Shown: piece after piece, positions 1 to 64,000 of the stretch
Layout of the letters: every line of letters begins with the position of its first letter
Numbering within the stretch: the first letter of the stretch is position 1
Assembly (NCBI GenBank): GCA_050084515.1
Contig: CM114271.1
Coordinates: 32,426,001-32,490,000 of the forward strand
Reading direction: 5' to 3'
Length of the DNA: 64,000 nt
DNA from: Blasia pusilla
Lineage: Eukaryota
Notes under the pieces: generated by a model
The model's input: only the letters and a program-made list of their open reading frames with translations
The model's database searches: none
What the model was told of the DNA's origin: nothing
Translations under genes and position numbers: made by a program

Positions 1-22
1 CTTTGAAGCAAGAAAAAAAATA

Positions 23-262
23 GTGTTGCGGGGTGCAGCTGATGGAGGCATGGATCCCATGGACAGCCTAGATCTCGAGAATAGGCTCGCCGCATTCTAT
101 GACATTGCCTGCAAGGCTCTGCCTCCCTTGTGCACAGACCATGTTGGGCCTGTGGAGATTTTCCGAGCTCCCCAAAAGGGCCAAGGGCTCTTCTTGACCA
201 AAGATGTTGGACCTGGAGAGCTCCTCCTAGTGTGCAATCCTCTAGCATTGATTCTCCCATAG
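23..262 (+). pseudogene. Fragment resembling the N-terminal part of a SET domain (TPR/SET methyltransferase-like), apparently truncated
   Basis: Translation DHVGPVEIFRAPQKGQGLFLTKDVGPGELLLVCNPLA fits the SET N-terminal pattern (GxGLF.TKD+..GELLL..P). A stop follows at 260-262 and I see no continuation; the region is at the window edge. Confidence 0.5.
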
Positions 263-881
263 AAATATGATCAGTATCGGACTGGAGCATTGAACAATAA
301 GTTGACATCGCAATGGCGGAGGAGCCATTCGGTGGGTCTGGAGGATTTCGTTTTCTTTGGAGAATTTGAGAGAGGCATCTTCTTACGAGCTTTTCACTCT
401 CACTAGCAGAAATTACCTTTGCACAGATTCTCCTTCCGATCGTTGCCTCGATCGTTGCCTGCGATTACAAATTTCTTGCCACACCCTCCTCCGCTGCCAC
501 ACCCTCCTCCGATGGTAGGTGATGCACTTTCGCTGAAATTCTAGCATTTCCACTCACTCCACCGTCAGGATAGAGCATTCCATTCACTTCTGCCTCTCCC
601 TTCTCCAAAGCAGAGAAGAGAAGTCCATTTATTTGCTCTCAAGAAGGCTCAAAGCCTAACAGATATTAGCCTTGAACACGTGGAGCAAGGATTGCCCCTC
701 CATGAACACACGAAATGCCCCTCCATGAACGCACGAAATCAAATCAAATAATCAACCAAACCTTGGCACAACCTTAGAATAACGTCAGATTATTTTAAGG
801 GTATCGGGTTTCACTTCTTATAGCCATCATGCCCTTTTTTTCCTTTTTTCCTTTCTAAACCATGTTATAGTAATAGTATAT

Positions 882-1262
882 ATATCTTGAAAGGGTTAAA
901 GAGATGGTGGTTTTAGGTGTGTGTCGTCGCTTTATCTATGTGTGTCGTAATCTTATTAAAACTGGAGGTGGTGGTTTTAGGGTTAAGGACCTTGACACAA
1001 TTCTAATATCTTGAAAAGGTTAAAGAGATGTTATGTGATTGCAATTTGTCAAGGTCTTGTTACAGTGGTGGTTTTCTTCTTATGGATCATAAGACCTACA
1101 CATAATTCCAATACCTTGAAAGGGTTACAAGAGATGTTACATGATTGCAATCCATATGTCAAGGACTTTGGTTATATGACATGCGAGGCAAGTGACCTTC
1201 ATATGCGGATCATCCTGAAAGCAAGAGAGGTCTAGATGCAAAGCTCTTTAACTTATCAAGTA
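882..1262 (+). mobile_element. Helitron Rep/helicase-like remnant with internally duplicated segments
   Basis: Translation NTLKGLQEMLHDCNPYVKDF resembles the Helitron RepHel motif L..LQ.ML...NPYV..F. The segment at(a/c)ttgaaa(a/g)ggtta(a/c)a(a)gagatg recurs three times (about 883, 1005, 1110). Confidence 0.4.
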
Positions 1263-4200
1263 CTTTTGAAAATCGTTAATCGTCTAGGTCTTCTCTAATT
1301 CATTTGCACTATCATGAATGTAGAGTTCAGCAAATTGGGGATGACTTCCCATCTCACGATTAAGGGTCCAATCGAAAGATAGATGCTTTGAACCCTAAAG
1401 TGTCCAGTGCCACCAACGTGCTCATTTACATGCATCCAATAGATGCTAGCTGAAGTGCAAAATTTTACACTCTTGCATGAGTAAGAAAATGGAGACTTCT
1501 AGGATCAACACCTAAAATCAATGATTTCAAGGATGGGGGACATGCCTTCCAGAGGAACACAGTTATCTTCCCATGGTCACAACACATACCTTGTGGTGAG
1601 TCATGAGGCTTTGACCCTCTCTCTCCATTTTACATTTTCAATGTAGAGCACGACATGATGGACATGTTTTTGTCATGTCACCCAACGTATGACGACTAGT
1701 TGTAGGATTGAAACACTTTTGTAATCGGATCTTCCTTATATCGCTTTCTTTGAAATTTTGTCTCCTTGTAATATTGAGAGAGAAAAAAGTATCCTTATGA
1801 TTGTATCAATATAAGGCAAAGGGCGAAGTATAGAGGCATTTGGCATTGTGGCACGGTTTGGGGATAACATGCTTTTATGAACTGTTGAAGGAAAAGGATG
1901 CTCTCTAGAGGTTACTTCACTCCTAAGATAGCAAAGAGTCGATGCATTATTCATGATCACATATAGAGGGTCCAATAGTTCATCTTGAATAAGAGCAATG
2001 GTAGGTAACTCATCTCTTGGTATTATATGAACCAAAGGAGTCCCAAAAACTTCATGGATTGAGATGTTGGGTAATTGAATAGTCTCTTGGCGATACATCA
2101 ATGGCATCTTCTTGCACCTGAATTACATAATCATTTTGAATGAACTCATCTTCTCCATCTCCATGATAAACTCCATGATTTGTTATTATCATAACTCTAC
2201 AAAGCAAACCATAACATTGATCATTGAGATACCTGAAAAAAGATAGAAAGTTTTCAAAGATTAGGAAGAACACAAAGTATGATATGAATGTGGAAGGTTG
2301 AGAGCAAAGATACACAAAAAGAAGGAATAAGATATGAGTTCATGTATAGGGCCTTAGGAATGGACTTCCATTATTTGGTGGTTAGATAAATTAAATTGAA
2401 ACACTTGGAATGGCCTCGACGACCAAAGTAGAGCTAGGATGAACTTGAAGCACTTTCCTTCTTCTCTTATATTCTCATTTTTAGGTCTTTTTTTCTCGTT
2501 AAATCTCCAATTTATCATCACGATTCACTCGTTTTTCATTTCTTGAGCTTCACCATGCAACACCTTCCGAAAATCACGGGTATCTATTGGATTCAATGGA
2601 ATTGGGAGTTCTAAATCATAGTTTTAGATGTAAGTTTGAAATAGATTGGCATAGCAAATGATCTTGGATTAAATGAACTTACGTTGGAGAAGATTCAATC
2701 AATGGAACATAGTGTATTTCCACTCCGCGGGCTAGTTTTGGTGCACGATGCGCACGACTTCTTTTTTCAGCTTCCACACGTTGTCGTGTAGTAAAATGAT
2801 CCACAATATATATTCCACTCTTATTAATATAAGAGAGAGTTTTATAATTATTAAATAAATTAGTTTGGGAAATAAACCTTTCTATGATGCCTCATTTGTG
2901 CGAGCCCAACTTTAGGAAAAGACGTAATGAATGAGAAATAAAAAATAGATAAATAAAGTAGTGGGTTGGTGTATTCATGAAAATAAAACTGAATTAGTCT
3001 TGGTTTGTGAAGAAGTTGAAGGTAGGGCAGTAGGAAGGATATGAACTGGGTTTATGAGGATATTTTAGACGAGATAAGAAGTAATCTACTTATGTCAAAA
3101 TGGGATTGGCTAAGCCTTGAGAGAAAGCCATGTGGCACAAGATAGCATTAGCCTTATCTTATACTCTAATTACTCTTATGAGTAAGTATATAAAGAGAAG
3201 GCACATTCAAGGGTTCATCACCTTGAACTTCATTTCTCGAGTTTCTCTTGTCTCTCTTGAGTGGGTGGCGTTGGGCTTGGTTGCTCTCCCAATGAGAGTG
3301 GATCACCCCTCTTGGGAGAGTGACTTGGCCGTGGTCAATTCTTCAAGAGTTCTGAGAGTCTTATATGTGTGTAGATGATTATTTGGAGAGACTTTTTATA
3401 TTAAAAGAGTTCCCTCTATCATTCTAGGGATGATGAATGGATTTGGACTTGTCGCTTTTCCAAAGAGAGTGGTTAGCTCTCTTGGGAGAGCAACTCCACT
3501 AGAACCCTTCTCAAGAAGTTAGAGATTATCAAGTATAGGTTGAATTAGGAAAAACTTATCTTCCATGAATTTGAGGAAATAATTGTAGTGATTTTCCCGA
3601 GACTTCAATTCGTGTAGGGGAAGAGAGAAGGATGGAGGATGTTTGTCAATCATGGATATGGGTGGAGCGCTTGTTGTCCCAATTTCCCCTTTCTTAAGGC
3701 ATATCAAGCAAATTTCCTCTTTGTAGATAGGCAATGGTTTACTCGTTATCTAGAATACCATTTTGGAAAGGCATTCATGAACCAGGTTATGCAATCACCG
3801 ACTCCGATAATACTTCCTATTGTCACATACGAAAGGACTTGGGATTGTACTTTGTATGTCTTTATTTAGAAATCTATGGATGTAAATAGACCTGCTTGAG
3901 TAGGGTTCAATACCAGTTCTGTCATTTTTCTTGTGTACAAGCCTAAAGTAGTTTAGAGAGACTTCATAGTTAGAAATTTTGGGGTTAGATATTATGAAGA
4001 AGTGATTGCCTCAAAACTACCATTCCTGATTCTTTTTGTGAAAGAATGGAGAGTGTATGTAGTGATTCTATGTTGAATAGAAGAATTTCTTACAGAATTC
4101 ACCTAGCATTAACGACTGCCGAAGCTAGAAAGTGTGTCCTTACTCAAAGAAAGGCTCTCGACACGACTACATGTTAGTTTGCGAAAATCACATGTATTCA

Positions 4201-7200
4201 TAGGAATTGATGGAAGAGGGAGTCTATGTAGAAAATATGCACGATGAATGTCATAAAGGAAAATGTCATAAAAGATACTACACAACTTCTACAAAAATAC
4301 CATAATTGAACACTACTTACAAATGGTAGAAAAGAATTATGCTCACATAGGACAGAGGGGCTTTAATATGACAACTTGTCCTATAGTTCTTAGAGAAGCG
4401 ACAGGTATATTTGTGATAAGAGCATCTGGTTGTCTCTCGATGCCCACCAACGTATGATTGAGAGTCGAAAACTAGAGCATATACAACAAAGACGAGTTAC
4501 TAAAAATGGAATGAAAGTGAAAAAATCCTAGCTAAGAAGAGGAGCATAAAATTTCGAAATAGAATGAAAAGTAAGATAGGAAAAGGAGAGAAAAAAATAG
4601 TTTTAAGAAAAACTTAGTATAAATGGAATGAAAAAGGGGAAAAAAAAACCTAACTAAGAAGGAAAGAAAAAAAATTCCAAAAGGAGTAAGAAGTGAGAAA
4701 GGATAAGACAAAAAATTAAGACAAAAATAGGAGAGAAAATATATATTTTTAATTAATAATATTGAAAAGAAAAAAAAGTAAATAAGAAGGAAAGTTTGGA
4801 AATTTATTTATTCTTAAATAATTTTCATTTTAAAACTAAGTAATTAAAAAATCTTTTTAAAAACTAATTTCTTTCACTTGAGCCTAATCCAATCTTAACC
4901 CGAGCCTAGATTCAAACGGGCCATATGTCACAACGGCTCCATCTAGCCACCGCTACATCAATGGGGTTTATCCCCCGCCGTTAGATCAACGGCATTGTTA
5001 GATCTTTGACGTTGATCTAATGACACCATTAACAATGATAAACTCCATGGTTGTGAAGCCGTTGGGTCTGACCCTAATCGAGCCTTATGGAGATGAGAGA
5101 ATATAAGAAATATATGGAATTATTATTTCGCCGGGTGTACATAGAATTAAGATGTCCAAGGAAGTAAGGTGGATTTTCTGAATTATAATGATGGGTACAC
5201 ATGTCAGTCGTGAATTGGTCCACGTGGTCTAATTGAAATGTAATATATTTAGCAGCAAGAGAAACAAATGGCAAATTTGAGATGCACCACATGACAAAAA
5301 GCACGTTGGGAATTTGACATCCAAATTCATAATACAACGATGGATTCTGTCACAATATGTTTCCAAAGTAGTTGCCTTGAGTACTAGGCGGAGGAAGCTA
5401 GAGGGATTGTTAGGAGTAGCTACAGATAAGAAAAAGATTTGAGACAATTTCTTAGGAATATAGTGAATGGGCATAGGACTGGAGCATTTGGTAGCAAAGA
5501 AGGGTTATGGGATTTCATAGTTTTAGGTACATTATTTTTAATATGGGGTAACACTTATAAGAAATGTATGGCATTATTATTTCTCCATAGAAGATGTCCA
5601 TCTATGTTAGTACCGCATGTAACAAGTTCACTATAGATTGGGTGAGAAAATGTTGGGTGCAATTGAAAGCAATGTGGGATGAGTATTGTGGATGCAATTG
5701 GTATCGGCGCTCAGGTAAGAGCAACACCTTGTTCACATATGATGCATGTGATGGCCAACATATTGATATTAAAATGGTGATTTCAAATTAATGTGAGTTT
5801 GTCCATGAAACCAAGTCTTACATATAGGATATATGAATTGGATAACGGTGATTTACAAGTGATAAATGATTACATGTGCGGTGTGTTATGTTTTGCCAAG
5901 TGATGTGCATGTTATAGTGTGAAGTCATTTTCTGAGATTATGAAAGGCTATTTTTGGGAGGAAATAGGTTAGGGGGATGACGGGTCTGGCCCAATGACCA
6001 TCCTGCTCATAGTGAGGTTCAATTCCTCTCCGTCATAAATGCCAAAGTTGGCAGTGGCAGTGGATATCGCCTTCTCATTTCAAGTGAGGTTTGTACATAC
6101 TTGCCTACTCTAACACAAAGTGTTGCTCTGAAAACTACAAAGTTATAATGATCACTTCACAGCAAGATCTCTAGTTTGAGTAGCACACGTCGTTTCCTTT
6201 CAGCTTGTGAAGGCTTCTTAGATACTTGTGGGATTGGCTTAGTTGCCTTCTCCTCCAAGGGTGGTTCGCATAAGATGGTTGGTGATGCCTCTTGGTTGTT
6301 TGAAACATGTGTGCTCTGACCCTTTTTTCCAGATGCGGACCCAATTGCAAATTCTCTTTGACTTGTGGGCCTCTTCAATTGATATTGTGGGGTTTGGACG
6401 TCCTCCTTGCATAAATCCATATCTTTCACATCCCTTGGGAACTACCCTTTACTCGATCCTTCCAGCACATCATACGTGGGGATGGAATCCCTTCAGGCAT
6501 CTCCAAAGAGTGGAGCCTCTAGAGGACTCAATCTTGTGCCCAGACAAGGCTAATGGCCAATTGAGGATTCTTACATACACTCAATAGGATACAATCATCA
6601 TGTGTTGTTGGAGATCACTTGTAACTCTCTAAAGGTGTATCATCTGCAAGCTTCAAGCCATAGTGCTTTTTCGATGAAGTGCAACTTTTCACTTCACTCT
6701 TCCCTTTTCTTTGCGTGCTTTTCATCACTATTCTTCTAGCTTTTCATCGCGATGATAAAAAAAAAATGCCTTTGTAGACATTGTGTTCTTGCGATGGGTG
6801 CAAAGATAGAAGCAAGTCAAGTAGATCCAAATGAAAAATGAGAGTATTGTCGAACCATGGAGTTTTCACATCGTTTTTGTGGAGCATGTGTTTGATTGTC
6901 CAAGAAGGAGCCGGTTAGTTGTTCACATAGGGGCCGGAAAACGTGAACGTATCAACAGCATCAGTAACATGAATAGCATGAAATACATATGCTATGCGTA
7001 GTTGAGTAGAGATTTGAAAGCGCATTAGCAACCACGTAGTCTTTCGAGCTAACTAAAGCTAGTAGTTTGTAGGCACCTACACACTATGCATTGAACCTTA
7101 ATAAAGCTCAAAGAAGTTGAACTTTTCTATGGTGTATTTTTGGATTTCTACATTGAAAATTGCACTCGGAAGTAAAGCGAATGTCATCTTTGTATTTCTC

Positions 7201-7209
7201 GATCTCGTT

Positions 7210-7316
7210 TGTCGTACGAATCCACATCGTCATACAACATACATCGCTGACATACCATACTCACATACATACATAACATAGATGAGAGCATCCACAAACA
7301 TAAGTGTACCACAACT
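7210..7316 (-). repeat. Repeat Y2 (107 bp), forming the 3' terminus of copy 1
   Basis: Direct repeat of 7685-7791. Ends ...TACGACA against host flank. Confidence 0.93.
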
Positions 7317-7682
7317 GAAATCCGTGGAAGACCTACTGTCATAAAACATGTATAGAATCACATACAATCGAGCCAAACCCACTCCACGATGGGAGAATCT
7401 AGGTCGAAGCTTGCGGGAAACACCATAGCCAAGAGCTCTACTCACTACCAAGGCTAACTCCCAACGCAACAGGCTCAACTCAAAGAACTAACTGTTCTTT
7501 GAGTGCACTCCACCTTATATCCTCCAACCTAAGAGCGGGCCTAATGGAAAAGTCACCCCCAATTGAGTAACCCCCAACCCTATGTATGAAACTGCATCTC
7601 TACCTAGCCACTACGGTCCTACATAAGGTATGGCCTCTACTAGCACACTATACTCTACGACATAATCCGTATGGTCATGACA
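7316..7682 (-). repeat. Second copy X2 (367 bp) of the terminal repeat, sandwiched between Y1 and Y2
   Basis: Near-identical to 14989-15356. In element sense it is preceded by Y1 plus GC and followed by Y2. Confidence 0.95.
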
Positions 7683-7684
7683 GC

Positions 7685-7791
7685 TGTCGTGCGAATCCGA
7701 TTCGTCATACAACATACATCGCTGACATACCATACTCACATACATACATAACATAGACGAGAGCATCCACAAACATAAGTGTACCACAACT
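7685..7791 (-). repeat. Repeat Y1 (107 bp), immediately after the PPT
   Basis: Direct repeat of 7210-7316 (5 mismatches by eye). In element sense it ends ...GCACGACA, followed by GC and then the TGTCATG start of X2. Confidence 0.93.
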
Positions 7792-7800
7792 CGCCCCCCT
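7792..7800 (-). promoter_or_regulatory. Polypurine-tract-like plus-strand primer (AGGGGGGCG)
   Basis: G-rich run directly abutting the start of Y1 and downstream of the pol stop codon. No comparable tract abuts X2. Confidence 0.65.
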
Positions 7801-7963
7801 AACTCGCGGTTAGGTCCCTCTAACTCCCATGTAGCCCTATACATCTACTACATGCTATACACCTTCGTGGGTGCACGAATCAGAAGGCGGGGTGCTAGGT
7901 TGCCCCATCGTTAGTCGTACATCTGTAATCCATATCATGCAAAGATCAAGTCATCTACCTCTC

Positions 7964-8545
7964 CTAAGTACATTGAGGACAAACCCACCTTCCAGTAGGA
8001 ACAACATCCATACGTGGAGTCAAACACATCATGTGCCAACCCCTAGAACACCGATCACACACCAACATACGGGTTGCGTTACCAGCAGACCCACACAACA
8101 TGCACCTCAAGCAAGCACGTATCATGGCTAAGCTTGGGTTAACAATACCATCCATATTTGGAAGATGATATGGTGCACAATTACGCACATGGTCCTTCCA
8201 AACAACTCCATCACGATCCTCCAACATGAGAACTCCAGAAGTTAACACCTCGTGCACTCGTAAAATAGTGCGGCCTACTGTCACATCCAACATTGTCGGT
8301 GCAATCTGCTGCAAATAGACATAGTCCCCTACATGGAACCTAGGAATCGATGGTCGATAACCTCCACCCTGAATGGTTGCATACCGCAACGTATCCCTGT
8401 GTTGAGCAATGGCAAGATTCTCAAAGGCTGTTGGCATAACTCTCCGAAAGAGCTCTCCCCGTTGAGAACACACTCTCATCCACATCTGTGAGTGATCAAG
8501 GTTCACCACCTCACTAGACTCCCGACGAATTGCTGCGAGCAAGTG
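7964..8545 (-). pseudogene. Integrase C-terminal region (SH3-like segment) ending in a PHD finger
   Basis: FHVGDYVYL...HVRNCAPY resembles an integrase CTD. It is followed by the C4-H-C3 pattern CMLC...CDRC...WHMMC...WVCPQC at 8104-7967. The first part matches copy 2 at about 63810-64000. Confidence 0.85.
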
Positions 8546-9404
8546 ACTCCCAAACCACCTGGATAGATCACATGACCCAAGTACTCAACATCCTCATGGA
8601 AGAACTTACACTTTCCTGGATGCAAACGTAGACCATGAGCTTTCAACCGCTCAAACACCATCTGCAAATGTATCTGATGCTCCTCCACCGTGTTACTGAA
8701 CACCAAGATATCATCAATGTAACACGGAACAAAATCCAACCCTGCTAGGATCCTATCCATAACTCTCTAAAACTCGGCAGGTGCATTCTTCAACCCAAAG
8801 GGTAAGAATTTCCACTGGTACAAACAATCCTTGCCATGAGAGTTGACACCCCAAAATGTTGTCTTGGCCTGTCACTCTCCCGAATCGGAAATTGATGGTA
8901 TCCTGCCCGAAGATCCAAAGTACTGAAAATCTTTGCATGTCCCATCACATCAAAGATCTCCTCAGGTGTAGGCATGGCATACCTATTGGCCTTGGTTTGC
9001 CGATTGAGAGGACGGTAATCTCCACACATCTGCCTATCCGTGTAGTTGCCATGCATATCCTTTTTAGCAGGTATGACAATGGCTGATGCATACTCTCCAT
9101 GTGACAACTCCACTAATCCAGCCTCCAAAAGGTCCAACGTCCTACTCTGAATCAGGTCCCTCTCCATATCACTATATCGGTAGGGACGACGGAAGATTGG
9201 CGTATCACTAGCCAAATCAATCCGTATACTGGGTCCAATCAGAGAACCCAACTCCTTCATGCTAAAGGCAAAACAACTCCTATAAGCACGTAGGAATTGT
9301 GTCAAGCGTCGTTTCTCACCTCTCGTAAGCTTGGGCCCAAGTAATGGCTCCCAAGTCTCCTCCACTGGCACACTAGAGGGAGAGGATGATGCCATTGGTC
9401 GCAC
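8546..9404 (-). pseudogene. Reverse transcriptase of copy 1 (C-terminally deleted)
   Basis: PIFRRPYRYS, CGDYRPLN, FSTLDLRAGYHQ, PFGLKNAPAEF, YIDDILVFS, KCKFF..VEYLGH: Ty3/gypsy RT motifs with one frameshift. Confidence 0.95.
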
Positions 9405-9639
9405 ATAACCCCCTCACAAGATGGTACACCCTTAGCTACACCATCATCTCGAGCAAATAACTCCTCCACCAAAGCATGAGCAACCAACTCCACATGCCCA
9501 CCATTACATCCCATTTACTCCAAGGATGCAAAATACTACTCTCCTCGCCCCACCGATGTCTCTCTTGCCCCGGTAGCCATCAAGCTCATTACAAGGGGTG
9601 GAAGACCCACAGACATAGTCCGAAGTTGATTTGCTCGCC

Positions 9640-10591
9640 ATACCAAGACTCAAAATCCAAGTCAAACAATTCAGGTCCATGGCCTGACCCAACACATGAC
9701 GTCGTGAAGCCTCAGAAATGGAAGCAACCGATGTCACACCAGTAGCAAATCCCATCACACGCTCTCTCTCATTAGCGTTAGGCTCCACCAACTGTCGCAC
9801 ATGAGAATCCCATACAAGCCCGGGACCACCTTCCTTGTATGCATGTGACGAGGGAAAAGTCACAAATGTGGGTAGTGCCATCCTAGGCTGGCCCACACGG
9901 TTCAACACTGCCATGGGTGACCCATCAATAACCCTCACCACCTGAGAAAGTCGCCCAATATCCAAGTTACTATCCACTGTAAGGCAAGGATCCCGCTGCA
10001 CTGCATCATATGCTCAGCGTAGAACCTCCCTAGGCAACAAGTTTGTCCACCACAAGCGTGGACGATGTGCACGCGAGGCAACTCGCGCTGCATCCAACAA
10101 CACCGCTGGTCCAATCCAAGACCGCATCTCATGAACACTCGCCATCATCCGGGTCCGAGCGTCACCCAACAATGAACATTCTCCAGAATGTAAGCTAGAG
10201 CACGTGTCTGATGAACCTGAAGATTTTGTAACACCCGTAACATCTCCCAAAACAATCGAGACCTAGGGTCGTGAAATCCCTCACCACGACCAGCACGTGT
10301 ATGACCCTGACATGGCCATCCAGAAATCACCAAATCCACAGGACCAACCCTCTCAAGGTCCTGCGCCCCCAACAATGCAATGTGTGACGGCAAAGCACGC
10401 TGGTACCCACGAATAGCTAATGACGGCAATAACTCAGGATATCTCCGCATCAACTGACCAATATGTCGGGATGAGACTCTCTGGGCCGTCTCATCTCGCT
10501 CCATATACACGTATCTCCGCACAGGAATACCGGCCTACAACACTGCAGCCAAACCACTGCTAATCCCACCAAAGAGATCTAACACACAAAT
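9640..10591 (-). pseudogene. DNMT3-like cytosine-5 DNA methyltransferase domain within pol (copy 1)
   Basis: Motif I VLDLFGGISSG, motif II ERD, motif IV VDLVISGWPCQG (PCQ 10315-10307), motif VI YILENV (ENV 10183-10175), motif VIII AHRPRLWWTNL, motifs IX-X ERERVMGF...RRHVLGQAMDL. The motif order is unpermuted. Two stops and one 1-bp frameshift are present. Confidence 0.92.
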
Positions 10592-10989
10592 GCCCTCCGG
10601 CGGATACTGCCATACAATGGGTGTAGTATCCAAAGGAGATAACCCAACTGGACCAGAAGTAGGAGTCCGTCGTGGGGCCTCCTCTTCCTCGTGAGGTATA
10701 AAAGCCTCACACCAAGCCTCCTGCACTAGGCCATCAGCCTCCTGCCATAGTGCACCACCTGAACTCCAAAGTGGCACATCCAATGATGAGGATGCCACTG
10801 CTGCAAAAATAGGGACCTCCTCATGCACAGGAGAATCCATAGCAAAAACATTACCCTCCAAAAAGTCTCCTGGCCAAGTGACTACTCCACTAAAACCAAC
10901 CAGAGATGCTAACACTGTTGGGGAAGACCCTCCTGGTCGAGCCCCATAAATAAATCTCACAGGAACTTGGCTCATACGTCCATCCCCGG

Positions 10990-11333
10990 ACTATCAACCA
11001 AGTCTATAAGACAGTCCAGTAATCCATCTGAAAACCCATCGGGTACAATAATGCTCCTCCAACTAGTACATCATACGACTCGGCTGATGTGACTACCGCA
11101 GATACTCCCAACCGAGAACTATCAGTCGCATGATCTGGTCTCAACTGTACAGAAAACTTCTCCCCTGTCATGAATTGAGACCTATCATTGGCTCCTCCAA
11201 GTGATGTTTGAATCTGGAATGGGCAAGGCTCAAGCTCTCACCTCCGAATACCCAAACCAATACATGCCGCCTTTCCCAACATCAAAGGTTGGGCACTAGA
11301 GTCTAACAAGACTCTATCTGGTCTATACACCTG
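10990..11333 (-). pseudogene. Aspartic protease domain of copy 1
   Basis: Reading through the TGA at 11334-11336 gives RVLLDSSAQPLMLG...YDVLVGG (retropepsin D(S/T)G-like site, here DSS, plus the DVLVG flap motif). It has an 8-bp deletion relative to copy 2. Confidence 0.8.
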
Positions 11334-13433
11334 TCATGTAGGACTCACCAATCGGAATATCCCACTCCGGTTGTCCAACATACATACACCAGGTGTAAGC
11401 CTCTCACGATCAATGGCTGGCCGGGCTAGTAATGCAACCATCTTCGCCGCTGTTGCCTGCCAAGTAGCACTGGTACTCAATGCTACACCTAACATAGAGG
11501 GTCGCTCCACCGCAACACCCTCATCCACCTCAGCACGTGTAGTAGTAACACCCCCACGTCCACACAACGTGGCTGCTAGCTGAAATACATGAGCTAAGTC
11601 AACTCCTAAAGCCATCAGCTCCATGGCCGAAAATAATGGGGATCCCAACACTGAAGTTGCCATCCGCAATACTGCATTGGATGTTGCATCCGTGTCTACT
11701 ACACGCGATGTAGATGCCTCAGTCCCCACTGTCGGCTCAATAGGCTGCATAGGAACCATGGATGGAGTCCTAAGCACCCCTGACAACAAGAATGAATGGG
11801 GAAGCCTAGCCTGCCTCCCAGCCTCATCCCTCTGTGGGTCCAACTCCATAGTAGCACCACGTGGCTCTGACGCTCGAGTGGCTCCTCTCGTAACTGCAGC
11901 CGATGCCTCAACCTGTGCTGCACTCGCCATATAAGAGAGATCATCCCCTCCATAAGAGGTGGAAGCCCCTGCTCCCAAACCTGATCTATGTTGGATACCA
12001 GCCATAGTAGCCAACTTCTGCTCCAACTGCTCAATCATGGCAGCCATAGATGACTCTGTCGTAGTGGTAGGGGTAGCCACCGTAGGCTCTCCAACCACCG
12101 GTCCACCTCTACCACCTCTACCACCTCGGCCTCTCGGAGCTACTCCACCGCGGCCGCGGCCTGATCTCAACTCTGGATGAAGATCAAAGCAACGCTCTAG
12201 AGGATGACCTGGTCTCCCGCAATGATCACACTGAGTTGGGGCCGACTGAGGCCCATCCTCCAAAGTCCGTCTCCCATCCTCTTGGGGACAAAACTTCCTA
12301 ACATGATCACCTCCACATGTCCAACATGATTGTCCTTGCTGCAGGGCAGCAAATGAAGGCAATGGTCTCTGCGCAAGTGTCCCTCTTGGACCAGACTGAG
12401 GTCGTGTGTACCCCCCACGACTCCCACTACTACTACCACCACCACTACTACGAGATTGTGAGGTGGGTTGCTGAACATGAGCACTAGTAGTTGTATCCCT
12501 ACTGAATGCGGATGTCACCACTCTCTCCTTCACCATGTTAAGCTCAATCTTCTCAGATAGAGCAAACACATGGGTCAATGTGGGTGAATCATCACTCATA
12601 AGAGTAGCATCACGTACCTTGCGGCGCAACTCTCTGTCCAAGATCCCATACCAAAATTGGACTGCCTAAGCCTCAGTCACACCCTGGGTAACTAAAATCA
12701 AGCGTCGCATACGAGTGTATGCCTCACGAAGACTCTCACCAGTCTTTCGCTCAAATTCTTGAAGACTCTTCAACTTCTCTGTCTTCACTCCCTGATAGTT
12801 TCTCTTCAACCTCTTGAAGAACTCTGCAACCGGGCTAAACGATGGTGGGGCACTAGTACCCCCACAGGTACCCCTACTGGTACCTCCACTAGTACCCCCA
12901 CTGGTACTCCGGCTCGTACTCGTACCACTCAACGTCGGGCTGGCTGGCATAGTAGGAGCACTACTACCAATACCACCATGGGTGATAGACACATAGCTTG
13001 GAGACCAATATTGTCTCCACGCCTCAATCTCAGCAACATGGTCCTTCCTAAACTCATGGTAATCATCCAAGTGTTGAAACAACCCCTTCCAAGCCAAGAA
13101 GGGTGTAAACAACGTGGCGTTCCGCAACATCTGCATATCACACCACGTATCAAACTCCTGCATGAAGTCCTCCAACTCAATGGTGCCCACTACACCCGAG
13201 TATCGTCGTGGGCCCTTCATGGCCCCATATATCCCGTCCATGTCCCAAATCAATGGAGCTGCAACACTCGATAACAACGTAGAAGACTCGGTGTTTGGAA
13301 CACCCTCGTCCTCCTCTTCATCAACCGTCGGAAGTGGAAAAGGTAGCCGATACCTAAATCCACTCCGTGTGAAAGCACCACTGTCCGCGCCACGGTCCCC
13401 AACCTGACCACCTGACAGCTCCGTGATGACCAA
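11334..13433 (-). pseudogene. gag: gag of copy 1 (capsid-like region, two CCHC-type zinc knuckles, RGG tract)
   Basis: ORFs 12666-13433 and 11334-12641 share one frame split by a TAG. Motifs CWTCGGDHVRKFC, CDHCGRPGHPLERC and RGRGG repeats are present. The first in-frame ATG is at 13241. Confidence 0.85.
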
Positions 13434-14977
13434 CGCCGATGCTGCACCACCACCAAATTATCACCACTAAGTAACCAAGTGACGTCGATGTCGCTATACT
13501 ATTCTTGCTCTACTAGCTATGGGTGTAGGCAACCTAACCTATCATCACCACAAGAAGCCTCCCACAATCTATTGGTCATCACTCCAACCTCATTACCGGT
13601 AGCACACAGGAATAACACTACTCTGGAAATCAGCGTCAACCTTAACAATGGGCCCGCAAGCAAGAAGCAACGATGGAGGGGGTCCAAACACAAGAAGTCC
13701 AACGAAAACCCTCCAATCGCAAATGGAAATCAAGATAACACAATCCACAAACGTGGCGCCCCCTGAATCCACAAAACCCACCACACAATTCTAACGCAAT
13801 AGCTACTCCGCCGCGGGTCGATGACGTGCTAGTCGAACTCGCACCACCTGAAAATATCACCTAAATGGAGAGGCTACACCGTACTATGCGCTAGAGGTCC
13901 ATCAACCAAAAACCTGAGATGCATAAAATGCCTAACACATCTCCGAACAGCACCAAATGAGCTACACCCGTGTGTACACTGGCATAGTTAAGAACTCAGC
14001 AGTTAAGCGTCTTCCAGGCAGAATAGCCCAAAGATGGGTGACCAGTTATGCAACACTCAAATCACAAATCCTGCAAAAACTGCCTCACGCCAAGCAAGCA
14101 AGCAAGCTTGCTTGCTTGCTCCTTGCTCCTTGCTCCGCCTGCAAAAGCTTGCTTGCTCCTTGCTCCTTGCTCCTTGCTCCGCCTCTCACGCCCACTCGCC
14201 ACCAGTTGCCTCGAAACGCCGAGAAATGCTCGAGACATGCCCCGTTCGCCCCATTCGCCATGCTTCGCTATGGAGAAAGGCCCAACCAGGGCGCCCCCAA
14301 CGAGATAGGCGTCTCCAACAATGAACGAGTCACCAACCAACCAGCCCCTCCGATCCGCTGTCCACCATAGCCAGATCTTGAACTAGTCCGCAAAATTTCG
14401 ATCAGTAATTACTTCACAAATCCTAGACCAAAATTGAATCTATTTCAACCAAAATTCAATTGACCACCATAGCTATCTCTCCACAAAAAATCAGCTACAA
14501 CCAAGCTCTGCACTCCGAGCTAAAAATCAGACAAACTTGTTGTCCATACTCCTCCAAAATCGCAAATCCGATAGCGCTTCCGCCTAGTTTCATGCACGCA
14601 GAAATCCACAACGCTCCACACACCCAAGCAGATAGCGTCACATGAGATCACAATACAAGTAGCAACAGGAACCTCTCACCCGATCTGGAGGAACTTCAAG
14701 AGAGCTTCCGCACTCCAAGCTCTCCACATCAGAAAACTCTCCACATCAGAAAATCGTCGAACACGAACCAGAATCTTCAATACTTGATAACTTCCAACTC
14801 CCTTGAAGAAATCTGGCGATCTAAAGCGCGTTGGAAATCTCTCAGCAAGGCGCTTCTTTCCCAACCAACCACGCACCAGATTCACACCTCCAACATAGGC
14901 CACAAGCCACAAACATCCACGGCTGACTACACAATCAGCCCTAACCAGATCCTAGTGATCCACAATCGATCTACGTC

Positions 14978-14989
14978 AGTTCTTTGAGT
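14978..14989 (-). promoter_or_regulatory. Primer-binding site complementary to the predicted RNA 5' end (self-priming type)
   Basis: ACTCAAAGAACT overlaps the last base of X1. It is the exact reverse complement of AGTTCTTTGAGT at 15162-15151, which starts 30 nt after TATAAG. It lacks the TGG start of tRNA-type sites. Confidence 0.8.
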
Positions 14990-15356
14990 GAAATCCGTGA
15001 AAGACCTACTGTCATAAAACATGTATAGAATCACATACAATCGAGCCAAACCCACTCCACGATGGGAGAATCTAGGTCGAAGCTTGCGGGAAACACCATA
15101 GCCAAGAGCTCTACTCACTACCAAGGCTAACTCCCAACGCAACAGGCTCAACTCAAAGAACTAACTGTTCTTTGAGTGCACTCCACCTTATATCCTCCAA
15201 CCCAAGAGCGGGCCCTAATGGAAAAGTCACCCCCAACTGAGTAACCCCCAACCCTATGTATGAAACTGCATCTCTACCTAGCCACTACGGTCCTACGTAA
15301 GGTATGGCCTCTACTAGCACACTATACTCTACGACATAATCCGTATGGTCATGACA
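14989..15356 (-). repeat. 5' terminal repeat X1 (368 bp, TG...CA) of copy 1
   Basis: Direct repeat of 7316-7682; by eye 4 substitutions and one 1-bp indel. Contains TATAAG at 15192-15187. Confidence 0.95.
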
Positions 15357-15653
15357 GGTTTGCATCACTCTAACAATGGCATGTGAGCATGAAATAAATA
15401 GCCCATAGGAGAATAAGGCCTCGGAGGCTGTAGACCCTAGAATGCAGGTCGCCTCTTTATCAGTGGCTGTTGTGAGCAAGATCCTAATTGTCTAAAGGAA
15501 AAAAAAGAATATGGGAGCGTTCAAAAAATTGAAATGTCATCATTACACGACCCCACAACCTAAGAGTCGTCGTAAAGAATCAGCACAAAGAACTCAAAGG
15601 ACCTAAAATCTAAACCTCCCACAAAGCTAAAATGACTCGTGTCAATTTCCAAC

Positions 15654-16030
15654 TAAGGTTGCACGCGGACAAAGTCCATATCCGCGGACTTATAGCCGTT
15701 CTGAGGACAGACATGTTTGTACGTGCCTAGGTGCGGGCTCCTCAAGCCCGCATACCTGCGGCCCGCACTCGGGCCCGCACCACCTTAGCATTCCACCCTT
15801 GCTCGGGCAGTCCGCATCTCGTCCGGCACCCGTTTTTACCCCCAAGTTTGTAGCTCGCGTGCGGCCCTAGCCTGCCCGCCTTTGCCCAAGCCTAGCCCGC
15901 CGTTGCCTGTGCCGTAGCCTGCCAAAGAGGGCCGTGGCCCATCCATCCGAACAGCCACTCTCGAGTTGCCACGTGTAACCTTGGGACTTGTCCGTCAAAC
16001 CCGCGCTCTGCTTGTGTCTCGCAAACCCTA
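15654..16030. mobile_element. hAT-like non-autonomous element (MITE) related to 32406-32904
   Basis: Starts TAAGGTTGCACGCGGACAAAGTCC, similar to the reverse complement of the right end of 32406-32904. Ends ...TCTCGCAAACCCTA. Interior is GC-rich with GCCCG motifs. No clear TSD. Confidence 0.5.
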
Positions 16031-19000
16031 TGCTGACACGTGGCACAATCTGAATGGTAGAGGCTAAATTCGAATTTGTCTCCCTCCCCTTCTCCACTCC
16101 CAAACTTGGTTTGGAACAAAACCCATAAGCAAAGAGCCCACAAGTGGACCCAAAAATGCTTATGAGGGAGGGATTAGGGACTAATTAACCCACATTTACT
16201 TGAATTTCCATGGAATTTACATGTGGACTCCATGATTGAACACGGTGTCTCATTTTATGATGTTTTAATGATGACGATGATGTGTTTGCGCATGAGAGGT
16301 GAAATCAATCCAAGAAAAAAAAAAAAAAGGAGAGTCTCATAGTTGCATAGGGCTTAATTAAAAGACTTTGAGTAAAGGAACAGGAAAGTTCTCACATATA
16401 AGAGAAAAGGATAACAAAACTTTGTTTTCCATTGAGATCACCACATCAATCTTAGACTAGAGTTTGAAGATGGCCTGCAAGAACATCTCTAGGGTAGCCA
16501 ATTCACTCTTGCTTTCCTCCACACAACTTTGATTGATTGGCTATATCCAATACTTGATGTGGATATATCGAAATCTACTAGGACAAGTGGGAGAGATTGA
16601 AGTGGGAAAAGAATTCTTGAAATGAAAGTTTGGAAAGCCGGCAATTTTCCATGGTTGTTACAAGGAGGAGTGAGAAGACGTGCGGCTTAAAAGCTTTTGA
16701 CTACGAGAGAAGACGACCACGTGCAAGGTTGGCGCTCGTTTCTTACATTCGTAGAGGACGTCCAGCTGCAAGTATGACAAAAGAGGGCAGATATGTATGT
16801 CAAGAGGAGGGAAGGGGAGAAAAGAGTTTCCTAGAGTGACGCGGGATAGGAGACATGGTAGGGCATGCATGCACTAGGGCAAGTTACGGTTGATTGAACA
16901 AACATGTAGAGGTGAAGGGAGGGGTGGGACCGACAAGATCAAGCTTTCACATTTGGCGCAGCCGGAGTTGTTGTTGAGCACCATGGAAGTGATGATGCGC
17001 CAGGTCAATGGAACAGGTGGACCATAGGCCCGATATGTAATCGTCTGCTGGGTCCTTTGTGCTCTGGCTTTCGGGCTTATCCACCATCTTCCTTATCCAT
17101 TTTCTATCACGATGCATTCACCACTTACCGACACTGGTCAAACTCTCCGCCCTAAGTCGTGTCACACTTGCGGGGAGAGGAAATCTAGGGTCCGGCGCAA
17201 GGATTTACCTGTCAGCTTTTGGTTGCAGCAATACGCAAGATGGATGCTTATCCATCTTCTCACGGTCACGAGGATAGTGTTTAGCGTGCTAGAAGATGGT
17301 CTCATATAGTGGAACGTAGTTCAGACATCTTTTTCAAGGTTTCAACGTGGAAACGTGGTGAGCGTTTTTGCTGATTCTATGTAGAGAAATATCACTTTAT
17401 TATGAAAACAAACTTTGGAAGAGGCAATTTGCACTGCAAACCGTGTGGAACTGGCAAGTTTCACACTTAGCAGGACGGTTTGCAGTAGTTTAGGATGTGA
17501 TTCTTTTGCGATTATTTCACTGTAGTAGTGATGTTCAAATCTGACTTGCCTAAACAAGTTCATCAGTTTCCGATTTCAGACTCCTTTTGTTCGATTAGGC
17601 TTTCGCCATGCTCCTATTGTCTAAGGAATTATCAGTAGTTTTAATGGTGGGACTTTTCTCTGCTGGCTAGAGAGTGCATAACTGGACAAAGCATGTCAGA
17701 CTTGTACATTCATTGGATAATTTAGCAATCAGGTATTCCGCCACGTTCAGTTCAGTTTGAAATTGGGCATGTTGTACATGCCCAAGTCATAACATTTTCG
17801 GTAGTTTGGCTTTTGACAGTTCTACCACTAGGGCAGCGAGTATTTTGAATGGGCAAGCAAGATCGTCAGACCGTGCATCATCTGGGTAAGAGTTTCAAAA
17901 TCTCAAGTCTACAGATTGTAGCCCAGAAAGTATGTGCAAACTGTAAACAATCTGAACCGTGTTTACTTTCACACTCAATTAGACGCTGCATATGCATCTA
18001 GACTTAGTAACGAGCTTATCGGGTCATCGATGACCTAAACGGTAATGGAGCCACATACTTGCGTGTTCAACCTTGTTAGGTTAGTCGTACCTCTTTCCCG
18101 AGGGGGAATACTCACCGGTCCGCCTTCAGCTTCATTGCACTGGCATCTGCACTCGACGATTCCGCACAATTTGCACAAGTTTTCGTTGCTATAAGAAAAA
18201 GTATCGCCTTAGGTGCAAGTGTGTGTATCATGTTCGGAAAGTAATGGGTTCCATACCTCCGAACATCAAGAGAACAAATGCACCTTTCCCAACTCACAAT
18301 CGAAAGTTCAGAGACACGATTCTTCCAACGGCAACCAATCACTCCAAACTTGTGGCGGACAGGTGGTTACGCAGAGATTAAAATCCTCCAAATTACATGT
18401 TTGTTTACAGGGTAAACAATTCTACAAAACTTCCAGGTGACCCTAACTTCGACACTCAAGCTAGCCAATGTAATCTAGCGAACCAACTGCATGGCAGTAA
18501 CATCTAGAATTATTATATACACCGATCCCAAAGATGGAACGAGACACTATCCTGGTCTCTACTACGAAGAATACGTCTCAGGAACAGAATGTTCCGGACT
18601 TGCCAGGTGATCGTTCCGAATTATCATTTTCTCAGAGAAATATCACTGATGTGAGCTGGAGTTCGTGCAATTTTCCAGCCCGAATTATTTTTGGTCCAGA
18701 TTGTTGTCCTACAGGCAGAGGATGAAGATTTCCACGGTAGCTCATCCAGACGTTCAATAGTAGTTATCTTACCGCTGGTAGCAGGATGAAGTCGTGGACA
18801 AAAGATGTCTCGCACTGTTAAAAACATGTCCGCATTATACTTATCCAGCTTCAACTACAAGGCCAAAATACCGGGCCCATCAACCTGGAAAAAGCTTAGG
18901 ACTGCACAGGTTTCGGATCGACGAAATCGAGTATCACGTCAGCCGCTGTAAAACGTCTGGTCACATGGGAGCTAACCGCAAGAAAGGACACCATGACGGT

Positions 19001-19406
19001 CAGCTGAGGGCAAATTTACAACTCTCGATCAAGGCCTGGAATCTTATGACACAATTAGAGCCTTGGAGAGAGCGACTTGCATGATTCGCTCGCTATTTTA
19101 CACTGCAGAGTTACTCCCATAGATTGGGTGCCAGCATCTTCAAGCTTACGACGCACTCGGGCTTCTTCGATCCGTTCTTCGTAAGAGACAAGCGAGACGA
19201 GCATTACCACCTTCCAAGCCATTACTAATATGGCTATCGCTTAGCTCTCGCTCCATCTTGACGTGTAGGTCAGTGTCAGCGAATGGAGTTACAAGACACC
19301 AGCTCCCGTTGAATCAGTAATTGAGTTTCACCAGCTAATCAGCAGCTGTGACTTCTTATCTCCAGTCACGACGATTAGCAATAAGTCATCTGCGAACAGC
19401 AAAACC

Positions 19407-21616
19407 TCACGGTAATTCATGAGCCGGTGAGGGTCCAGGTGCGACAGCGAAGTGCATTGTTCGTGCTGGTACTGCTTGTAACATAATGGCTACTTCTGCG
19501 GCAGCCATAGCTGCTTCCTGCTATCAATAAGAACAAACTGTCAGACCTTTACAGGATAAAATAAAGCCTTAGAATGCAGGTTAACGACGATGTAGCCACG
19601 CATTGCAAACTTCACAATCAACGTTGAATGAGATAAGTCATCGTGTGGCTGCAATTTACCTGGCGCTGTCTTCTACGTTGAAGAATGTTCATTGCACGCG
19701 CCATTATGTAGCAAGGTAGTAGGAAGCCGGCTGCTCGAAGGAAGAAGAGCTGATCCCGAAATAGGAAGGAAAGCAAATATGTCAGGTAAGGACGTCTGAA
19801 ATTGGACCTTTCCAATTAACTACCCACATTGTACGTACAACTCACTCATACACTAATTTGGCTGAAGATGGCCAAAAATGAGACACGGCATCACTCATGG
19901 GGAATACTTAAGAAGCCATTCACTCTGAAAAGCTTTGGGCATCGAAGTGTCAACATTCAAGGTAATAAGTCTACTAAGCAATCGTATGATTGTACCCAAA
20001 GCTCAGGTTGGAACAAACCGTGAAGAAAGCAGACGCATCTTCGTCAGCAGTTGCCGCTGCCATCAAAAGCGCATGCCGCAGGAGCAAGAGAGCCATCAAC
20101 TGTAGAGCAAACTTACACGATTAAAAGCCAATCAACATGAAAGATAAGATGGGGACAGTCACCAAGAATTGCTGGGGGACAGACTGACGAGGCAGAGACA
20201 TGCACTTTGATTTCCCTGACACTCGAGAACCGAGAAAATCAAATTCAATTCCAGAACGACCCCGAATAAGGATATATGGAACTTACGATGAGAGCGGCAG
20301 ATCGGCAACACGCTGCGCCACTAGCATTTGCCGCGGCATATTCATCATATTCTGCGTCGAGCAAATGTCGCTCGGCCGCTGCCATGGCCAAGATGCGTGG
20401 ATCGCGAAGGTCTATGGAATGGGCACCGGTGATCCCCCAATCTCCACTGTCAATCCAGAAAGAAAGATAAGCGGAGGGAGTCAGTCGACGGATAGTGACA
20501 GGGGCTCAGCCTCCTAAACACAACATCTATTCATGACGACAGTGAAGACCTTGGTATACTTTTGACTCAAACAGGACTCGAAAGCAGATTGTACCAACCC
20601 TACAGGAAAAATGTGATTACCTAAGTTCAATGGGAGTTCCATCAGAGTGATGCGGCCGAGGAGGAGCTACGTATCCGCTCTTGTATGGCTGTTACAAGAG
20701 TACGACAAAGGCGAGTCAACATTTGTGGGCGGACTTACGAACGAGTACAACAATGTTGGAAGCCGACGCGGAATGACCCTAGAGAAGACGAGCAGGAGCT
20801 AAATGCCCCATGATATCAGGCATCGCCTGTCAAGAATACACTTGACCCCATCACATTCAAGTTTTAATTGGCGGCATGATAGGAGTACTTCCAGTTCAGA
20901 AACACACTCGTGGACGGTCACGCCCGTGACCGTCCACGACACCCACAGTCCGAAAGTACGCACCTGATGACAAATCTCGCAGATCGTATCTCCTTTCTCA
21001 TTGCACCAGCGCTGGACGCACTTGCGATGGGCGAACTGGAACAATACCATGATAAACACATGTGAGATTCTTACGGCCGGTAGTACTTAATTCGGTTGGG
21101 AGCATCCTCTCTTGGAATGACTACTGTGCGCCGGAAACAAGAGGAAACATCCACATAGCTGGGGAACAATCCACACCACATGGACGTCGAGGAGCTGGTA
21201 ATCGAACGCTAGCGAAGATACTCAACCATAAACTCTTGACAGCCTACCTTTACGCTGCCAGAGCAAGCACATGGGGTCTCGAGATTGTTGACATCATCCT
21301 CCTCTTGGCAAATTCGGCACTCGGCAATGGCACCAGATCCAGCAGTGGAAGCTCCATCGGGTAAAACATCACTGTTCGTTCCATCAAGAGCATCGGACAC
21401 AGGAACCGGGGAATAAACAAAGCCCTCTTGCGCAGAGAGCGCAGACTCCTTCAATACATCACCGCAGTTCACAGATATAGTGTGTTCCACAGGAGTAGCA
21501 ATAGGAAAAGATCGACCAGAACTTCCCCCGTCCTGAGAAGAATTGACAGCTGAACCAGCCAATAACCGCTCCACATCCAGACTCAGATGGTCTCCCATTC
21601 TTTCGGGACCGCTCAT
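19407..21616 (-). CDS. RING-CH (RINGv/MARCH-type) E3 ubiquitin ligase with DUF3675-like transmembrane C-terminus, 316 aa, 7 coding exons
   Basis: Exons 21616-21248, 21035-20964, 20688-20621, 20446-20287, 20099-20019, 19749-19660 and 19517-19407 all have GT-AG borders and join in frame (951 nt). Protein contains ECRICQEED...[31 protein letters not shown] (C4HC3), then CRSAALILMALLLLRHAL and LFFLRAAGFLLPCYIMARA. Confidence 0.95.
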
Positions 21617-22900
21617 TACCACAGCCAATCCCTAGGAAGTATGCGGGGAGCACTAGTGTAACTGTGGGCACAGAGGTGGGGGCGCCAAGGGAGAGTCTTT
21701 AGCCTCCTCTGGACAATATCTGGTACTCCTGAAATTTGACCACGAAATTGAGTAAGAGCGAGTCACCGAAGGAGGCCTTGTAGTGAGTCGATAGAGTCCC
21801 AACCGGAGTCACACAATCAATCCACGAGGTTCGAAAGAGAAAGCAATAGAAGCTCCAGAGTGGTACCACAGACCGATTTCTTGCTGTGTGGTTCTACACA
21901 GCCCACTTATGCTGTGTGGTCCTACAAAGCCCGAGAGTCATCGGTACGTGACTCTCGGGCTTAAAACACCAGCACCACCCAAATCGGGGCGGAGGTAGAG
22001 TAATACCTGCAGTTCGCACAGCGACTCGGTAGAGATTAGGCCTCGAGCTTGAAGATCTGCCCAATGATCTCTGTGACTACGTTTCGACTACCAGTGGATG
22101 GACGACGAACACCTGACTGCCACACAAATTCCTCCTCTTGCGTGCTACCTACTTAGGTCACCAGCGGCTGCTTGAAGCTGCTGCAATTCGTTCCAGACGT
22201 ATCCCAATCTCCCAGAAGCAGGTAAGGCGAAGGTCACCTGGCAATCACACTACCACATCTCGCTTGTCGACCAAGTTATCGTCCAAGTTAATCCAACCAA
22301 CGCCTGTGACGCCACAATGCTCGCTCGTGCCGGACGACGGAGTCCCTCTATCCTTGCGTCTATCTCTCCCCCTCTCTCTCCCTCTGTGCCACACCACTCT
22401 CTTCCCCTTCCTCCGTTTCCACTCCCCGCGTTTATAGAAGCGCGCACACACCGAAACGTACACGAACAGACCCGCTAGCTGCTGCTCCGCCTCTCGCCGC
22501 TGGTCTTATACCGACTACGCCCGCTCCGCGCCCTGTTCGAAACCAACAAGGCTCGCCACGTCCTCGCTCAGAAAGCAGAAACGGTATTATCGCACGCTTC
22601 TCTCGGCTCTCTCGGTCCATTGCAGTAGGATAGTAACCCTAATGCTTAACCCCGGTCTGCCCCGTGTCAGATATGAACCCTCTGGCGACCGATAGTTTCT
22701 AGTTCTCTCTGGGAACTTCGCCTCCTGTTCGCTCGATCGATCGTTCGTTAGTTCGCAGCAGGTAGAGGCGTCGGGGACGCTGCTACAGAGGGACAGGTGG
22801 CGCTCCACACCAACAACAGTCCGCGTACCGAGAATATAAAACCTTTTTTAAAAGGGGACTCCCGGCGTGTCAAAACGGTCAAAACCATTTATGACCGGCG
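21617..22900 (-). promoter_or_regulatory. Probable long intron-containing 5' UTR and promoter of the RING-CH gene
   Basis: CpG-retaining region with candidate acceptor tttcag near 21730 and donor cag|gtatta near 22006, plus GA-rich tracts. Boundaries are uncertain. Confidence 0.4.
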
Positions 22901-25422
22901 AAAGAAAATCATCCATCTTCACCTATGATCCATCCGCTCATTAATTAAACAGACCGCCGAAGCCTACCCGTGACCCGTCTCTCTCGCAGCGATCGCGACA
23001 AATCGCATGGGCGCGCCATCGAGGCCCGGGCGCCGCGGAGGTCCTAATGACGGGAAGGACCCGCATAATCGGAAGGCGAGACTGACGAATCATCTCATCG
23101 CCAGCGCCTTTCCGTCGTCTTTCCTCGTGGAGTCCTGGTCGCCCCGATCCCAACTACTGCACCCTATGTCCCGGCTACAACCGAACCCTCCATCTAACCC
23201 GGTTTCGGTAACCGTACATCCATCCATGCTGATTGTGGAAGAAGACCGTTAAGAGATTTCATTGATCAGTTTTCTTTATTTGAAATTCGTTTTAAAAATT
23301 TTTATTAATAATGGAGATTTTTTTTTTAAACACTTACATGTTTGACACATGGCAAACAAGAGTATTTTTCACAAAATGGGCCGGGTCATAAGAGAATTTG
23401 GGGACATGACAACATGTTCATTGTTAGTCATATTGTACACTAGTTTCTATATTTAAGACTGAATGGGATGTGCCTGAAAGGTTTAATACATAGTATGAAT
23501 CAGATTTTCATCAGGCTGAATTATTTTTAATTTCAATTTTGCATTTTTTTCTTTCAAATTTTAAGATTTCAACCCATGTTTGACAAAAGTTAGTATCTTG
23601 CAAATGCAAAATACTATAGACTCGGCGGTTGCATAGGAGCATTGTAGTATTCTCCAAATAGCAATATGTTCATACGAGGCATGGAGTGTAAATTATTACA
23701 AAGAATCATGTCATTCACATTCTATAAAAATTCAAAATTATGATATTGTGTTTCTCATGTGGCATGCATCTGAAATGTTGAGAAATACAAATCAGTCTTC
23801 TAATATTCGTGTAGATATTTGGGATTTTAAGCCTTTAGTATTTAGCGGATGATCAGATTCCATGAAATCGTGCAGGAAATGATATTAAGCTTAAAAAAAT
23901 GTAATTTTATCAAAAAAAGCAACATTCAAAATAGCATCATCTCGTCATGGGCAAAAAGAAGGAGGTATTTTTCCAGTCTAGGGTTACTTAAAATGAAATC
24001 ATGATGTTAGAGGTTAATCGATGTAAAATTTTTTGATCCTTTTTTAAAATTAATTATTGCCAGATTCTTTCGTGAAAATTTTTAAATTTTATTCATATCA
24101 AAGGTTGCCATTAAGAGTTTCAAAAATACTTCATATAACTTATCATGATGGGTTTTATGAATATTTTATGATTACTTTCTCATTTATTTTTTAAAATTTT
24201 AATTCAAATTTGAAAAGAACACGTCATTGCATAATTTTCTTATGAGTGTTCATTATGATAGGAGAAGGAATAATATGAAAGGTGGTTCCTTAGCCTCCTA
24301 TATCAACCAGCGCACGGCCTTTGAGAGGGGGGAGGGAAAATTTAGTTATTGAACTCGTGTGAAGATGCATGGATAGGCTAGATGATGAGAAAAAAGAAAC
24401 TTGAAATATATGCAGGGACCGTAAAGAGTAATCAAACATTGGAGAAAGGGAGATCCCATTTTACTATCGGAAGAGACGCTTTCCCGTGCCGAAGAGAATT
24501 TTGTGAGTATGTGAAACAAAACCCATTCGTGGCCTAGGTGAAGAAGAGATTATGGGTGGTCAGTTGATAATGGAATCCGCATAAATGTAACAAAACTAGG
24601 AATTGTATGTAGGGACCATAAACAAATATGCATGGAACGAAGAGAAGAAAAACGGAGCTAAGCATGAAAGAAGGAAAAAAACACTAATACGTGGAATCAA
24701 ATCACGAGAGAGTGCGATTTGCAACTGACGAATTTCATTTCGTTCCACGAGACCGCGATCCGTTTCCAACTTTCCACTCGCTCGAGCAACAAGATTGGAA
24801 GCATGTGAAGTAATCACTAGCACCCACACATATCGACGACTAATGCCAGCCTCACTTCCTCTCTATTCCCCCAGCCCTCTCTTGGAATCTCTCCTCACCG
24901 TCGGCTTCCCGCGAGTTCGTTACGCTGTCAATGATTATTGATCATCTCCGGTTGGCACATGTAAGAGAAGAGGGCCGCTCATCTCAGAATCTCGGATACA
25001 TACATCCCGGATACCCGTTCAAGCTGCCAGACGGAGTAAGTATGCTTAGTATGCCGTGGCGGAGGGTCGTTGTGTAGCGACCTTCATCGCCTCCATCCAT
25101 CCATCCATCCATCCATGGACAACAACCATCCTTGGCACGAGGCTACGAGCCATGCATGTACTGCCGAGGCAAAGCCGTTGGAGGTCACTGTATTTCACCG
25201 CGATCGCGTCTCCGCACCGGCGAAATCGGATCCCGGTAATTCGGGAAGCTTCGCCTATATGTTCCACTCTTCTCACTCGCCTCTGCCTTTATGTAGTGCA
25301 GACGGAAGTCCTTGTCGAACGCTGGGGTCTTTCCGAGGCCTTTCTAGAGGAGTTGTTGCCATGTTTCTTTGCCTTGCCCAAAGTCATTCACAGCTGTGGA
25401 GGGAGGGAGGGAGAGGGGGGGA

Positions 25423-25606
25423 AAGATAGTCGGGGAAAACCTTACCTCCAAGTTAACCATGCGTTTGACTCATTCTTTTTTTCTTTCTTTCATCTCTTTT
25501 GGGTATTGCCCAGCAAGATAGTCGGGGAAAACCCTACCTCCAAGTTAACCATGCGTTTGACTCATTCTTTTTTCCTTTCTTTCATCTCTTTTGGGTATTG
25601 CCCAGC
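25423..25606. repeat. Tandem duplication, 2 x 92 bp
   Basis: Unit aagatagtcggggaaaacc...gggtattgcccagc starts at 25423 and again at 25515; the copies are near-identical. Confidence 0.9.
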
Positions 25607-28272
25607 AAATCCACGACGCAAACTCTCGCCCGACGTGCCCCCAAGTCTAATTTGGTTTCGTTTCTAGTTTACGTATTTCTCAAATCATCTTTCTACGTGC
25701 GCTGGAGGTTTCTTAGCAGCTTCCTTTACGTTGTGACATTTTTTCGAAATTTATTTTTAGAGATGTGTTTATTTGTCGAGGACTTCATGTGCAACAATCT
25801 ATGCGTTTGGGATTTAAATAGGCTAATAAGGTGCTTTTCATTAACGTTTCATATTAATTGACGGGATTCAAATTCAATAAGATTTCAAACGATTGTTTTT
25901 CCATCGGGATCATTTAATCTCCCTTTTTCATCAAACGAGAATATTGAAATAAATCAATCCTGCATAGACTATCAGAAATCCATTTAAAAACTTTCTTTTT
26001 ATTTTTCGCAACAACTAATAAAACATGAATTACTCGTCATCACAAAAATGAGACCAGAGACCCTTCAATGATTACTCGTGATTCTCAAAGTCAAACCAAG
26101 AGACAAAATCTTACAGAGGGAAACCCTCGAGAACCCATAGGAAGTTAGGAACACAACACATCTGACTTCGGTCCTATGATCTCTATAAGGGGGGGCAAAA
26201 ATAATAAATTTCATGAAAATGAGTGAAATGCATTTAGAAAATATAATACCATGGCACGTATCATTTCTGAACTATTCACGAGGAATTAAAATCAGTAACT
26301 GTTTTCATAGCATGGAGGTGAAAAAAAAAAGTCATCGTTTATGTATATTCTTAGAATATTCTACCTCCCATTCTTATAATCGTTTCCGTATCATGGGATA
26401 TCTTAACTCTTCCCTCGTCTCCATATGCTTTTCGCGAGCAACCGTGACGCCAGGAAGATTTGTGCTCCAAAGGATCTCTTCTATTCGTAGTCTAGCATCA
26501 TTTCCTGACCGGACACATATTGGCAATGGCTTTGAGGAGTTCCAAAAACAAACCTAAGAAATTATCGCCAATATTTTAGAGCGACCTCCTCAACCGGATA
26601 AGAACTATTGGGTTTTTAACGTAGCCACACATCAAACATTTAAATAAGCAGCAAAAAACTCCCAACGGGTTCTTATGGAGGTAAATATGGGCTACCTACT
26701 CCACGTCGGATTTATTTCAGCGGTTTGAAATCCATAATATTTGCGCCGGCGCTTATGATACCTTTCTTGACCTAACTTTAACCCGTTCAGTTTTTTCAAT
26801 ATTTTAGTTTAGTTAGACATCAATGAAAAAGTGATGTGATGTCAATGTGTGCCTCCCTTCCCCTAAGGCATCAGAAAATTAATGAACCAGCCTTCCAAAT
26901 TTCTCATTCCATGTGGAGTGTCTTACTAAATGATTCTGGAGGAAAACAAATCATAGAATCCTTACGTACACTCTCCCGACTAACGGACAAAACTCCGTCT
27001 GATAACTCAGAGAATCTACATAAGTTGCCAAAACATGGAGGCAGTTTTTTTCTAAATCAAGCTCAGGTAATTGTCAACTCACCATTTCATAGGTGGCCCT
27101 TCTCCGTACGTGCCATACGCTGGAATAAATAATAGCTCTAAGCCACTTATCACGCCACTCAAGTTCATAATACCTCATATATATACGGTTCTCCCCCAGT
27201 TCGTAACCGAATTAAAACTACTATTATTGTTTTACGAAAGCAAACATTTCGCCCCTCATAAATACCAGCCCCTTGCATTCTGTAGCGGGACACGTCTTGC
27301 AGGGTCGTATGTCAACTCTGCATACTCGCCAGTCATGGCATGTCATGTAACTTTAGATGCATCTGCAGCTCACTGTATACCCTACCCGGTCAAAATATAC
27401 CCTTCCCGCCAGATATCCATGCGGGAGGACTCCGCGTTGAATGTATGGAACGGTCATAAACAGTCGATCTTACATCTGACGACGAGTCTGACTCGCCATA
27501 CGGACGACCCGCGGGCACAGCGGACCGGCGACGTACTTAGCACATGCTACATGTCGGCACTCATGCCATGGCGAAGGTCATGGAATGCTGGGTAGATGTC
27601 CACGAGCAGTGATCCAGGTCAGTGCGACCACCTGTCGAATCGTAAGAGGCCGAAGAACTATTCACGAACAGGTCGGATGATGTGACATACGATACTACTT
27701 GACTTGTATCCTGGTAAGTTGCCGTAAGGTTAAACGATTGCTGACGGGGCGCCTTCTCCCTTGTGGGGGAACGTAAAAGGCGAAACGCACGAAAAAGGAT
27801 GGGATGAGCTAAAGTTAAAGTTCACAACTGACGTGGCGGAGGATTCCGTTCAGCTTAAAATGGAACGCAAAGGTGAGACGGCTATATAGGTGCCCCACCC
27901 ACATCCACGAAGTAGTTGGATTGTAGCCGATCACCTTCCAGATATTTCCCAGAGGAAGAAATGCACGAAACTAGAAATCTCAAATGTTTTATTTATTCAT
28001 CTTCCTAATTCTCTTAGTGTCCGGCAACTCATTAACTGGCATTTAATGGAGCGATTCAAAGCAGGGTCGTAGTGACATGATGTCTTTGAAAAAAAAATTA
28101 AGAAATTTTGGACGGGTGTCGGGGCATTTAGAAAGCAAATTCGCCGTTGGAAGGAGTATTTCCTCTCGATTCTCATATTCTTTTTTAAGACAAAATGAAC
28201 TTTACTAATAATTTTCTACTAAATTTTCAGTAATATTAATTATTATTTTCAGGAGCCTAGTATATGGAGAAA

Positions 28273-28796
28273 ATCCACTTTATTATAATAACAAGCCTCA
28301 ACGAGGACAAAATAAGGTAATGACAACTCAAAAGAGGGAGAATTAAAAAAATGCAAAAAGAAACTAGGAACTAGCCAACACAAACACCCACTCAACGCGT
28401 TACACAATTGATCACATGAAACAAATTTGACAAGAGTATTTGTGGTTGGTCAAACATGAACGGACGATGAGGGCGAGCGACCGCCACCGTTTCTACACGA
28501 CGTTTGAATGCCAAAGCTTGTGCACGTTATAAGGCCAATGAGATGCATTGCCGAAAATAAGTAGTGACTACACACAAAGAGAAGGATTATGAGAAGGGGC
28601 AAGGTCATGATTCTCAAGGGAATGGTGAGCATATGATTTGAGGAAAGTATTAAAAGATACATGTAAATGACCGAATACTTCCACTGTGAAAAGAGTAAAT
28701 CCATGGTTTGCATGTCTCACAGCATAACTGATTTCCTTGATTCTTGTTGTTGCTTCGGCCACTGAACCTTTAGTATGTGTGGCACGATACACCAAG
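28273..28796 (-). mobile_element. 5'-truncated copy of the CRE-like non-LTR element (RLE C-terminus and 3' UTR)
   Basis: Translation VYRATHTKGSVAEATTRIKEISYAVRHANHGFTLFTVEVFGHLHVSF parallels 50977-51537. It shares the 3' end AATAAAGTGGAT with the copy at 50850. Confidence 0.85.
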
Positions 28797-29651
28797 TTTA
28801 CATCAATTACCCTCTTGATCCCTTACCCTTCCTAATGAAGAATGACCATCCTCAACTAAAGTAAGCCATAAATTATATTATGGAAATATTGGTAAGTATT
28901 TGTGGAATTAATGATGGATAGTTTGAATCATCGATCATTATTCACTCACTAGTTGGTAACAAATGAGCTTGGCAAACCCCGAATTGATGAATTTAATCAA
29001 AGATAAATATCAAGACTATATTAGATAGAAATGCCAAATGTTAGCAAAAGAAGCTTGTAAATATCAAAAGGACACCTTGCAATAATAATATAGATATGGG
29101 ATTGACCATACTAGAGGGACCTATCTACCACATTCTTTTGAATGGTTTCTTAATTTGTAAATACATTTGATCTGATTTACACATTAAAATATTTTAGTAA
29201 AACAAGCAACAAGAAAGGTAATTTTTTTTACCAATGTGATCATTGGTTTCCTTCACAAGCTCGAGACTAATAAACTTATTATAAAGAGCAACCATCCTTC
29301 CAACTACAAACACATCCTAGGCTCGACACGTGTCTTTTGCGATGGTCCCCTCTTTCAACACATGTCCCATCTAACTAGTTTAGAGTTCCCATCGGTCCTA
29401 ATCGGTGCATGCATGGCATAGACTAGTTTCACACTAAGGAAGAACTATATTCCTAATGAAATAAAATACCTGATTGTATTTTCTTAGGATAATGTTTACT
29501 CTAACGTTTAAATTTAATGTGGGTTATGTTTAGTAAGGTCCTCCAAAATAATTTTAATATTTTTAAGTATTCCATTTCGGTTCAAAGGGTAGAAAACCAT
29601 TTCACTGGTATAATTTTTCCATATGACAAACAAAGCACCGTTTTCATATCA

Positions 29652-30049
29652 TCTATACTATAATTTCATGAACATTTTTGAAATGGCAACAATGTCAAAA
29701 TTAGACACGTGTCTATTTGAGTAGAGGAATTTTTGACATATAGCACTCACTTTTATTAATCGGATGCAAACACATGTATAATTACAAGACCGAGCGCATA
29801 TATCTATATTATTAAAAGAGGACGAGTTTTCACAACCCTTCCTCCCATGAATGACACGTATGCATTTTAAGTGTCTAATAATAGACACTTAAATTAACAT
29901 AACAAAACTCCAATAACGTTTTCTTCTGTAGGTTCAGATGTTTTTCAATCATGCGGAAAGGGCACAGTCTAATATATTTAAAACTACGAGACCAGCAGCC
30001 TGATCTGTACTTATTTACATCAGCCATCATCCTCACGGGTCCTATCTAG
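29652..30049 (+). mobile_element. Cluster of short Helitron-like termini (nested non-autonomous Helitrons)
   Basis: A|TCTATACTATAAT at 29652, A|TCTATATTATTAAAAG at 29803 and TCTAATATATTTAAAAC at 29968. A 3'-like end ...CACGGGTCCTATCTAG|T lies at 30049. Confidence 0.4.
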
Positions 30050-32405
30050 TAAATATAGATAAATAATTCACTTCCCCGTTACTCTCATTCTCTTCTCGGC
30101 CTCCCCCCCCCGACCCCTTACGTGAAACCATCAGACGGACGAGAACTATTTCCCGTAGTTTCAATCTCATCATACCGGATTATGCGGAAAACCTCCATTT
30201 CGGCGGCATCCACATCATTAAGAGCCCATGACATGTCCGAATGCTCAACAACTCGCGCATGGGTTTTCTGCCCCGTTTTCCACCCTAAATCGCGGGTGGT
30301 ACGGGTAAAATTGATGAGGGTGCGCTCCCCGGCCCCCCCACCCGGCGTGTAATGTAATACGATATTGTGTATGGAGATAGATCTTTTACTATGGTATGGA
30401 CAACACCTAATTCAGGAAGATAAAATCGACAGCGCAAGCGGAAAGTCTGCCTCATCAACATGTGAATTTCATGGGCTGCACGGTAGGGACTTATCTCGGG
30501 AGGTTGTGCTATCCATATGGACTCTTTTCTCGATTCTAAGGATAAGGATTGTCATGTTCTTTTCTCTTTCTACAGATTCTGGAGCGGCGGACCATTCTCC
30601 GTAGCAGTTTCCAAAATTTGCAGAACTTCAAAATCGGGGCAGCGGACTCCGAGAAGGTAATTTGCGAACAAAGTCCTCTGCCCGTCCTTTTGACAACTTC
30701 CAGACGTTTTTCCCAAATGTGCGGGTTTTACAGTTGTTTAGCTTGACGTTGAAACCTTCCACATAACTCCTCTTTCGAGAAAAAGGTTGATTTGCGCCAC
30801 AAAGAATTAGAGCTCATTGGTGGGGAGTAAAGCAGCATTCGAACCGATTGAACGATACCCAAGAAAAACAACGATTGTCGCACCGTAGATCGATTAAATA
30901 GGACAGCTTATGAAAATTAGTCAATAAAGTAATGCAGTTCGTATGAAAACGTGTTGACCTAAAAGGAATATTTTAGGAGATTTAGGAGACTATCAATTTT
31001 CATGTAGAAAACGACGGGGACTAACGGTACAAAAGCGAGAAGAATTATCATCACCAACCGTGGACGGAAGAGTCAAACACAACGGAGGACCGTGAGAACC
31101 TAAGTACTCACTTCACATATATCAATCGGAGGTTTTGGACAATGGAACAAACCTCACTCATGTCGACCTCAAAGCCCAGCCCCAGCCCCCCTCCCTCTTC
31201 CTTCCAAGCCCATAGCGTAGTCAACAAAATCCCAACACGATTGCTCCTACTCCACATCACAAATTTGCACCTCCTTCCACAAATTTTCCCCATCCACTCC
31301 GATTCGCCCCTCCTAGACCCATTCAAGCAGTCGAGCACAACAAAAGCGAAAAGAGCACCCCTCAAAAAACTGAAACGCGAAAAGTAGCAACATAACCCCT
31401 CTTGGGCGATAACCAAACGGATCCACATAAGCCCTAACTAATAACGCTTCCAAATAAGAAGATATAAAATATGTATAAAAAAGGATGGGGAACCCATCAC
31501 GATTCAAATGAGGGGGCAAGAAGGAAGACCTCAAGAGGCCCCAAGCAGAAAGAAGGGGGCCTTCCAAATAACCTCCATTAGATTCCAATCATCTCCCCCC
31601 CCCCTATCGTCGTCGCGGTGGCCATGACCGGATCAAAATCCACCAACAAAAAATCTCCTCGCGTGGCGGGTTATAAAGCGCCCATCGGAGGGAGGCCTTT
31701 CTGTCCCCGCGATGTTTCGAAACATGTAGTTATTTTCGCCGACTTTATCTTCTCATAAAAGCTGACATCTATTTCGCTAGAATCCATGGCCTCTTTCTTT
31801 CTTATCCAAACACCCTATCTATCCATACCGAGGGGAGGGAGGGGAAGAAGGGGCGGTCCAAGTCAAGCAGGTGCTACAGGAGAACGAAGGAGCAGAATTC
31901 AAGTGTCCTACTTGCACAAGAGCATCCGGAGGAACAAGTGTATGGCAAGAGCTCGCCCGCTCGCTTCTTTATGGTGCAGCGACTGCTTCAAAACTGCCCT
32001 TGGTCTTGGTCTCGCCTTTCCTCTGCCAAAAAATAAACACGGCGGGGGACGGGTAGGAGGGATGGAAACGGCGTGCGTGTCGAATGACGATTGAAGGAGT
32101 CAAGACGTGTCAAACACACGTACTTGGGATATTTTTCGGGCTTCCACGCGGAATGAAGTCTAACATGCTGGCATTCCTACAATCAGTTTTTTCTTCCAAG
32201 ATTATGACTTGCGCTAACCTCGCGATCTAGAGAGTATTGGAGTTTTGATGACCAAATTTTTCATTGTTTTCCCCCTAGTCTATGATTTTGAACATGCATG
32301 CACTCTAACAATTTGCTCGATTCATGTTGGGTTATTACCATCAAATACATTAATGTATTTTTTATCATCAGCAGAAATTTGCAATTTTAATTAGCCAACA
32401 CATAG

Positions 32406-32904
32406 CAAGGTTGCGAGAGAACATATTTGTCCGTCCATGTGAATGACGGACATGTCTACGAACATGCCTAACCGGTCCCCCACCCAGGTCCCTTTGGTAC
32501 CCGGGTCGTCCACTTGGGCTTTGGACACATAAATAGGTGCAGATTCCAGTTAATGAAGGCGGGCAAGGATCGAATTTGTGTGCAGGTTGTGAGCCTGTAC
32601 GTAGCCTACACCGGCCCGCAACAACCCTCTACAAGGCCGCAACAAGGCTTATAGTCCTCCTTGCGCGGGCCAGATGGACTTGATACAAGCCTCTGCAAGC
32701 AACAACCGCAAGGTGCAAGATACAAAATGGGTGCTAAGAACGGGTGGGAGGTTGCTAGACTAGGGTGCGGGCTTGCCGAACCTTGGTCTACGTTGTAGGC
32801 AGTAAGAACCGGGGCCTACACATAAATGTCTATCCCTAGGATGGAGATAAGTCTGCAAACACATACATGTCCGCGGACACGGACTTTATCCGTGTGCAAT
32901 CTTG
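32406..32904. mobile_element. hAT-like MITE, about 500 bp
   Basis: Imperfect TIRs CAAGGTTGC...GCAATCTTG. The 8-bp flanks ACACATAG/ATAGATAA match at only 5 of 8. Related to 15654-16030. Confidence 0.55.
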
Positions 32905-34843
32905 ATAGATAAAGAGGTGTAAAATCACACTGACTGTGAAAAATAAATGGTTTGATATAAAAAAATACATCAAAATTCTACATATAAAATGATGAATGAT
33001 TTCTACAAATGGGTCAAAATATTTACAATCCCCTCTTATCCTTGACATGTACCTTCTCTTGTCCTTGTCTAAGTCCTCATCCTCATACCATGTTTCCCCA
33101 CAAGTAAGTTTAACATGCCTTTCACACATAAACATATATTGAGACCTTGGCCTCCTCTTAATATGTGAAGACCCTTAATGTCTCACTATCTCTAGAAAGT
33201 AGCACTAAAGATTAATCTCATGGTATAATGTTTGCTCCTATAATTGACAACTATTGGCATGGAAAAAGTCCATATCAAATCATTCTTCCAAAATGCCTTG
33301 TAAGATTATGCACATCATGATTAAGTACTTAGGGTTTCTCTTCGATGGCAAATGGAGGAATTTTGCATTGTGCTAGGTCCTAAAAACGACAAGAAACACC
33401 ATTCTCTTAAAAAAGAGCGGAAAACTTTCAAATATTTCCCAAAGAGCTACAATTTTTCTTAAACTTTTCAAGGATTATTTTTCTTTTCTTAAAATTTAGA
33501 GAAAGTGGGGAAATTTGAAAATGTAGGAAAATATATTCATGACATCATATTTTCTATAAGAAACTCAAGTGAAAAGTATCTTCCGACATCCATAGTTGCC
33601 CCTTCTAATCCTTAAAGCTCTTTTCCATGTCGTCCTTATCTACTTCTATGTTTGTGTGTGAGTGGTATTTTCTTTCTTTTTTCATATAAATTCAATAGGG
33701 TGTAGCTCATATCTTCTTATGACCACCCATCGTTGTATAGGGCTACCCAAAGCACAAGAGTTGACAGTTGGAATTTATTCCTTGCTCTCCTTGTGAGAAA
33801 TAACTTTGTATAAATATATTATCTCCATTCATGAATGGAGATAATGTTGAAACTCTCTTGGTTTTGAAAGGGACACAATGCGCAAATTTTGACACAAATG
33901 TAGAAAGTGTGCCAATTACAAAAGAAACTAAGCTTTCATTGAAAATAAAACTCCTTTGGATACATGAAAGACAAAATTTTGTCCTTCCACAAATAAAAAT
34001 TAAAATGAGATCCTTTTTATGAAAATAAAATTCCTCCAAGAAAAACAAAAGTTTCTCCCTCCTTACATTCAATATATAAATTATATATTCACCTTCCTTT
34101 AAAGGAAATAAGGGATCCCATGTTAACAAAGACATCTAAACAAAGAAACCCTTATCATCCACATGTCATTTCTCAAACAAAACTCAGAAGCTCATTTCAT
34201 AGTTCATTCACATTCTTTACGGCCCCAAATGTACTGTAATTTTTTAAATGAAAATTTGTAGTTGTGCCACAACACCCTTTTAATCGGAGTGTGTTGTCAC
34301 ACCTCTAGCGTCACAATGAACTCTAAATATATATAATTTTTTCCATTCTTAACACGTTTAGAAACATGTGTCTTATTGAGAGACGGTGGGGAAAAGGACC
34401 GCACACTAGTTTCTTGAGGACAAACACATTGAGGGAGGGATAAAATAGGTCTCGAGAAGCACATGTCAAGACCAATAAGCAATCAAAAGACACGGGTAGG
34501 AGAAGTAAGCCTCTCAACTACTTGTCATTTGATTTTTCTAGTAGGAGGGGATTTCACATATCGGTCCACCTAAACTTGGGATTACATTACATTACATGCA
34601 TTACACATTGCGAAAATTTGAATTGGGATTACTCGTTAATCTCTCGGGTTGAAATAAATAATTTCCTTTTATGAATGGTGATTAAAAAAAAGGCTGAAAA
34701 TATGTGGTCTCTTTGTATTTTGTGTTAAATACCCAACCAGAACCCATAAAATTTCAAAAACTTTCCTCTTTTGGTATGAATATCAAGAAAATTATGGGGA
34801 AAATATTCACATGGGGAGGTTAAAAACTCAAAATTTATATCTA

Positions 34844-36621
34844 CTAGTAAGAAAGCGCGTGCTATGCACGGGCGCCAAATTAAAAAATGATACAAATTTT
34901 ATTTATATTTTATTAAAATCTCTTAGTGAAAGTAGAAATATAATATTGCCATTAAAAATCTCCGATTGCCTTCTGTAGCTTCCATGAGATCCCTCAGATT
35001 CTCGGCATTCTAAGCCTCACACACGAAAGGTTGTGGGTCTCACAATATGAAGGCCTTTTAATCCACGCCATCTGGATTTGGTGCCAAGCTCCCCTGGGTC
35101 TGACCAGTCCACCCAAGAGACTAGACCAGACTTTTGAATGCCTTTATTTATCCCATTTTATGAGACTTGCTTCCCAAATTCTCACATGGACTAGGAACAA
35201 CGTTAATGTTTTTTTTCAACGGCTGCTAGGAAGAATTCAAGGGGCCTACTTTGAAGTCAAGTTGATAGTGCATTATGCATCGTCTACATGATGCTTGGTC
35301 CTTCCCAGAATCCTCAAGCTAGATAGGATAATTGGTTAATGGTGTAGGTCATCACTTTCCACATTTGGCGTGAGTCATCATGGATCTTGTCATGAGTCAC
35401 ACACGTGAGTAAAATGTGAGGAGAAAGTGGATACTCGACTTTCCAGTATACGTGAGCAAGATACAAATCATTTCTCACTCACTCTTGACAAGAACCCAAT
35501 ATCTTTGTAGACTCAGCCAATAAAATTTTAAGATCTCCCACATAGCCCTGAAATTTTCGGATGTGAATAATTTTAGAGTCTCTAAAGTCCCATCCGGCAA
35601 GACCACTGCTTATTCACATCCGTTCTCCCAACCCTTCACCTGATTGAAATCCTCGTTTGTCTAAGATCATCGTCGGTTAGGTATCCCAAACATGTAGCAT
35701 GGGAAAGCACCATGGTGAGAGAAGTCCAGCACGACAAGGCTTCATCCTAAGACACAGGATGTGTGTTGTTCTCGTAATCTTGGTAGTTTTCCTAAGACAC
35801 CAATGAAGTAACACCTCGTCCAGCCAATAGCTTGTGGATACGTGCTTTGATTGATCGAATGAAGTGTCAAATTGTTTAGTGTATATGGTGTGCTTTTGGT
35901 TGGGTTTTATGGAAATTTCGGTGATCAAATATTTTTTTGTAGGAAGAGAAAGTGTTGTATGCAGGATTCTCATTTGAGTTAATTGATTGTGATTATGTAG
36001 TTCAACGAAATGGCATGAGCTTTTTGAGTGACATTGATGTACATGGCAGTAGCGGGACGTGGAATCCTGAACTTGTTGAAGCGGCATTTGGTGAGATGTT
36101 TTTTTAGCTTGGCCAAAAGTCCCTTGCAGATTTGTGTCATTGGAAGCTACCCAACAGGTCCCACCACAAACAGGATCACACATAAGCCCAAAATTCACAA
36201 TGCGGTAGACATTAACTACTTACAATCACCAAAACACAATTTCGAGGTGATGCAGAAGTAGAACTCTGCGATGAAACCGGTCCAACATAGGAGTTCCACT
36301 ACAACCAATACACCGGAAATACCAATTGATGGATATGCTATTTATTTTGCAGTAGGACTACAAGGCAGAGAAAAGGAAGAAGGCTTGGGATGATAAGAGC
36401 AAGCCTTGCAATCAGTCATTGGAGGTGAGCCTTTCTACGAGAGGCCTACAGAGAGTCGGACCTAAATTCAATCGAGCTTTGGTTGGTAGGGTGTAGCTTG
36501 AACTACGACATAAATTTTCCTAGACACAAGAAGCAACGAGATGGTGCATCCATCAAAGGATCTCTGTGAGAATGTGACACAATGGAACACGGATTCAGGT
36601 CCAACGAAAACAAGTTAATAT

Positions 36622-36655
<34 letters not shown>

Positions 36656-37482
36656 GGCCCTACAAGCTGCAAGCAATGCGAGCTTGGATGAAATAGGATC
36701 TCTGTAGTATGAAGGCGAAGCAATGTTGTTTGTAGTCTTCCGTATGAGAAGAATGAGAGGAACAAGAGAAAGACCTAGAAAGGGACAGCGTTTGTGGAGA
36801 CAAAACCAGATGACTTGCAGGCGCTAGTGCTCATACGCAATCGTCATACCTCCTTGGAATTTTCTTTTACCCCTCGGTTTTTCTCCCCGTTCGTCGTCAA
36901 GGCCCCCAACCCCCCATCCTGCGCACCCTCTCCTCTGCGATCTCCCTTCCTCTGCGCACCCTCTCCTCTGCGATCTCCCTTCCTCTGGCTTCCTTTGCAT
37001 TTTTTTCTCCTCCTGGGATCTCCCTTCCTGGCTTCCTTTGCATGTTTGTATGCTTGCCTGCCTTCTGTTCACAGGTGTCTACAAGTAAGAAGACGTTGAT
37101 TCCCTTGATAGGTGTCCTTGCACCGACGAATATTTCCCCCTCCCTCCACACACAAAATAAAATCACAAAACTAAATCAAATAAGATCAACCAATAACACC
37201 ATGAAACAGGTCAAAAAATAAAGAAGGGAACACATGTCCCTTCTTGCCTATTCAACCTTTGATATGTGAGCCATTAACTAAGTATTTTTAGGGTCCCTTA
37301 AGGTGAAATACAAGAAATTCGCTTAATAGTACATATCGAGAGTGGTGACGTCTTCTGAGAAAATACAACCTCTGCTTCAAAAATAAGTACCAGCAAGATT
37401 TTAACTTTTTCTTAAAAGAGACGTTTTCACTTCTTTGGGAGTTACCAAAAGAAATAACCCCCTCCTCACATTATAGTATAAA
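34844..37482 (-). mobile_element. Putative non-autonomous Helitron, about 2.6 kb
   Basis: The minus-strand 3' end has hairpin GCCCGTGCATAGCACGCGC followed by TTTCTTACTAG|T. The candidate 5' end A|TTTATACTATAAT is one change from the TCTATACTATAAT end at 29652. The 5' end is less certain. Confidence 0.5.
36625..36653. repeat. (GA)n microsatellite
   Basis: Run of about 14 GA units. Confidence 0.95.
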
Positions 37483-38377
37483 TTTAAAATAAAAAATGAA
37501 CTTATAAGAGCGACGAACGAACACAAAGGTGATATATACGCACTAATCATGCCCAAGCATCTTGATTTTATTTCATTTGGAAGTACATGTCCACCTCTAT
37601 TTAAAAAGAGAAAAAAGGACAGAATATTAATCTCTTATCTCGTCCTGCTGGGCGACCTTTCTAACGAATCATCATCACTCGTGTTATGGATGGCTTCTCG
37701 TCCTACCATTCTTGAGCTAGCCCTTGCCCTATTCCTATAGAAGCTTGTTTCTTTCCACGCTAAAAGACGGAGGGATTAATCACACAACATGTAGGAAACG
37801 AGGAAGAGGGAGGGAAGAAACAATCGTGGACAAAAGGGGCCATTGTGATTAAAAAGACAAGAATCCTTTGAAAAGTCCAAAGAAGAAAGAGGTCATCATA
37901 AGGGAATGAATCCGTCGACATGAGGAAGAAAGAAGGAAAGAAATAAAAGAATTTGTGGACAAAAGGGGCGATTTTAATAAAATAGGACAATAATCCTCGA
38001 GAAGTACAAGAAGAAAGAGGAATAGAAGAAGAGCATGAGAGCCCGTAAGACCGAACGCCCATCCTTACAGGTGGAGGTGGACGTCGGAGGACCGGTGATA
38101 CGACAGCTGGAAGGGAACGACAAATACTGACGTCGGGTTCGGATGGAACACCTAACGGAATCCACCTGTCCACACTGGAAACATCCCCCCCGCACCCCCC
38201 GTCCGTCCCGTTATTGAACCCGAACCAACAGACGCCCAAAAACCGGTCAGTGAAACAAACAACAAGAGTTCTCCCTCCACGTCGTTGCCGTTACACACTG
38301 ACACCTTTTGATCACAGAACACATGCCTCCGGAGTCACGTTAAACCACTCACTAACTCACTGAAATTGCTTGTAATC

Positions 38378-38722
38378 GAACGCTCTTACGTTACCACCTG
38401 CCATCCCCTTTCTGGTGTCGCAGCACCTTTAGACTACTTGCATGAGACAGGACCATTTTGCATTATCATTTCCATGGACCTGCCATCCAATTTCTGTTTT
38501 CGCGGGCCCTTCATATGAATTTCGTGTGACTGAAAACGCTCACGTTACCACCTTAAGTGGACCTGCCATAGAGTTTCTGGTCTCGCAACCCCTTTATGCG
38601 AATTACTTGTGAGTCAACCCTTTTGCCTTCCATGGACTTTGTGGTCTCATTTTCGTTTGTAGGACTTTCTTTCGCGTGACCGCTCTTACGGTACCCTTCA
38701 ATCCAATATCTGGTCTCCCAGC
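38378..38722. repeat. Degenerate array of five about 28-bp cores at 64-83 bp spacing
   Basis: Core cct(g/t)c(c/a)at....(t/a)t(c/g)tg(g/t)t.tc at about 38398, 38479, 38562, 38626 and 38695. Units 1, 3 and 5 are preceded by cgctc(tt)acg(t/g)tacc. Confidence 0.65.
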
Positions 38723-41700
38723 TATGCTATGCAAAAGCGCCAGCTGGAAAACATGTAGTGTCCGACGAAAAATGTAACTTGAGGAGCGTTGTACTGGTTA
38801 TGTATGCACACTAGTGGTGGAAAGTTGGACACATGAGCGAATTTGAATTACTCATCTATGGCGTGAAGGCTTTTGCGAGATGATTTTTCCTCGGGTTTGA
38901 GGTTGAAGTTGTTTATAGTTGAATAATATTCTTATATGCAATTCTATGAGACAGTTTAATGGGTTTTAACTATTTGGTGAAATTTCAATTGAAACTTAAT
39001 TCATGTGCTTTTTTCATGAAACAAAATTTTAACAAGTTGCTTCTAGTCTTCAAAATGAATTCAGCACATTTTTTATCAAAAATTTATTTCATCACTTTTT
39101 ACTATAAAATTTTAAACTAGAATGTCAAACTCTCCATTAAAAATATGCATCTACATTCAAAATTCAATAAAAATAAAAAAAATAGTTAATAAAATTACAA
39201 AATATTTTATGTTGGAATTTCCATTCAAAGCTATATCATTATTTAGGATACCACCTCATGCATGTTATGTGCTAACCAAAATAGTAATTCTAGAGGAAAA
39301 ATAAGATTCAATTTTCAAGAAGAAGGTGAAAGAAAGGGATTAATTTTAACCAAGAAAGGGCTTCATAAAGAAAAAGAAAGACAAGGCTTTGACATAAAAT
39401 TAAAGATGAATGAGGATGAGAGTGAAGGCTGTGGCTGGATAATTTTCTCAAGCGGGGGAAGAGAGAAAGGTATGGATTTTCAACAATAGAGCATTTTATT
39501 GGGCTTCTTTTAATCAATCTTCAATTTTTCATAGGAGAAGAAGATTAAGAGCTAGATAAGTCCCTCGATTTATCTAGAAAGAAATAAACACATAGACCAT
39601 CTCTTGAGATTCAAGGAAGACCCATTAATCACTAACCATTCCAAAGGAGAGAAGGAAAGAGTCTATTTTCATCTCCCCATCTTTATCAAGGTCAATATAT
39701 TCTCATGGGACTAGAATTATACAATATATATGGAGAGAGAGAAAACGTAAGAACGAGGCTTGTCCATTCTTCACATAAGGATCAAGACTAACATAAGTTT
39801 GTTCGAAGCATAGTATGAGAAAATCAAGAAGATTGCATAACCTTTTGTTTTATGAGGGGGAAGATATAGAGAATATAGATAGGTTCATATATTTCCTTTC
39901 ATCTCTACAAGGACAAAGATTAGTGAGTCCTCTCTAGCATACTCAAGAATGGCCCTCTAGCCCATTCCATTGCATGGACATGAAAGAACTAGTTTTTTGA
40001 AATTAGAATGTAATTTCACTATATTAATGAATCTAGATTATGACTATGTGAGGCATGAGATCACTTAAACCTAAATAAAAATAAATTGATATAGTTGTTG
40101 GGAATAATCTATCTAAATGCAAAGTTTAACTAAGTCCTTCATTAAGCACTTCAAAAAACAAATAATAATAGAAAGTTCAAGAACCATAAGTTAAAATACT
40201 CCTATCTATAATTTTAAATTATCATTAAGAAAGAGATCATTATTATTGATCTCTTGCAAGATTTTCCATGGGAATCTTACGACTAAAGGAAATAGACCCT
40301 TTGAGCACATATTACCTTAAGGCTAACATAGTGATCAAGTAGATTTTATAATCTCAATCAAATTATTATTCATAACTTAAAAATAACTATCACATCTCTG
40401 GACGAATTATCTACATTTGGTTTGGGAATTGAAAAAATAAACCATCAAAAGGTTTGCGGAATTAATTGTCAACTTGATCATGAGCTTTCCAAAATCTTAA
40501 CGACGTTGCCACTTTGGAAAGCTCTTAAGGTTTTAGTTTTTATTTTCTTCATGTATTATTTCACCAAGACTACTCAAATACTCAACTCCAAACGTAAATA
40601 ATAAACATCATTGCCATGGCTTTATCTCCATCTCTCTACAAATATTTTAATATATTCATTCAAAACAAAATCCCTACATGCTTTCAAATTTGATATTCTT
40701 TGATTTTGGAATATACTCCAAAATCAAAATTTGCTTACTTAGAGCTTATAACAACAGCCATGTGGTCACTATTTAGCGAAAAATAGGTGCAAATCTTGTC
40801 CTCGAGCTTCGGAGGCACTATCTCGAGGTTATGCCTACAAAGCATTGAGGATCCCCATGCTAGGGAAAAAACTTTTGAAGAGGCCGTATGGAAGACTTTG
40901 GTTTCCCTTCCATGATTTGAGGCAAGAGGATTCCCATGATCTTCTCTGGAGTTCTTTTGATTTGGATAATTTTATGGGTAGCTTGCAAAAATCTTATTGG
41001 AATTGGAAAATTATTGGTGGATGGAAAGAATCACCATCATAGCCTAGAAATTATCCATGGGCCCACTATTTGCCATCCCAAATCACTTTTTCTTACTATC
41101 ATCATTCACTTATATCACTTTTTGTTTATTTCGATTTATATGATGTTCTTAATAGAGGAAGTGTTTTTGATTTGTCAAAAGCTTTCTAATTTACATATGT
41201 CACTTGAAATTTACTAACATAAAACTTATTAGGGATATGCTTGTATTATGCACGGATTAATTCTTGGAACGGTAGTTTAATTTTGAGTAGCGGACAACTT
41301 GTCTTAATTGCCTATTACTTCTCGATCCCTCCTAATCCCTCCTTAGTTGAGACTATTTGGTTCATTTTAAATGGTATTGTTCCTTTAAATATCGACAATG
41401 AAAGAAAGTAAATGTTGTAATACATTGGCATTTTGTCTTTTATGGGCATTTGCATGTTGGATTAATAGTATAGGTAGATTTTGGAAATATGACTATTATA
41501 TGGAATAAGGTTCTTTTTTTTAGGGGCTATGTAAAGGTTTTCCTTGATGTGTTGAATGACTTTACAAATGAATAAAATTCATATTTATATTTGAAATACT
41601 AGAAAAGAATTTAAAATTGGCAGAAAGTTCCAAAAGAAAGCCTTAAAACCTCGAGCCTGGTTTTCATCATTAAATAAAAGCACATACTACATAGAATAAA

Positions 41701-43971
41701 AATGAATTGTTAGAATACATTTATTCTCCTCAAATAAAGACTCATACAATAAAATATATGTATAGATTCACTCGTACACCCGTAATGCCCTTATAAAATG
41801 AATGCTCTTCAATACAGAACTTAAGAATACCCCTTCCATATGACACATGTACACAGTTATAACCGGCATCTCTTAAGCCCTCTACATCATCGACAATAAA
41901 GACCCAAAAGTGCCGGTTTCCCAGCGACTTCCATGATTATTACGATCGATTGTGGGCAATATTATTGAATATTGCCCACAATCGAGATTCGAGTCGCCTT
42001 CTCAGGAGGGGGAGGACGAACGAATGAGAAGGGGGCCGAGGGCGAGTTCAACGGGTAGTCCATGGGACGGGAGGGATTCATTCATCAGCTTTTCCACGGG
42101 ACTGTACCCGGGGAGTTTTGAAACGATTTTCCCTTCTCCTTTTATGAGGCGTCTCAAATCTGCTATGGTCCTGGGGAAACCGACGTCACCCGTAAGTTGC
42201 ACATGTGTGTTTTTACTATTTCTTTCTTTCTTTTAATTAGATTTAATTGATGGAAAGAGGTTAGTCTTCCCATGACCCCCACGGAAGGTACCATGGGTTT
42301 CGGTCATGTGCGATAACCCCCAAGTAGGGTACCATGTATTTTTTGTTACAGCCGTTGTGGTAACATGAATTTAAAGTAATGGTCGTAGCGCCTGTTGAGT
42401 CGCCTTAACAAGGCGTGTCAAACCAATGCCCGTTAGCGATGAGTAGGTTCTTCAAGCATTTGTTTTCAGGTGTTTGCCACCCCTTAGGGCCTTATCCATG
42501 GTCGCGGTGACCCTCATTACTGCGACCAAAATAAATTATAATTGAATAATAGATAGAGACACATGTGTCCTTACTAACTAATTCCGGTTATAGGCAGGTT
42601 GAGGTCGCAAGGACGCTGGATCATTTATGTGCCCAAAAGTTTTGGGCGCAGAAAAATTGGCGACCCTGTAAGGTCGCCGCGACCGAGAGCCCATGGGATA
42701 ATGCCATTATTCGTCATTGTTCATTTGTTGCTAGAGTAGGAACTATCATGATGGCCCATAATCTCATGTTCGTTTTGACCTAAATGATGAACATTTTAGA
42801 ATGAATGAATGAAAGTGTGAAGCTCTTTATGAGAGATGAAAGTAGAACTCCCCTTTTCAAGTGAAACTCTCTTTTGTAGCAAAGTCCATTTTAGGATGTC
42901 ATGAGGTCAAATGATCCAATATAAATGTCATCAAATTGGTTGGACATAGACTTGGTTTCTTTTATGCGGGGTTGTGTTAGAAGAACTAATTAAATGTGGT
43001 AGATATTTTCCAACTCCACCACATCATGTTAGTATTGGTAGGTTTGATTGTTGGTAGGGAAACCATTGCCTTTCATATAACACTCTTTAAAATACAAACT
43101 ATTCTTCCCCATTTTTATTCTTACAATAGCCAATGACAAACTCCACGGGCTAGTGGGAAGTTCCCATTTTCTATTGATGTTGTTGGTTATGAGCCACCTT
43201 CGTTATTAATTAGCATGAATATGACTATTTTGGTTTTTTCTCATGTGGTTTCCATTAATACAAGTGATTTGTATACCTAGCATCTCATCATCGTCATGTT
43301 ATCTTACAAAAGTGGGTATTAATATTTTTTCTTTAAAATGTGATGTTATAATTATCTTAACACGTTTAGGAGAAAATTTTCGTTTAAATATCACCATGAG
43401 AGAAGAAATTTCAATCATGGATGCTTGATTTAATGAATTCATTATGCCCAAACAAACTCAAGATATGCCATCATAGATAAGAGGCCATTTAAAAATAAAA
43501 TCTAAATAGATCAAACTATCAACACATATAGGGTATTTCTCACACATGTCTCTTCTTGGAATTTAGATGGAAGCAACTAAAGGTAATTTCCAAAAAGGAA
43601 ACACATGTCCTAAACATGAACAAAAGGCGTGTGTTTCCCATCGTAACACATGTCATAGTAAATTAGTTAGTCATGTCTTACTAACTTAGAGCAAAAGAGT
43701 GTACCAATGGCGCTCATCATTAGTCCGTGCATGGGCATCCACTTATTTAGGATATGTGAAATAACCCCTTGGTATGTTTTTGTCATTTTTTTCTTATTCT
43801 TGTAGCCTAATCCAAAGCTACCTACCAACCATTTGACTTTTGTGAACTAGACCAATAGAGCATCTCTCCCAAAGCTAATGACTTGGGGAGTGAAATGACA
43901 CCTTGCTTTGGTTTGGTCTAACCACAACCATATTTCCGGTTGTGGATTTTTTCAAGACCTCATTCCCTATA

Positions 43972-44135
43972 TCTATATTATTATTGGAGAGTGTCTTGTT
44001 GATTTGTAAACACCTTTTGTTTAACATGTGGCAATCGAACAACAAAAAAATATTTTCTCCTCTGCGGGCAGCAAGAAAAATATTTTGTGGCCAATATGAT
44101 TAGTCCCTTCACTCCTTGGCAAGGCTGCCTACTAG
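43972..44135 (+). mobile_element. Mini Helitron-like element, about 164 bp
   Basis: 5' end A|TCTATATTATTATT; 3' end has a small hairpin CCTTGGCAAGG followed by CTAG|T. Confidence 0.4.
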
Positions 44136-47100
44136 TATGCAAAAATAGGAGATGTCAAAGACCTTCCCATAAAATAAATAGGAGTAAATGAAATTGGGAT
44201 CTCTTACAAGAAGGTGTCTACATATGTGCAACAATTTTGCCTAGGGAACAAGTTGGGTACTAGTGTTGGTTCAAGAATCCCGAAGGCCAATTCATCCGGA
44301 AGAAATGTTTTTTCCCCCATAGTTGAAAACGAGATGGTGGCATTCCTACCCAGGTGTCAAAAAGATCCGTCGACACCCGCATTCTCCCCTCCACTTCCTT
44401 ATGCTTCGCTGGACACATGGAGCGAAAGGCAAGGTGACTGGATATACCCGACGAGTAAGGCTGCAAGTTCAGTCAGTTAAATGCTGCCACCTATCGCACC
44501 ACGTCACTCGGGAAACATTCGTTTCTCCGTCGCCCGATGACTCATTCACCCACCCCGCGTGTGCGCGCGCGCGCGCGCTCTCAAGCAGTATCCGTCCGTC
44601 CGGCCGTCCGTCAGTCGCAATATGTGAACTTGTGAATCTCTTTGTTTGAGGCCTAGGAATCCGGGCTGTAGGTGTAGGCAACCTGCCCATGTTGTGATTG
44701 TTGAGGTGGAAGAGCAAGGAATGTGGCGCTTGCGTGTGTAGGTCTCGCTGCGGGAGCAGGAGGGGCGGCTTTTCATTGCTGCAGGACAGCGATCGCGATT
44801 CTTCCGGATAAGCACCAAGAGCCATCAGATCGCACGACGGACTGTGCTTTAATCCTCAGTTTCCTATTGCCTCCTGACGTCGAGAGATGGAGTGATGCTT
44901 TTGACACATCCTCGCCGAACAGTAACCTTACCCGTATCAGAGATCGCTGGCCAGTATGTCTCAATCATTAGTCATCTCTCTTCCTCGTGGGGCGTCTTTC
45001 TCTGTGAAATTGTAGATCGTAATCCCTTGTCGTCTGGATGTAAAGAGCAACTTCATCAAGATACAGGTTCCTGTGTGCGACAACGGTCGATTCACGGTTT
45101 TCCCTGGTGAGTCCTGTTTGAAATTTTCGGTAAACCGGCCGTTTCTTACTACTGTACTTCGGACTGACTGTCGAAGAACGAGTCTCGAAGGAGCGGTCCG
45201 GTACCATTTCGTTTCTGATGCGTTTATGGTGGTGGTCGCGGCAACCCTAACGGTCAACCGACTCTTGATGAGTCCTGCACTCCCTAGTTGTTCCTGTACT
45301 CACTTCTGGAGGTGCAGAGTTGGGGAACTAGGATTCGAGTTCGTCGTGTCAATGTCGACGATCAGGTGTAATTTGCAAACGCACATTTTACTCCGCTCCC
45401 TGCAACTCTACATTTTCGGGCATTCTTTCATTCACCCGATTGTACCGCATTACAGCTTCTGAGCACGATTGGAGAGCTTATCTCCAGCTCTTCGCGTTAA
45501 GCCGCTTCATGTTCAGGTTCAACAATACTATGAGCCCATGTCCGGTGGGGCCGTCCATCGACTAAGCAACGTCCCGTTGCAACCTATGGCCGAGAGAATC
45601 GTTCATCAAGTTGTGGGAATATTTGAGCTTTGCTTTCGAAACATGGGGACCTTGGGATTGCCAAACTTATGACGTACAACAATTCTGCCGCTTTCCCAAA
45701 GCCTTAATTACCACCGTCATAGACGGACACCTGAGTCTAGATAATGCTATCGATGCTCGGCCGGGTTTCCTTACTGACTGACAGTCATCAACAAGCGCCT
45801 GAGCGTCTCCACGATGAATCCGAACTCACCCGGTAATCCTTCGTTGTTTAGGGCTCTTCGCACCTATCAGATATCGTGTCCTAAGTGTCCCATTACGACA
45901 TCTTTCGGAGGCCGACGTTTTTCTCTTCCGTTCTTTATCCGATCCCAATGATCTTTGTCTTCATCGACCAATGGCTTGCTTCATTCATTTCATAGTGTGT
46001 GCACTTGCACTCTCAAATGCTATGAATGGACCCACACCCTCCGGCAAAGGGGAAACAAAACAACAACGTGTGAGGCTTTTGAGAGAGTGGGGGAGAAAGC
46101 AATTATCAAACATGTGTATAAGCTGGACACGTGGATAAGCTAGAGAACTTACATTCATAGGACACCCCTAAGACTACGTCCTCTGGTTCGTCTTTTGTCT
46201 TCTTCGGATGTTTCTCGCTGAAAAGAGGTATTTCTTCCGTCCCCCAACTGGTACTTGTTGTCCCGTCGAATGTTTAATGAGCATAAAGTGCTGCCCTAAC
46301 CAGAGAGGACATCGTCTATCCGCAGCTGGCCAATAAGTGGACTACGTCCTCGCTAGGAGTGCTCATTTCCCAAGTCTTGCAAGTGTACAAAGGATGAGGT
46401 GAGCAAGCGTCCACAGAGAGCCCATTTTCTTGCTGCCCTAAATATATGTTAAGAGATATGTTTGCAGGTCAAGAAGACATTCTTCTCCAAAAATAATGTA
46501 GATTAAAGAAATGAATCATGCCTAGAGCAAACGCGATAACGAGATATCAGCTAGTCTAAGTGCTTTCCGAAAAGGAAAAAAGCAAATATGGCATCATATT
46601 TGAGTAATATGTCTAAATAGGATGGAAAAGGCTTGTACCCTGACCTAAAGTGGTGGCTCACTCAAAAAGTAGGATAAATGTTCTTCATGCTAGGTTTAGG
46701 GGGGTAAGATTTGAGTAAGGATGCACACATTTTGCATTAGGAAAGAGGATGGTAAGGCTTACAAGTGTTGTTTTGTTTTCTTTGGCAATGTTTGAGACAG
46801 GGGAGGTATTTCTTGGGGCGATTCTCACTCAAGATTACTAGGGTTGTTTGGTTATTTTGGTTTATCTACATGTCTTTCATGATTGAGATGTGGGATATAT
46901 TATCTATTAGGGGGTGTCAAAGCTATCTTCGAGTGGGGCACTTTCCGTCCTAGGTAGATCCTCTTTTTATTATGTATTTTCTTTTAAATTTATCTGAAAT
47001 CTTTCTATCCTATATCGGAGAGTAAATTTCAAAGGAGAATGTGAATAAAGTTTTTTTTCCCCTTAAGTGACCCTCAATTTGTAGCATCAAGTTTTTCAAT

Positions 47101-50100
47101 TGTTAGATATCTTCCCAATTAAGTGTAAAGAACATTTAATCGGGAATATGGACATCGACTAATGGACCCTCCTTGAATATCAAGAGACGGTCTACATGTT
47201 TATTTCTTTCTAGATAGAGGGAGGGACCTTATGTAACTCTTTATCTTCTTCTCTTATGAAAAAATAAAGATTAAAAGAACCCTATTAAAATGGTCCATTG
47301 GGAACCCTTGATGAGTCTCAACAATATGTTTTTCGGGTTGAGGATTTATTTCCAATATCCCACAAGATTGGAGCCCTCTACTTTTGTAAAGTGCCATTAG
47401 CTTGGTATTCCGACAACCCATTTGAGGCATGCTAGGTCAGCTGATCAAATTCTTTTGCATTGTATGCTCCCATCCATCCTCTAAAATTTCTTTGAATATT
47501 AATCAAAAAGTAAATTTTTGGTCTTTTAGGACTTTGAGGATTTTATTGGGAACAAGTGATGCTTTATTGAGTGTCTCAAATGTCAACTTGACAATTAGCT
47601 ATCAACAATTTTAATGCTTATGTTGAATTATGCATGTGCACATCTTGATTGGGAAAGATTTGTCAACTAGCTTCTTGCTGAAGTCTATCTTAACATTGAA
47701 AAGTAATAGGTTTGTGATAACAAAATTTTGGATGAAACTAAAAATAGCAATTAAAAGGGTATAAGACTACTTGGAAACTCATAGGTCAAAACAAGTGTTC
47801 CCAATTACTCACTCTAAATATATCGTGGTCATAATGCAAAATAAGAGGGACCTTCTTTTCATTACCTATCCTCAAGAAACAAGGAGTTGTTTTGTACTCT
47901 GCTTTGTTTTGAGTGGCATTAAATCTCAAGTCCAATTCATAATGTCTTATCAGGTGTCTAAATTAAGATATTGGATTTTAAATCTAGATCTATCAAGAAA
48001 ATAGTGTTGGAATGTTATGCAATAATGACTCCTACACACCAAGTTGATATGAAGTTTGCTATATAAAGGTTTATCGAGACAATCTTTTAGGAAGAGCAAG
48101 AAGTGCTCAATTTATTGGTTGTGACAAAAACACGAAGCTTTTCAAAGGAGACTAAATCCAAAACTTAACAACGAGCCATAGCTTGAATGATCTATAAGTG
48201 GGAAGATCTAGAGGAATTTGAACATGCATGGCTCATGCTTGCAACCATATTTGTGCATGTGATGTTATTATGAGGGTACTTCTTTAGGAAATAAGAAAAA
48301 TCTTTGAAGTATATTGTTAAAGGATTTTTATTGTAAATTACTAGAAAGCATAAAATCTTAACCCATGACATAATCAAAACTTACAAACCTAAAATCAAGA
48401 TTAGAATTTTGGATAATTTAGGATAGAATTTAAGAGGATATAAAGTAAAGTGCTCTTGCACTAATTGAAGTGATGGTCCTAAATTTTTGTCAACAATATT
48501 TCTCAAGGAGTTAGGATGATATGATTAAAACTTGAATGTTTCCTTATATGTCAATGTGCAAATTGCAACAAAGTGGTAAATGTAACACAAGACAAGAACT
48601 CTACACGAAGTGTTTAAAGTAAAATGAATATCGCTCTATAGAGTACCAAATTTTGGGTCCTATAACAAGAAGATTGCATAGGGACATCTCTCTCCTATGG
48701 ACAAACTTGTATATAAGAGACTTTTTCCTGCCAAAATTTTATTTCCCGATTCCAACCCCTACATGGACCCCCTTCCCGATTGTCTCCTTATCCTTAATCC
48801 CCTTCTTGCCACAATCCCCTGCTCCTCACATGTATCTACTCATACTCTCTGGCTTCAAATCCCCCACCACCCCATCTTGCCTTGGCCAAGTCCACCCCTT
48901 TTCTCTCGCTTCCACCATGCTTGCTCTACCATACCCCATGCATCATGCCCCTCACCCAGTGACTTATGCAAGGATAACAAGGGTATAGAAAATTCTTGTA
49001 GGTAAAGGGGGGGGGAGGGGGGAAAGGGACATTCGCAGGCATGTGTGTTCGGGCTCAACCATTTTATGTGCAAGGTGGCATTTTCGCTCGAACCTCCTAT
49101 ATGCAAGATACTATTTTCCTTGAAACATGTGGATGAAATAGAGAGAAAAATATTTCATAGTTTTCTAGCAAACAAAAAGTTTGTGCATCTTAGAGATTGT
49201 TAGGTATGAGAGTAAACATTTATAATTTGGTTTGGAAATGGATACCATTCAGATGTTTGTAAAAACAATGACTCTATTCTAAGAAATAATTTGTGACCAT
49301 AGTATGAAATTCGTGGGGGAATTCATTATAAGATGAAAGCACAACACACAAAATGAGTGGAAAAATAAATTAAAACCCTAATTCTACTGTATGTATGGCA
49401 TAATTACTATACGCATATCATGGTATTTCTGGAAATTAAGAATTAAGAATGGTAAACATGTTACTCTTAGGCGTGTACAAATATTTTCATAAATGTTCTC
49501 AATTGACATGTTCTTACCACAATCACCACTCGTATTTTATAGTCTCCAACTTGGAGCATGCATACTTTTCCACTCAACCACATTGTAAATCTTCATTTTT
49601 TATTTTAGGTAACATGTCTCATGTTAAGCTATAACACTATCACTCGTATCCAAAGGTTTCACACTTGTAAGATTTTCCGTGAAAAAAATCATCCAAAATG
49701 GATGTTGAGAATATATGACTCTGGTAACATGTGTCTTACTCAGTCGACGAAAGTTTAATTTCAAATTTCTCTTTCTTGGATGTCATGTCCACTTCATATT
49801 TCTAGATTTCCCATTTACATTTCCTCTCCTCCATCGCCCTCTATCCCTCCACCCTCGAGCACAATGCGACTCACATACACTAAGTACCCAACGAAAATAA
49901 GCTTGACATCCTCCCCCGTAAAAAGTTGTAAAGCTTCTCCCACCAACATAAGCAAACACTCTTCATGGCCCCTCCAGACACTCCTCTTCTTTTCTCCTCT
50001 CCATCTAGGCTATCCACGTGTCTTCCACATATGTTTACTGATTACTTTATCCGTAAACCCAATATTTTACATCAAATCTTGAAAAATCCTTGGATCCCCG

Positions 50101-50849
50101 TCTTCAACTTCCTATGCGTTCCCCATCTCCTTTTATTGCACATCCCTTTCTATGACTCCATACGCATCACCAAGTCCCAAGGCAGATCCCTACAACCTCG
50201 AAAGTAGGAAGGCCTCATAACCATTGCCACCCCCTTATCGCAACTTAAATCTCCAAGAAGAAGATCTCACAAGTCTAAGAACCAGTCCAAGAGGGAGAAA
50301 AAAGAGGGCACAAGGTGCTCACACGCTGCAGGGGTGGGCCCCGGTGGCGGGTGGTGCTACGACAGCGTGGAGTCGGTCTTAGAAGGCAGACTACACGTAG
50401 GCAGGTGCTTGACTTTAGTCGGTTTATTCGGCCTCCGGCCGCGTGCTTAAAGGACCTACAGGATGGGAGTGGGGAGGGGGGCGACTTGGCCCGTCCTGAG
50501 TCCCGAGTCCTACCTTGCGCATAGGAGTCAGGAAAGCGCAACCAGAGTTGAACAGACCCGTCAACGACGGAGAAGGGTACTTTCATTATTAGGAGCGTTC
50601 GGAGAAGCGTCGGATGGAATCTGACCTCGAGTCTTGCCCCGGTTAAGAGTTGACTCACGCATTCTTTGCATTCATGGATGCACCTAGTAGTTGGAAAATT
50701 GTGAAATGCACCACGAAAGCTTAGTCCAGAATTTTTATTTTATTTTTTAATTTGTATGGGAGGAGTGCCTTGCATGGCGACAGATGTATGCTTTAGGCCT
50801 TGCATGAACCATTTCCTTTCTTTGCTACTAGTGTCTCTTTAAATGATAT

Positions 50850-53800
50850 ATCCACTTTATTATAAAAGAAACCTCATAAGAGGACAAAGAAAGGTAATAA
50901 CAACTCAAAAGAGGAGTCAAAAAATGCATACAAGAATGCAAAAAGAAAATGGCAACAAGCCAACGTAGACACCGGCTCAACCGGCTACAAGATTGATAGT
51001 CTGAAACAAGTCTGACAAGAACACGAGTGGTTGGTCAGACGTGAATGGACGACGACGCGAGCGACCCCCCACCACCTCCGCACGACCTATCAATGCAAAG
51101 GCTTGTACACGTTGTAAGGCCACTGAGATGCATTGCCGAAAATAAGTAGTAACTACCGAGAGAGAAGGACTACGGGAAGGGGCAAGGTGATGGTTCTCGA
51201 GGGAGTGGTGAGCACATGTTTTCAGGAAAGTATCAAAAGACACATGTAAATGACCGAATACTTCCACTACAAAAGGAATAAATCCATCAGTCGCATGTCT
51301 CACAGAATAACTTAACTCCTTGATTCTTCCTGCAGCTTCGGCCGCCAAACCTTTGGTATGTGCGGCTCGACACACCAAGACAAAACGTGTTGGATCAACA
51401 ACCACCACATCACCTAGTGTCCGGAATCCACCTCGAGACATAACAAGATCCACTCTCCGACAAGAGGTTGCTTGTGTGGTTGAAGGTAGGACGTGGAGTT
51501 GCTCTTGCCCAAGGATGTATCCTGCAGTACGAGCCACCGATGCTACCGCCTCTCTTATGACGTCATGTGTGGCCGTTCGTTCTCCACCATGTGCACATCA
51601 GAGAATATGGATACCCTTGGCATCAATGGGATCCCCGCATACACAATTCGGCACACCTAAGAGAGAAGGATGGGGAAGTCCACGACGTAACCGCAAAGCT
51701 GTCAAGAATATACTTCGAGGAAGACGAAATGGAAGAATAAGAGGACTTTCGATAAGCCACGCCCCCGCTCTAGTACGCACACATGAACGTAGACGAGCTC
51801 GATTAGCGTCAGAGGATGCCTTGGAGAGAATGCTGGAAAAGTTTATTTTATGCATATTCTCGGAGATATGCTCTTGAAGTCGATCAAGCCCTTTTGTAGT
51901 CAATTGACTGAAAGGGGATATAATTGCTTGTGTAGCAAGAGGAAGAAGAGCTCCTGTAGATCTCAATTGTTGTTGAAATAACAAGTCTCCCTCCTCTACA
52001 TGGGCGATATGATCCATCAAGATAGGTGTATCTCCTTGGAGAAACCTTGAAGCCATAATTGGTGCTACCAATGCCCAACTCCCCAAAAAGTTTGCGGGAG
52101 CAGATGCGACTATGGAGGACAGTCCCACCCCTCCAAAAGAAATAGGCAAGATAGCTTGTCGTGAAGCAAAGACACCATCCTCTCCCTCAAAGGTATTTGG
52201 GCCAAGAAGTTGACCAAAAGTTGCCAAGATAGAAGCATCAAAAGAGGCCAACCGATGTAAGAACCTTGAAGTGGGAGGACAAGTGCGAAGAAGGTAGGAA
52301 GGACGTCGTAGAAAACATTTTGAGAGAATCCCATAAGCCACTTGGGGATCCCCTAGATGAGGTAACAAATGAAGTCATTCCACGTCTTTCAAAAGGGCCT
52401 CATCCAAGAACTTTGAGATATAGTCGATGAAGCCAATTGGGACCCCAAGAACTCTAACCCCTTCAATGTAGATGGGAAAATCAAGAGTAGGTGGGGTGAA
52501 TATTGAGGGAAGGCATGAAGGAGACCATACTCCACATTTACTAGGTTGGACTTTAAGGTTTAAGAAAGAGAGTTGCTCCACGGAATGGGTATAAGCAGGA
52601 ACCACTTCAGAAGGAGGACCTATAATGTGATTGTCATCAGCAATAGAAGGGAAAAGACAAGATGGAAATGCTTGCGCTGATGCTCGAAGGGCACGAAAAT
52701 GGGCAATGGCAAAGAGTGGGCCCCCCATGGGATCATCTTGACGTGTGCCACCAGTCGATTGTAGAATACTATATTCCCTAGAAGTAGCATGATGGGAATA
52801 GATAATGGGGATATCATAGGCATAGAAGGAGCCAACAAATGGAGTGAGGCTCGCAAGTTGTCCTCCTGCACAACGTAACTCCTCAAAGATGGCCGCACGA
52901 GAAACTGAATTGAATGCGCTAGCCATATCAACTTGAATCGCTACCCAATCTGGATGAATATCAAGAGTGGAGAAAATCCCATGCACCACAGCCTCACAAG
53001 GAGTTGCCACTCCAAATTGATGAGGAAATAAGTGGGCACTAAAGTGAGGACGAAATTGCAAGCATAGGGATCGACTAACCAAGCGGTATAAAACCTCTCC
53101 AATAGCCAAGGGGCGCACACCTGAAGGAGGCTTATCCATAGCCAACAAACGACAAGCCCCTAAGAGTCTAGAGATAGAGAATGGAAGACGACCTGTCGCC
53201 ATATGTGCACACACCTTATATAGAGAGACAAAGCCACTTGCTGAATCTGCTGGGATAAAGCAATCGCGGAGATGCTCAAAAACCATCCCTGATAGCCCGC
53301 TTGCTGATAAGCGAGGAGTATGCAGAAAAGCCCTTGAGAAAACCTCCAATTCAAGCTCCAAGTCAAGGTCCGTTGTATAGTCTTCCACAAAAGATGGAGC
53401 ATCGCCACTTGAAGGAGGATGAAGAGCTTCTAAGAGAGCCACTATTTCCGCACTTGGAACTGCCGGAGAAAGAGGACCCAATGCTCGAGTTGCACGTGAA
53501 AACTCACCAACCTGCCCCAAAAGTAGACTTCGTCGAAGGCGTTGTTTTATTGAAGGCCTCCCATGATTGGCATGTTGAGTGGGATGAGCCGCAGCTTAGG
53601 CCTCTGCTCAAAGTACATGCTCATTCTGAAGATTCTCCCAATCCCCAAACATAAAGCGTTGAATACGTGTGGAGGTTTCACGATGACCGTTGCACCACCC
53701 CTTGGAGGGAGGACTAAAACCCATTGTGGGAAGAGTAATAGGAGATACCAAGAATTTATATTTGTGGGGTCAGGCGGTAACCTTTCTAATGGTAAAAGCA

Positions 53801-55130
53801 AAGCTTGTTGGGTGATGGGGCGAAGAGCAATAGGAATGCGAGTGTAGAGTCTAGGACGAGGAAGACCTAGGTGGAAAGAGCGAAGTAGATCAATTTGGCT
53901 TAACCAAGTCCAAGAAATTGTTGTGGGGAGTGCAGTAGGAGGTGGTATCGGGTTAGGGTTTGAAGGCCCATGCATGGATCGACAGTACCGCTGATGTCTT
54001 TTGATCCCATTAGGAGCAAACTCCTTACCACAAGGTATGCAACGAACCTTTGATACAAATGGAGAAGTAGAAGGGTTACAAGGAGAGGAGGTAGGAGGTG
54101 CAAGAGGTGGTGATGGCCGACGATGAGGGGGTAAGTAAGTTGGGGAAGGAGGAGGAGGAAGAGGGGAGATTCAGGTAGAATAGATGGGAGTTGGAAGCAA
54201 GGGCCTAGATGAGATATGTGGGGATGGCAAAGTAGATGGATTCGGTAATAATGGTAATAATGGATTAGGCTCAAAAAAACGAGGCGAAGAAGGGAGAAGA
54301 GGAGAATCCGGAAGAAATGTAGCGAGCATAATGGGTGTATCAACATTTGGAGGAAAATGGCGAGATCTACGATGAGGAGGTGAACCAGAGGGAGAGGTTA
54401 CGGTTGTAGGAGGGCATGTAAAACCATATAAGCGAGTAGATGGAGAATCCAACTCCATCTCTGATGACATAGAAGTAAAGGTAGGCAAGTCATCGAAGAC
54501 ACGAAGAGACATATGAAACGTGGTTTGGAGAAAGCATGAGGATAACAAGCAAAGAAAAAGTAGTGGAATCCGTCCAAAAGACATTTAGATGGAGAGATGA
54601 AGATTAGGAAGTACCGAATTTATGATTGAAAGTTACTATAAGAAAAATATAAAAATAAATTGAAAAGGAAAAATGATCTTTATGGTATCGGAAGAGGTGG
54701 CTCAAGAATATGAATTTCTAATGTCCTTAAGGAGATGGCAAACGTATGTAGGGGCAATATAGTAAGGTAAGGAGTTGGAAGAGCAAGGAAGACTTTTGGG
54801 AGGATTTGACCTAAACAAACCCGTACACAAAAATAGGCGCCTACAGAGAAGGAAGAAAAATTAGAAAACCTTTTTGATATCAAAAGAACGAACTTGTCAA
54901 GAGGATCGAAACAAGCCCAAACACGTCTAAAACCGACATTCCAGAAGAAAGTTATGAAAGAAGTTGGAAACACCAAAAAAGAGGATGTTAGGAGTAAGTG
55001 CGCCACCCACCAATGACCGCTATGAGGGAATGAGTTCGTAATGTTGGGCCCAGCCCGTATCAAAAGATCCAGAAAAGCAAGAGGAATCCCTTAAATCGAT
55101 GGTAAACCGGTATCACTCTATAAGGAGAGC
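50850..55130 (-). mobile_element. CRE-like non-LTR retrotransposon with restriction-like endonuclease, near full length, decayed
   Basis: Single-ORF layout: N-terminal zinc finger, RT, CCHC knuckle, then PD-(D/E)xK-like nuclease. The 3' UTR has AATAAA. The 5' boundary is approximate. Confidence 0.88.
50977..54584 (-). pseudogene. ZnF-RT-CCHC-RLE polyprotein of the CRE-like element
   Basis: Zinc finger CIPCGKEFAPNGIKRHQRYC (54041-53982). RT motifs GVRPLAIGE, QFGVA, VDMASAFNSVSR, GTRQDDPMG, SIADD. Knuckle CVCG...HIL*C. RLE segments RTATHD, RRVDLV...GDV..VDP, KELSY, FIPFVVEVFG. The stretch 53520-50977 is one frame broken by two TGA stops. Confidence 0.88.
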
Positions 55131-55435
55131 GCTATATTTGCGTATAGGAATCTATGAGCACATTTAGGAGAGAAGGAGGTCCAAAGATCCCAAGAACTTT
55201 GGAAAAGTCAATCTTAAGTGGAAAAAAGAAGAACCCAAAGTTCAAGCTTGAGAAGATCAACACATTGGGCCTTAGATTGAAAAGATTGGATCACAATGGA
55301 AATAGTTACAAGAAAAATTCTATACATCCCTCCATCTCCTCCGCCATAGTCCTCCTCCTCAAATGTTCATGTTTCTTTTTTTTATTCCCAGAAAAAAAAA
55401 TCCTTTTTGATGAAGAAATTTGAAAGTAAAAGGCG

Positions 55436-55804
55436 TGTCATGACCATACGGATTATGTCGTAGAGTATGGTGTGCTGGTAGAGGCCATTCCTTATGTAGG
55501 ACCGAAGTGGCTTGGTAGAGATGCGGTTCCATACATAGGGTTGGGGGTTACTCACTTGGGGGTGACTTTCCCAGTAGGGCCCGCTCTTAGGTTGGAGGAT
55601 ATAAGGTGGCTTGCCCTCAAAGAACAGTCAGTTCTTTGAGTTGAGCTCATATGCGTTGGGAGTTAGCCTTGGTAGTGAGTAGAGCTCTTGGCTATGGTGT
55701 TTCCCGCAAGCTTCGACCTAGATTCTCCCATCGTGGAGTGGGTTTGGCTCGATTGTATGTGATTGTAAACGTGTTTTATGACAGAAGGTCTTTCATGCAT
55801 TTCA
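55436..55804 (+). repeat. 5' terminal repeat X1 of copy 2 (369 bp, TG...CA)
   Basis: Homologous to 14989-15356. TATAAG at 55600-55605. No Y sequence lies upstream. Confidence 0.92.
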
Positions 55805-55816
55805 CTCAAAGAACTG
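55804..55816 (+). promoter_or_regulatory. Self-priming type primer-binding site of copy 2
   Basis: ACTCAAAGAACTG is the reverse complement of CAGTTCTTTGAGT at 55629-55641. The A at 55630 is 30 nt after the TATA start. Confidence 0.8.
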
Positions 55817-57188
55817 GAGTAGATCGATGGTAGCTTCGATTGTAGATCAATAGGATCTGGTTAGGGTTGATTGTGTACTCAGCCGTGGATATTCGGGGCT
55901 TGTTGCCTATGTTGGAGGTGTGAATCAGGTGCGTGGTTGGTTGGGAAAGAAGCGCCTTGCTGAGAGCTTTCCAACGCGCTGTAGATCGCCGGATTTCGTG
56001 AAGGGAGTTGGAAGTTATCAAGCATTGAAGATTCTGGTTCGTGTTCTCGACAGTTTTCTGATGTGGAGAGCTTGGAGTGCGGAAGCTCTGTTGAAGTTCA
56101 TCCAGATCGGGTGAGAGGTTCCTATTGCTACTTGTATTGTGATCTCATGTGAAGCTATCTGCTCGAGTGCGTGGAGCGTTGCGGATTTCTGCGTGCATGA
56201 AACTTGGCGGAAGCGCTGTCGGATTTGCGGTTCTAGAGGTGTATGGACAACAAGTTTGTCTGATTTTTAGCTCGGAGTACGGAGCTTGGTTGTAGCTGAG
56301 TTTTTGTGGGGAGATATCTATGGTGGTCAATTGAATTTTGATCGAAACAGATTTGATTTCGGTCACGTATTTGTGAAGTAATTTCTGATCGAAATTTCGC
56401 GGACTAGCTCAAGGTCTGGCTATGGTGGACAGCGGATCGGAGGGGCTGGTTGGTTGGTGAGGCTTCGAGGCAACTCGTGGTAGCTCGGGGCGAGTGGGCG
56501 TGAGAGGCGGAGTAAGGAGCAAGGAGCAAGCAAGCAAGCTTGCTTGCTTGGGCGTGAGGCAATTTTTGCAGGATTTGGGATTTGAGTTTTGCATAATGGT
56601 CACCCATCTTTGGGCTATTCTCGCTGGAGGACGCTTAATCGCTGAGTTCTTAACTATGCAGGTGTCTCATGTTGTAGCTCATTTGGTCTTTGTTCGGAGA
56701 TGTGTTAGGCGCTTTATGCATCTCAGGTTTTTGGTTGATGTACCTCTAGCGCATAGTACGGTGTAGCCTCTCCATGCAGGTGATATTTTCAGGTGCTGAG
56801 AGTTCGACTAGTACGTCATCGACCCGCGGTGGAGTAGCTATTGCGTTAGAATTGTGTGGTGGGTTTTGTGGATTCAGGGGGCACCACGTTTGGTGGATTG
56901 TGTTACCTTGATTTCCATTTGCGGTTGGAGGGTTGTCGTTGGACTTCTGTGTTTGGATCCCCTCCATCGTGCTTCTTCTTGCTTGCGCCCATTGTTAGGG
57001 TTGACGCTGATTTCGAGTAGTGTTACCTGTGTGCTCCGATAGTGGGGCTGCAGTGATGACCCGTAGACCGTGGGAGGCTTCTTGTAGTGATGAGAGGTTA
57101 GATTGCCTACACCCATAGCTAGTAGAGCTACAATAGTAGAGCGACATCGACGTCACTTGGGTAATTTGGTGGTGGTGCGGCATCGGCA

Positions 57189-59691
57189 TTGGTCATCACG
57201 GAGCTGTCGGGTGGTTTGGTTGGGGACCGTGGTGCGGACAGTGGTGGTTTCACACGGAGTGGATTTAGGTATCGGCTACCTTTTCCACTTCCGACGGTTG
57301 ATGAAGAGGAGGATCAGGGTGTTCCAAACACCGAGTCTTCTACGTTGTTATCGAGTGTTGCAGCTCCATTGATTTGGGACATGGACGGTGGATATGGGGC
57401 CATGAAGGGCCCACTAACGATACTCGGTGCAAGTGGGCACCATTGAGTTGGAGGACTTCATGCAGGAGTTTGATACGTGGTGTGATATGCAGATGTTGCG
57501 GAACGCCACGTTGTTTACACCCTTCTTGGCTTGGAAGGGGTTGTTTCAGCACTTGGAAGGACCACCCATGGATGATTACCATGAGTTTAGGAAGGACCAT
57601 GTTGCTGAGATTGAGGCATGGAGACAATATTGGTCTCCAGGCTATGTGTCTATCACCCATGGTGGTATTGGTAGTAGTGCTCCTACTATGTCAGCCAGCC
57701 CGACGTTGAGTGGTACGAGTACGAGCCGGAGTGGGGTACCAGTGGAGGTACTAGTGGGGTACTAGTGGAGGTACTAGTGCCCCACCATCGCTCGATCCGT
57801 TGCGAGTTCTTCAAGAGGTTGAAGAAGAACTATCAGGGAGTGAAGACGGAGAATTTGAGGAATCTTCAGGACTTTGAGCGAAAGACTGGTGAGAGTCTTC
57901 GTGAGGCATACACTCGTATGCGACGCTTGATTTAAGTTACCCAGGGTGTGACTGAGGATCAGGCAGTCCAATTTTGGTACGGGATCTCGGACAGAGATTT
58001 GCGCCGTAGGGTACGTGATGCTACTCTTATGAGTGATGATTCACCCACATTGACCCATGTGTTTGCTTTATCTGAGAAGATTGAGCTTAACATGGTGAAG
58101 GAGAGAGTGGTGACATCCGCATTCAGTAGGGATACAACTACTACTTCTCGTGTTTAGCCGCCCACCTCACAGTCTCGTAGTAGTGGTGGTGGTAGTAGTA
58201 GTGGGAGTCGTGGGGGGTACACGCATTTCACTCAAAGAACTAGGTCACCTCAGTCAAGTCCTAGAGGGACATTTGTGCAGAGACCATTGCCTTCATTTTC
58301 TGCCCCGCAGCAAGGACAGTCATGTTGGACATGTGGAGGTGATCATGTTAGGAAGTTTTTTCCCCAAGAGGATGGGAGACGGACTTTGGAGGATGGGCCT
58401 CAGTCGGCCCCAACTCAGTGTGATCATTGCGGGAGACTAGGTCATCCACGAGAGCGTTGCTTTGATCTTCATCCAGAGTTGAGATCAGGCCGTGGCCGTG
58501 GTGGAGTAGCTCCGAGAGGCCGAGGTGGTAGAGGTGGTAGGGGTGGTAGAGGTGGACCAGTGGTTGGAGAGCCTACGGTGGCTACCCCTACCACTACGAC
58601 AGAGTCATCTATGGCTGCCAAGGATTGAGCGTTGGAGCAGAAGTTGGCTACTATGGTCGGTATCCAAAGATAGATCAGTTCAGGGAGCAGGGGCTTCCAC
58701 CTCTTATGGAGGGGATTATCTCTCTTATATGGCGAAAAGATAGGTTGAGGCATCACCAGCAGCGATTCTGAGAGGAGCCACTCGGCGTCGAGCCACGTGG
58801 TGCTACTTGTGGAGTTGGACCCACAGAGGGGTGAGGTGGGAGGCAAAGCTAGGCTTCCCGGTCATTCTTGTTGTCGGGGTGCTTAGGACTCCATCCATGG
58901 TTCCTACGCGAGCCTATTGAGCCGACAGATGGGGATCGAGGCATCGACATCGCGTGTAGTAGGCACGGATGCAAAGCATCCAATGCAAGATTGCGGATGG
59001 CAACCGGTGTTGGGATCCCCTTTGTTTTCGCCACGGAGTCGATGGCTTTAGGAGTTGACTTAGCTCATGTATTTTGATTAGCGACCACGTTGTGTGAACG
59101 TGGGGTATTATGCTACACGTGTTGAGGTGGATGAGGGTGTCGCGGTGGAGCGATCCTCTATGTCGGGAGTAGCATTGAGTACCAGTGCTACTTGGTGCAA
59201 AGCAGCGCGCGGCGAAGATGGATGCATTACCAGCCCGGCCAGCCATTGATCGTGAGAGGCTTACACTTGGTGTATGTATGTTGGACAACCGGAGTGGGAT
59301 CTTCCGATTGGTGAGTCCTACAGACAGGGTGTATAGACCAGATAGAGTCTTGTTAGACTCGGTGCCCAACCTTGATGTTGGGAAAGGCGGCATGTATTGG
59401 TTTGGGTATTCGGAGGTCGAGCTTGAGCCTTACCCATTCCAGATTCAAACATCACTTGGAGGAGCCAATGATAGGTCTCAATTCATGACACGGGAGAAGT
59501 TTTTTGTACAGTTGAGACCAGATCATGCGACTGATAGCTCCCGGTTGGGAGTATCTGCGGTAGTCACATCAGCCGAGTCGTATGATGTACTAGTTGGAGG
59601 AGCAATATTGTACCCGATGGATTTTCAGATGGATTACTGGACTGAGACAGCGTCTTATAGACCAGGTTGGCAGTCCGGGATGGACGTATGA
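57189..59691 (+). pseudogene. gag: gag and protease of copy 2 (frameshifted)
   Basis: Fragments ELEDFMQEFDTWCD, CWTCGGDH, CDHCGRLGHPRERC, RVLLDS and YDVLVGG match copy 1. Confidence 0.85.
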
Positions 59692-60074
59692 GCCAAGTTC
59701 TGTGAGATTTATTTCTGGGGCTCGACCAGAGGGTCTTCCCAACAAGTGTTAGCATCTGTGGCTGGTTTTAGTGGAGTAGTCACTTGGCCAGGAGACTTTT
59801 TGAGGGTAATGTTTGCAATGGATTCTCCTGCGCATGAGGAGGAAGAGGAGGTCCCTATTTTTGCAGCAAAGTGGCATCCTCATCGTTGGATGTGCCACTT
59901 TGGAGTTCAGCGGTGCACTACGGCAGAGGCGTCGCCTAGTGCGGGAGAGGCTTGGTGTCGTGTTATACCTCACGAGGAAGAGGAGGCCCGGGGTGGACTC
60001 CTACTTCTTGCCCCTGTTAGGTTATCCCCTTTGGATACTACACCCATTGTATGGCAAAGTATCCGCCGGAGGGC

Positions 60075-61030
60075 ATTTGTGTGTTAGATCTCTTTGGTGG
60101 GATTAGCACTTTGGTTTTTGGCGCGATGTTGTAGGCCGGTATTCGTGTGCGGAGATACGTGTATGTGGAGCGAGATGAGACGGCCGAGAGAGTCTCATCC
60201 CGACATATTGGTCGATTGATGCGGAGGTATCTGAGTTGTTGCCGCCATCAGCTATTCGTGGGTACCGGCATGCTTTACCATCACACATTGCATTTGTTGG
60301 GCGCAGGACCTTGAGAGGGTTGGTCCTGTGGATTTGATGATTCTTTGGATGGCCATGTCGGGTCATACACGTCTTTGGTCGGGTGAGGGATTACATGACC
60401 CTAGGTCTCGATTGTTTTGGGAGATGTTACGGGTGTTACGACATCTTCAGTTCATCAGCAGTGCTCTAGCTTACATTCGTGAGAATGTTCCATTGTTGGG
60501 TGACACTCGGACCCGGATGATGGCGAGTGTTCATGAGGTGCGCTCTTGGATTGGACCAGCGGTGTTGTTGGATGCAGCGCGAGTTGGCTCGCGTGCACAT
60601 CGTCCACGCTTGTGGTGGACAAACTTGTTGCCTAGGGAGGTTCTACGTCAAGCATATGATGCTGTGCAGCGGGATCCTCGCCTTACAGTGGATAGTATCT
60701 TGGATACTGGGCGACTTTCCCAAGTGGTGAGGGTTATGGATCGGTCACCCATGGCAGTGGTGAACCGTGTGGGCCAGCCTAGGATGGCACTACCCACATT
60801 TGTGAGTTTTCCCTCGTCACATGCCTACAGGGAAGGTGGTCCGGGGCTTGTATGGGATTCTCATGTACGACAGTTGGTGGAGCCTAATGCTGATGAGAGA
60901 GAGCGTGCGATGGGATTTGCTAATGGTGTGACAGCGGTTGCTTCTATTTCTGAGGCTTCACGACGTCATGTGTTGGGTGAGGCCATGGACCTGAATTGTT
61001 TGACTTGGATTTTGAGTCTTGGTATGGCCG
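60075..61030 (+). pseudogene. DNMT3-like methyltransferase domain of copy 2
   Basis: ICVLDLFGGIS from 60075, GWPC (PC 60353-60358), ENV 60481-60489, RAHRPRLWWTNL and ERERAMGF...RRHVLGEAMDL. Confidence 0.92.
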
Positions 61031-61267
61031 AGCAACGTCGACTTCGGACTATGTCTGTGGGTCTTCCACCCCTTGTAATGAGCTCGATGGCTTTGGGGCC
61101 CGGTAGAGGCATCGGCTGGGGGCGAGGAGAGTAGTATTTTGCATCCTTGGAGTAGATGGGATGTAATGGTTGGGCATGTGGAGTTGGTTGCTCATGCTGG
61201 TGGAGGAGTTATTTGCTCAGATGATGGTAAGGGTGTACCATCTTGTGAGGGGGTTGCGTAGCAGCCA

Positions 61268-64000
61268 ATGGCATCATCCTCTCCCTCTAGTGTGCCAGTG
61301 GAGGAGACTTGGGAGCCATTACTTGGGCCCAAGCTTACAGGAGGTGAGAAACGACGCTTGACACAGTTCCTACGTGCTCATAGGAGTTGTTTTGCCTTTA
61401 GCATGAAGGAGTTGGGTTCTCTGGTTGGACCCGGTATACGGATTGATTTGGCTAGTGATACGCCAATCTTCCGTCATCCCTACCGATATAGTGATATGGA
61501 GAGGGACTTGATTCAGAGTAGGACGTTGGACCTTTTGGAGGCTGGATGAGTGGAGTTGTCGCATGGAGAGTATGCATCAGCCACTGTCATGCCTGCTAAA
61601 AAAGATATGCATGGCGACTACACGGATAGGCGGATGTGTGGAGATTACCGTCCTCTCAATCGGCAAACCAAGGCCGATAGGTATGCCATGCCTACGCCTG
61701 AGGAGATCTTTGATGTGGTGGGACAGGCAAAGATTTTCAGTACTTTGGATCTTCGGGCAGGATACCATCAATTTCCGATTCAGGAGAGTGACAGGCCAAG
61801 ACAACATTTTGGGGTGTCAACTCTCATGGCAAGGATTGTTTGTACCAGTGGAAATTCTTACCCTTTGGGTTGAAGAATGCACCTGCCGAGTTTCAGAGAG
61901 TTATGGATAGGATCCTAGCAGGGTTGGATTTTGTTCCGTGTTACATTGATGATATCTTGGTGTTCAGTAACACGGTGGAGGAGCATCAGATACATTTGCA
62001 GATGGTGTTTGAGCGGTTGAAAGCTCATGGTCTACGTTTCCATCCCGGAAAGTGTAAGTTCTTCCATGAGGATGTTGAGTACTTGGGTCATGTGATCTAT
62101 CCAGGTGGTTTGGGAGTTCAGCAAGCAAAGGTGGAGGCTATTGCACTTATTCCGCGTCCGATAGATGTGAGTAGAGTTCGAGCATTCATGGGATTGGCGA
62201 ACTACTATTGGAGGTATGTGAAGGGATTTAGTGCTATGGCAAAGTCTTTGAACCAATTGCTGAAATCAGATCAAGAGTGGCACTGGGGAGATGATCAGGA
62301 GAGAGCTTTTGTGGAGCTTAAGGCCTAGTTGGTGGCGGCGCCTATCTTGAGGAGACCTATCGAGGGCGCCTATTTGAGTTACGATGATTGGAGTAGGTTG
62401 GGACTTGGAGCGGTGTTGACACAACATGATGATGAGCACATGGAGTTTGTGGTGGCCTATGCAAGTCGTTCGAATAATACAGCGGAGTCGCGCTATAGTT
62501 CATATGAGGGAGAGTGCTTGGCAGTAGTGTGGGTTGTGGCACACTTTAGGTGTTACTTGTTTGGCACACTGATTTACCCTTACCCTTGTTTGATCACCGG
62601 CCGCTCAAGTGGTTGATGGAGTCGGACAAGCTTACAGGGAAGCTTGCACGGTGGGCTCTTATCTTACAGGAGTATGACTTCCAAGTGGTACATAGACCTG
62701 GAGTTGCCAACCTTGATGGTGATGGCTTGAGTAGGAACCCATGTACTAGCCAAGAGGATACAACTGGGGCTAGATGGCATGGCGAGGTTGATGAGGAGAT
62801 GGTGCCAGGTTAGCATGCATCCGCCTTTTTATGTTGGTTAGGGGTGGACTCTAGTATGGAGGATCACATGATATCTTACTCTAGTCAGAGGGTAGATGGC
62901 CAGCCTTCAGATCCTAAGGTTGGAGATGGTGGTACGGATCAGCGTGATATTCATGATGATGCGTTGGTGTTGGAGTTCCTACGGACCAAAGAGGGTGCCA
63001 GGCATAGTGAGTGCCAAGGAGCGAGACCGTGTTCTTCAACGTGCTAAGAGGTATCGATTGGAGGGAACACATATTTCTCGCGTGTGGGAGGATGGTAGAG
63101 TACGAGTAGTGCCACATTTGGCTCAGAGAGAGCGCATTGTGCGACATGCCCATGAGGAGTTGGGACATTTTGGGGTAAAGCGTACGTATAGCTTACTCCT
63201 TGGCCAATATTGGTGGCGTGGCATGCATACTCAGGTGCAGCAGTTGGTGTCACGTTGTATGGTTTGTGACCGGGTGAGGGCATCATTCAATGCCCCTACA
63301 CCACAATTACACCCCTTGCCTATTATGGGGTTGGTTTACCATTGGAGTGTGGACTTTTGCGGGACCGTTACCGTTGGTCGCATGCGACATCATCGATATG
63401 TGTTGGTGATGGTGGAGCACTTCTCCAAGTGGATTGAGTTGGTGGCATTACCGGACAAGGCAAGTGAGGGAACGGCATATGCGTTTCTGGATAGAGTGCT
63501 TAGTCATTTTGGTGCACCAGCTGAAGTGCTGACCGACCCGGGGTATAGAGTTTGTGGTGAGTTTGGTCTTGTGTGACAAGGCGTTGATTGATCATCGGAC
63601 CACGTCTCGAGAGCATCCGAGGCGGATGGTTTGGCTGAGCGTGTGGTTCAGACGGTGAAGAGGGCATTGCACAAGTATGGCCTACAGAAGGGGCATCTTG
63701 GAGACTGGGATATTCAGTTGCCATGGTTAGCCATGGGGTATAGGTTCAGTCGCCAAGCATCCTTGGCTTCCTTCTCACCTTATTTTCTGTTATACGGCCG
63801 AGATCCAGACTTGCCAAAGAAAGCAATTGTCGGGAGTCTAGTGAGGTGGTGAACCTTAATGACCCAAAGATGTGGATGAGGGTGTGTTCTCAGCGGGCGG
63901 AGCTCTTTCGGAGAGTTATGCCAACAACCTTTGAGAATCTTGCCATTGCTCAACACAGGGATACGTTGCGGTATGCAACCATTCGGGGTGGAGGTTATCG
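61268..64000 (+). pseudogene. pol: RT, RNase H and DDE integrase of copy 2 (frameshifted, cut by the window end)
   Basis: RT YIDD. RNase H DWSRLGLGAVL...ECLAVVW...DHRPL...DGLSR. Integrase HHCC (HEELGH...CMVC), WSVDF, VLTD, AERVVQTVK, SPYFLLYGRDP. The order RT-RH-INT is that of Ty3/gypsy. Confidence 0.95.

Follow-up and report, generated by a model that had tools for sequence, protein, structure and literature searches.

Split-repeat Gypsy-DNMT3 retrotransposons in Blasia pusilla: probable insertion of a joined-up DNA copy by an ordinary DDE integrase

In the textbook view, retroviruses and LTR retrotransposons that encode a DDE integrase insert linear cDNA via the outer edges of the LTRs, circles count as by-products, and retrovirologists regard the 2-LTR circle as a dead end. 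In a 64,000-nt stretch of Blasia pusilla DNA (the window) we found two copies of a Gypsy element with a DDE integrase whose terminal repeats are split and permuted. How could such an element be inserted?

The minus strand of copy 1 reads X1-PBS-internal-PPT-Y1-GC-X2-Y2. Its repeats are the 5' repeat X1 (A1; 14989-15356), which begins with TGTCATG and includes a hairpin, a TATA-like box and the site where the transcript presumably starts; Y1 (B1; 7685-7790), which ends in CACGACA and represents the opening 106 nt of the predicted reverse-transcribed LTR; X2 (A2; 7316-7682), the remainder of the 3' LTR; and the terminal copy Y2 (B2; 7210-7315), all on the minus strand. The dinucleotide GC at 7684-7683 separates Y1 from X2. 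X1 (15356-14989) and X2 (7682-7316) are 98.6% identical over 368 nt, and Y1 (7791-7685) and Y2 (7316-7210) 95.3% over 107 nt, where the start of Y is uncertain by one base because an A at 7791/7316 is common to both (106 or 107 nt). The split layout described by an earlier sequence-only reading was thus recovered at its coordinates and strand. The flanks AACC (left, 15357-15360) and AACG (right, 7206-7209), read on the minus strand, form a candidate target-site duplication (TSD) in copy 1 only, matching at 3/4 bases, which has a chance of about 5%; the flanks could alternatively be matched in a shifted register at CAAAC. Copy 2 (55436-64000, plus strand) is about 91% identical to copy 1 and leaves the window about 1.15 kb short of its expected end. 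It begins at X (55436-55804) and lacks an upstream Y, as had been claimed; its flank is unrelated, and the PBS that follows X is the same word as in copy 1. Both copies in the window (n = 2 independent copies) therefore start at X, and their flanks are unrelated.

The window holds a single complete copy, as would be seen if copy 1 carried a one-off Y duplication, a nested insertion or an assembly artefact. Raw WGS reads from a run with the same species label as the window argue otherwise (about 1 in 100 of the run sampled, 16305 reads placed). The element was exited by 557 reads at the start of X (7682) and by 689 reads at the end of Y (7210), with loose-end agreements of 0.32 and 0.33, respectively, low agreement indicating many different flanks, while 693 reads passed from the end of X (7316) into a single sequence on the PBS side (agreement 0.94). 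Among the best-supported exits, of which all six for the run had at least 407 reads and beyond which there were 680 more, none led from the start of Y or the end of X into unrelated flanks. Summed depth was about 1200 for the internal region, 2000 for X and 2300 for Y1 plus Y2, giving X:Y:internal near 2:2:1, and the depth ratio places the copy number, very roughly, at a thousand or more. The family-wide ends are thus at the start of X and the end of Y, so Y2 is neither a one-off duplication nor an assembly artefact. Together with the depth ratios and a relative of the same layout in another assembly (L018), these termini led us to reject that explanation, for which we see a negligible chance; a published legend on a Klebsormidium nitens element with such repeats (PMC5890265) also speaks against it. 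The split layout is the standard form of a high-copy family. In the raw reads, no insertion or deletion at the X/Y joint (7310-7320) reached the 5% threshold. Odd joints occur in some single-locus contigs, all at the joint between Y end and X start, and count against the best explanation given below.

The LTR made by reverse transcription can be predicted from its priming sites. Immediately after X1 lies the PBS CTCAAAGAACT (14978-14988, minus strand), which is of the self-priming type and without a tRNA-type TGG start; it is complementary to a self-primer AGTTCTTTGAG within X1 (15152-15162, minus strand), with TATAAG about 30 nt upstream. This complementarity was found in copy 1, copy 2 and the relative L015, although the words differ between the two families. 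In the MFE folds of all three sequences, nt 1-12 of the predicted transcript are paired with the PBS, and each of the three has a TATA-like box at about -30 of the predicted transcript start. At the other end, the polypurine-type tract AGGGGGGCGA (aggggggcga, 7800-7791, minus strand) adjoins Y1, and G-runs stand in the same place in L015, L018 and a further relative, L016. The stretch 7791-7827 (37 nt, PPT included) is also common to another repeat family. As in Ty3/gypsy elements, the PBS follows U5 (adjoining X1) and the PPT precedes U3 (adjoining Y1). Since the PBS adjoins X and the G-rich PPT adjoins Y, reverse transcription would be expected to make the LTR Y-GC-X. These positions support the LTR proposed in the sequence-only reading, and the X2/Y2 joint (TTTCA/GTTGTGG) corresponds exactly to the U5 end against the U3 start, as also claimed there.

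The gene order, determined by Pfam on window pieces and on the intact ORFs of L015 and L016, is gag-PR-C5 DNMT-RT-RH-DDE integrase-PHD. On the minus strand of copy 1, translation revealed a gag-like region split over two ORF pieces and bearing a CCHC knuckle (11334-13457, without Pfam match), followed by a C5 cytosine DNA methyltransferase region interrupted by stops (9504-10990; Pfam match 10148-10534), the N-terminal part of the reverse transcriptase (8790-9413, Pfam) and an integrase C-terminal region with a PHD finger at its end (7964-8584), which aligns with the integrase-PHD end of L015. A deletion of about 1.7 kb between 8546 and 8534 has removed the RT C-terminus, the RNase H and the integrase core. 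The DDE integrase (Integrase_H2C2 plus rve) is therefore found in the window only in copy 2 (62896-63573, plus strand), with Pfam E-values of 1.8e-16 and 3e-09, respectively. The integrase of L015, read from sequence, is intact with HHCC and DD35E spacing. RVT_1 and RT_RNaseH domains and the pol order PR-RT-RNase H-integrase, as in Ty3/gypsy, were obtained from copy 1, copy 2, L015 and L016. PF00145 was matched in copy 1, L015 and L016; among 44 longer homologues of the methyltransferase, many also carry an RT or integrase domain, and the best protein matches are from liverworts. No Phage_integrase match, the sign of a tyrosine recombinase, was detected by Pfam in any L015 or L016 ORF or in the scanned window pieces. 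The element is thus a DDE-integrase element, as first suggested. No chromodomain was found on the integrase, which has the PHD finger at its C-terminus instead. The sequence-only reading had overlooked three features: the self-priming PBS, the embedded C5 methyltransferase and the PHD finger at the C-terminus.

Where the two chromosomal ends lie relative to the predicted LTR is the central point. The conserved site CACGACA-GC-TGTCA (7678-7691, minus strand), identified by sequence and alignment, holds both ends back to back, and within it GACAGCTGTC (7688-7679) is a perfect 10-bp palindrome. The 14-mer CACGACAGCTGTCA has one exact occurrence in the window; chance alone would give 0.29 matches when up to 2 mismatches are allowed. 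CACGACAGCTG is invariant in 4/4 aligned sequences from three divergent families, whose mean column identity overall is 64%, and the palindrome follows the upstream G-run at 106 nt in the window, 106 in L015/L018 and 112 in L016. L018 (G001:C148), whose integrase is 62% identical to that of copy 2, reads PPT-Y-GC-X-Y-flank, and its Y1 and Y2 are identical at 106/106 positions. The internal palindrome noticed earlier is thus conserved in divergent relatives, and the chromosomal ends face each other inside the predicted Y-GC-X LTR, about 106 nt from its edge. In canonical Ty3/gypsy elements, which share the CCHC gag, PR, RT, RNase H, HHCC and DD35E integrase, PPT and TG...CA ends, the integrase ends are at the edges of the reverse-transcribed LTR. 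Here they lie inside it, and therefore the chromosomal repeats are split: instead of two whole identical terminal LTRs with an adjacent 4-6 bp TSD, we found X...Y-GC-X-Y. Chromosomal ends inside the LTR throughout the family would probably mean that U5 was joined to U3 and the DNA was opened internally.

An enzyme acting in trans, a tyrosine recombinase or another, might integrate the element in place of the DDE integrase, given that split repeats are elsewhere known from tyrosine-recombinase elements alone and that the TSD evidence is limited to 3/4 bases in one copy. We consider this highly improbable, because L015 retains an intact HHCC and DD35E integrase, the ends are TG...CA with a CA-GC-TG spacing exactly right for 2-nt overhangs, and this site is conserved across families all encoding the integrase.

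In our best explanation, which the sequence evidence makes reasonably probable, the split layout is the normal architecture of a high-copy Gypsy-DNMT3 family in which U5 is joined to U3, the integrase opens the palindrome and the permuted genome is inserted. Transcription would begin within X, about 30 nt past the TATA-like box, and the initial 11 nt of the RNA would fold back onto the PBS adjoining X and so start minus-strand synthesis, in the manner of Tf1. The G-rich tract adjoining Y would prime the plus strand, giving linear cDNA [Y-GC-X]-internal-[Y-GC-X], whose U5 end would be joined to its own U3 start to give the X/Y joint, as a 2-LTR circle or an RT-made equivalent. A single integrase complex could then cleave both strands of one palindrome just 3' of CA, which would leave 2-nt GC overhangs and the customary CA-3'OH ends, and insert the permuted genome X-internal-Y-GC-X-Y. 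We infer the joining step, the integrase cut at the palindrome and the TSD from the sequence. An ordinary DDE integrase would thus probably insert a joined-up (circular) DNA copy rather than a linear one. Retroviral integrases have been reported to cut palindromic LTR-LTR junctions (PMC1905944, PMC1180852).

How the joint is made bears on two further explanations. Host end joining is usually less tidy than a uniform joint, and the uniform X/Y joint, with no variant at 5%, points to joining that is precise or templated. Because a symmetric circle contains the palindrome twice in identical form, X-Y-GC-X-internal-Y would be expected as often as the observed form; all three elements seen (copy 1, copy 2 and L018) have the observed polarity, which, in a small sample, counts against a symmetric circle. 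The joint might instead be made by an RT that, on reaching the U5 end of one template, jumps to the U3 start at the other end, producing a tandem LTR or concatemer and no host-ligated 2-LTR circle, with the integrase still cutting the palindrome. End-to-end template jumping occurs in other RTs and is not known for those of Ty3/gypsy elements. The precision of the family's joint, which polymerase copying fits better than end joining, the identical Y copies of L018 and the same polarity in 3/3 elements are in its favour, but it too leaves two palindromes to choose between, and we regard it as rather unlikely.

Replication could also follow the DIRS/PAT/Ngaro pattern, with an RNA that continues through X2 into Y2 and the internal Y1-GC-X2 acting as the template that bridges the cDNA ends into a circle, so that the palindrome joint would be new and the X/Y joint inherited. 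The A1-internal-B1-A2-B2 order of repeats is shared with those elements (PMC8969392; PMC5890265, legend), and the odd single-locus joints all fall at the joint this scheme makes new. Still, the repeat-unit ends coincide exactly with the PBS (after X) and the PPT (before Y) in two divergent families, a coincidence to be expected only where the ends are set by ordinary LTR-type reverse transcription, and the scanned ORFs hold no tyrosine recombinase. DIRS-like replication is accordingly improbable, less likely than RT jumping.

Returning to end joining followed by integrase cutting, we find it about an even chance that end-joined cDNA is the obligatory integration substrate throughout the present lineage of Gypsy elements with DDE integrases, where the inherited palindromic double att site CACGACA-GC-TGTCA would give one integrase complex both ends. 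In the foamy-virus and HIV-1 systems (PMC1180852, PMC1905944), a DDE integrase cuts a CA...TG palindrome of two viral ends, as proposed here; there the palindrome is the ligated circle junction, whose role in vivo is debated, whereas the window element inherits it within its LTR, has the ligated joint at another place and is normally found on chromosomes in the permuted form.

Among known elements, the closest is KnitGypsy-Dnmt3 of Klebsormidium nitens (de Mendoza et al. 2018, PMC5890265), for which the Fig. 4c legend gives a DIRS-type repeat arrangement with Gypsy domains. Both have a Gypsy pol with an embedded DNMT and A-coding-B-A-B repeats; they differ in host, the best protein matches of the window element being liverworts, and the text and legend of that paper are without end anatomy, PBS/PPT analysis, palindrome or mechanism. 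The window integrase is 48% identical to K. nitens KFL_009030040, which carries DNMT, RT and integrase, with the DNMT preceding the RT as in the window, and which is possibly itself a KnitGypsy-Dnmt3 copy. Our element is probably a further member of the streptophyte Gypsy-DNMT3 lineage that includes KnitGypsy-Dnmt3, its repeat layout previously noted once, in that figure legend. Of the integration mechanism first proposed for this locus, the layout, DDE integrase, Y-GC-X LTR, U5/U3 joint and conserved palindrome stand, while its novelty was overstated, a split-repeat Gypsy-DNMT3 already being in print in the same legend (PMC5890265).

DIRS-order elements (PAT, Ngaro, SymbioDIRS-Dnmt3, TOC1) share the A1-internal-B1-A2-B2 layout and imply a circular or joined intermediate. 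According to PMC8969392, these elements carry a tyrosine recombinase gene and leave no TSD on insertion, and TOC1 is a non-autonomous DIRS element (PMC9940879); in contrast, the window element has a DDE integrase and an LTR-type PBS and PPT, with no recombinase in the scanned ORFs. With Tf1/sushi and Tcn1-type self-primers it shares a PBS of 11-12 nt that is complementary to what are presumably the first bases of the transcript, self-priming being predicted for the plant Tcn1 clade (PMC6317226), but its integrase ends in a PHD finger, with no chromodomain found.

If end-joined cDNA is indeed the obligatory substrate, split direct repeats mark a circular integration substrate, not tyrosine recombinases, and it would fit that DIRS-type elements adopted a Gypsy replication cycle of this kind and exchanged the enzyme that integrates them. 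Annotation is affected as well: programs that search for a pair of complete LTRs flanked by TSDs will set the ends wrongly or class such elements as DIRS. The high copy number and the intact relatives in public assemblies make the family a natural system for an old question, whether a DDE integrase can work in vivo on joined or circular DNA, and since the element has its own cytosine methyltransferase and PHD finger, methylation and chromatin targeting of unintegrated DNA are open to study in the same system.

In copy 1 (7210-15356, minus strand) the split repeat units X and Y are arranged, in element sense, as X1 (15356-14989), an internal sequence of about 7.2 kb, the G-run aggggggcga that would serve as polypurine tract (PPT, 7800-7791), Y1 (7790-7685) adjoining it, a GC spacer (7684-7683), X2 (7682-7316) and Y2 (7315-7210). 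X1 and X2 are 98.6% identical over 368 nt and Y1 and Y2 95.3% over 107 nt, which bears out the repeat coordinates proposed in the sequence-only reading. A perfect palindrome, GACAGCTGTC, lies at 7688-7679 on the minus strand, and the 14-mer CACGACAGCTGTCA occurs once in the window. Copy 2 (plus strand) is about 91% identical to copy 1 and begins, as had also been read, with the first base of X at 55436 behind an unrelated flank; its exit from the window aligns with copy 1 position 8355. Elsewhere in the window, a direct repeat of about 530 bp (28273-28796 and 50850-51379, 22.6 kb apart, 80% identity) could represent the LTR pair of a large, old element or simply a different repeat present twice, and a 92-bp unit stands in two tandem copies, 98% identical, at 25423-25606.

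No tRNA-type primer binding site (PBS) was found after X1. The PBS is CTCAAAGAACT, which stands directly after X1 and is complementary to AGTTCTTTGAG within X (offset 195), with TATAAG about 30 nt upstream of AGTTCTTTGAG; copy 2 has the same arrangement of PBS, putative self-primer and TATAAG. Such a pairing of the PBS with a word in X matches the way in which Tf1 primes itself. Transcription is predicted to begin at the first base of AGTTCTTTGAG (15162 in X1) and to end within X2, ahead of the X/Y joint. Neumann et al. predicted self-priming for the plant Tcn1 clade (PMC6317226).

The termini of the whole family were analyzed in raw whole-genome shotgun data from run X20, labelled with the same species as the window. 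From a sample of about 1 in 100 of the run, 16305 reads could be placed on 6900-8530 at a likeness of at least 85%. At the X start (7682) 557 reads leave and at the Y end (7210) 689, both into many different flanks (agreement of the following sequence 0.32 and 0.33, respectively). A further 693 reads leave at the X end (7316) into one sequence (agreement 0.94), the reverse complement of the PBS side that follows X1 and the X of copy 2. Identical PBS-side sequence follows the X end in contigs of X6 (same species label), and one contig of X18 (another label) has it with a variant PBS word. None of the six best-supported rows listed for X20, each with at least 407 reads, left the Y start or the X end for unrelated sequence; 680 further rows leave room for a minority of other exits. 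Summed depth was about 1200 for the internal region, 2000 for X and 2300 for Y1 plus Y2, that is 1:2:2. A mixture of X-internal-Y copies with solo X-Y units is not the main form, because about half of the X-start coverage continues through GC into Y. With a depth of about 0.3 for the unique flank, the family should number roughly a thousand copies or more, an estimate that is very rough given the few reads. The split layout is thus the standard form of the family, and the possibility that Y2 was a one-off duplication, raised in the sequence-only reading, is contradicted by the family-wide termini and depth and by the same layout in the relative L018 described below.

Compared with the reads, Y2 departs from the family majority at 7216 and 7283, where Y1 agrees with it. 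In element sense these changes are C-to-T and G-to-A at CG, which fits the decay of methylated cytosines and may account for the Y pair being more diverged than the X pair. In the read run labelled X1, at least 11 low-depth contigs join the Y end (7208-7217) to the X start (7679-7682) via short variable fillers, several of which share CCGC in place of GC-TGT; these contigs are probably single loci, and their joints may reflect a degenerate subfamily or imprecise joining. A 37-nt stretch just upstream of Y1 that includes the PPT (7791-7827) is common to another abundant repeat family, whose reads part from the element at either edge of the stretch and follow a consensus of their own (867 and 884 reads, agreement 0.90 and 0.93). 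L015, a relative described below, shares with copy 1 the motif GGACCTARCCG, located upstream of the G-run.

Because the G-run adjoins Y1, the reverse-transcribed LTR should be Y-GC-X (475 bp), close to the LTR of about 477 bp suggested earlier. Two other definitions were rejected. X alone (TG...CA, 367 bp) would place the PPT away from X2, and the family ends at Y; X-Y disagrees with the 693 reads in which the PBS comes after X1, about as many as for any other joint. With the LTR taken as Y-GC-X, the X2/Y2 joint is exactly the end of U5 against the start of U3.

In Pfam searches both copies gave RVT_1, and copy 2 also Integrase_H2C2 and rve; a C5 DNA methylase domain was matched at 10148-10534 (minus strand), and the last ORF (7967-8584, minus strand) closes with a PHD finger. 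Copy 1 lacks about 1.7 kb, with the C-terminus of the reverse transcriptase (RT), RNase H and the integrase core gone, and stops and frameshifts interrupt both copies, which were therefore interpreted only as natural pieces. In the gag-like ORF of copy 1, 12851-12919 holds four overlapping copies with a 12-bp period that encode a Thr/Ser/Gly-rich repeat. With the methyltransferase piece of copy 2 as query, 44 longer proteins were matched, the best from Marchantia polymorpha (62-78% identity) and Calypogeia fissa, followed by Sphagnum and metagenomes; many of the 44 also have RT, RNase H, integrase or PHD domains. Judged from these matches, the host is probably a liverwort or closely related to one.

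A scan of prokaryote genome contigs with a DNA methyltransferase (DNMT) alignment gave two contigs, L015 and L016, binned into bacterial MAGs titled Synechococcales and Minisyncoccia. Both encode eukaryotic Gypsy-DNMT elements and are most likely misbinned eukaryotic DNA. The ORFs of L015 are intact except for one in-frame stop, in the order gag-PR-DNMT and then RT-RNase H-integrase-PHD; its integrase retains HHCC and DD35E and is 62% identical to that of copy 2. L015 reads TAGGGGGGGCA, 106 nt, CACGACA-GC-TGTCACG, a 359-nt X and CTTGACAAAGAT, the last being complementary to ATCTTTGTCAAG inside X, about 30 nt past a TATA-like word; the primer and PBS words are unlike those of the window, and their complementarity is kept. 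The ends of L015 overlap exactly over 127 nt (1-127 and 9159-9285), so that the contig closed into a 9158-bp circle carrying a single LTR; this may be a genuine 1-LTR circle or a multi-copy element collapsed in the assembly graph. L018 is contig C148 from the L015 assembly and shares about 87% identity with L015. It shows the PPT, Y (106 nt), GC, X (360 nt), a second, identical Y (106/106) and then 21 nt of unrelated sequence, and is therefore a second family with the split layout ending at GACA. When the L015 and L016 assemblies were searched for further ends, only contig C148 was obtained, and a 5' end with flank was not found.

L016, whose DNMT is 34% identical, reads AGGGGGGGAAG, 112 nt and CACGACAGCTG, where the contig ends. 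CACGACAGCTG is invariant in an alignment of four sequences with a mean column identity of 64% over its whole length. Tyrosine recombinase families had no match in any ORF of L015 or L016. The DNMT is placed between RNase H and integrase in L016 (3061-9516), P0036 and P0042, and before RT in the window, in L015 and in the Klebsormidium nitens protein KFL_009030040, whose integrase is 48% identical to the window's; this difference reflects either two acquisitions or a move of the domain inside one lineage that kept the same palindrome. Two scans of viral contigs with the relatives' polyproteins found nothing. A metagenome scan with an 18-nt pattern over the X/Y joint, too short for such a search, gave 14 loci (L001-L014), all by chance, with no X, Y or internal similarity.

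The chromosomal ends of the element are TGTCA... and ...CACGACA, and within the reverse-transcribed LTR they would face each other across GC. To obtain X-internal-Y-GC-X-Y from linear [Y-GC-X]-internal-[Y-GC-X] cDNA, the end of U5 would have to be joined to the start of U3 beforehand. By the simplest path, a joined molecule would form as a 2-LTR circle or as a joint made by RT, and a single integrase complex would then open it at one palindrome, cutting after CA on both strands to leave CA-3'OH ends with 2-nt GC overhangs. A CA-3'OH with a 2-nt overhang is the normal processed end. Cleavage of palindromic LTR-LTR junctions has been reported for the integrases of foamy virus and HIV-1 (PMC1180852, PMC1905944). 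In the following round X1 alone would provide the TATA-like box, the presumed start, R-U5 and the PBS, Y1-GC-X2 would supply U3 and the 3' R, and Y2 would be remade every time. The proposed replication cycle is self-consistent, and the joined-cDNA mechanism of the sequence-only reading is the best available explanation that we can infer.

The X/Y joint is very uniform, more in keeping with a precise joining step than with untidy end joining. If the circle is symmetric, X-Y-GC-X-internal-Y should arise as often as the observed X-internal-Y-GC-X-Y, which was found in all three elements visible (copy 1, copy 2 and L018); both permuted forms contain the same joints, and diagnostic reads are few and fall below the rows listed for X20. 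The candidate target site duplication (TSD) of copy 1, AACC (15360-15357) against AACG (7209-7206), would arise by chance in about 5% of cases and is the only TSD evidence, from one copy. A shifted match, CAAAC, would require ends at odds with those of copy 2, of L018 and in the reads. Short reads cannot reveal TSDs, since no read spans both flanks of a copy.

A Gypsy element with a DNMT, KnitGypsy-Dnmt3 of K. nitens, was described by de Mendoza et al. in 2018, with a DIRS-like repeat arrangement in the legend of Fig. 4c (PMC5890265); beyond this legend, the available part of that text holds nothing further on its ends or mechanism. The 2018 paper alone was found for KnitGypsy, and a 2026 preprint (10.64898/2026.05.21.726589) mentions 'streptophytes (Gypsy-DNMT3)' with the repeats undiscussed in the part available. 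Relatives are present in Closterium, Riccia, Calypogeia and Marchantia. Among the matches listed (PMC8969392 among these), no title or abstract dealt with DDE-integrase elements with split direct repeats, and the same held for the matches listed in searches on split or permuted LTRs. In conclusion, the split layout is real, and it holds across the family and in a divergent relative as well. An element of this kind is already published for one alga; the new anatomy consists of the palindrome conserved inside the LTR, the geometry of self-priming and the termini defined by reads, and these render the mechanism testable.

Follow-up and report, generated by a model that had tools for sequence, protein, structure and literature searches.

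A Ty3/Gypsy family of Blasia pusilla with a DNMT3-like methyltransferase ends its integrase in a PHD finger, a conserved stop codon lying between the two

Introduction

The chromodomain of chromoviruses steers their integration, animal DNMT3 reads unmethylated H3K4 through a PHD-like ADD domain, and PHD fingers have reportedly been seen in CR1 LINEs. In chromoviruses, the chromodomain sits at the C terminus of the integrase, and PHD fingers in retrotransposons have been called widespread (PMC6673714; bioRxiv 10.1101/2021.11.30.470311). For example, Gypsy-7a_cRei of Chlamydomonas carries one (PMC9940879), and others are cited there and in PMC8557442. KnitGypsy-Dnmt3 of Klebsormidium nitens has Gypsy domains together with DIRS-like repeats (de Mendoza et al. 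2018, PMC5890265). The same article states that the role of retrotransposon DNMT3s is unclear and proposes that they methylate cDNA; the K. nitens DNMT was inactive in yeast, which the authors regard as inconclusive, and the term PHD has 0 occurrences in the text, its Fig. 4c or main supplement being places that could show one. Among PHD fingers with a known H3 complex, that of ATXR5 holds A1 by Pro60 and Gly62, R2 by Asp41 and Asp44, and T3 by Val59, and grips K4 through main-chain carbonyls (PMC5499861). In-frame stops are used by SIRE1 and MuLV (PMC2194720), and the six bases CAR-YYA form a plant read-through signal that is active with all three stops (PMC2754532).

Gypsy-DNMT3 elements, retrotransposon PHDs, and LTR elements pairing a reader with a methyltransferase are already known. 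Here, we analyzed a stretch of 64,000 nucleotides of the Blasia pusilla genome (hereafter the window), in which an earlier note, made from the DNA letters, had proposed an element combining a PHD chromatin reader with a DNMT3-like writer. What is added is the breadth of the DNMT and PHD pairing, two positions of the DNMT, and a read-through signal; in the literature searched, with most subscription papers outside it, we found no published description of the stop or of a chlorophyte-to-bryophyte pairing of DNMT with PHD.

Results

The minus strand encodes, at exactly 8104..7967, the peptide that the earlier note took for the end of pol, with a TAG directly after it at 7966..7964, whereas the plus-strand reading of 7967..8104 is unrelated and gives no meaningful protein. 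It matches the Pfam PHD profile at 41.9 bits (E=1e-10; profile cut-off 24), contains all eight C4-H-C3 zinc ligands, and takes the PHD fold when modeled, so that the intact finger proposed at this place is borne out, including by the Pfam search suggested as a check. In copy L015 of the same family, RNase H, the integrase zinc finger, the rve core, and the PHD lie within a single open 690-codon frame, and the PHD of the window is the C-terminal, final domain of pol/integrase and not a chance match. The proposal that it takes the place of a chromodomain also holds, because Pfam finds no chromodomain in the window copy or in L015, and none was seen, by eye, among the 120 + 94 (214) relatives listed. 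In an AlphaFold2 model covering the integrase tail (mean pLDDT 84.4), the finger is preceded, at 8105..8534 on the minus strand, by a long helix, an SH3/Tudor-like five-stranded barrel, and a linker to the PHD. In a fold search, the barrel resembles Tudor/SH3/KOW folds (Z 6-8); no retrotransposon integrase C-terminal domain is among the best 50 fold matches listed for it, and it may still be one.

The copy that carries this finger (copy 1) extends from 15356 to 7210 on the minus strand, starts with TG, ends with CA, and is dead, with stops and frameshifts throughout and a deletion of ~1.7 kb. Its order is A, gag with two knuckles, protease, C5 methyltransferase, reverse transcriptase (RT), integrase tail, PHD, purine tract, and B-A-B, all on the minus strand. 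Repeat comparison places the 5' repeat A1, which starts with TG and has no B after it, at 14990..15356. The gag-like region (11334..13457) has two CCHC-type knuckles near 12326..12190 and no Pfam match in copy 1, zf-CCHC being found in relatives; it is followed by an aspartic protease region with stops (11000..11380, catalytic Asp near 11303), where relatives P0237, P0191, and P0202 have the Pfam aspartyl protease. The DNMT3-like C5 cytosine methyltransferase (9640..10590; motif I 10579..10565, PCQ 10318..10304, ENV 10183..10175, motif X 9683..9669) is broken by stops and a frameshift, the context of the stop position between ORF1 and ORF2 (9393..9410) is mutated, and the RT (8546..9395; YIDD 8721..8710) is frameshifted, truncated, and matched by Pfam RVT_1 in two pieces. 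At the deletion junction (8534..8546), ~1.7 kb corresponding to 62118-63821 of the second copy is missing (blastn 8546=62117, 8534=63822), which removes the RT end, RNase H, and the integrase zinc finger and core; no catalytic integrase therefore precedes the PHD frame of copy 1. Downstream, a purine tract (7792..7801) lies directly upstream of the 107-bp repeat B1 (7685..7791, ending in CA), followed by the palindromic B1/A2 junction (7679..7688) with its 2-bp spacer between CA and TG, A2 (7316..7682, 98.6% identical to A1), and B2 (7210..7316), which ends in CA and forms the 3' end of the element. The target-site duplication at 7206..7209 matches the other flank (15357-15360) at 3/4 bases. 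A short GGAGCAA-type repeat run occupies 14100-14215 in the 5' leader.

Copy 2, of the same family and 91% identical, lies on the plus strand at 55436..64000 and extends ~1.1 kb past the window; its layout is complete, with RNase H and integrase core, and its 4-bp target duplication is perfect. Between its DNMT and RT, at 61259..61270 on the plus strand, an in-frame TAG is followed by CAG-CCA (CAR-YYA) and an ATG. The earlier note had suggested looking for its PHD just beyond the window, where the finger is indeed present but frameshifted near the last cysteine pair. The window also holds a broken, different retroelement at 50850-54200 on the minus strand with a partial second copy at 28273-28796; it has an RT (Pfam RVT_1 E=1.4e-8), no LTRs were seen, a CxxxHD-like motif occurs in its downstream frame, and it is probably non-LTR or DIRS-like. 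There is also a 92-bp tandem duplication (98%) at 25423-25608.

The element is a Ty3/Gypsy element of the KnitGypsy-Dnmt3 kind. Protease, RT, RNase H, and a DDE integrase occur in the Ty3/Gypsy order, and, in 40 long fetched loci of the family, DNMT-RT-RNaseH-integrase-PHD was found in 28 and the PHD in 39. The ends are TG...CA, and the 4-bp target duplication is perfect in 18/22 pairs, has one mismatch in 2, and failed in 2 (one of them a script artifact), with no perfect 5-bp duplication among the 22. The family lacks two complete identical LTRs, a trait it has in common with KnitGypsy-Dnmt3; the 5' end has A only (B follows it in 0/25 copies) and the 3' end has B-A-B, which gives the DIRS-like A-coding-B-A-B layout of that element. 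The writer beside the PHD proved DNMT3-like, as had been proposed: 26/26 solved-structure matches are DNMT3A/3B/3C (best E=4.7e-6) and the motifs are in canonical order, unpermuted, an assignment made from PDB matches and motif order without a DNMT tree; the domain is intronless within the coding region. Elements of the DIRS/PAT type have a tyrosine recombinase, no DDE integrase, and no target duplication, and the rve integrase and 4-bp duplications rule out such an identity here. The PHD at the integrase end and the absence of a chromodomain by Pfam speak against a chromovirus. Phygy elements prefer NCGN targets (PMC6317226), and CG falls within the first four flank bases in only 9/70 ends, so this identity was rejected. 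As regards the repeats, the split A...B-A-B arrangement is combined with a DDE integrase, and B1 meets A2 in a 10-bp palindrome resembling an LTR-LTR circle junction. Copies L016 (139-9465), L009, and L006/L024 stop at B1, leaving A-coding-B; as the two flanks of L016 agree in a 4-bp target duplication, either B1/B2 recombination took place or the integrase acted on the internal end. A1/A2 identity has a median of 94.6% in 25 copies. Family copies show 3-8 gap openings per kb, some of which may be errors of the assembly.

The family is abundant in the genome. A first look gave 10,230 candidates for the PHD region, and all 150 that were scored matched; the B/A junction pattern has 546 exact genome matches, as against 0 for a reversed control, and 40 evenly spaced 1.2-kb samples put the family at 17.5% of the sampled sequence of contig C1. 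To pick copies without regard to the PHD, 80 of the 90 contig C1 junction matches were fetched. The PHD was found in 78 of these 80, contrary to the objection that it might be absent from other copies; it is near full length in 75, among which 32 have it ungapped, open, and with all eight ligands. A whole DNMT in one open frame is present in only 1/40 long copies. Rare variants have a pN/pS of 0.97 in the PHD and 0.5-1.1 across all six regions, as expected for decay. Changes of the C>T/G>A kind affect 6.6% of CG, 9.4% of CHG, and 1.8% of CHH sites, a bias that is the trace of host methylation. A case for relaxed selection on the PHD from shared non-synonymous variants (7 vs 0) was set aside, since C>T/G>A substitutions in a CG or CHG context account for 7 of the 8 changes concerned.

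Contig C1 has 90 junction matches where its length would predict 96, and their even distribution along it (KS p=0.16) argues against confinement of the copies to one heterochromatic block. When 40 flanks were compared with 40 evenly spaced controls (after removal of 9 and 5 stretches that consisted mainly of family sequence; 10 and 12 contained such sequence), no difference was seen in GC content (p=0.98), in CpG o/e (0.54 in flanks and 0.51 in controls, p=0.72), or in CWG o/e (0.51 in flanks and 0.70 in controls, p=0.06). The idea that the element steers itself to H3K4me0 chromatin is weakened by this lack of a visible insertion bias; however, insertions of this age, judged by base composition, are a poor guide to target choice, and the comparison speaks neither for nor against avoidance of K4me3 promoters. 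Near copy 1, at a distance of ~6 kb, a RINGv host gene exon (E=1.7e-5) lies at 21209-21631 on the minus strand.

Beyond Blasia, the pairing of a DNMT3-like domain with a PHD that the earlier note had described for one element is recurrent. A search with the integrase C-half and PHD, a query that favors PHD-bearing matches, listed 120 relatives, of which, counted by eye, 112 have a Pfam PHD and none a chromodomain. The nearest named ones are from Marchantia and Calypogeia, and the named sources also include Klebsormidium, Chromochloris, Haematococcus, Tetrabaena, Pleodorina, and Cymbomonas. Using profiles built here on 94 long relatives, selected by a length filter that favors DNMT-bearing proteins, we found DNMT and PHD together in 83, a PHD with no DNMT detected in 7 (two of which have 600 residues of DNMT-free sequence before RT), and a DNMT without PHD in 4. 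In 75 of the 94, the DNMT immediately precedes the integrase, and in 10 it precedes RT. DNMT-anchored metagenome loci, mostly near-copies from a few samples, have a PHD in 27 of the 28 long enough to hold one. The lineage hence shows two DNMT sites, between RNase H and integrase (in most members, including chlorophytes) or between protease and RT (in a streptophyte-containing group). A FastTree integrase tree (135 rows, midpoint root), a quick method with no bootstrap, unites the window family, Calypogeia, and both K. nitens proteins in a 39-row group with local support of 97, placing the family in the same lineage as the K. nitens elements; no member of this group has the DNMT beside the integrase. 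Because the tree is midpoint-rooted, it gives no order of the DNMT-position events. The polyproteins P0136, P0156, P0183, P0212, and P0043 also list PF01585, presumably a G-patch. The bryophyte proteins P0217-P0231, P0252, and P0253 (Marchantia polymorpha), P0221 (Calypogeia), and P0216 and P0233 (Sphagnum) are fragments of the element; they are annotated as DNA methyltransferases (hypothetical proteins) and could thus inflate bryophyte DNMT gene counts.

These relatives bear on whether the PHD is structural or vestigial, with no part in target-site choice, a reading that we consider very improbable. It would account for the absence of a visible insertion bias and for the neutral decay of the finger in the genome, but every region of the dead copies decays alike. 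Between families, moreover, the PHD has a dN/dS of 0.49 against metagenome relatives (21 pairs, range 0.26-0.89, all <1), and relatives ranging from chlorophytes to bryophytes, with 33-88% identity, retain the zinc ligands and the H3-facing motif. The PHD is thus kept by purifying selection between families, less tightly than the enzymes, its value being the highest of six regions, with the other five at 0.12-0.26.

The earlier note held that the finger resembles readers of unmodified H3 more than ING-type readers of H3K4me3. By sequence, the PHD matches DPF, KMT2C/D, CHD4, ATXR5, KDM5, BAZ2, BHC80, and UHRF1 fingers, with BAZ2A/B, UHRF1, BHC80, and KDM5 also near the top, and no ING-type finger is among the best 60 of 77 matches. 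The top fold match in 48,161 chains is the ATXR5 PHD-H3 complex (5VAB; Z 9.6, rmsd 1.3 A, 52 residues), on which the model, a cross-braced PHD fold, superposes at an rmsd of 0.9-1.3 A. By spacing, the element PHD retains the equivalents of ATXR5 Asp41, Val59, Pro60, and Gly62 (VVPTGRW), that is, the Pro-x-Gly of the A1 pocket and the Val of the T3 pocket. In the 174 fingers that could be parsed out of 214 relatives (40 were not parsed), PxGxW is found in 140 and the Asp41 equivalent in 169, whereas the Asp44 equivalent, a Ser in the element, is Asp in only 10. The cage tryptophan of K4me3 readers stands two residues before the ligand histidine; that position is Gly in 155 and Trp in 1 of the 174 relatives, and Gly in 44/44 ungapped family copies, which makes an H3K4me3 (ING-type) reader unlikely. 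The resemblance to unmodified-H3 readers therefore stands as regards the best fold match and the missing cage, and holds in part as regards the acidic pair for H3R2, of which the Asp41 member is kept and the Asp44 member replaced. The net charge of +3 (clade median -3) is unfavorable for binding a basic tail. The class that the earlier note had suggested, the unmodified-H3 type over the ING type, is thus a fair one.

The charge invites another reading, namely that, in this branch, acidic residues were lost as the DNMT left the integrase and that the PHD has exchanged the H3 tail for another partner, either a host protein or DNA of the nucleosome or the target. PHDs of relatives with the DNMT beside the integrase have a median charge of -4 (7/84 at zero or above) compared with +1 (18/27) for those with RNase H beside the integrase, the window PHD combines its charge of +3 with the loss of the Asp44 equivalent, and the PHD dN/dS exceeds that of the enzymes. 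However, the fold is conserved together with the motif of the A1 pocket and the equivalent of Asp41, ATXR5 itself needs no acidic side chain for K4, which it holds by main-chain carbonyls, and a charge contrast between related tree groups amounts to about one event, not many. A change of partner is a possibility that we hold as doubtful, though not far-fetched.

The relation of the PHD to the methyltransferase depends on the sequence between DNMT and RT. DNMT motif X and the RT leader share a frame in 15/21 copies, yet an in-frame stop lies between them, and a single polyprotein would be made only with read-through. In the 34 anchored family copies (4 more without an anchor being excluded), TAG is found at this place in 25 and TAG-CAR-YYA in 17. 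A stop (TAG, TAA, or TGA) followed by CAR-YY occurs in the RT frame in 46/51 metagenome loci and on the reverse strand in 0/51; these loci, for the most part near-copies out of a few samples, usually read CAA-CCC, the sixth base being off consensus (full CARYYA in 5/56), and the stop contexts include distant members with ~46% DNMT identity. Database proteins point the same way: several Gag-protease-DNMT proteins end 94-100 residues past motif X, and RT-to-PHD proteins start separately; K. nitens and some other relatives, on the other hand, have a single ORF. The conserved stop is probably leaky and read-through used, judging from this context. Since the stop lies after protease and DNMT, the DNMT would be made at the level of Gag and the integrase-PHD at that of read-through; the ATG after the stop would allow re-initiation as an alternative. 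Whether by read-through or by re-initiation, the stop separates DNMT and PHD, so the two parts most likely do different jobs, and the PHD would not be an ADD-like appendage of the DNMT in the branch of the window.

This weakens the analogy with the DNMT3 ADD domain drawn in the earlier note, in which an ADD-like PHD would bring the DNMT to H3K4me0 chromatin, where the insertion site or the new copy would be methylated in place. Such coupling draws on the co-occurrence of DNMT and PHD in 83/94 long relatives, on the DNMT lying directly before the integrase in 75/94, where a DNMT-integrase-PHD product would be possible, and on the acidic charge of the PHDs in that arrangement; it is more plausible for the chlorophyte arrangement. 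The window family and its near relatives, however, hold the DNMT on the Gag side of the conserved stop with RT and RNase H intervening, and the 7/94 relatives with a PHD and no DNMT detected were found in spite of a filter favoring DNMT-bearers. For the element studied here, we consider a coupled reader and writer unlikely.

Discussion

Our analyses leave us giving about even credence to the PHD being an integrase tether to K4-unmethylated H3, with the DNMT acting apart on cDNA. In active ancestors, Gag-protease-DNMT would have been made in bulk from the RNA, and RT-RNaseH-integrase-PHD at a lower level via read-through of the leaky stop, as its conserved context suggests. The PHD would remain on the integrase and, from its fold and residues, may grip the free K4-unmethylated N terminus of H3 as a chromatin tether; insertions would be steered off H3K4me3 promoters and not into one heterochromatic compartment. 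The DNMT would be a separate product, most likely methylating the element's own cDNA in the particle, and would do so without guidance by the PHD, unlike the ADD domain with DNMT3A. The inactivity of the K. nitens DNMT in yeast, inconclusive in the view of its authors, is a point against this reading.

From an evolutionary point of view, it is tempting, though speculative and in our judgment rather improbable, to see elements with a DNMT3 and an integrase-terminal PHD as an overlooked Ty3 lineage that spans chlorophytes, charophytes, and bryophytes and parallels the chromoviruses, with a PHD as its guide. In the streptophyte branch of this lineage, the DNMT would have left its place next to the integrase for one on the Gag side, ahead of a programmed leaky stop; particles would carry the enzyme at capsid stoichiometry and deliver pre-methylated cDNA, the PHD would read K4-unmethylated H3 for the site, and the A-B-A-B ends with their palindromic junction would imply a non-standard reverse transcription. 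If the PHD does read unmethylated H3K4, this would be a second route, besides the chromodomain, by which LTR elements choose chromatin, and one open to testing in a model plant, as relatives with 72-85% identical domains occur in Marchantia polymorpha. A conserved stop placing the DNMT on the Gag side predicts abundant particle-borne methyltransferase and methylated cDNA.

Compared with described systems, the family is most readily set beside KnitGypsy-Dnmt3 (PMC5890265), with which it shares the Gypsy domain set, a DNMT3-like domain upstream of RT, and DIRS-like repeats, one K. nitens protein (P0038) also bearing rve and PHD. It differs in that the DNMT is in the ORF of RT there, whereas an in-frame stop lies between the two in Blasia, and in that the host is a bryophyte and the family huge, as its junction matches and share of contig C1 indicate. 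Like the chromoviruses, it has a chromatin-reader-type domain after the integrase C-terminal barrel, but the reader is a PHD and the Blasia copies are not gathered in one chromosomal region. In Gypsy-7a_cRei, too, a Gypsy polyprotein carries an accessory PHD, for which an influence on target choice has been proposed (PMC9940879); the legend there puts the PHD between RNase H and integrase and names no DNMT, whereas the Blasia PHD comes last and is accompanied by a DNMT3-like enzyme. The ATXR5 PHD (5VAB) is 42% identical to the element finger, with identical spacing of the four shared H3-contacting residues, but the element finger is basic, has Ser for Asp44, and sits on an integrase instead of a SET domain. 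EpiLTRs are also LTR elements that pair a chromatin reader with DNA methyltransferases; their reader, however, is a chromodomain and their methyltransferases are an adenine methylase and a DNMT4-related enzyme, and the text of that report treats Gypsy-DNMT3 as distinct and leaves the PHD unmentioned (bioRxiv 10.64898/2026.05.21.726589). Finally, TMV, SIRE1, and MuLV share with the Blasia family an in-frame stop followed by CAR-YY(A) between two frames (PMC2754532, PMC2194720), but the Blasia stop comes after protease and DNMT, so that here the methyltransferase itself would be produced at the level of Gag.

Follow-up and report, generated by a model that had tools for sequence, protein, structure and literature searches.

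A DNMT3-like methyltransferase domain before a conserved in-frame stop in a bryophyte-type Ty3/Gypsy retrotransposon family

Introduction

Cytosine methylation is the main route by which plants silence transposons. A transposon with its own de novo methyltransferase reverses this usual picture, and exactly such an element was proposed in the initial annotation of the DNA considered here (a stretch of 64,000 nucleotides, below called the window). Two copies of a retrotransposon were said to contain a DNMT3-like cytosine methyltransferase (DNMT) within the polyprotein, between the protease and the reverse transcriptase (RT). The question is whether this domain is a functional part of the element or a passenger, and what it might do.

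The annotation also referred to DNMT-carrying retrotransposons from dinoflagellates and Klebsormidium, and it was right in this: DNMT-bearing Gypsy elements have been published for Klebsormidium, a retrotransposon DNMT3 was found to methylate CG de novo in yeast, and self-methylation of cDNA was proposed in the available text of the same paper (PMC5890265). Elements of this kind are thus already known from Klebsormidium and dinoflagellates. The new features are a DNMT that probably ends ORF1 before a conserved stop, land-plant-like hosts, and the gene order of an algal sister form.

Structure of the two copies

Judged by sequence, the element is a Ty3/Gypsy LTR retrotransposon of bryophyte type, its parts being arranged as LTR, leader, gag (CCHC), protease, DNMT, in-frame stop, RT, RNase H, integrase, PHD finger, LTR (Table 1).

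Table 1. Features of the two element copies (positions in the window)
Feature	Position	Strand	Evidence or remark
Copy 1, whole	7316-15357	minus	
Copy 1 5' LTR, 368-369 bp, TG...CA	14989-15357	minus	self-BLAST, 98.6% identical to 7316-7683
Copy 1 long leader, 5' LTR to gag start	13242-14988	minus	gag alignment to P0001 begins at 13241
Copy 1 gag, CCHC knuckle at 12288-12326	11580-13241	minus	tblastn, P0001 residues 1-734, one frame
Copy 1 aspartic protease region	11027-11579	minus	translation; two in-frame stops
Copy 1 protease-DNMT linker	10601-11026	minus	entered via the 8-base gap at ~11012
Copy 1 DNMT3-like C5 methyltransferase domain	9630-10600	minus	PF00145; motifs; tblastn, P0001 residues 870-1201
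Copy 1 motif I, LFGG	10565-10576	minus	
Copy 1 motif IV, WPC	10310-10318	minus	
Copy 1 motif VI, ENV	10175-10183	minus	
Copy 1 motif VIII, RAHRPR	10056-10073	minus	
Copy 1 ERERVMGF	9747-9770	minus	
Copy 1 LGQAMD	9675-9692	minus	
Copy 1 ORF1 tail and degraded ORF1/ORF2 stop site	9414-9629	minus	translation, sequence context
Copy 1 RT (N-terminal and middle parts)	8545-9413	minus	Pfam RVT_1, E 5.5e-16 and 1.2e-4; tblastn, P0007 residues 696-926
Copy 1 junction of ~1.7-kb deletion	8534-8546	minus	copy 2 62117-63822 unmatched in copy 1
Copy 1 integrase C-terminal region, PHD finger at end	7967-8533	minus	Pfam PHD, E 1e-10
Copy 1 3' LTR	7316-7683	minus	self-BLAST and local alignment
Copy 2, whole	55436 to window end	plus	
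Copy 2 5' LTR, begins TGTCATG	55436-55804	plus	93% identical to copy 1 LTRs
Copy 2 gag and protease, several frames, many stops	57381-59690	plus	tblastn; LLDS at 59350-59361
Copy 2 DNMT3-like domain, motifs in three frames	60072-61083	plus	tblastn, motifs
Copy 2 motif I	60090-60101	plus	
Copy 2 motif IV	60350-60358	plus	
Copy 2 motif VI	60481-60489	plus	
Copy 2 motif VIII	60592-60609	plus	
Copy 2 ERERAMGF	60895-60918	plus	
Copy 2 LGEAMD	60973-60990	plus	
Copy 2 in-frame TAG closing ORF1	61259-61261	plus	followed by CAG CCA, the full UAG-CAR-YYA
Copy 2 RT and RNase H	61262-62616	plus	Pfam RVT_1, E 3.8e-25; RT_RNaseH_2, E 1.3e-18
Copy 2 integrase, zinc-binding part and core, past window end	62896-64000	plus	Integrase_H2C2, E 1.8e-16; rve, E 3e-9

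The LTRs of copy 1, with ends TGTCATG...GGATTTCA, differ by four mismatches and one gap in a local alignment. A target-site duplication was sought at the flanks of these LTRs (AAACC and GTTGT) and was not found; mutation or recombination may have erased it. The leader of copy 2 is shorter than that of copy 1 by 101 and 44 bases.

The gag region of copy 1 contains a CCHC knuckle, CWTCGGDHVRKFC, and an in-frame stop at 12666-12668. The active site of its protease is LLDSS rather than DSG, the corresponding sequence of P0001, an intact relative from Marchantia, being VLLDSGAQ. In the relatives P0046-P0048, Pfam family PF13650 is found ahead of the DNMT. No Pfam match was obtained for the gag and linker frames of the window copies, and eight further long frames of the window matched only LINE-like RT. 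The 8-bp deletion that had been postulated in copy 1 is real: the alignment with copy 2 has an 8-base gap at ~11012 of copy 1, and it is there that the frame changes between protease and DNMT.

The larger deletion in copy 1 has removed the C-terminus of RT, RNase H, and the N-terminus and core of the integrase. After it, positions 8355-8534 of copy 1 align with 63822-64000 of copy 2 (BLAST). Pfam detects no chromodomain at the integrase C-terminus, but a PHD finger (approximately 7967-8104, with CDRCSRGWH at 8033-8059 and the stop codon at 7964-7966). PDB sequences matching this finger are those of KMT2C, DPF2/3, CHD4, ATXR5, KDM5A/B, PHF21A, UHRF1 and AIRE.

The methyltransferase domain in the window copies

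The C5-methyltransferase motifs, which we take to be I (FxGxG), IV (PC), VI (ENV), VIII (RxR) and IX-X, follow each other from the N- to the C-terminus on the coding strand of both copies. Their unpermuted order is as annotated, and every motif was located at the positions named (Table 1). The annotated C5-methyltransferase identity also holds against a profile: the copy 1 frame 10145-10534 matches Pfam PF00145 (DNA_methylase) with 38.5 bits at a cut-off of 22 (E 1.2e-9), and thus the motif set of the copies is beyond chance. The longest DNMT frame of copy 2 (299 aa, 60235-61134) has no Pfam match at E 0.01.

Neither copy retains an open frame in the window that could encode the whole enzyme. 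The domain of copy 1 is interrupted by stops at 10535-10537 and 10014-10016 and by a one-base frame change at ~10174, and copy 2 has its motifs I, IV and VI in three separate frames. With their stops, frameshifts and the 1.7-kb deletion, both window copies are dead relics. One stop, just past motif I and 29 codons into the domain, is common to the two copies; the codon at this site is CAA or CAG in all 23 related loci. Given this common stop, a functional DNMT may not have been needed for the spread of at least the sub-lineage of the window copies.

Type of the methyltransferase

By sequence, by profile and by predicted fold, the element domain is nearest to DNMT3A/B/C, in agreement with the initial annotation. 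Among PDB sequences, P0001 is closest to DNMT3A (E 1.7e-8), followed by M.HaeIII (1e-3) and DRM (2.6e-3). A profile derived from an alignment of eight transposon DNMT domains, in which the catalytic residues are invariant, matches DNMT3A (1.3e-21), DNMT3C (1.4e-20) and DNMT3B (8.6e-20), and then DRM (5.2e-13), M.HhaI (4.7e-8) and DNMT2 (6e-6). In the AlphaFold model of the transposon DNMT (pLDDT 84.4, pTM 0.88) the predicted fold is of the same type: ranks 1-50 listed by Foldseek against PDB are all DNMT3A/B/C chains or complexes, with target-normalised TM-scores of 0.76-0.81 where the chain is a catalytic domain. Look-alikes in the ESM Atlas are generic DNA_methylase clusters only.

The decayed window copies yield a partial signal. 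The 299-aa frame of copy 2 has DNMT3A/B/C as 19 of its 20 PDB matches (best E 8.4e-4). The 129-aa piece of copy 1 covering motifs IV-VI alone matches bacterial M.HaeIII (1.7e-4) ahead of DNMT3A (5.8e-3), and by itself does not discriminate between DNMT3 and bacterial enzymes.

In the protein database, the next listed matches beyond the transposon clade are fish DNMT3B (~1e-14). In a tree with fish DNMT3B as the only outgroup, the domain may be either nested in DNMT3 or sister to it. Pfam found no PWWP or ADD domain on P0001 and P0007. This is not decisive against DNMT3, because many DNMT3s have no companion domains, as stated in the available text of PMC12344493.

A domain of this type may not, in practice, act on DNA. 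Its substrate could be RNA, either the primer tRNA or the genome of the element (cf. DNMT2), or it could serve as a non-catalytic partner similar to DNMT3L. Indeed, according to the available text of PMC5890265, the DNMT of a LINE-type retrotransposon failed on DNA in yeast and RNA was suggested as its substrate; moreover, 80 of 154 proteins of the green-algal sister form have ECQ instead of PCQ in motif IV. However, the bryophyte form has PCQ in 39 and ENV in 44 of 54 sequences, and both sequence and predicted fold fit DNMT3 far better than DNMT2. We consider an RNA substrate or a non-catalytic role very improbable.

Many bryophyte database entries titled "DNA (cytosine-5)-methyltransferase" are transposon genes, one of them filed under a bacterial bin.

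Family and selection

The window was annotated as part of a land-plant-like genome with a multi-copy family. Both points are supported: apart from the two window copies, the matches listed include more than 20 Marchantia gene models, and the nearest named relatives, liverworts and Sphagnum mosses, are consistent with a land-plant-like genome. In a DNA run with the same species label as the window, 174,305 contig pieces align at no less than 90% likeness. In the green-algal sister form the DNMT is placed between RNase H and integrase.

One possibility is passive capture, that is, a fragment of a host DNMT3 was picked up once and has no role in the life cycle of the element. The window copies by themselves are consistent with it, both DNMTs being broken and sharing the early stop. 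The dN/dS ratio of the domain between copies 1 and 2 is 0.70 and indistinguishable from neutral, as the bootstrap interval (0.41-1.19) includes 1; the ratios elsewhere are 0.36 in RT and 0.48 in gag. These values were derived from the nucleotide alignment, since protein-guided codon pairing inflated dS (~0.3) through the frameshifts of copy 2.

However, the situation is different at larger distances. The dN/dS of the copy 1 domain is 0.18-0.26 against ten related loci (dS ~0.7) and 0.35 against an eleventh, the twelfth being saturated. When 23 loci are compared with one another (253 pairs), 22 pairs have dS >1, and their median dN/dS is 0.16. The long-range ratio is therefore ~0.2 and not near 1: the domain has been under purifying selection across the family, which speaks against passive capture. 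Further, the domain is not missing from most members: it occurs family-wide, and 554 cluster representatives match it at E 1e-30 or better. The catalytic Cys, ENV/ENT and RxR are retained in liverwort, moss and green-algal members, and the DNMT is conserved better than gag-protease (73.6% and 64.9% identity between copy 1 and P0001, respectively). Passive capture thus seems highly unlikely.

Transcription and the stop between ORF1 and ORF2

RNA data show sense transcription of the family. In three RNA runs with the same species label, 3037-3526 reads each fall on the element, and over its whole length first mates on the plus strand outnumber those on the minus strand by approximately 10-100 to 1. 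Most of the reads are only 90-99% like copy 1 and therefore come from other members of the family. Relative to copy 1, most have one base fewer at 9450 and two bases fewer at 9471, and at the deletion junction of copy 1 reads on both sides of 8544/8546 continue into other sequence. Read depth is lowest at gag and some five times higher where the integrase ends.

Of 40 sequences compared (the two window copies and 38 loci from metagenomes), 33 have a stop codon at one and the same position, 17 codons ahead of the RT alignment; copy 1 is mutated at this site. The 33 conserved stops are 23 TAG and 10 TAA, all in frame with RT and all followed by CAA or CAG. The subsequent context is CAA-CCC in 30 of 33, and the full CAR-YYA was counted in 2 of 33; the latter is seen in copy 2, L017 and L033. 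The same stop terminates the DNMT frame in L006, L017, L033 and copy 2, and many ORF1 proteins in the database end 66-124 residues past the DNMT domain. Some metagenome loci are rich in stops, and hypermutation was considered as the source and rejected in part: the loci with 15-20 apparent stops are also gapped, and therefore many of these stops are out of frame.

Probably, the DNMT closes ORF1 and the stop separates it from RT. The annotated location between protease and RT is upheld by Pfam and tblastn, but with the conserved in-frame stop a single continuous polyprotein is improbable. The context resembles in part the type I leaky stop motif UAG-CAR-YYA as quoted in PMC3159437, and readthrough into RT may occur.

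On the other hand, the stop could be a true terminator, with ORF2 expressed by reinitiation or from a spliced or shorter RNA, or with ORF1 and ORF2 provided by different copies. The prevailing CAA-CCC does fall short of the full motif, nearly a third of the stops are TAA, and a shorter 3' RNA could explain the gradient of RNA depth. However, the same gradient is produced by 3'-biased libraries, and the TAA stops are found in decayed copies rich in transitions. True termination also has to be reconciled with a stop that stays in frame with RT and is followed by CAR without exception, and with the complete motif in the three sequences named above. We regard it as doubtful, and prefer the leaky stop.

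Proposed role of the methyltransferase

Taken together, these features are combined in an explanation that we hold to be fairly probable: a bryophyte-type Ty3/Gypsy family with a DNMT3-type domain, a leaky stop, particle-borne self-methylation of cDNA, and tethering by the PHD finger. The main product of working members would be ORF1 (Gag-protease-DNMT), and occasional readthrough of the leaky UAG/UAA-CAR stop would extend it by RT-RNaseH-integrase-PHD. In that case the DNMT would be as abundant as Gag and would be packaged with it into the particle. De novo methylation of the new cDNA would take place inside the particle or in the pre-integration complex, and copies would enter the genome already methylated. 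The PHD finger of the integrase may tether integration to histone H3 tails that lack methylation at K4; this preference is presumed from what the PDB look-alikes of the finger bind. Pre-methylation might serve as camouflage, as protection of the cDNA or as self-limitation.

Alternatively, the enzyme may act on host chromatin and not on its own cDNA, be it at the integration site, at host loci in trans, or by being exploited by the host. A leaky stop, if it is one, gives DNMT in Gag-like excess, above the needs of the particle, and the family is transcribed; the discussion of PMC5890265, as far as its text is available, considers that the host methylome and insertion-site chromatin might be affected. 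However, the sequence alone fits methylation of cDNA equally, and no nuclear-targeting or chromatin-reading domain is found on ORF1 (Pfam on P0001 yields DNA_methylase only). The PHD finger, for its part, is carried by the integrase and not by the DNMT. Thus action on host chromatin is rather unlikely, and self-methylation of cDNA is the reading that we retain.

A more speculative scenario, which we would not expect to hold in full, is that one old Gypsy lineage extends through green algae, mosses and liverworts with a DNMT3-type writer and, on the integrase, a reader of H3 tails. In bryophytes the writer would have moved to the end of Gag-protease before a leaky stop; it would be packaged in amounts similar to Gag and pre-methylate new cDNA. 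If this is true, some of the de novo methylation in bryophyte genomes could have a real but overlooked origin in the DNMT3 activity of the elements, the family being still transcribed.

The published cases, from dinoflagellates and one charophyte alga, are now extended to liverworts, Sphagnum and, widely, green algae. With two gene orders and a conserved stop behind the DNMT, the amount of enzyme, its packaging and the methylation of newborn copies become testable. Marchantia polymorpha is a tractable model with natural intact copies of ORF1, in which the question of the 2018 paper, how the DNMT benefits the element, can be approached directly.

Comparison with known systems

In the openly searchable literature, that is, outside subscription journals and supplements, no report was found that describes Gypsy elements with a DNMT from liverworts, mosses or chlorophytes; the survey PMC12344493 may treat some bryophyte or chlorophyte DNMT elements in its supplements. 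A reference survey of plant LTR elements (PMC6317226) does not contain the words "PHD", "methyltransferase" or "Marchantia" in its text.

The closest published system is KnitGypsy-Dnmt3 of Klebsormidium nitens (de Mendoza et al. 2018, PMC5890265). In the available text it is likewise a Gypsy-type element of a streptophyte host, with an unpermuted DNMT3-type domain in the coding region, intronless copies and key residues kept. Selection is purifying in both cases (published Ka/Ks <0.2, and 0.16-0.26 here). However, the legend to Fig. 4c of that paper describes DIRS-like repeats, whereas the LTRs here are plain direct repeats with TG...CA. In the window family, moreover, the DNMT probably closes ORF1 before a conserved stop and a PHD finger is located at the integrase end; the word "PHD" is absent from the available text of PMC5890265. 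No Klebsormidium protein is among the matches listed in four length-banded protein lists, which is weak evidence. SymbioDIRS-Dnmt3 and SymbioLINE-Dnmt of Symbiodinium are also DNMT-encoding retrotransposons, the former with a DNMT3-like enzyme performing de novo CG methylation in yeast. They belong, however, to tyrosine recombinase or LINE classes and to another eukaryotic lineage (PMC5890265, available text).

Cellular DNMT3A/3B/3C have unpermuted motifs and are the best match by sequence and predicted fold (target-normalised TM-score ~0.8). However, the identity is ~20-26%, and the element domain lies inside the Gag-protease frame without PWWP or ADD on ORF1. Plant DRM2 belongs to the second-best family in the profile search, as would be expected for the DNMT3/DRM group, but its motifs are permuted, and the alignment is confined to profile positions 5-140, which correspond to the C-terminal portion of DRM.

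The PHD finger has an analogue in chromoviruses, where a histone reader is likewise found at the integrase C-terminus, presumably steering integration; there, however, the module is a chromodomain. EpiLTRs of Cymbomonas and Euglena (bioRxiv 10.64898/2026.05.21.726589, available text) are also LTR elements with a DNMT and a chromatin reader. Their DNMTs, however, are sister to DNMT4 and follow pol at its 3' end, accompanied by an adenine methyltransferase and a chromodomain.

Finally, the candidate leaky stop is analogous to the type I stops of tobamoviruses and to gag-pol readthrough in gammaretroviruses, where, according to the available text of PMC3159437, an in-frame UAG is similarly followed by CAR, and an abundant upstream product precedes the polymerase. 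In most members of the present family the context is CAA-CCC rather than CAR-YYA, and readthrough is putative. Unlike in these viruses, the upstream product here would also contain a protease and a methyltransferase.

Structure of the element

Self-comparison of the window reveals two copies of a single Ty3/Gypsy LTR retrotransposon (see the table). The direct repeats of copy 1 start with TG, end with CA and are 98.6% identical (4 mismatches and one gap). The internal parts of the copies are about 91% identical, with 348 substitutions (transition/transversion ratio 1.7) and about 70 short gaps, and one segment of copy 2 is absent from copy 1. The gene order established with Pfam and tblastn with database relatives is gag with a CCHC knuckle, aspartic protease, C5 cytosine methyltransferase (DNMT), reverse transcriptase (RT), RNase H, integrase and a C-terminal PHD finger.

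Features of the window
Feature	Position	Strand	Comment
Copy 1, direct repeats (LTRs)	7316-7683 and 14989-15357	minus	368-369 bp each
Copy 2	repeat 55436-55804 at start, then past window end	plus	same repeat as copy 1
Leader, copy 1	13242-14988	minus	about 1.7 kb
Leader, copy 2	55805-57380	plus
Segment absent from copy 1	62117-63822	plus	about 1.7 kb, in copy 2
Copy 1, stop in gag	12666-12668	minus	in frame
Copy 1, stops in DNMT	10535-10537 and 10014-10016	minus	in frame; the first is the TAG common to both copies
Copy 2, common TAG	60130-60132	plus	shortly after motif I
Copy 1, frame changes	about 11012, 10174, 9630-9637	minus
Copy 2, end of DNMT frame	61259-61261	plus	TAG
LINE-like element	50977-54584	minus	adjoins 5' LTR of copy 2
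LINE-like RT frame	52375-53595	minus	Pfam RVT_1, E 1.4e-8
Direct repeat	28273-28796 and 50850-51379		about 530 bp, 79.8% identity

Between the 5' LTR and gag there is a leader of unusual length. It contains low-complexity repeats and gaps of 101 and 44 bases between the copies, and a part of the RNA reads considered below lack positions 13438-14095, the ends of the skip being non-canonical. Several contigs of the DNA run X1 join position 7788 to 14989, skipping about 7200 bases, with the last ~100 internal bases fused directly to the inner LTR end. They look like internally deleted derivatives of the family with a short core between two LTRs. The second copy of the ~530-bp direct repeat overlaps the LINE-like region. 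Long frames near the LINE-like RT frame have no Pfam match; one of them is rich in proline and has a Cys/His motif.

The methyltransferase is DNMT3-like

All six methyltransferase motifs named in the initial annotation are found in unpermuted order in both copies, at the coordinates given there, and copy 1 matches the Pfam DNA_methylase domain (38.5 bits, cut-off 22). As the DNMT pieces of the window are short, intact natural relatives were used for classification. The best named relative, the 1278-aa protein P0001 of Marchantia polymorpha (73.6% identity to copy 1 over the domain), when compared with all PDB sequences matches DNMT3A (1.7e-8), followed by M.HaeIII (1e-3) and DRM (2.6e-3). A profile of eight element-borne domains (A1), in which the catalytic residues do not vary, gives DNMT3A (1.3e-21), DNMT3C (1.4e-20) and DNMT3B (8.6e-20), and among other families DRM (5.2e-13), M.HhaI (4.7e-8) and DNMT2 (6e-6). 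When the P0001 domain is modelled with AlphaFold (pLDDT 84.4, pTM 0.88) and searched with Foldseek, the matches listed down to rank 50 comprise DNMT3A/B/C only. Fish DNMT3B follow directly after the element clade in the protein database, at about 1e-14. Of the window's own pieces, the 299-aa frame of copy 2 has DNMT3 in 19 of 20 matches, all weak (best 8.4e-4), and the 129-aa piece of copy 1 (motifs IV-VI) does not discriminate between methyltransferase families. Thus motif order, PDB sequence and profile matches and Foldseek support the claim of an unpermuted, DNMT3-like domain; this is an assignment by resemblance, and the domain may lie inside the DNMT3 clade or be its sister.

Neither copy is intact. 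Besides the deletion and the frame changes, copy 1 is interrupted by in-frame stops in gag and DNMT and by two more in the protease region, and its protease active site is DSS instead of DSG. The 8-base gap noticed earlier in copy 1 relative to copy 2 is present, at the point where the frame shifts before the DNMT. Copy 2 is damaged more, with motifs I, IV and VI in three frames. The position of the TAG common to both copies is occupied by CAA or CAG in all 23 related loci. Either both copies inherited this stop from a progenitor with an already defective DNMT, or C-to-T mutation has occurred repeatedly at a CAG site. The window copies are relics.

A conserved stop codon between DNMT and RT

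The initial annotation placed the DNMT within the polyprotein, between protease and RT. The position holds; a single polyprotein probably does not, as a stop ends the DNMT frame before RT. In copy 2 this frame extends ~55 codons more to its TAG, which is followed by CAG CCA and then by RT in unchanged frame. Among 80 metagenome loci fetched with A1, 38 match the RT start, and of these and the two window copies 33/40 share the position of a stop, 17 codons upstream of the RT alignment (23 TAG, 10 TAA). CAA or CAG directly follows in all 33 cases, and CAA-CCC in 30. In the loci with an open DNMT frame (L006, L017, L033), this stop closes it, and database ORF1 proteins from Marchantia and unnamed contigs have their C-terminus 66-124 residues past the domain. 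In copy 1, mutation has altered this site.

UAG-CAR-YYA is the leaky-stop signal of tobamovirus, and UAG-CAR-NBA promotes readthrough in yeast (PMC3159437). The full CAR-YYA is matched by copy 2, L017 and L033, and CAR alone by the majority of sequences. Judging from this context, the conserved stop is probably leaky: ORF1 would encode Gag-protease-DNMT, and RT-RNaseH-integrase-PHD would be produced by readthrough.

Two gene orders in plants and algae

An exhaustive profile search with an E cut-off of 1e-3 gave 16,178 cluster representatives, of which 2,860 reach 1e-10 and 554 reach 1e-30. Among the matches listed, the gene order of the window occurs in the liverworts Marchantia polymorpha, M. 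paleacea, Riccia sorocarpa and Calypogeia fissa and in three Sphagnum species. A second form, found among the matches listed in Haematococcus, Chlamydomonas eustigma, Chromochloris, Scenedesmus and Monoraphidium, has the DNMT between RNase H and integrase in one long frame, also with a PHD finger at the end. No Klebsormidium proteins were among the matches listed in the protein searches. Of 372 collected domain-bearing proteins, 154 have the algal order, 54 the bryophyte order (including one Sphagnum gene model reading PR-DNMT-IN) and 164 the domain alone (including seven fish DNMT3B).

A quick maximum-likelihood tree was built for 103 domains: 37 of bryophyte order, 61 of algal order (randomly reduced from 140) and five fish DNMT3B as outgroup, excluding domain-only proteins and rows with <290 profile positions. 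The tree recovers the algal order as a single clade (SH-aLRT 98) and groups 35 of the 37 bryophyte-order rows in a second one (support 82), the other two branching without resolution at the base. As each order is (nearly) its own clade, one change of position accounts for both. Alternatively, the two orders may stem from independent capture of similar genes.

In motif IV, PCQ is found in 39/54 proteins of bryophyte order and ECQ in 80/154 of algal order (a group that includes P0036, P0037 and P0042); the catalytic cysteine is retained in the latter. In the algal order, motif VI is more commonly ENT or ENA than ENV. P0091, a polyprotein of algal order, combines a chromodomain (PF00385) with a PHD finger according to precomputed Pfam annotation. 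The NCBI record of one family member, P0276, assigns it as 'DNA cytosine methyltransferase' to a Candidatus Obscuribacterales bin; most likely, transposon DNA of a eukaryote was placed in a bacterial bin.

The best solved look-alikes of the PHD finger are those of KMT2C, DPF2/DPF3, CHD4, ATXR5, KDM5A/B, PHF21A, UHRF1 and AIRE. Most of these fingers recognize the N-terminus of H3 when K4 or R2 is unmethylated. Since the chromodomains of chromoviruses provide an analogy, we infer that the integrase PHD finger would tether integration to H3 chromatin unmethylated at these residues.

Selection and transcription

Between copy 1 and copy 2, dN/dS is 0.70 for DNMT (bootstrap 0.41-1.19), 0.36 for RT (0.14-1.08) and 0.48 for gag (0.33-0.69), values that mostly reflect decay after the death of the copies. 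Against more distant copies the selection signal on DNMT is clear: for copy 1 and ten distant loci dN/dS is 0.18-0.26 at dS about 0.7 (of two further loci, one gives 0.35 and the other is saturated). Among 253 pairs of 23 loci, the median is 0.16 for the 22 pairs with dS >1 and 0.45-0.77 for closer pairs. A dN/dS near 1 together with loss of PC and ENV, which would point to passive capture, characterizes the dead copies only, not the lineage.

Nearly all bryophyte-order metagenome loci (L001-L046) are decayed; in algal-order loci, frames stay open over 1100-3600 aa. Transitions dominate the differences among decayed loci, about 7-13 to 1, compared with only 1.7 to 1 between the two window copies, and this excess fits deamination of methylated cytosines.

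The family had been claimed to be multi-copy, and 174,305 contig pieces of the DNA run aligned to copy 1 fit a highly repeated family. Raw reads of three RNA runs from one study, with the same species label as this best-matching DNA run, were aligned to copy 1 at no less than 90% likeness, 6-12% of each run being sampled. The 3037-3526 reads per run cover 30/30 bins, with a depth of about 10-40 over gag, 40-60 over DNMT and 90-200 over RT-integrase. First mates map to the plus strand in about 10-100-fold excess over the minus strand, which usually means RNA of the minus strand, that is, the sense strand of the element. Reads also continue into other sequence on either side of the deletion junction of copy 1. 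Therefore transcription extends to the family as a whole and to full-length members of it. No more than 88-96 reads per run reach 99% likeness to copy 1, and thus its own share of transcripts is small, if any.

Comparison with known systems

The DNMT-bearing retrotransposon is real, and its initial interpretation is largely right, including the precedents that it named: such elements are described in Symbiodinium, and as KnitGypsy-Dnmt3 in Klebsormidium (de Mendoza et al. 2018, PMC5890265). There, a DIRS-borne DNMT3 performs de novo CG methylation in yeast, and self-methylation of cDNA is put forward; we infer that the DNMT studied here may have the same function. The text of that paper contains neither 'Marchantia' nor 'PHD'. 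As far as their accessible texts go, a 2025 survey (PMC12344493) and a 2026 preprint (10.64898/2026.05.21.726589) know DNMT3 of streptophyte retrotransposons solely via the 2018 citation, and the words 'methyltransferase', 'PHD' and 'Marchantia' are absent from the plant LTR-element reference survey. We found no published description of DNMT-bearing Gypsy elements of liverworts, mosses or chlorophytes; supplementary tables may contain some.

Thus DNMT-bearing retrotransposons as such are already known, but the bryophyte-type form differs from the published case. Its host range is of bryophyte type, with an algal sister form. It has plain LTRs, whereas the Klebsormidium element has DIRS-like repeats (PMC5890265). 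Finally, its DNMT is the last domain of ORF1, before a conserved, probably leaky stop, and its integrase carries a PHD finger.

Follow-up and report, generated by a model that had tools for sequence, protein, structure and literature searches.

Two element copies and the split repeats of copy 1

The window (i.e., the whole 64,000-nt stretch of Blasia pusilla DNA that was analyzed) harbors two copies of one retrotransposon family, copy 1 on the minus strand and copy 2 on the plus strand. The repeats and internal regions of these copies were as follows.

14989..15356, minus strand: 5' repeat A1 of copy 1, TGTCATGACC...GGATTTCA, 368 nt, with a promoter-like TATAAG, a hairpin, and an R-U5-like region
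7801..14977, minus strand: internal region of copy 1, with gag containing a zinc knuckle, a C5 DNA methylase, an RT fragment, and a PHD finger
7791..7800, minus strand: polypurine tract AGGGGGGCGA of copy 1, directly upstream of B1 and not of A2
7685..7790, minus strand: B1, the first short repeat of copy 1, with the terminus ..CGACA; 95.3% identical to B2 over 107 nt
7316..7682, minus strand: A2, the second long repeat of copy 1
7210..7315, minus strand: B2, the terminal short repeat of copy 1, with the terminus ..CGACA followed by AACG
55436..55804, plus strand: 5' repeat A1 of copy 2, with TATAAG at 55600-55605, hairpin arm 1 at 55616-55625, and the self-primer complement at 55630-55641
55816..64000, plus strand: internal region of copy 2, with gag, methylase, RT, RNase H, and integrase; it exits the window, and its 3' repeats would lie outside

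The coding order of the family was gag with a zinc knuckle, protease, C5 DNA methylase, RT, RNase H, integrase (H2C2 plus rve), and PHD finger. In the Pfam search, PF00145 was located between the protease and RT and was followed by RT, RNase H, Integrase_H2C2, and rve; the RNase H-like domain was detected as PF17917/PF17919. Copy 1 lacked approximately 1.7 kb that was present in copy 2 (i.e., the RT C terminus, RNase H, and the integrase N terminus), and stops interrupted the coding region in both copies. A PHD finger (PF00628) was detected in the C-terminal ORF of copy 1 and in the uninterrupted 1,047-aa pol frame of a related locus (L068), and these same two frames yielded no chromodomain at an E value of ≤0.001 in Pfam. 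A tyrosine recombinase (PF00589) was looked for and none was found; rve and Integrase_H2C2 were found instead. We would class the family as a gypsy-order element and not as a Tf1/sushi-type element.

A metagenome-contig scan yielded 94 relatives, from which 80 loci were kept. Using five repeat queries, BLAST detected 40 instances of the A repeat in these loci and the window, and the 33 main-family instances with a length of at least 250 nt were aligned.

The repeats of copy 1 were arranged in the order A1-coding-B1-A2-B2, with A1 and A2 being 98.6% identical over 369 nt. The unit begins with the TG of A1 and ends with the CA of B2, has the termini TGTC...GACA, and is flanked by AACC (15360-15357) before A1 and AACG (7209-7206) after B2, i.e., by a 4-bp target duplication with three of four positions matching. 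Duplications of 4 bp matched at all four positions in L064 (CATA) and L066 (AATC) and at three positions in copy 1, L031, and L061. Given L064 and L066, we dropped an alternative delimitation (target duplication CAAAC, with termini CTGTC..ACGA) in favor of 4 bp and TG..CA termini.

Elsewhere in the family, B followed A2 in 10 of the 11 independent A2 copies that were preceded by a B end, and the eleventh leaves its contig. One of these 10 A2-then-B joints holds a 19-nt insertion. The 17 independent A1 copies had unrelated 5' flanks, and none of them carried B in front; we therefore ruled out both an LTR that equals B+A in the genome copy and a nested insertion. The polypurine tract before B1 was kept as CTAGGGGGG(C/T)GA in seven further main-family loci (eight rows), with variants in L055 and L075, and it read ATAGGGGGGTA in the L061 family described below. 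The joint between B1 and A2 in copy 1 (GACA-GC-TGTC) was a perfect 10-nt palindrome.

A site at the repeat end and its complement within the repeat

Five features at the end of the 5' repeat and inside it are considered here.

14978..14989, minus strand: predicted primer-binding site ACTCAAAGAACT of copy 1, abutting the end of A1
15151..15162, minus strand: proposed self-primer AGTTCTTTGAGT of copy 1 (the last loop base plus the hairpin 3' arm), the exact complement of the primer site
15167..15177, minus strand: hairpin 5' arm (arm 1) ACTCAAAGAAC of copy 1, a near copy of the primer site that is conserved in relatives
15187..15192, minus strand: TATAAG box of copy 1, with TATAA(A/G) in most of the 33 aligned repeat copies
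55804..55815, plus strand: predicted primer-binding site ACTCAAAGAACT of copy 2, abutting the end of A1

In both copies, the 12 nt abutting the 5' repeat (ACTCAAAGAACT) were the exact complement of AGTTCTTTGAGT within the same repeat. In copy 1, the terminal ..GGATTTCA of A1 meets ACTCAAAGAACT directly, with one A common to both. An earlier, sequence-only reading had claimed that the bases at the repeat end are perfectly complementary to a segment 30 nt after TATAAG, and we confirmed this at 12 of 12 positions in both copies: AGTTCTTTGAGT starts 30 nt past the T of TATAAG, and the A of AGTT is base 31 when that T is counted as base 1. The same reading was right that the geometry is kept despite divergence of the LTR; the repeats of the two copies are 93% identical (i.e., approximately 7% diverged), although both 12-mers are unchanged and still pair at every position. 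Its positions held for copy 1 and, in copy 2, for the TATA box (55600) and the predicted start (55630), but the primer site of copy 2 ends at 55815 and not at 55816.

Allowing up to one mismatch, the motif occurred eight times in the window versus 0.52 times expected, and none of 100 shuffles gave eight occurrences. A perfect complement of at least 12 nt to the 16-nt segment at the repeat end appeared in 1 of 5,000 dinucleotide shuffles of the repeat. A repeat end at ATGACA, 21 nt before the primer site, was ruled out, as the identity between A1 and A2 continues to ..TTTCA. The joint between A2 and B2 (..TTTCA|GTTGTGG..) fuses the base preceding the primer site to the base following the polypurine tract. 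This joint independently places the first base of minus-strand DNA at the 5' boundary of the 12-nt site, with an ambiguity of a single A.

The site did not begin with TGG in either copy, in agreement with the sequence-only reading. An Rfam search of positions 14600-15500 returned no family at an E value of ≤1, and tRNA genes were absent from the window and from 30 related loci. A possible tRNA-type site (TGGAGTAGATCG) 11 nt downstream in copy 2 was rejected because copy 1 reads TGACG at that place.

The complement of the primer site constitutes the 3' arm (arm 2) of a perfect 11-bp hairpin, ACTCAAAGAAC-AGTTA-GTTCTTTGAGT in copy 1, with a minimum free energy (MFE) of -16 kcal/mol (z = -3.0) in copy 1 and -17 kcal/mol in copy 2. 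Most of arm 1 is predicted to precede the transcription start, and its sequence is nearly identical to the primer site (11 of 12 positions). When G-U pairs are counted, the site and its complement pair over 15 bp in copy 1 and over 14 bp in copy 2, i.e., 2 to 3 bp more than the 12-nt core. The hairpin, the pairing beyond 12 nt, and the split repeat were missed by the sequence-only reading.

Relatives of the methylase were detected at 65 to 78% identity in Marchantia polymorpha and Calypogeia fissa and at 56 to 58% identity in Sphagnum. Among the best 120 pol relatives, the organisms named as sources were liverworts, Klebsormidium, Closterium, and chlorophytes, with the methylase also present in proteins from Klebsormidium and Closterium. 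Main-family relatives again had a TATA box, the site ACTCAAAGAACT, and a hairpin with the consensus GCTCAAAGAAC-ATA-GTTCTTTGAGT, even though the loop, the leader, and much of the repeat were unlike those of the window family.

Fourteen rows with an intact 12-nt arm 2 and site represented 11 independent insertions (L020 = L021, L064 = L065, and L073 = L074); five hairpin-deleted A1 copies and L053, which has a duplication in the site, were left out of this count. The numbers of pairs (Watson-Crick and G-U) out of 12 between arm 2 and the site in the 11 independent A1 copies were 12, 12, 11, 10, 11, 12, 10, 11, 12, 12, and 12, versus 7 to 8 for the control pairing of arm 2 with the 12 nt after A2. 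The copies with a deleted hairpin (L005, L006, L025, L031, and L059), those with mismatches (L064 and L065; 10 of 12 pairs), and one in which both sides of a pair changed without compensation (L018) are old and decayed and add no support.

The bases that extend the duplex on the 5' side differed by lineage (GTT/GAC in copy 1, TC/GG in copy 2, and AAGAACAT/ATGTTTTT in L073/L074), and the extended duplex reached 20 bp in L073/L074 and 19 bp in L003. The extending bases of L073/L074 and L003 (AACAT/ATGTT) are unlike those that lengthen the duplex of the window copies.

A second family was represented by L061, which is the same insertion as L063 and of which L062 is the 3' half. Its methylase is 49% identical to that of the window element, its layout is also A-coding-B-A-B, and its repeat gave no BLAST alignment with the main-family repeats. 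The repeat terminus, ..CTTTTG, is followed by the site AGTCACCAAAAG, which is unrelated to the main-family site; TTTTTGGTGATT, the complement of AGTCACCAAAAG, begins 30 nt after TATAAT in the repeat. Nine pairs of this duplex are perfect, and G-U pairing raises the number to 12; a further A-U pair is located at the predicted CA start. At least nine perfect pairs anywhere in the L061 repeat were obtained in 158 of 5,000 shuffles, and a chance match is made less likely still by the agreement in position. The hairpin of L061 (10 bp; -10 kcal/mol) has a 3' arm that overlaps the complement. The design, i.e., a TATA box, a hairpin that spans the predicted start, and pairing of its 3' arm with the site where the repeat ends, is kept although the sequence differs.

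For a third family, a de novo search of the 5' ends of L068 and L070 for a site gave tandem-repeat matches only. The 5' repeats of L028 and L030 are truncated. The covariation evidence consists of two families and sub-lineages, not many. Paired changes of the kind that the sequence-only reading had suggested looking for across subfamilies were seen as lineage-specific extensions and as the separate pair in L061; the change in L018 was non-compensating.

These comparisons bear on two other explanations of the complementarity. The first is that the site has no function and is a duplicated hairpin arm, produced by palindrome-driven rearrangement, that lies beside the repeat by chance. We give this explanation very little credence: the arrangement was kept in 11 independent copies and in two sub-lineages with widely differing repeats, and it was re-created with a different sequence in the L061 family. 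It does account for the near identity of arm 1 and the site (11/12), palindromes rearrange readily, and five copies have lost the hairpin.

The second explanation is that the site binds a host RNA, which could be half of a tRNA, an internal fragment of one, or some other small RNA, and that the match within the repeat is secondary. Several plant copia lineages use half-tRNA primers (PMC6317226), which provides a precedent for a primer of this kind. However, the site has neither a TGG nor an Rfam match, and the unrelated sites of the two families are each matched in their own repeat at the same distance from their own TATA box. Moreover, a fixed host RNA would not explain why lineage-specific bases extend the complementarity past the core. 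We consider a host primer quite unlikely.

Transcription, predicted folds, and a proposed priming mechanism

Three raw-read RNA-seq runs with the same species label were aligned to positions 14500-15700 at 90% likeness. Each run gave 364 to 459 reads on this region, with the first mate on the plus strand in nearly all cases; assuming the usual stranded protocol, this means that the reads are element-sense RNA. The depth was 0 upstream of 15360 and 108 to 190 in the first half of the repeat, from where it fell gradually to 20 to 31 at 14992-15032; it was 2 to 12 over the site and 2 to 25 in the leader. Sequence of the B1 side appeared as a loose end at 15356/15357 in 48 to 78 reads per run per place, and most reads in the first half of the repeat derive from 3' copies. 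Because 3'-copy reads dominate the repeat and a start at the depth of the leader (2 to 25) falls below the reporting threshold, these data are neutral regarding a start at 15162. Among the variants listed, some were located in arm 1 and just 3' of the site, and none were inside the site or arm 2.

A possible footprint of priming was detected in gag of copy 2.

58223..58246, plus strand: insertion in gag of copy 2, 24 nt in place of 3

This insertion opens with 19 nt identical to the final 7 nt of the U5 of copy 2 itself and the 12-nt primer site that follows; the identity does not extend a single base past the 3' edge of the site. As a single event, the insertion is suggestive: it fits the 3' end of plus-strand strong-stop DNA if the primer was 12 nt long, and it also fits an aborted minus-strand DNA consisting of the primer and 7 nt. 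The sequence-only reading had identified the primer with the first 12 nt of the transcript. The footprint, which ends at 12, agrees with this length; the duplexes of 14 to 15 bp in the window copies and of 20 bp in L073/L074 do not. The evidence is ambiguous in that the extended duplexes argue for a start 3 to 8 nt upstream of AGTT, while the footprint argues for exactly 12 nt.

We also predicted MFE folds from the predicted start to 15 to 30 nt past the site. In both window copies, L074, and L061, the fold was closed by the duplex between the 5' end and the site, and the fold of copy 1 still closed on this duplex when arm 1 was included. A second complement was present in one subfamily.

A third explanation is that the pairing is real but serves another purpose (R-U5 closure for packaging, dimerization, strand transfer, or translation control) and that the true primer anneals nearby. 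A duplex that closes the whole leader fold would suit such a role, and the extra pairs 5' of the core and the second complement in one subfamily resemble structural elements. The position of the duplex speaks against it, since its end is within one base of the required start of DNA synthesis, which is fixed independently by the A2|B2 junction. Furthermore, there was no other candidate site between the repeat end and the leader, and copy 1 has TGA where copy 2 has a TGG, 11 nt downstream. We regard a purely structural role as unlikely.

[quoted passage not shown] We counted as support the exact complement, the edge located at the start of synthesis, the relatives, the lineage extensions, L061, and the folds. 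Further support was counted from the lack of a TGG or Rfam match, the RNase H domain, the gag footprint, the sense reads, and the zero depth upstream of the repeat. The proposal that the family is tRNA independent is borne out in part, strongly so on comparative grounds (i.e., 11 copies, L061, and the A2|B2 junction).

Under self-priming, transcription would start approximately 27 to 31 nt after the TATA box, which is the spacing observed to the predicted start, and between the arms of the hairpin. The 5' end of the genomic RNA would therefore include AGUUCUUUGAGU, the 3' arm, possibly together with a few bases of the loop, while the partner arm would be missing. This free 5' end is predicted to fold back over approximately 175 nt onto the site abutting the 5' repeat, with which it can pair as described above. 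By analogy with Tf1, the RNase H of the element may then cleave the RNA where the duplex ends, and synthesis may proceed from the resulting 3' OH into U5 and R; that this enzyme cleaves an RNA duplex is assumed. Plus-strand strong-stop DNA would later copy the primer and rewrite the site from the RNA 5' end in each cycle, so that the site and the primer would stay complementary. Arm 1 is present in the 3' repeat copy and in plus-strand DNA, where it could sequester the primer sequence in the hairpin; such sequestration would keep the 3' copy from competing for the site. If this is true, self-priming would be gated by a start between the hairpin arms, and only the 5' copy of the primer would be free. 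The start-straddling hairpin suggests a possible way to tell the 5' copy of the primer from the 3' copy.

The split repeats permit a bolder reading of integration, which we hold less likely than not: the ends made by RT and those used by integrase would be offset from each other by one B length. On this reading, an LTR equal to B+A is what the primer site and polypurine tract would delimit; the A2|B2 joint would be the exact U5-end/U3-start joint of a tandem-LTR molecule similar to a two-LTR circle; and the genomic termini TGTC...GACA, with their 4-bp duplication, would be located at the internal palindrome CA-GC-TG. If true, the DDE integrase would routinely use a circle-junction-type or end-joined intermediate that is opened at one specific palindrome. 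The combination of an A-coding-B-A-B layout, a DDE integrase, 4-bp duplications, a B|A joint that is palindromic, and a U5|U3 joint that is exact makes this family a natural test case for integration, and it bears on the old question of whether tandem-LTR junctions can serve as integration substrates.

Comparison with known systems

For Tf1, self-priming has been demonstrated, and Tj1 and the Tf1/sushi group are inferred to share it (as described in PMC4600332); the Tf1/sushi mechanism is also covered by references 59 to 61 of PMC6317226. Like Tf1 and Tf2 of Schizosaccharomyces pombe, Tj1 of S. japonicus, and the Tf1/sushi group, the present element has a site adjacent to the 5' LTR that is complementary to the start of its own transcript, here a predicted one. 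It likewise lacks a tRNA-type (TGG) site, and an RNase H domain is available for the cut. The priming of Tf1 was demonstrated experimentally, while that of the present element is predicted from its sequence. To our knowledge, the experimental evidence for self-priming comes from fission-yeast elements only. The Tf1-style label of the earlier reading suits the priming mechanism and does not extend to the rest of the element, which, unlike Tf1, has a PHD finger in place of the chromodomain, encodes a DNA methylase, and combines split repeats with a target duplication of 4 bp. The target duplication of Tf1 is 5 bp. The present self-primer is, in addition, one arm of a hairpin that straddles the predicted start, unlike that of Tf1.

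Among plants, a survey of LTR elements (Neumann et al. 2019, PMC6317226) predicted self-priming for 12%, the predicted self-primers being Tcn1 chromoviruses of mosses and club-mosses and the TAR copia lineage. Like these, the present family is a plant LTR element without a tRNA-type site for which self-priming is predicted from sequence. It differs from Tcn1 in having no chromodomain, whereas 95% of Tcn1 elements carry one with an aromatic cage (PMC6317226). The main text of that survey contains no mention of a liverwort, a methylase, or a PHD finger.

A close match in layout and gene content was KnitGypsy-Dnmt3 of Klebsormidium nitens (de Mendoza et al. 2018, PMC5890265), which shares with the present element the gypsy domain set, a Dnmt-type C5 methylase in the polyprotein, and A-coding-B-A-B repeats. 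The same repeat layout is given for SymbioDIRS-Dnmt3 in the figure legends of PMC5890265, and the terms "primer binding" and "PHD" do not occur in its main text. The PF00145 proteins of K. nitens were 44 to 47% identical to the pol of L068, a relative of the window element. The host differs, however, and the nearest named relatives of the present element are in liverworts.

Split direct repeats in the order A1 ... B1-A2-B2 are also described for Ngaro, PAT, and VIPER of the DIRS order (PMC6681497). The present element shares this order with Ngaro, PAT-like elements, and VIPER (PMC6681497). These elements have a tyrosine recombinase, in contrast to the DDE integrase with H2C2, the TG..CA termini, and the 4-bp target duplications of the present element.

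A limited collection of literature on self-priming and on Marchantia/DNMT3 Gypsy elements contained nothing on this kind of element. What is new here is the use of the 3' arm of a hairpin as the proposed primer, the layout in 11 relatives, the independent pair in L061, and the duplex that closes the predicted folds in three lineages. A self-priming signature that covaries at the level of families is thereby seen in a gypsy lineage, from liverworts and their relatives, that carries a methylase and a PHD finger. This suggests that self-priming is older and wider in the green lineage than its link with Tf1/sushi implies, or that it had multiple origins.

We file the element as Tf1-like in mechanism and not as a member of Tf1/sushi because a chromodomain at the integrase C terminus, a defining feature of that clade, was not detected and the best pol relatives belong to the green lineage, the latter being only a hint as to placement outside Tf1/sushi. 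Membership in Tf1/sushi is unsupported; the element would work like Tf1 and belongs to the Dnmt-bearing gypsy group with split repeats.

A possible primer-site footprint and the post-TATA hairpin

The 12-nt primer site that abuts the 5' repeat, and for which self-priming has been proposed, recurs inside the gag gene of copy 2.

Window 58223-58246: in-frame insertion in gag of copy 2, the first 19 nt of which are the element's own U5 end plus the 12-nt primer site

From its sequence, this insertion looks like a template-switch footprint of reverse transcription. Separately, a related metagenomic locus carries an 11-nt tandem duplication across the U5/primer-site boundary (L053:1545-1580). In a metagenome subfamily (L064 and L074; repeat positions 258 to 270), another 11-nt stretch complementary to the primer site (TTCTTTGAGTG) is present approximately 90 nt downstream of the first complement; it is absent from the window's family. 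The hairpin following the TATA box was wholly or partly lost in five of the aligned 5' repeats (L005, L006, L025, L031, and L059). Palindromes are often deleted.

Missing sequence in copy 1 and an RNA-read junction

Compared with copy 2 (window 62117-63822), copy 1 is missing approximately 1.7 kb (at window 8534-8546), corresponding to the RT C terminus, RNase H, and the integrase N terminus. Despite this loss, its repeats are 98.6% alike. Because of this combination of lost coding sequence and similar repeats, we infer that copy 1 is a recent, non-autonomous insertion. In each of the three RNA-seq runs, reads (4, 9, and 5, respectively) joined window position 15035 to 15323 in the sense of the element. 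This junction amounts to a 289-nt tandem duplication within the repeat, and its source may be a variant genomic copy.

Base composition and other repeats of the window

Across the window (1-64000), G+C content was approximately 0.50 in both element copies versus 0.35 to 0.45 in the flanks, and both copies had strong, strand-specific GC skew. A further pair of direct repeats (28344-28796 and 50929-51379; 76 to 84% alike; 22.6 kb apart) is unrelated to the methylase-bearing family and may represent the LTRs of a larger, older element.

Coding frames and split repeats

In the related locus L068 (976-8226), a single in-frame stop separates two long open frames.

L068, frame 1, within 976-8226: gag-protease-methylase, 1,369 aa
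L068, frame 2, within 976-8226: RT-RNase H-integrase-PHD, 1,047 aa

The long (A) and short (B) repeats of copy 1 are split, as in L031, L064, L066, the distant sister family L061, and others.

Window 7210-7800 and 14978-15360, minus strand: split repeat, in the order A1-coding-B1-A2-B2

A polypurine tract precedes B1 in copy 1 and its relatives. The A/B joint is exactly the junction between the U5 end and the U3 start; the B/A joint is a palindrome (CA-GC-TG or, in some copies, CA-AT-TG). At L059:10830-10860, 19 nt are inserted precisely at the A2/B2 joint. A tyrosine recombinase is absent from the split-repeat element, which has TG..CA termini, 4-bp target duplications, and an integrase of the DDE type.
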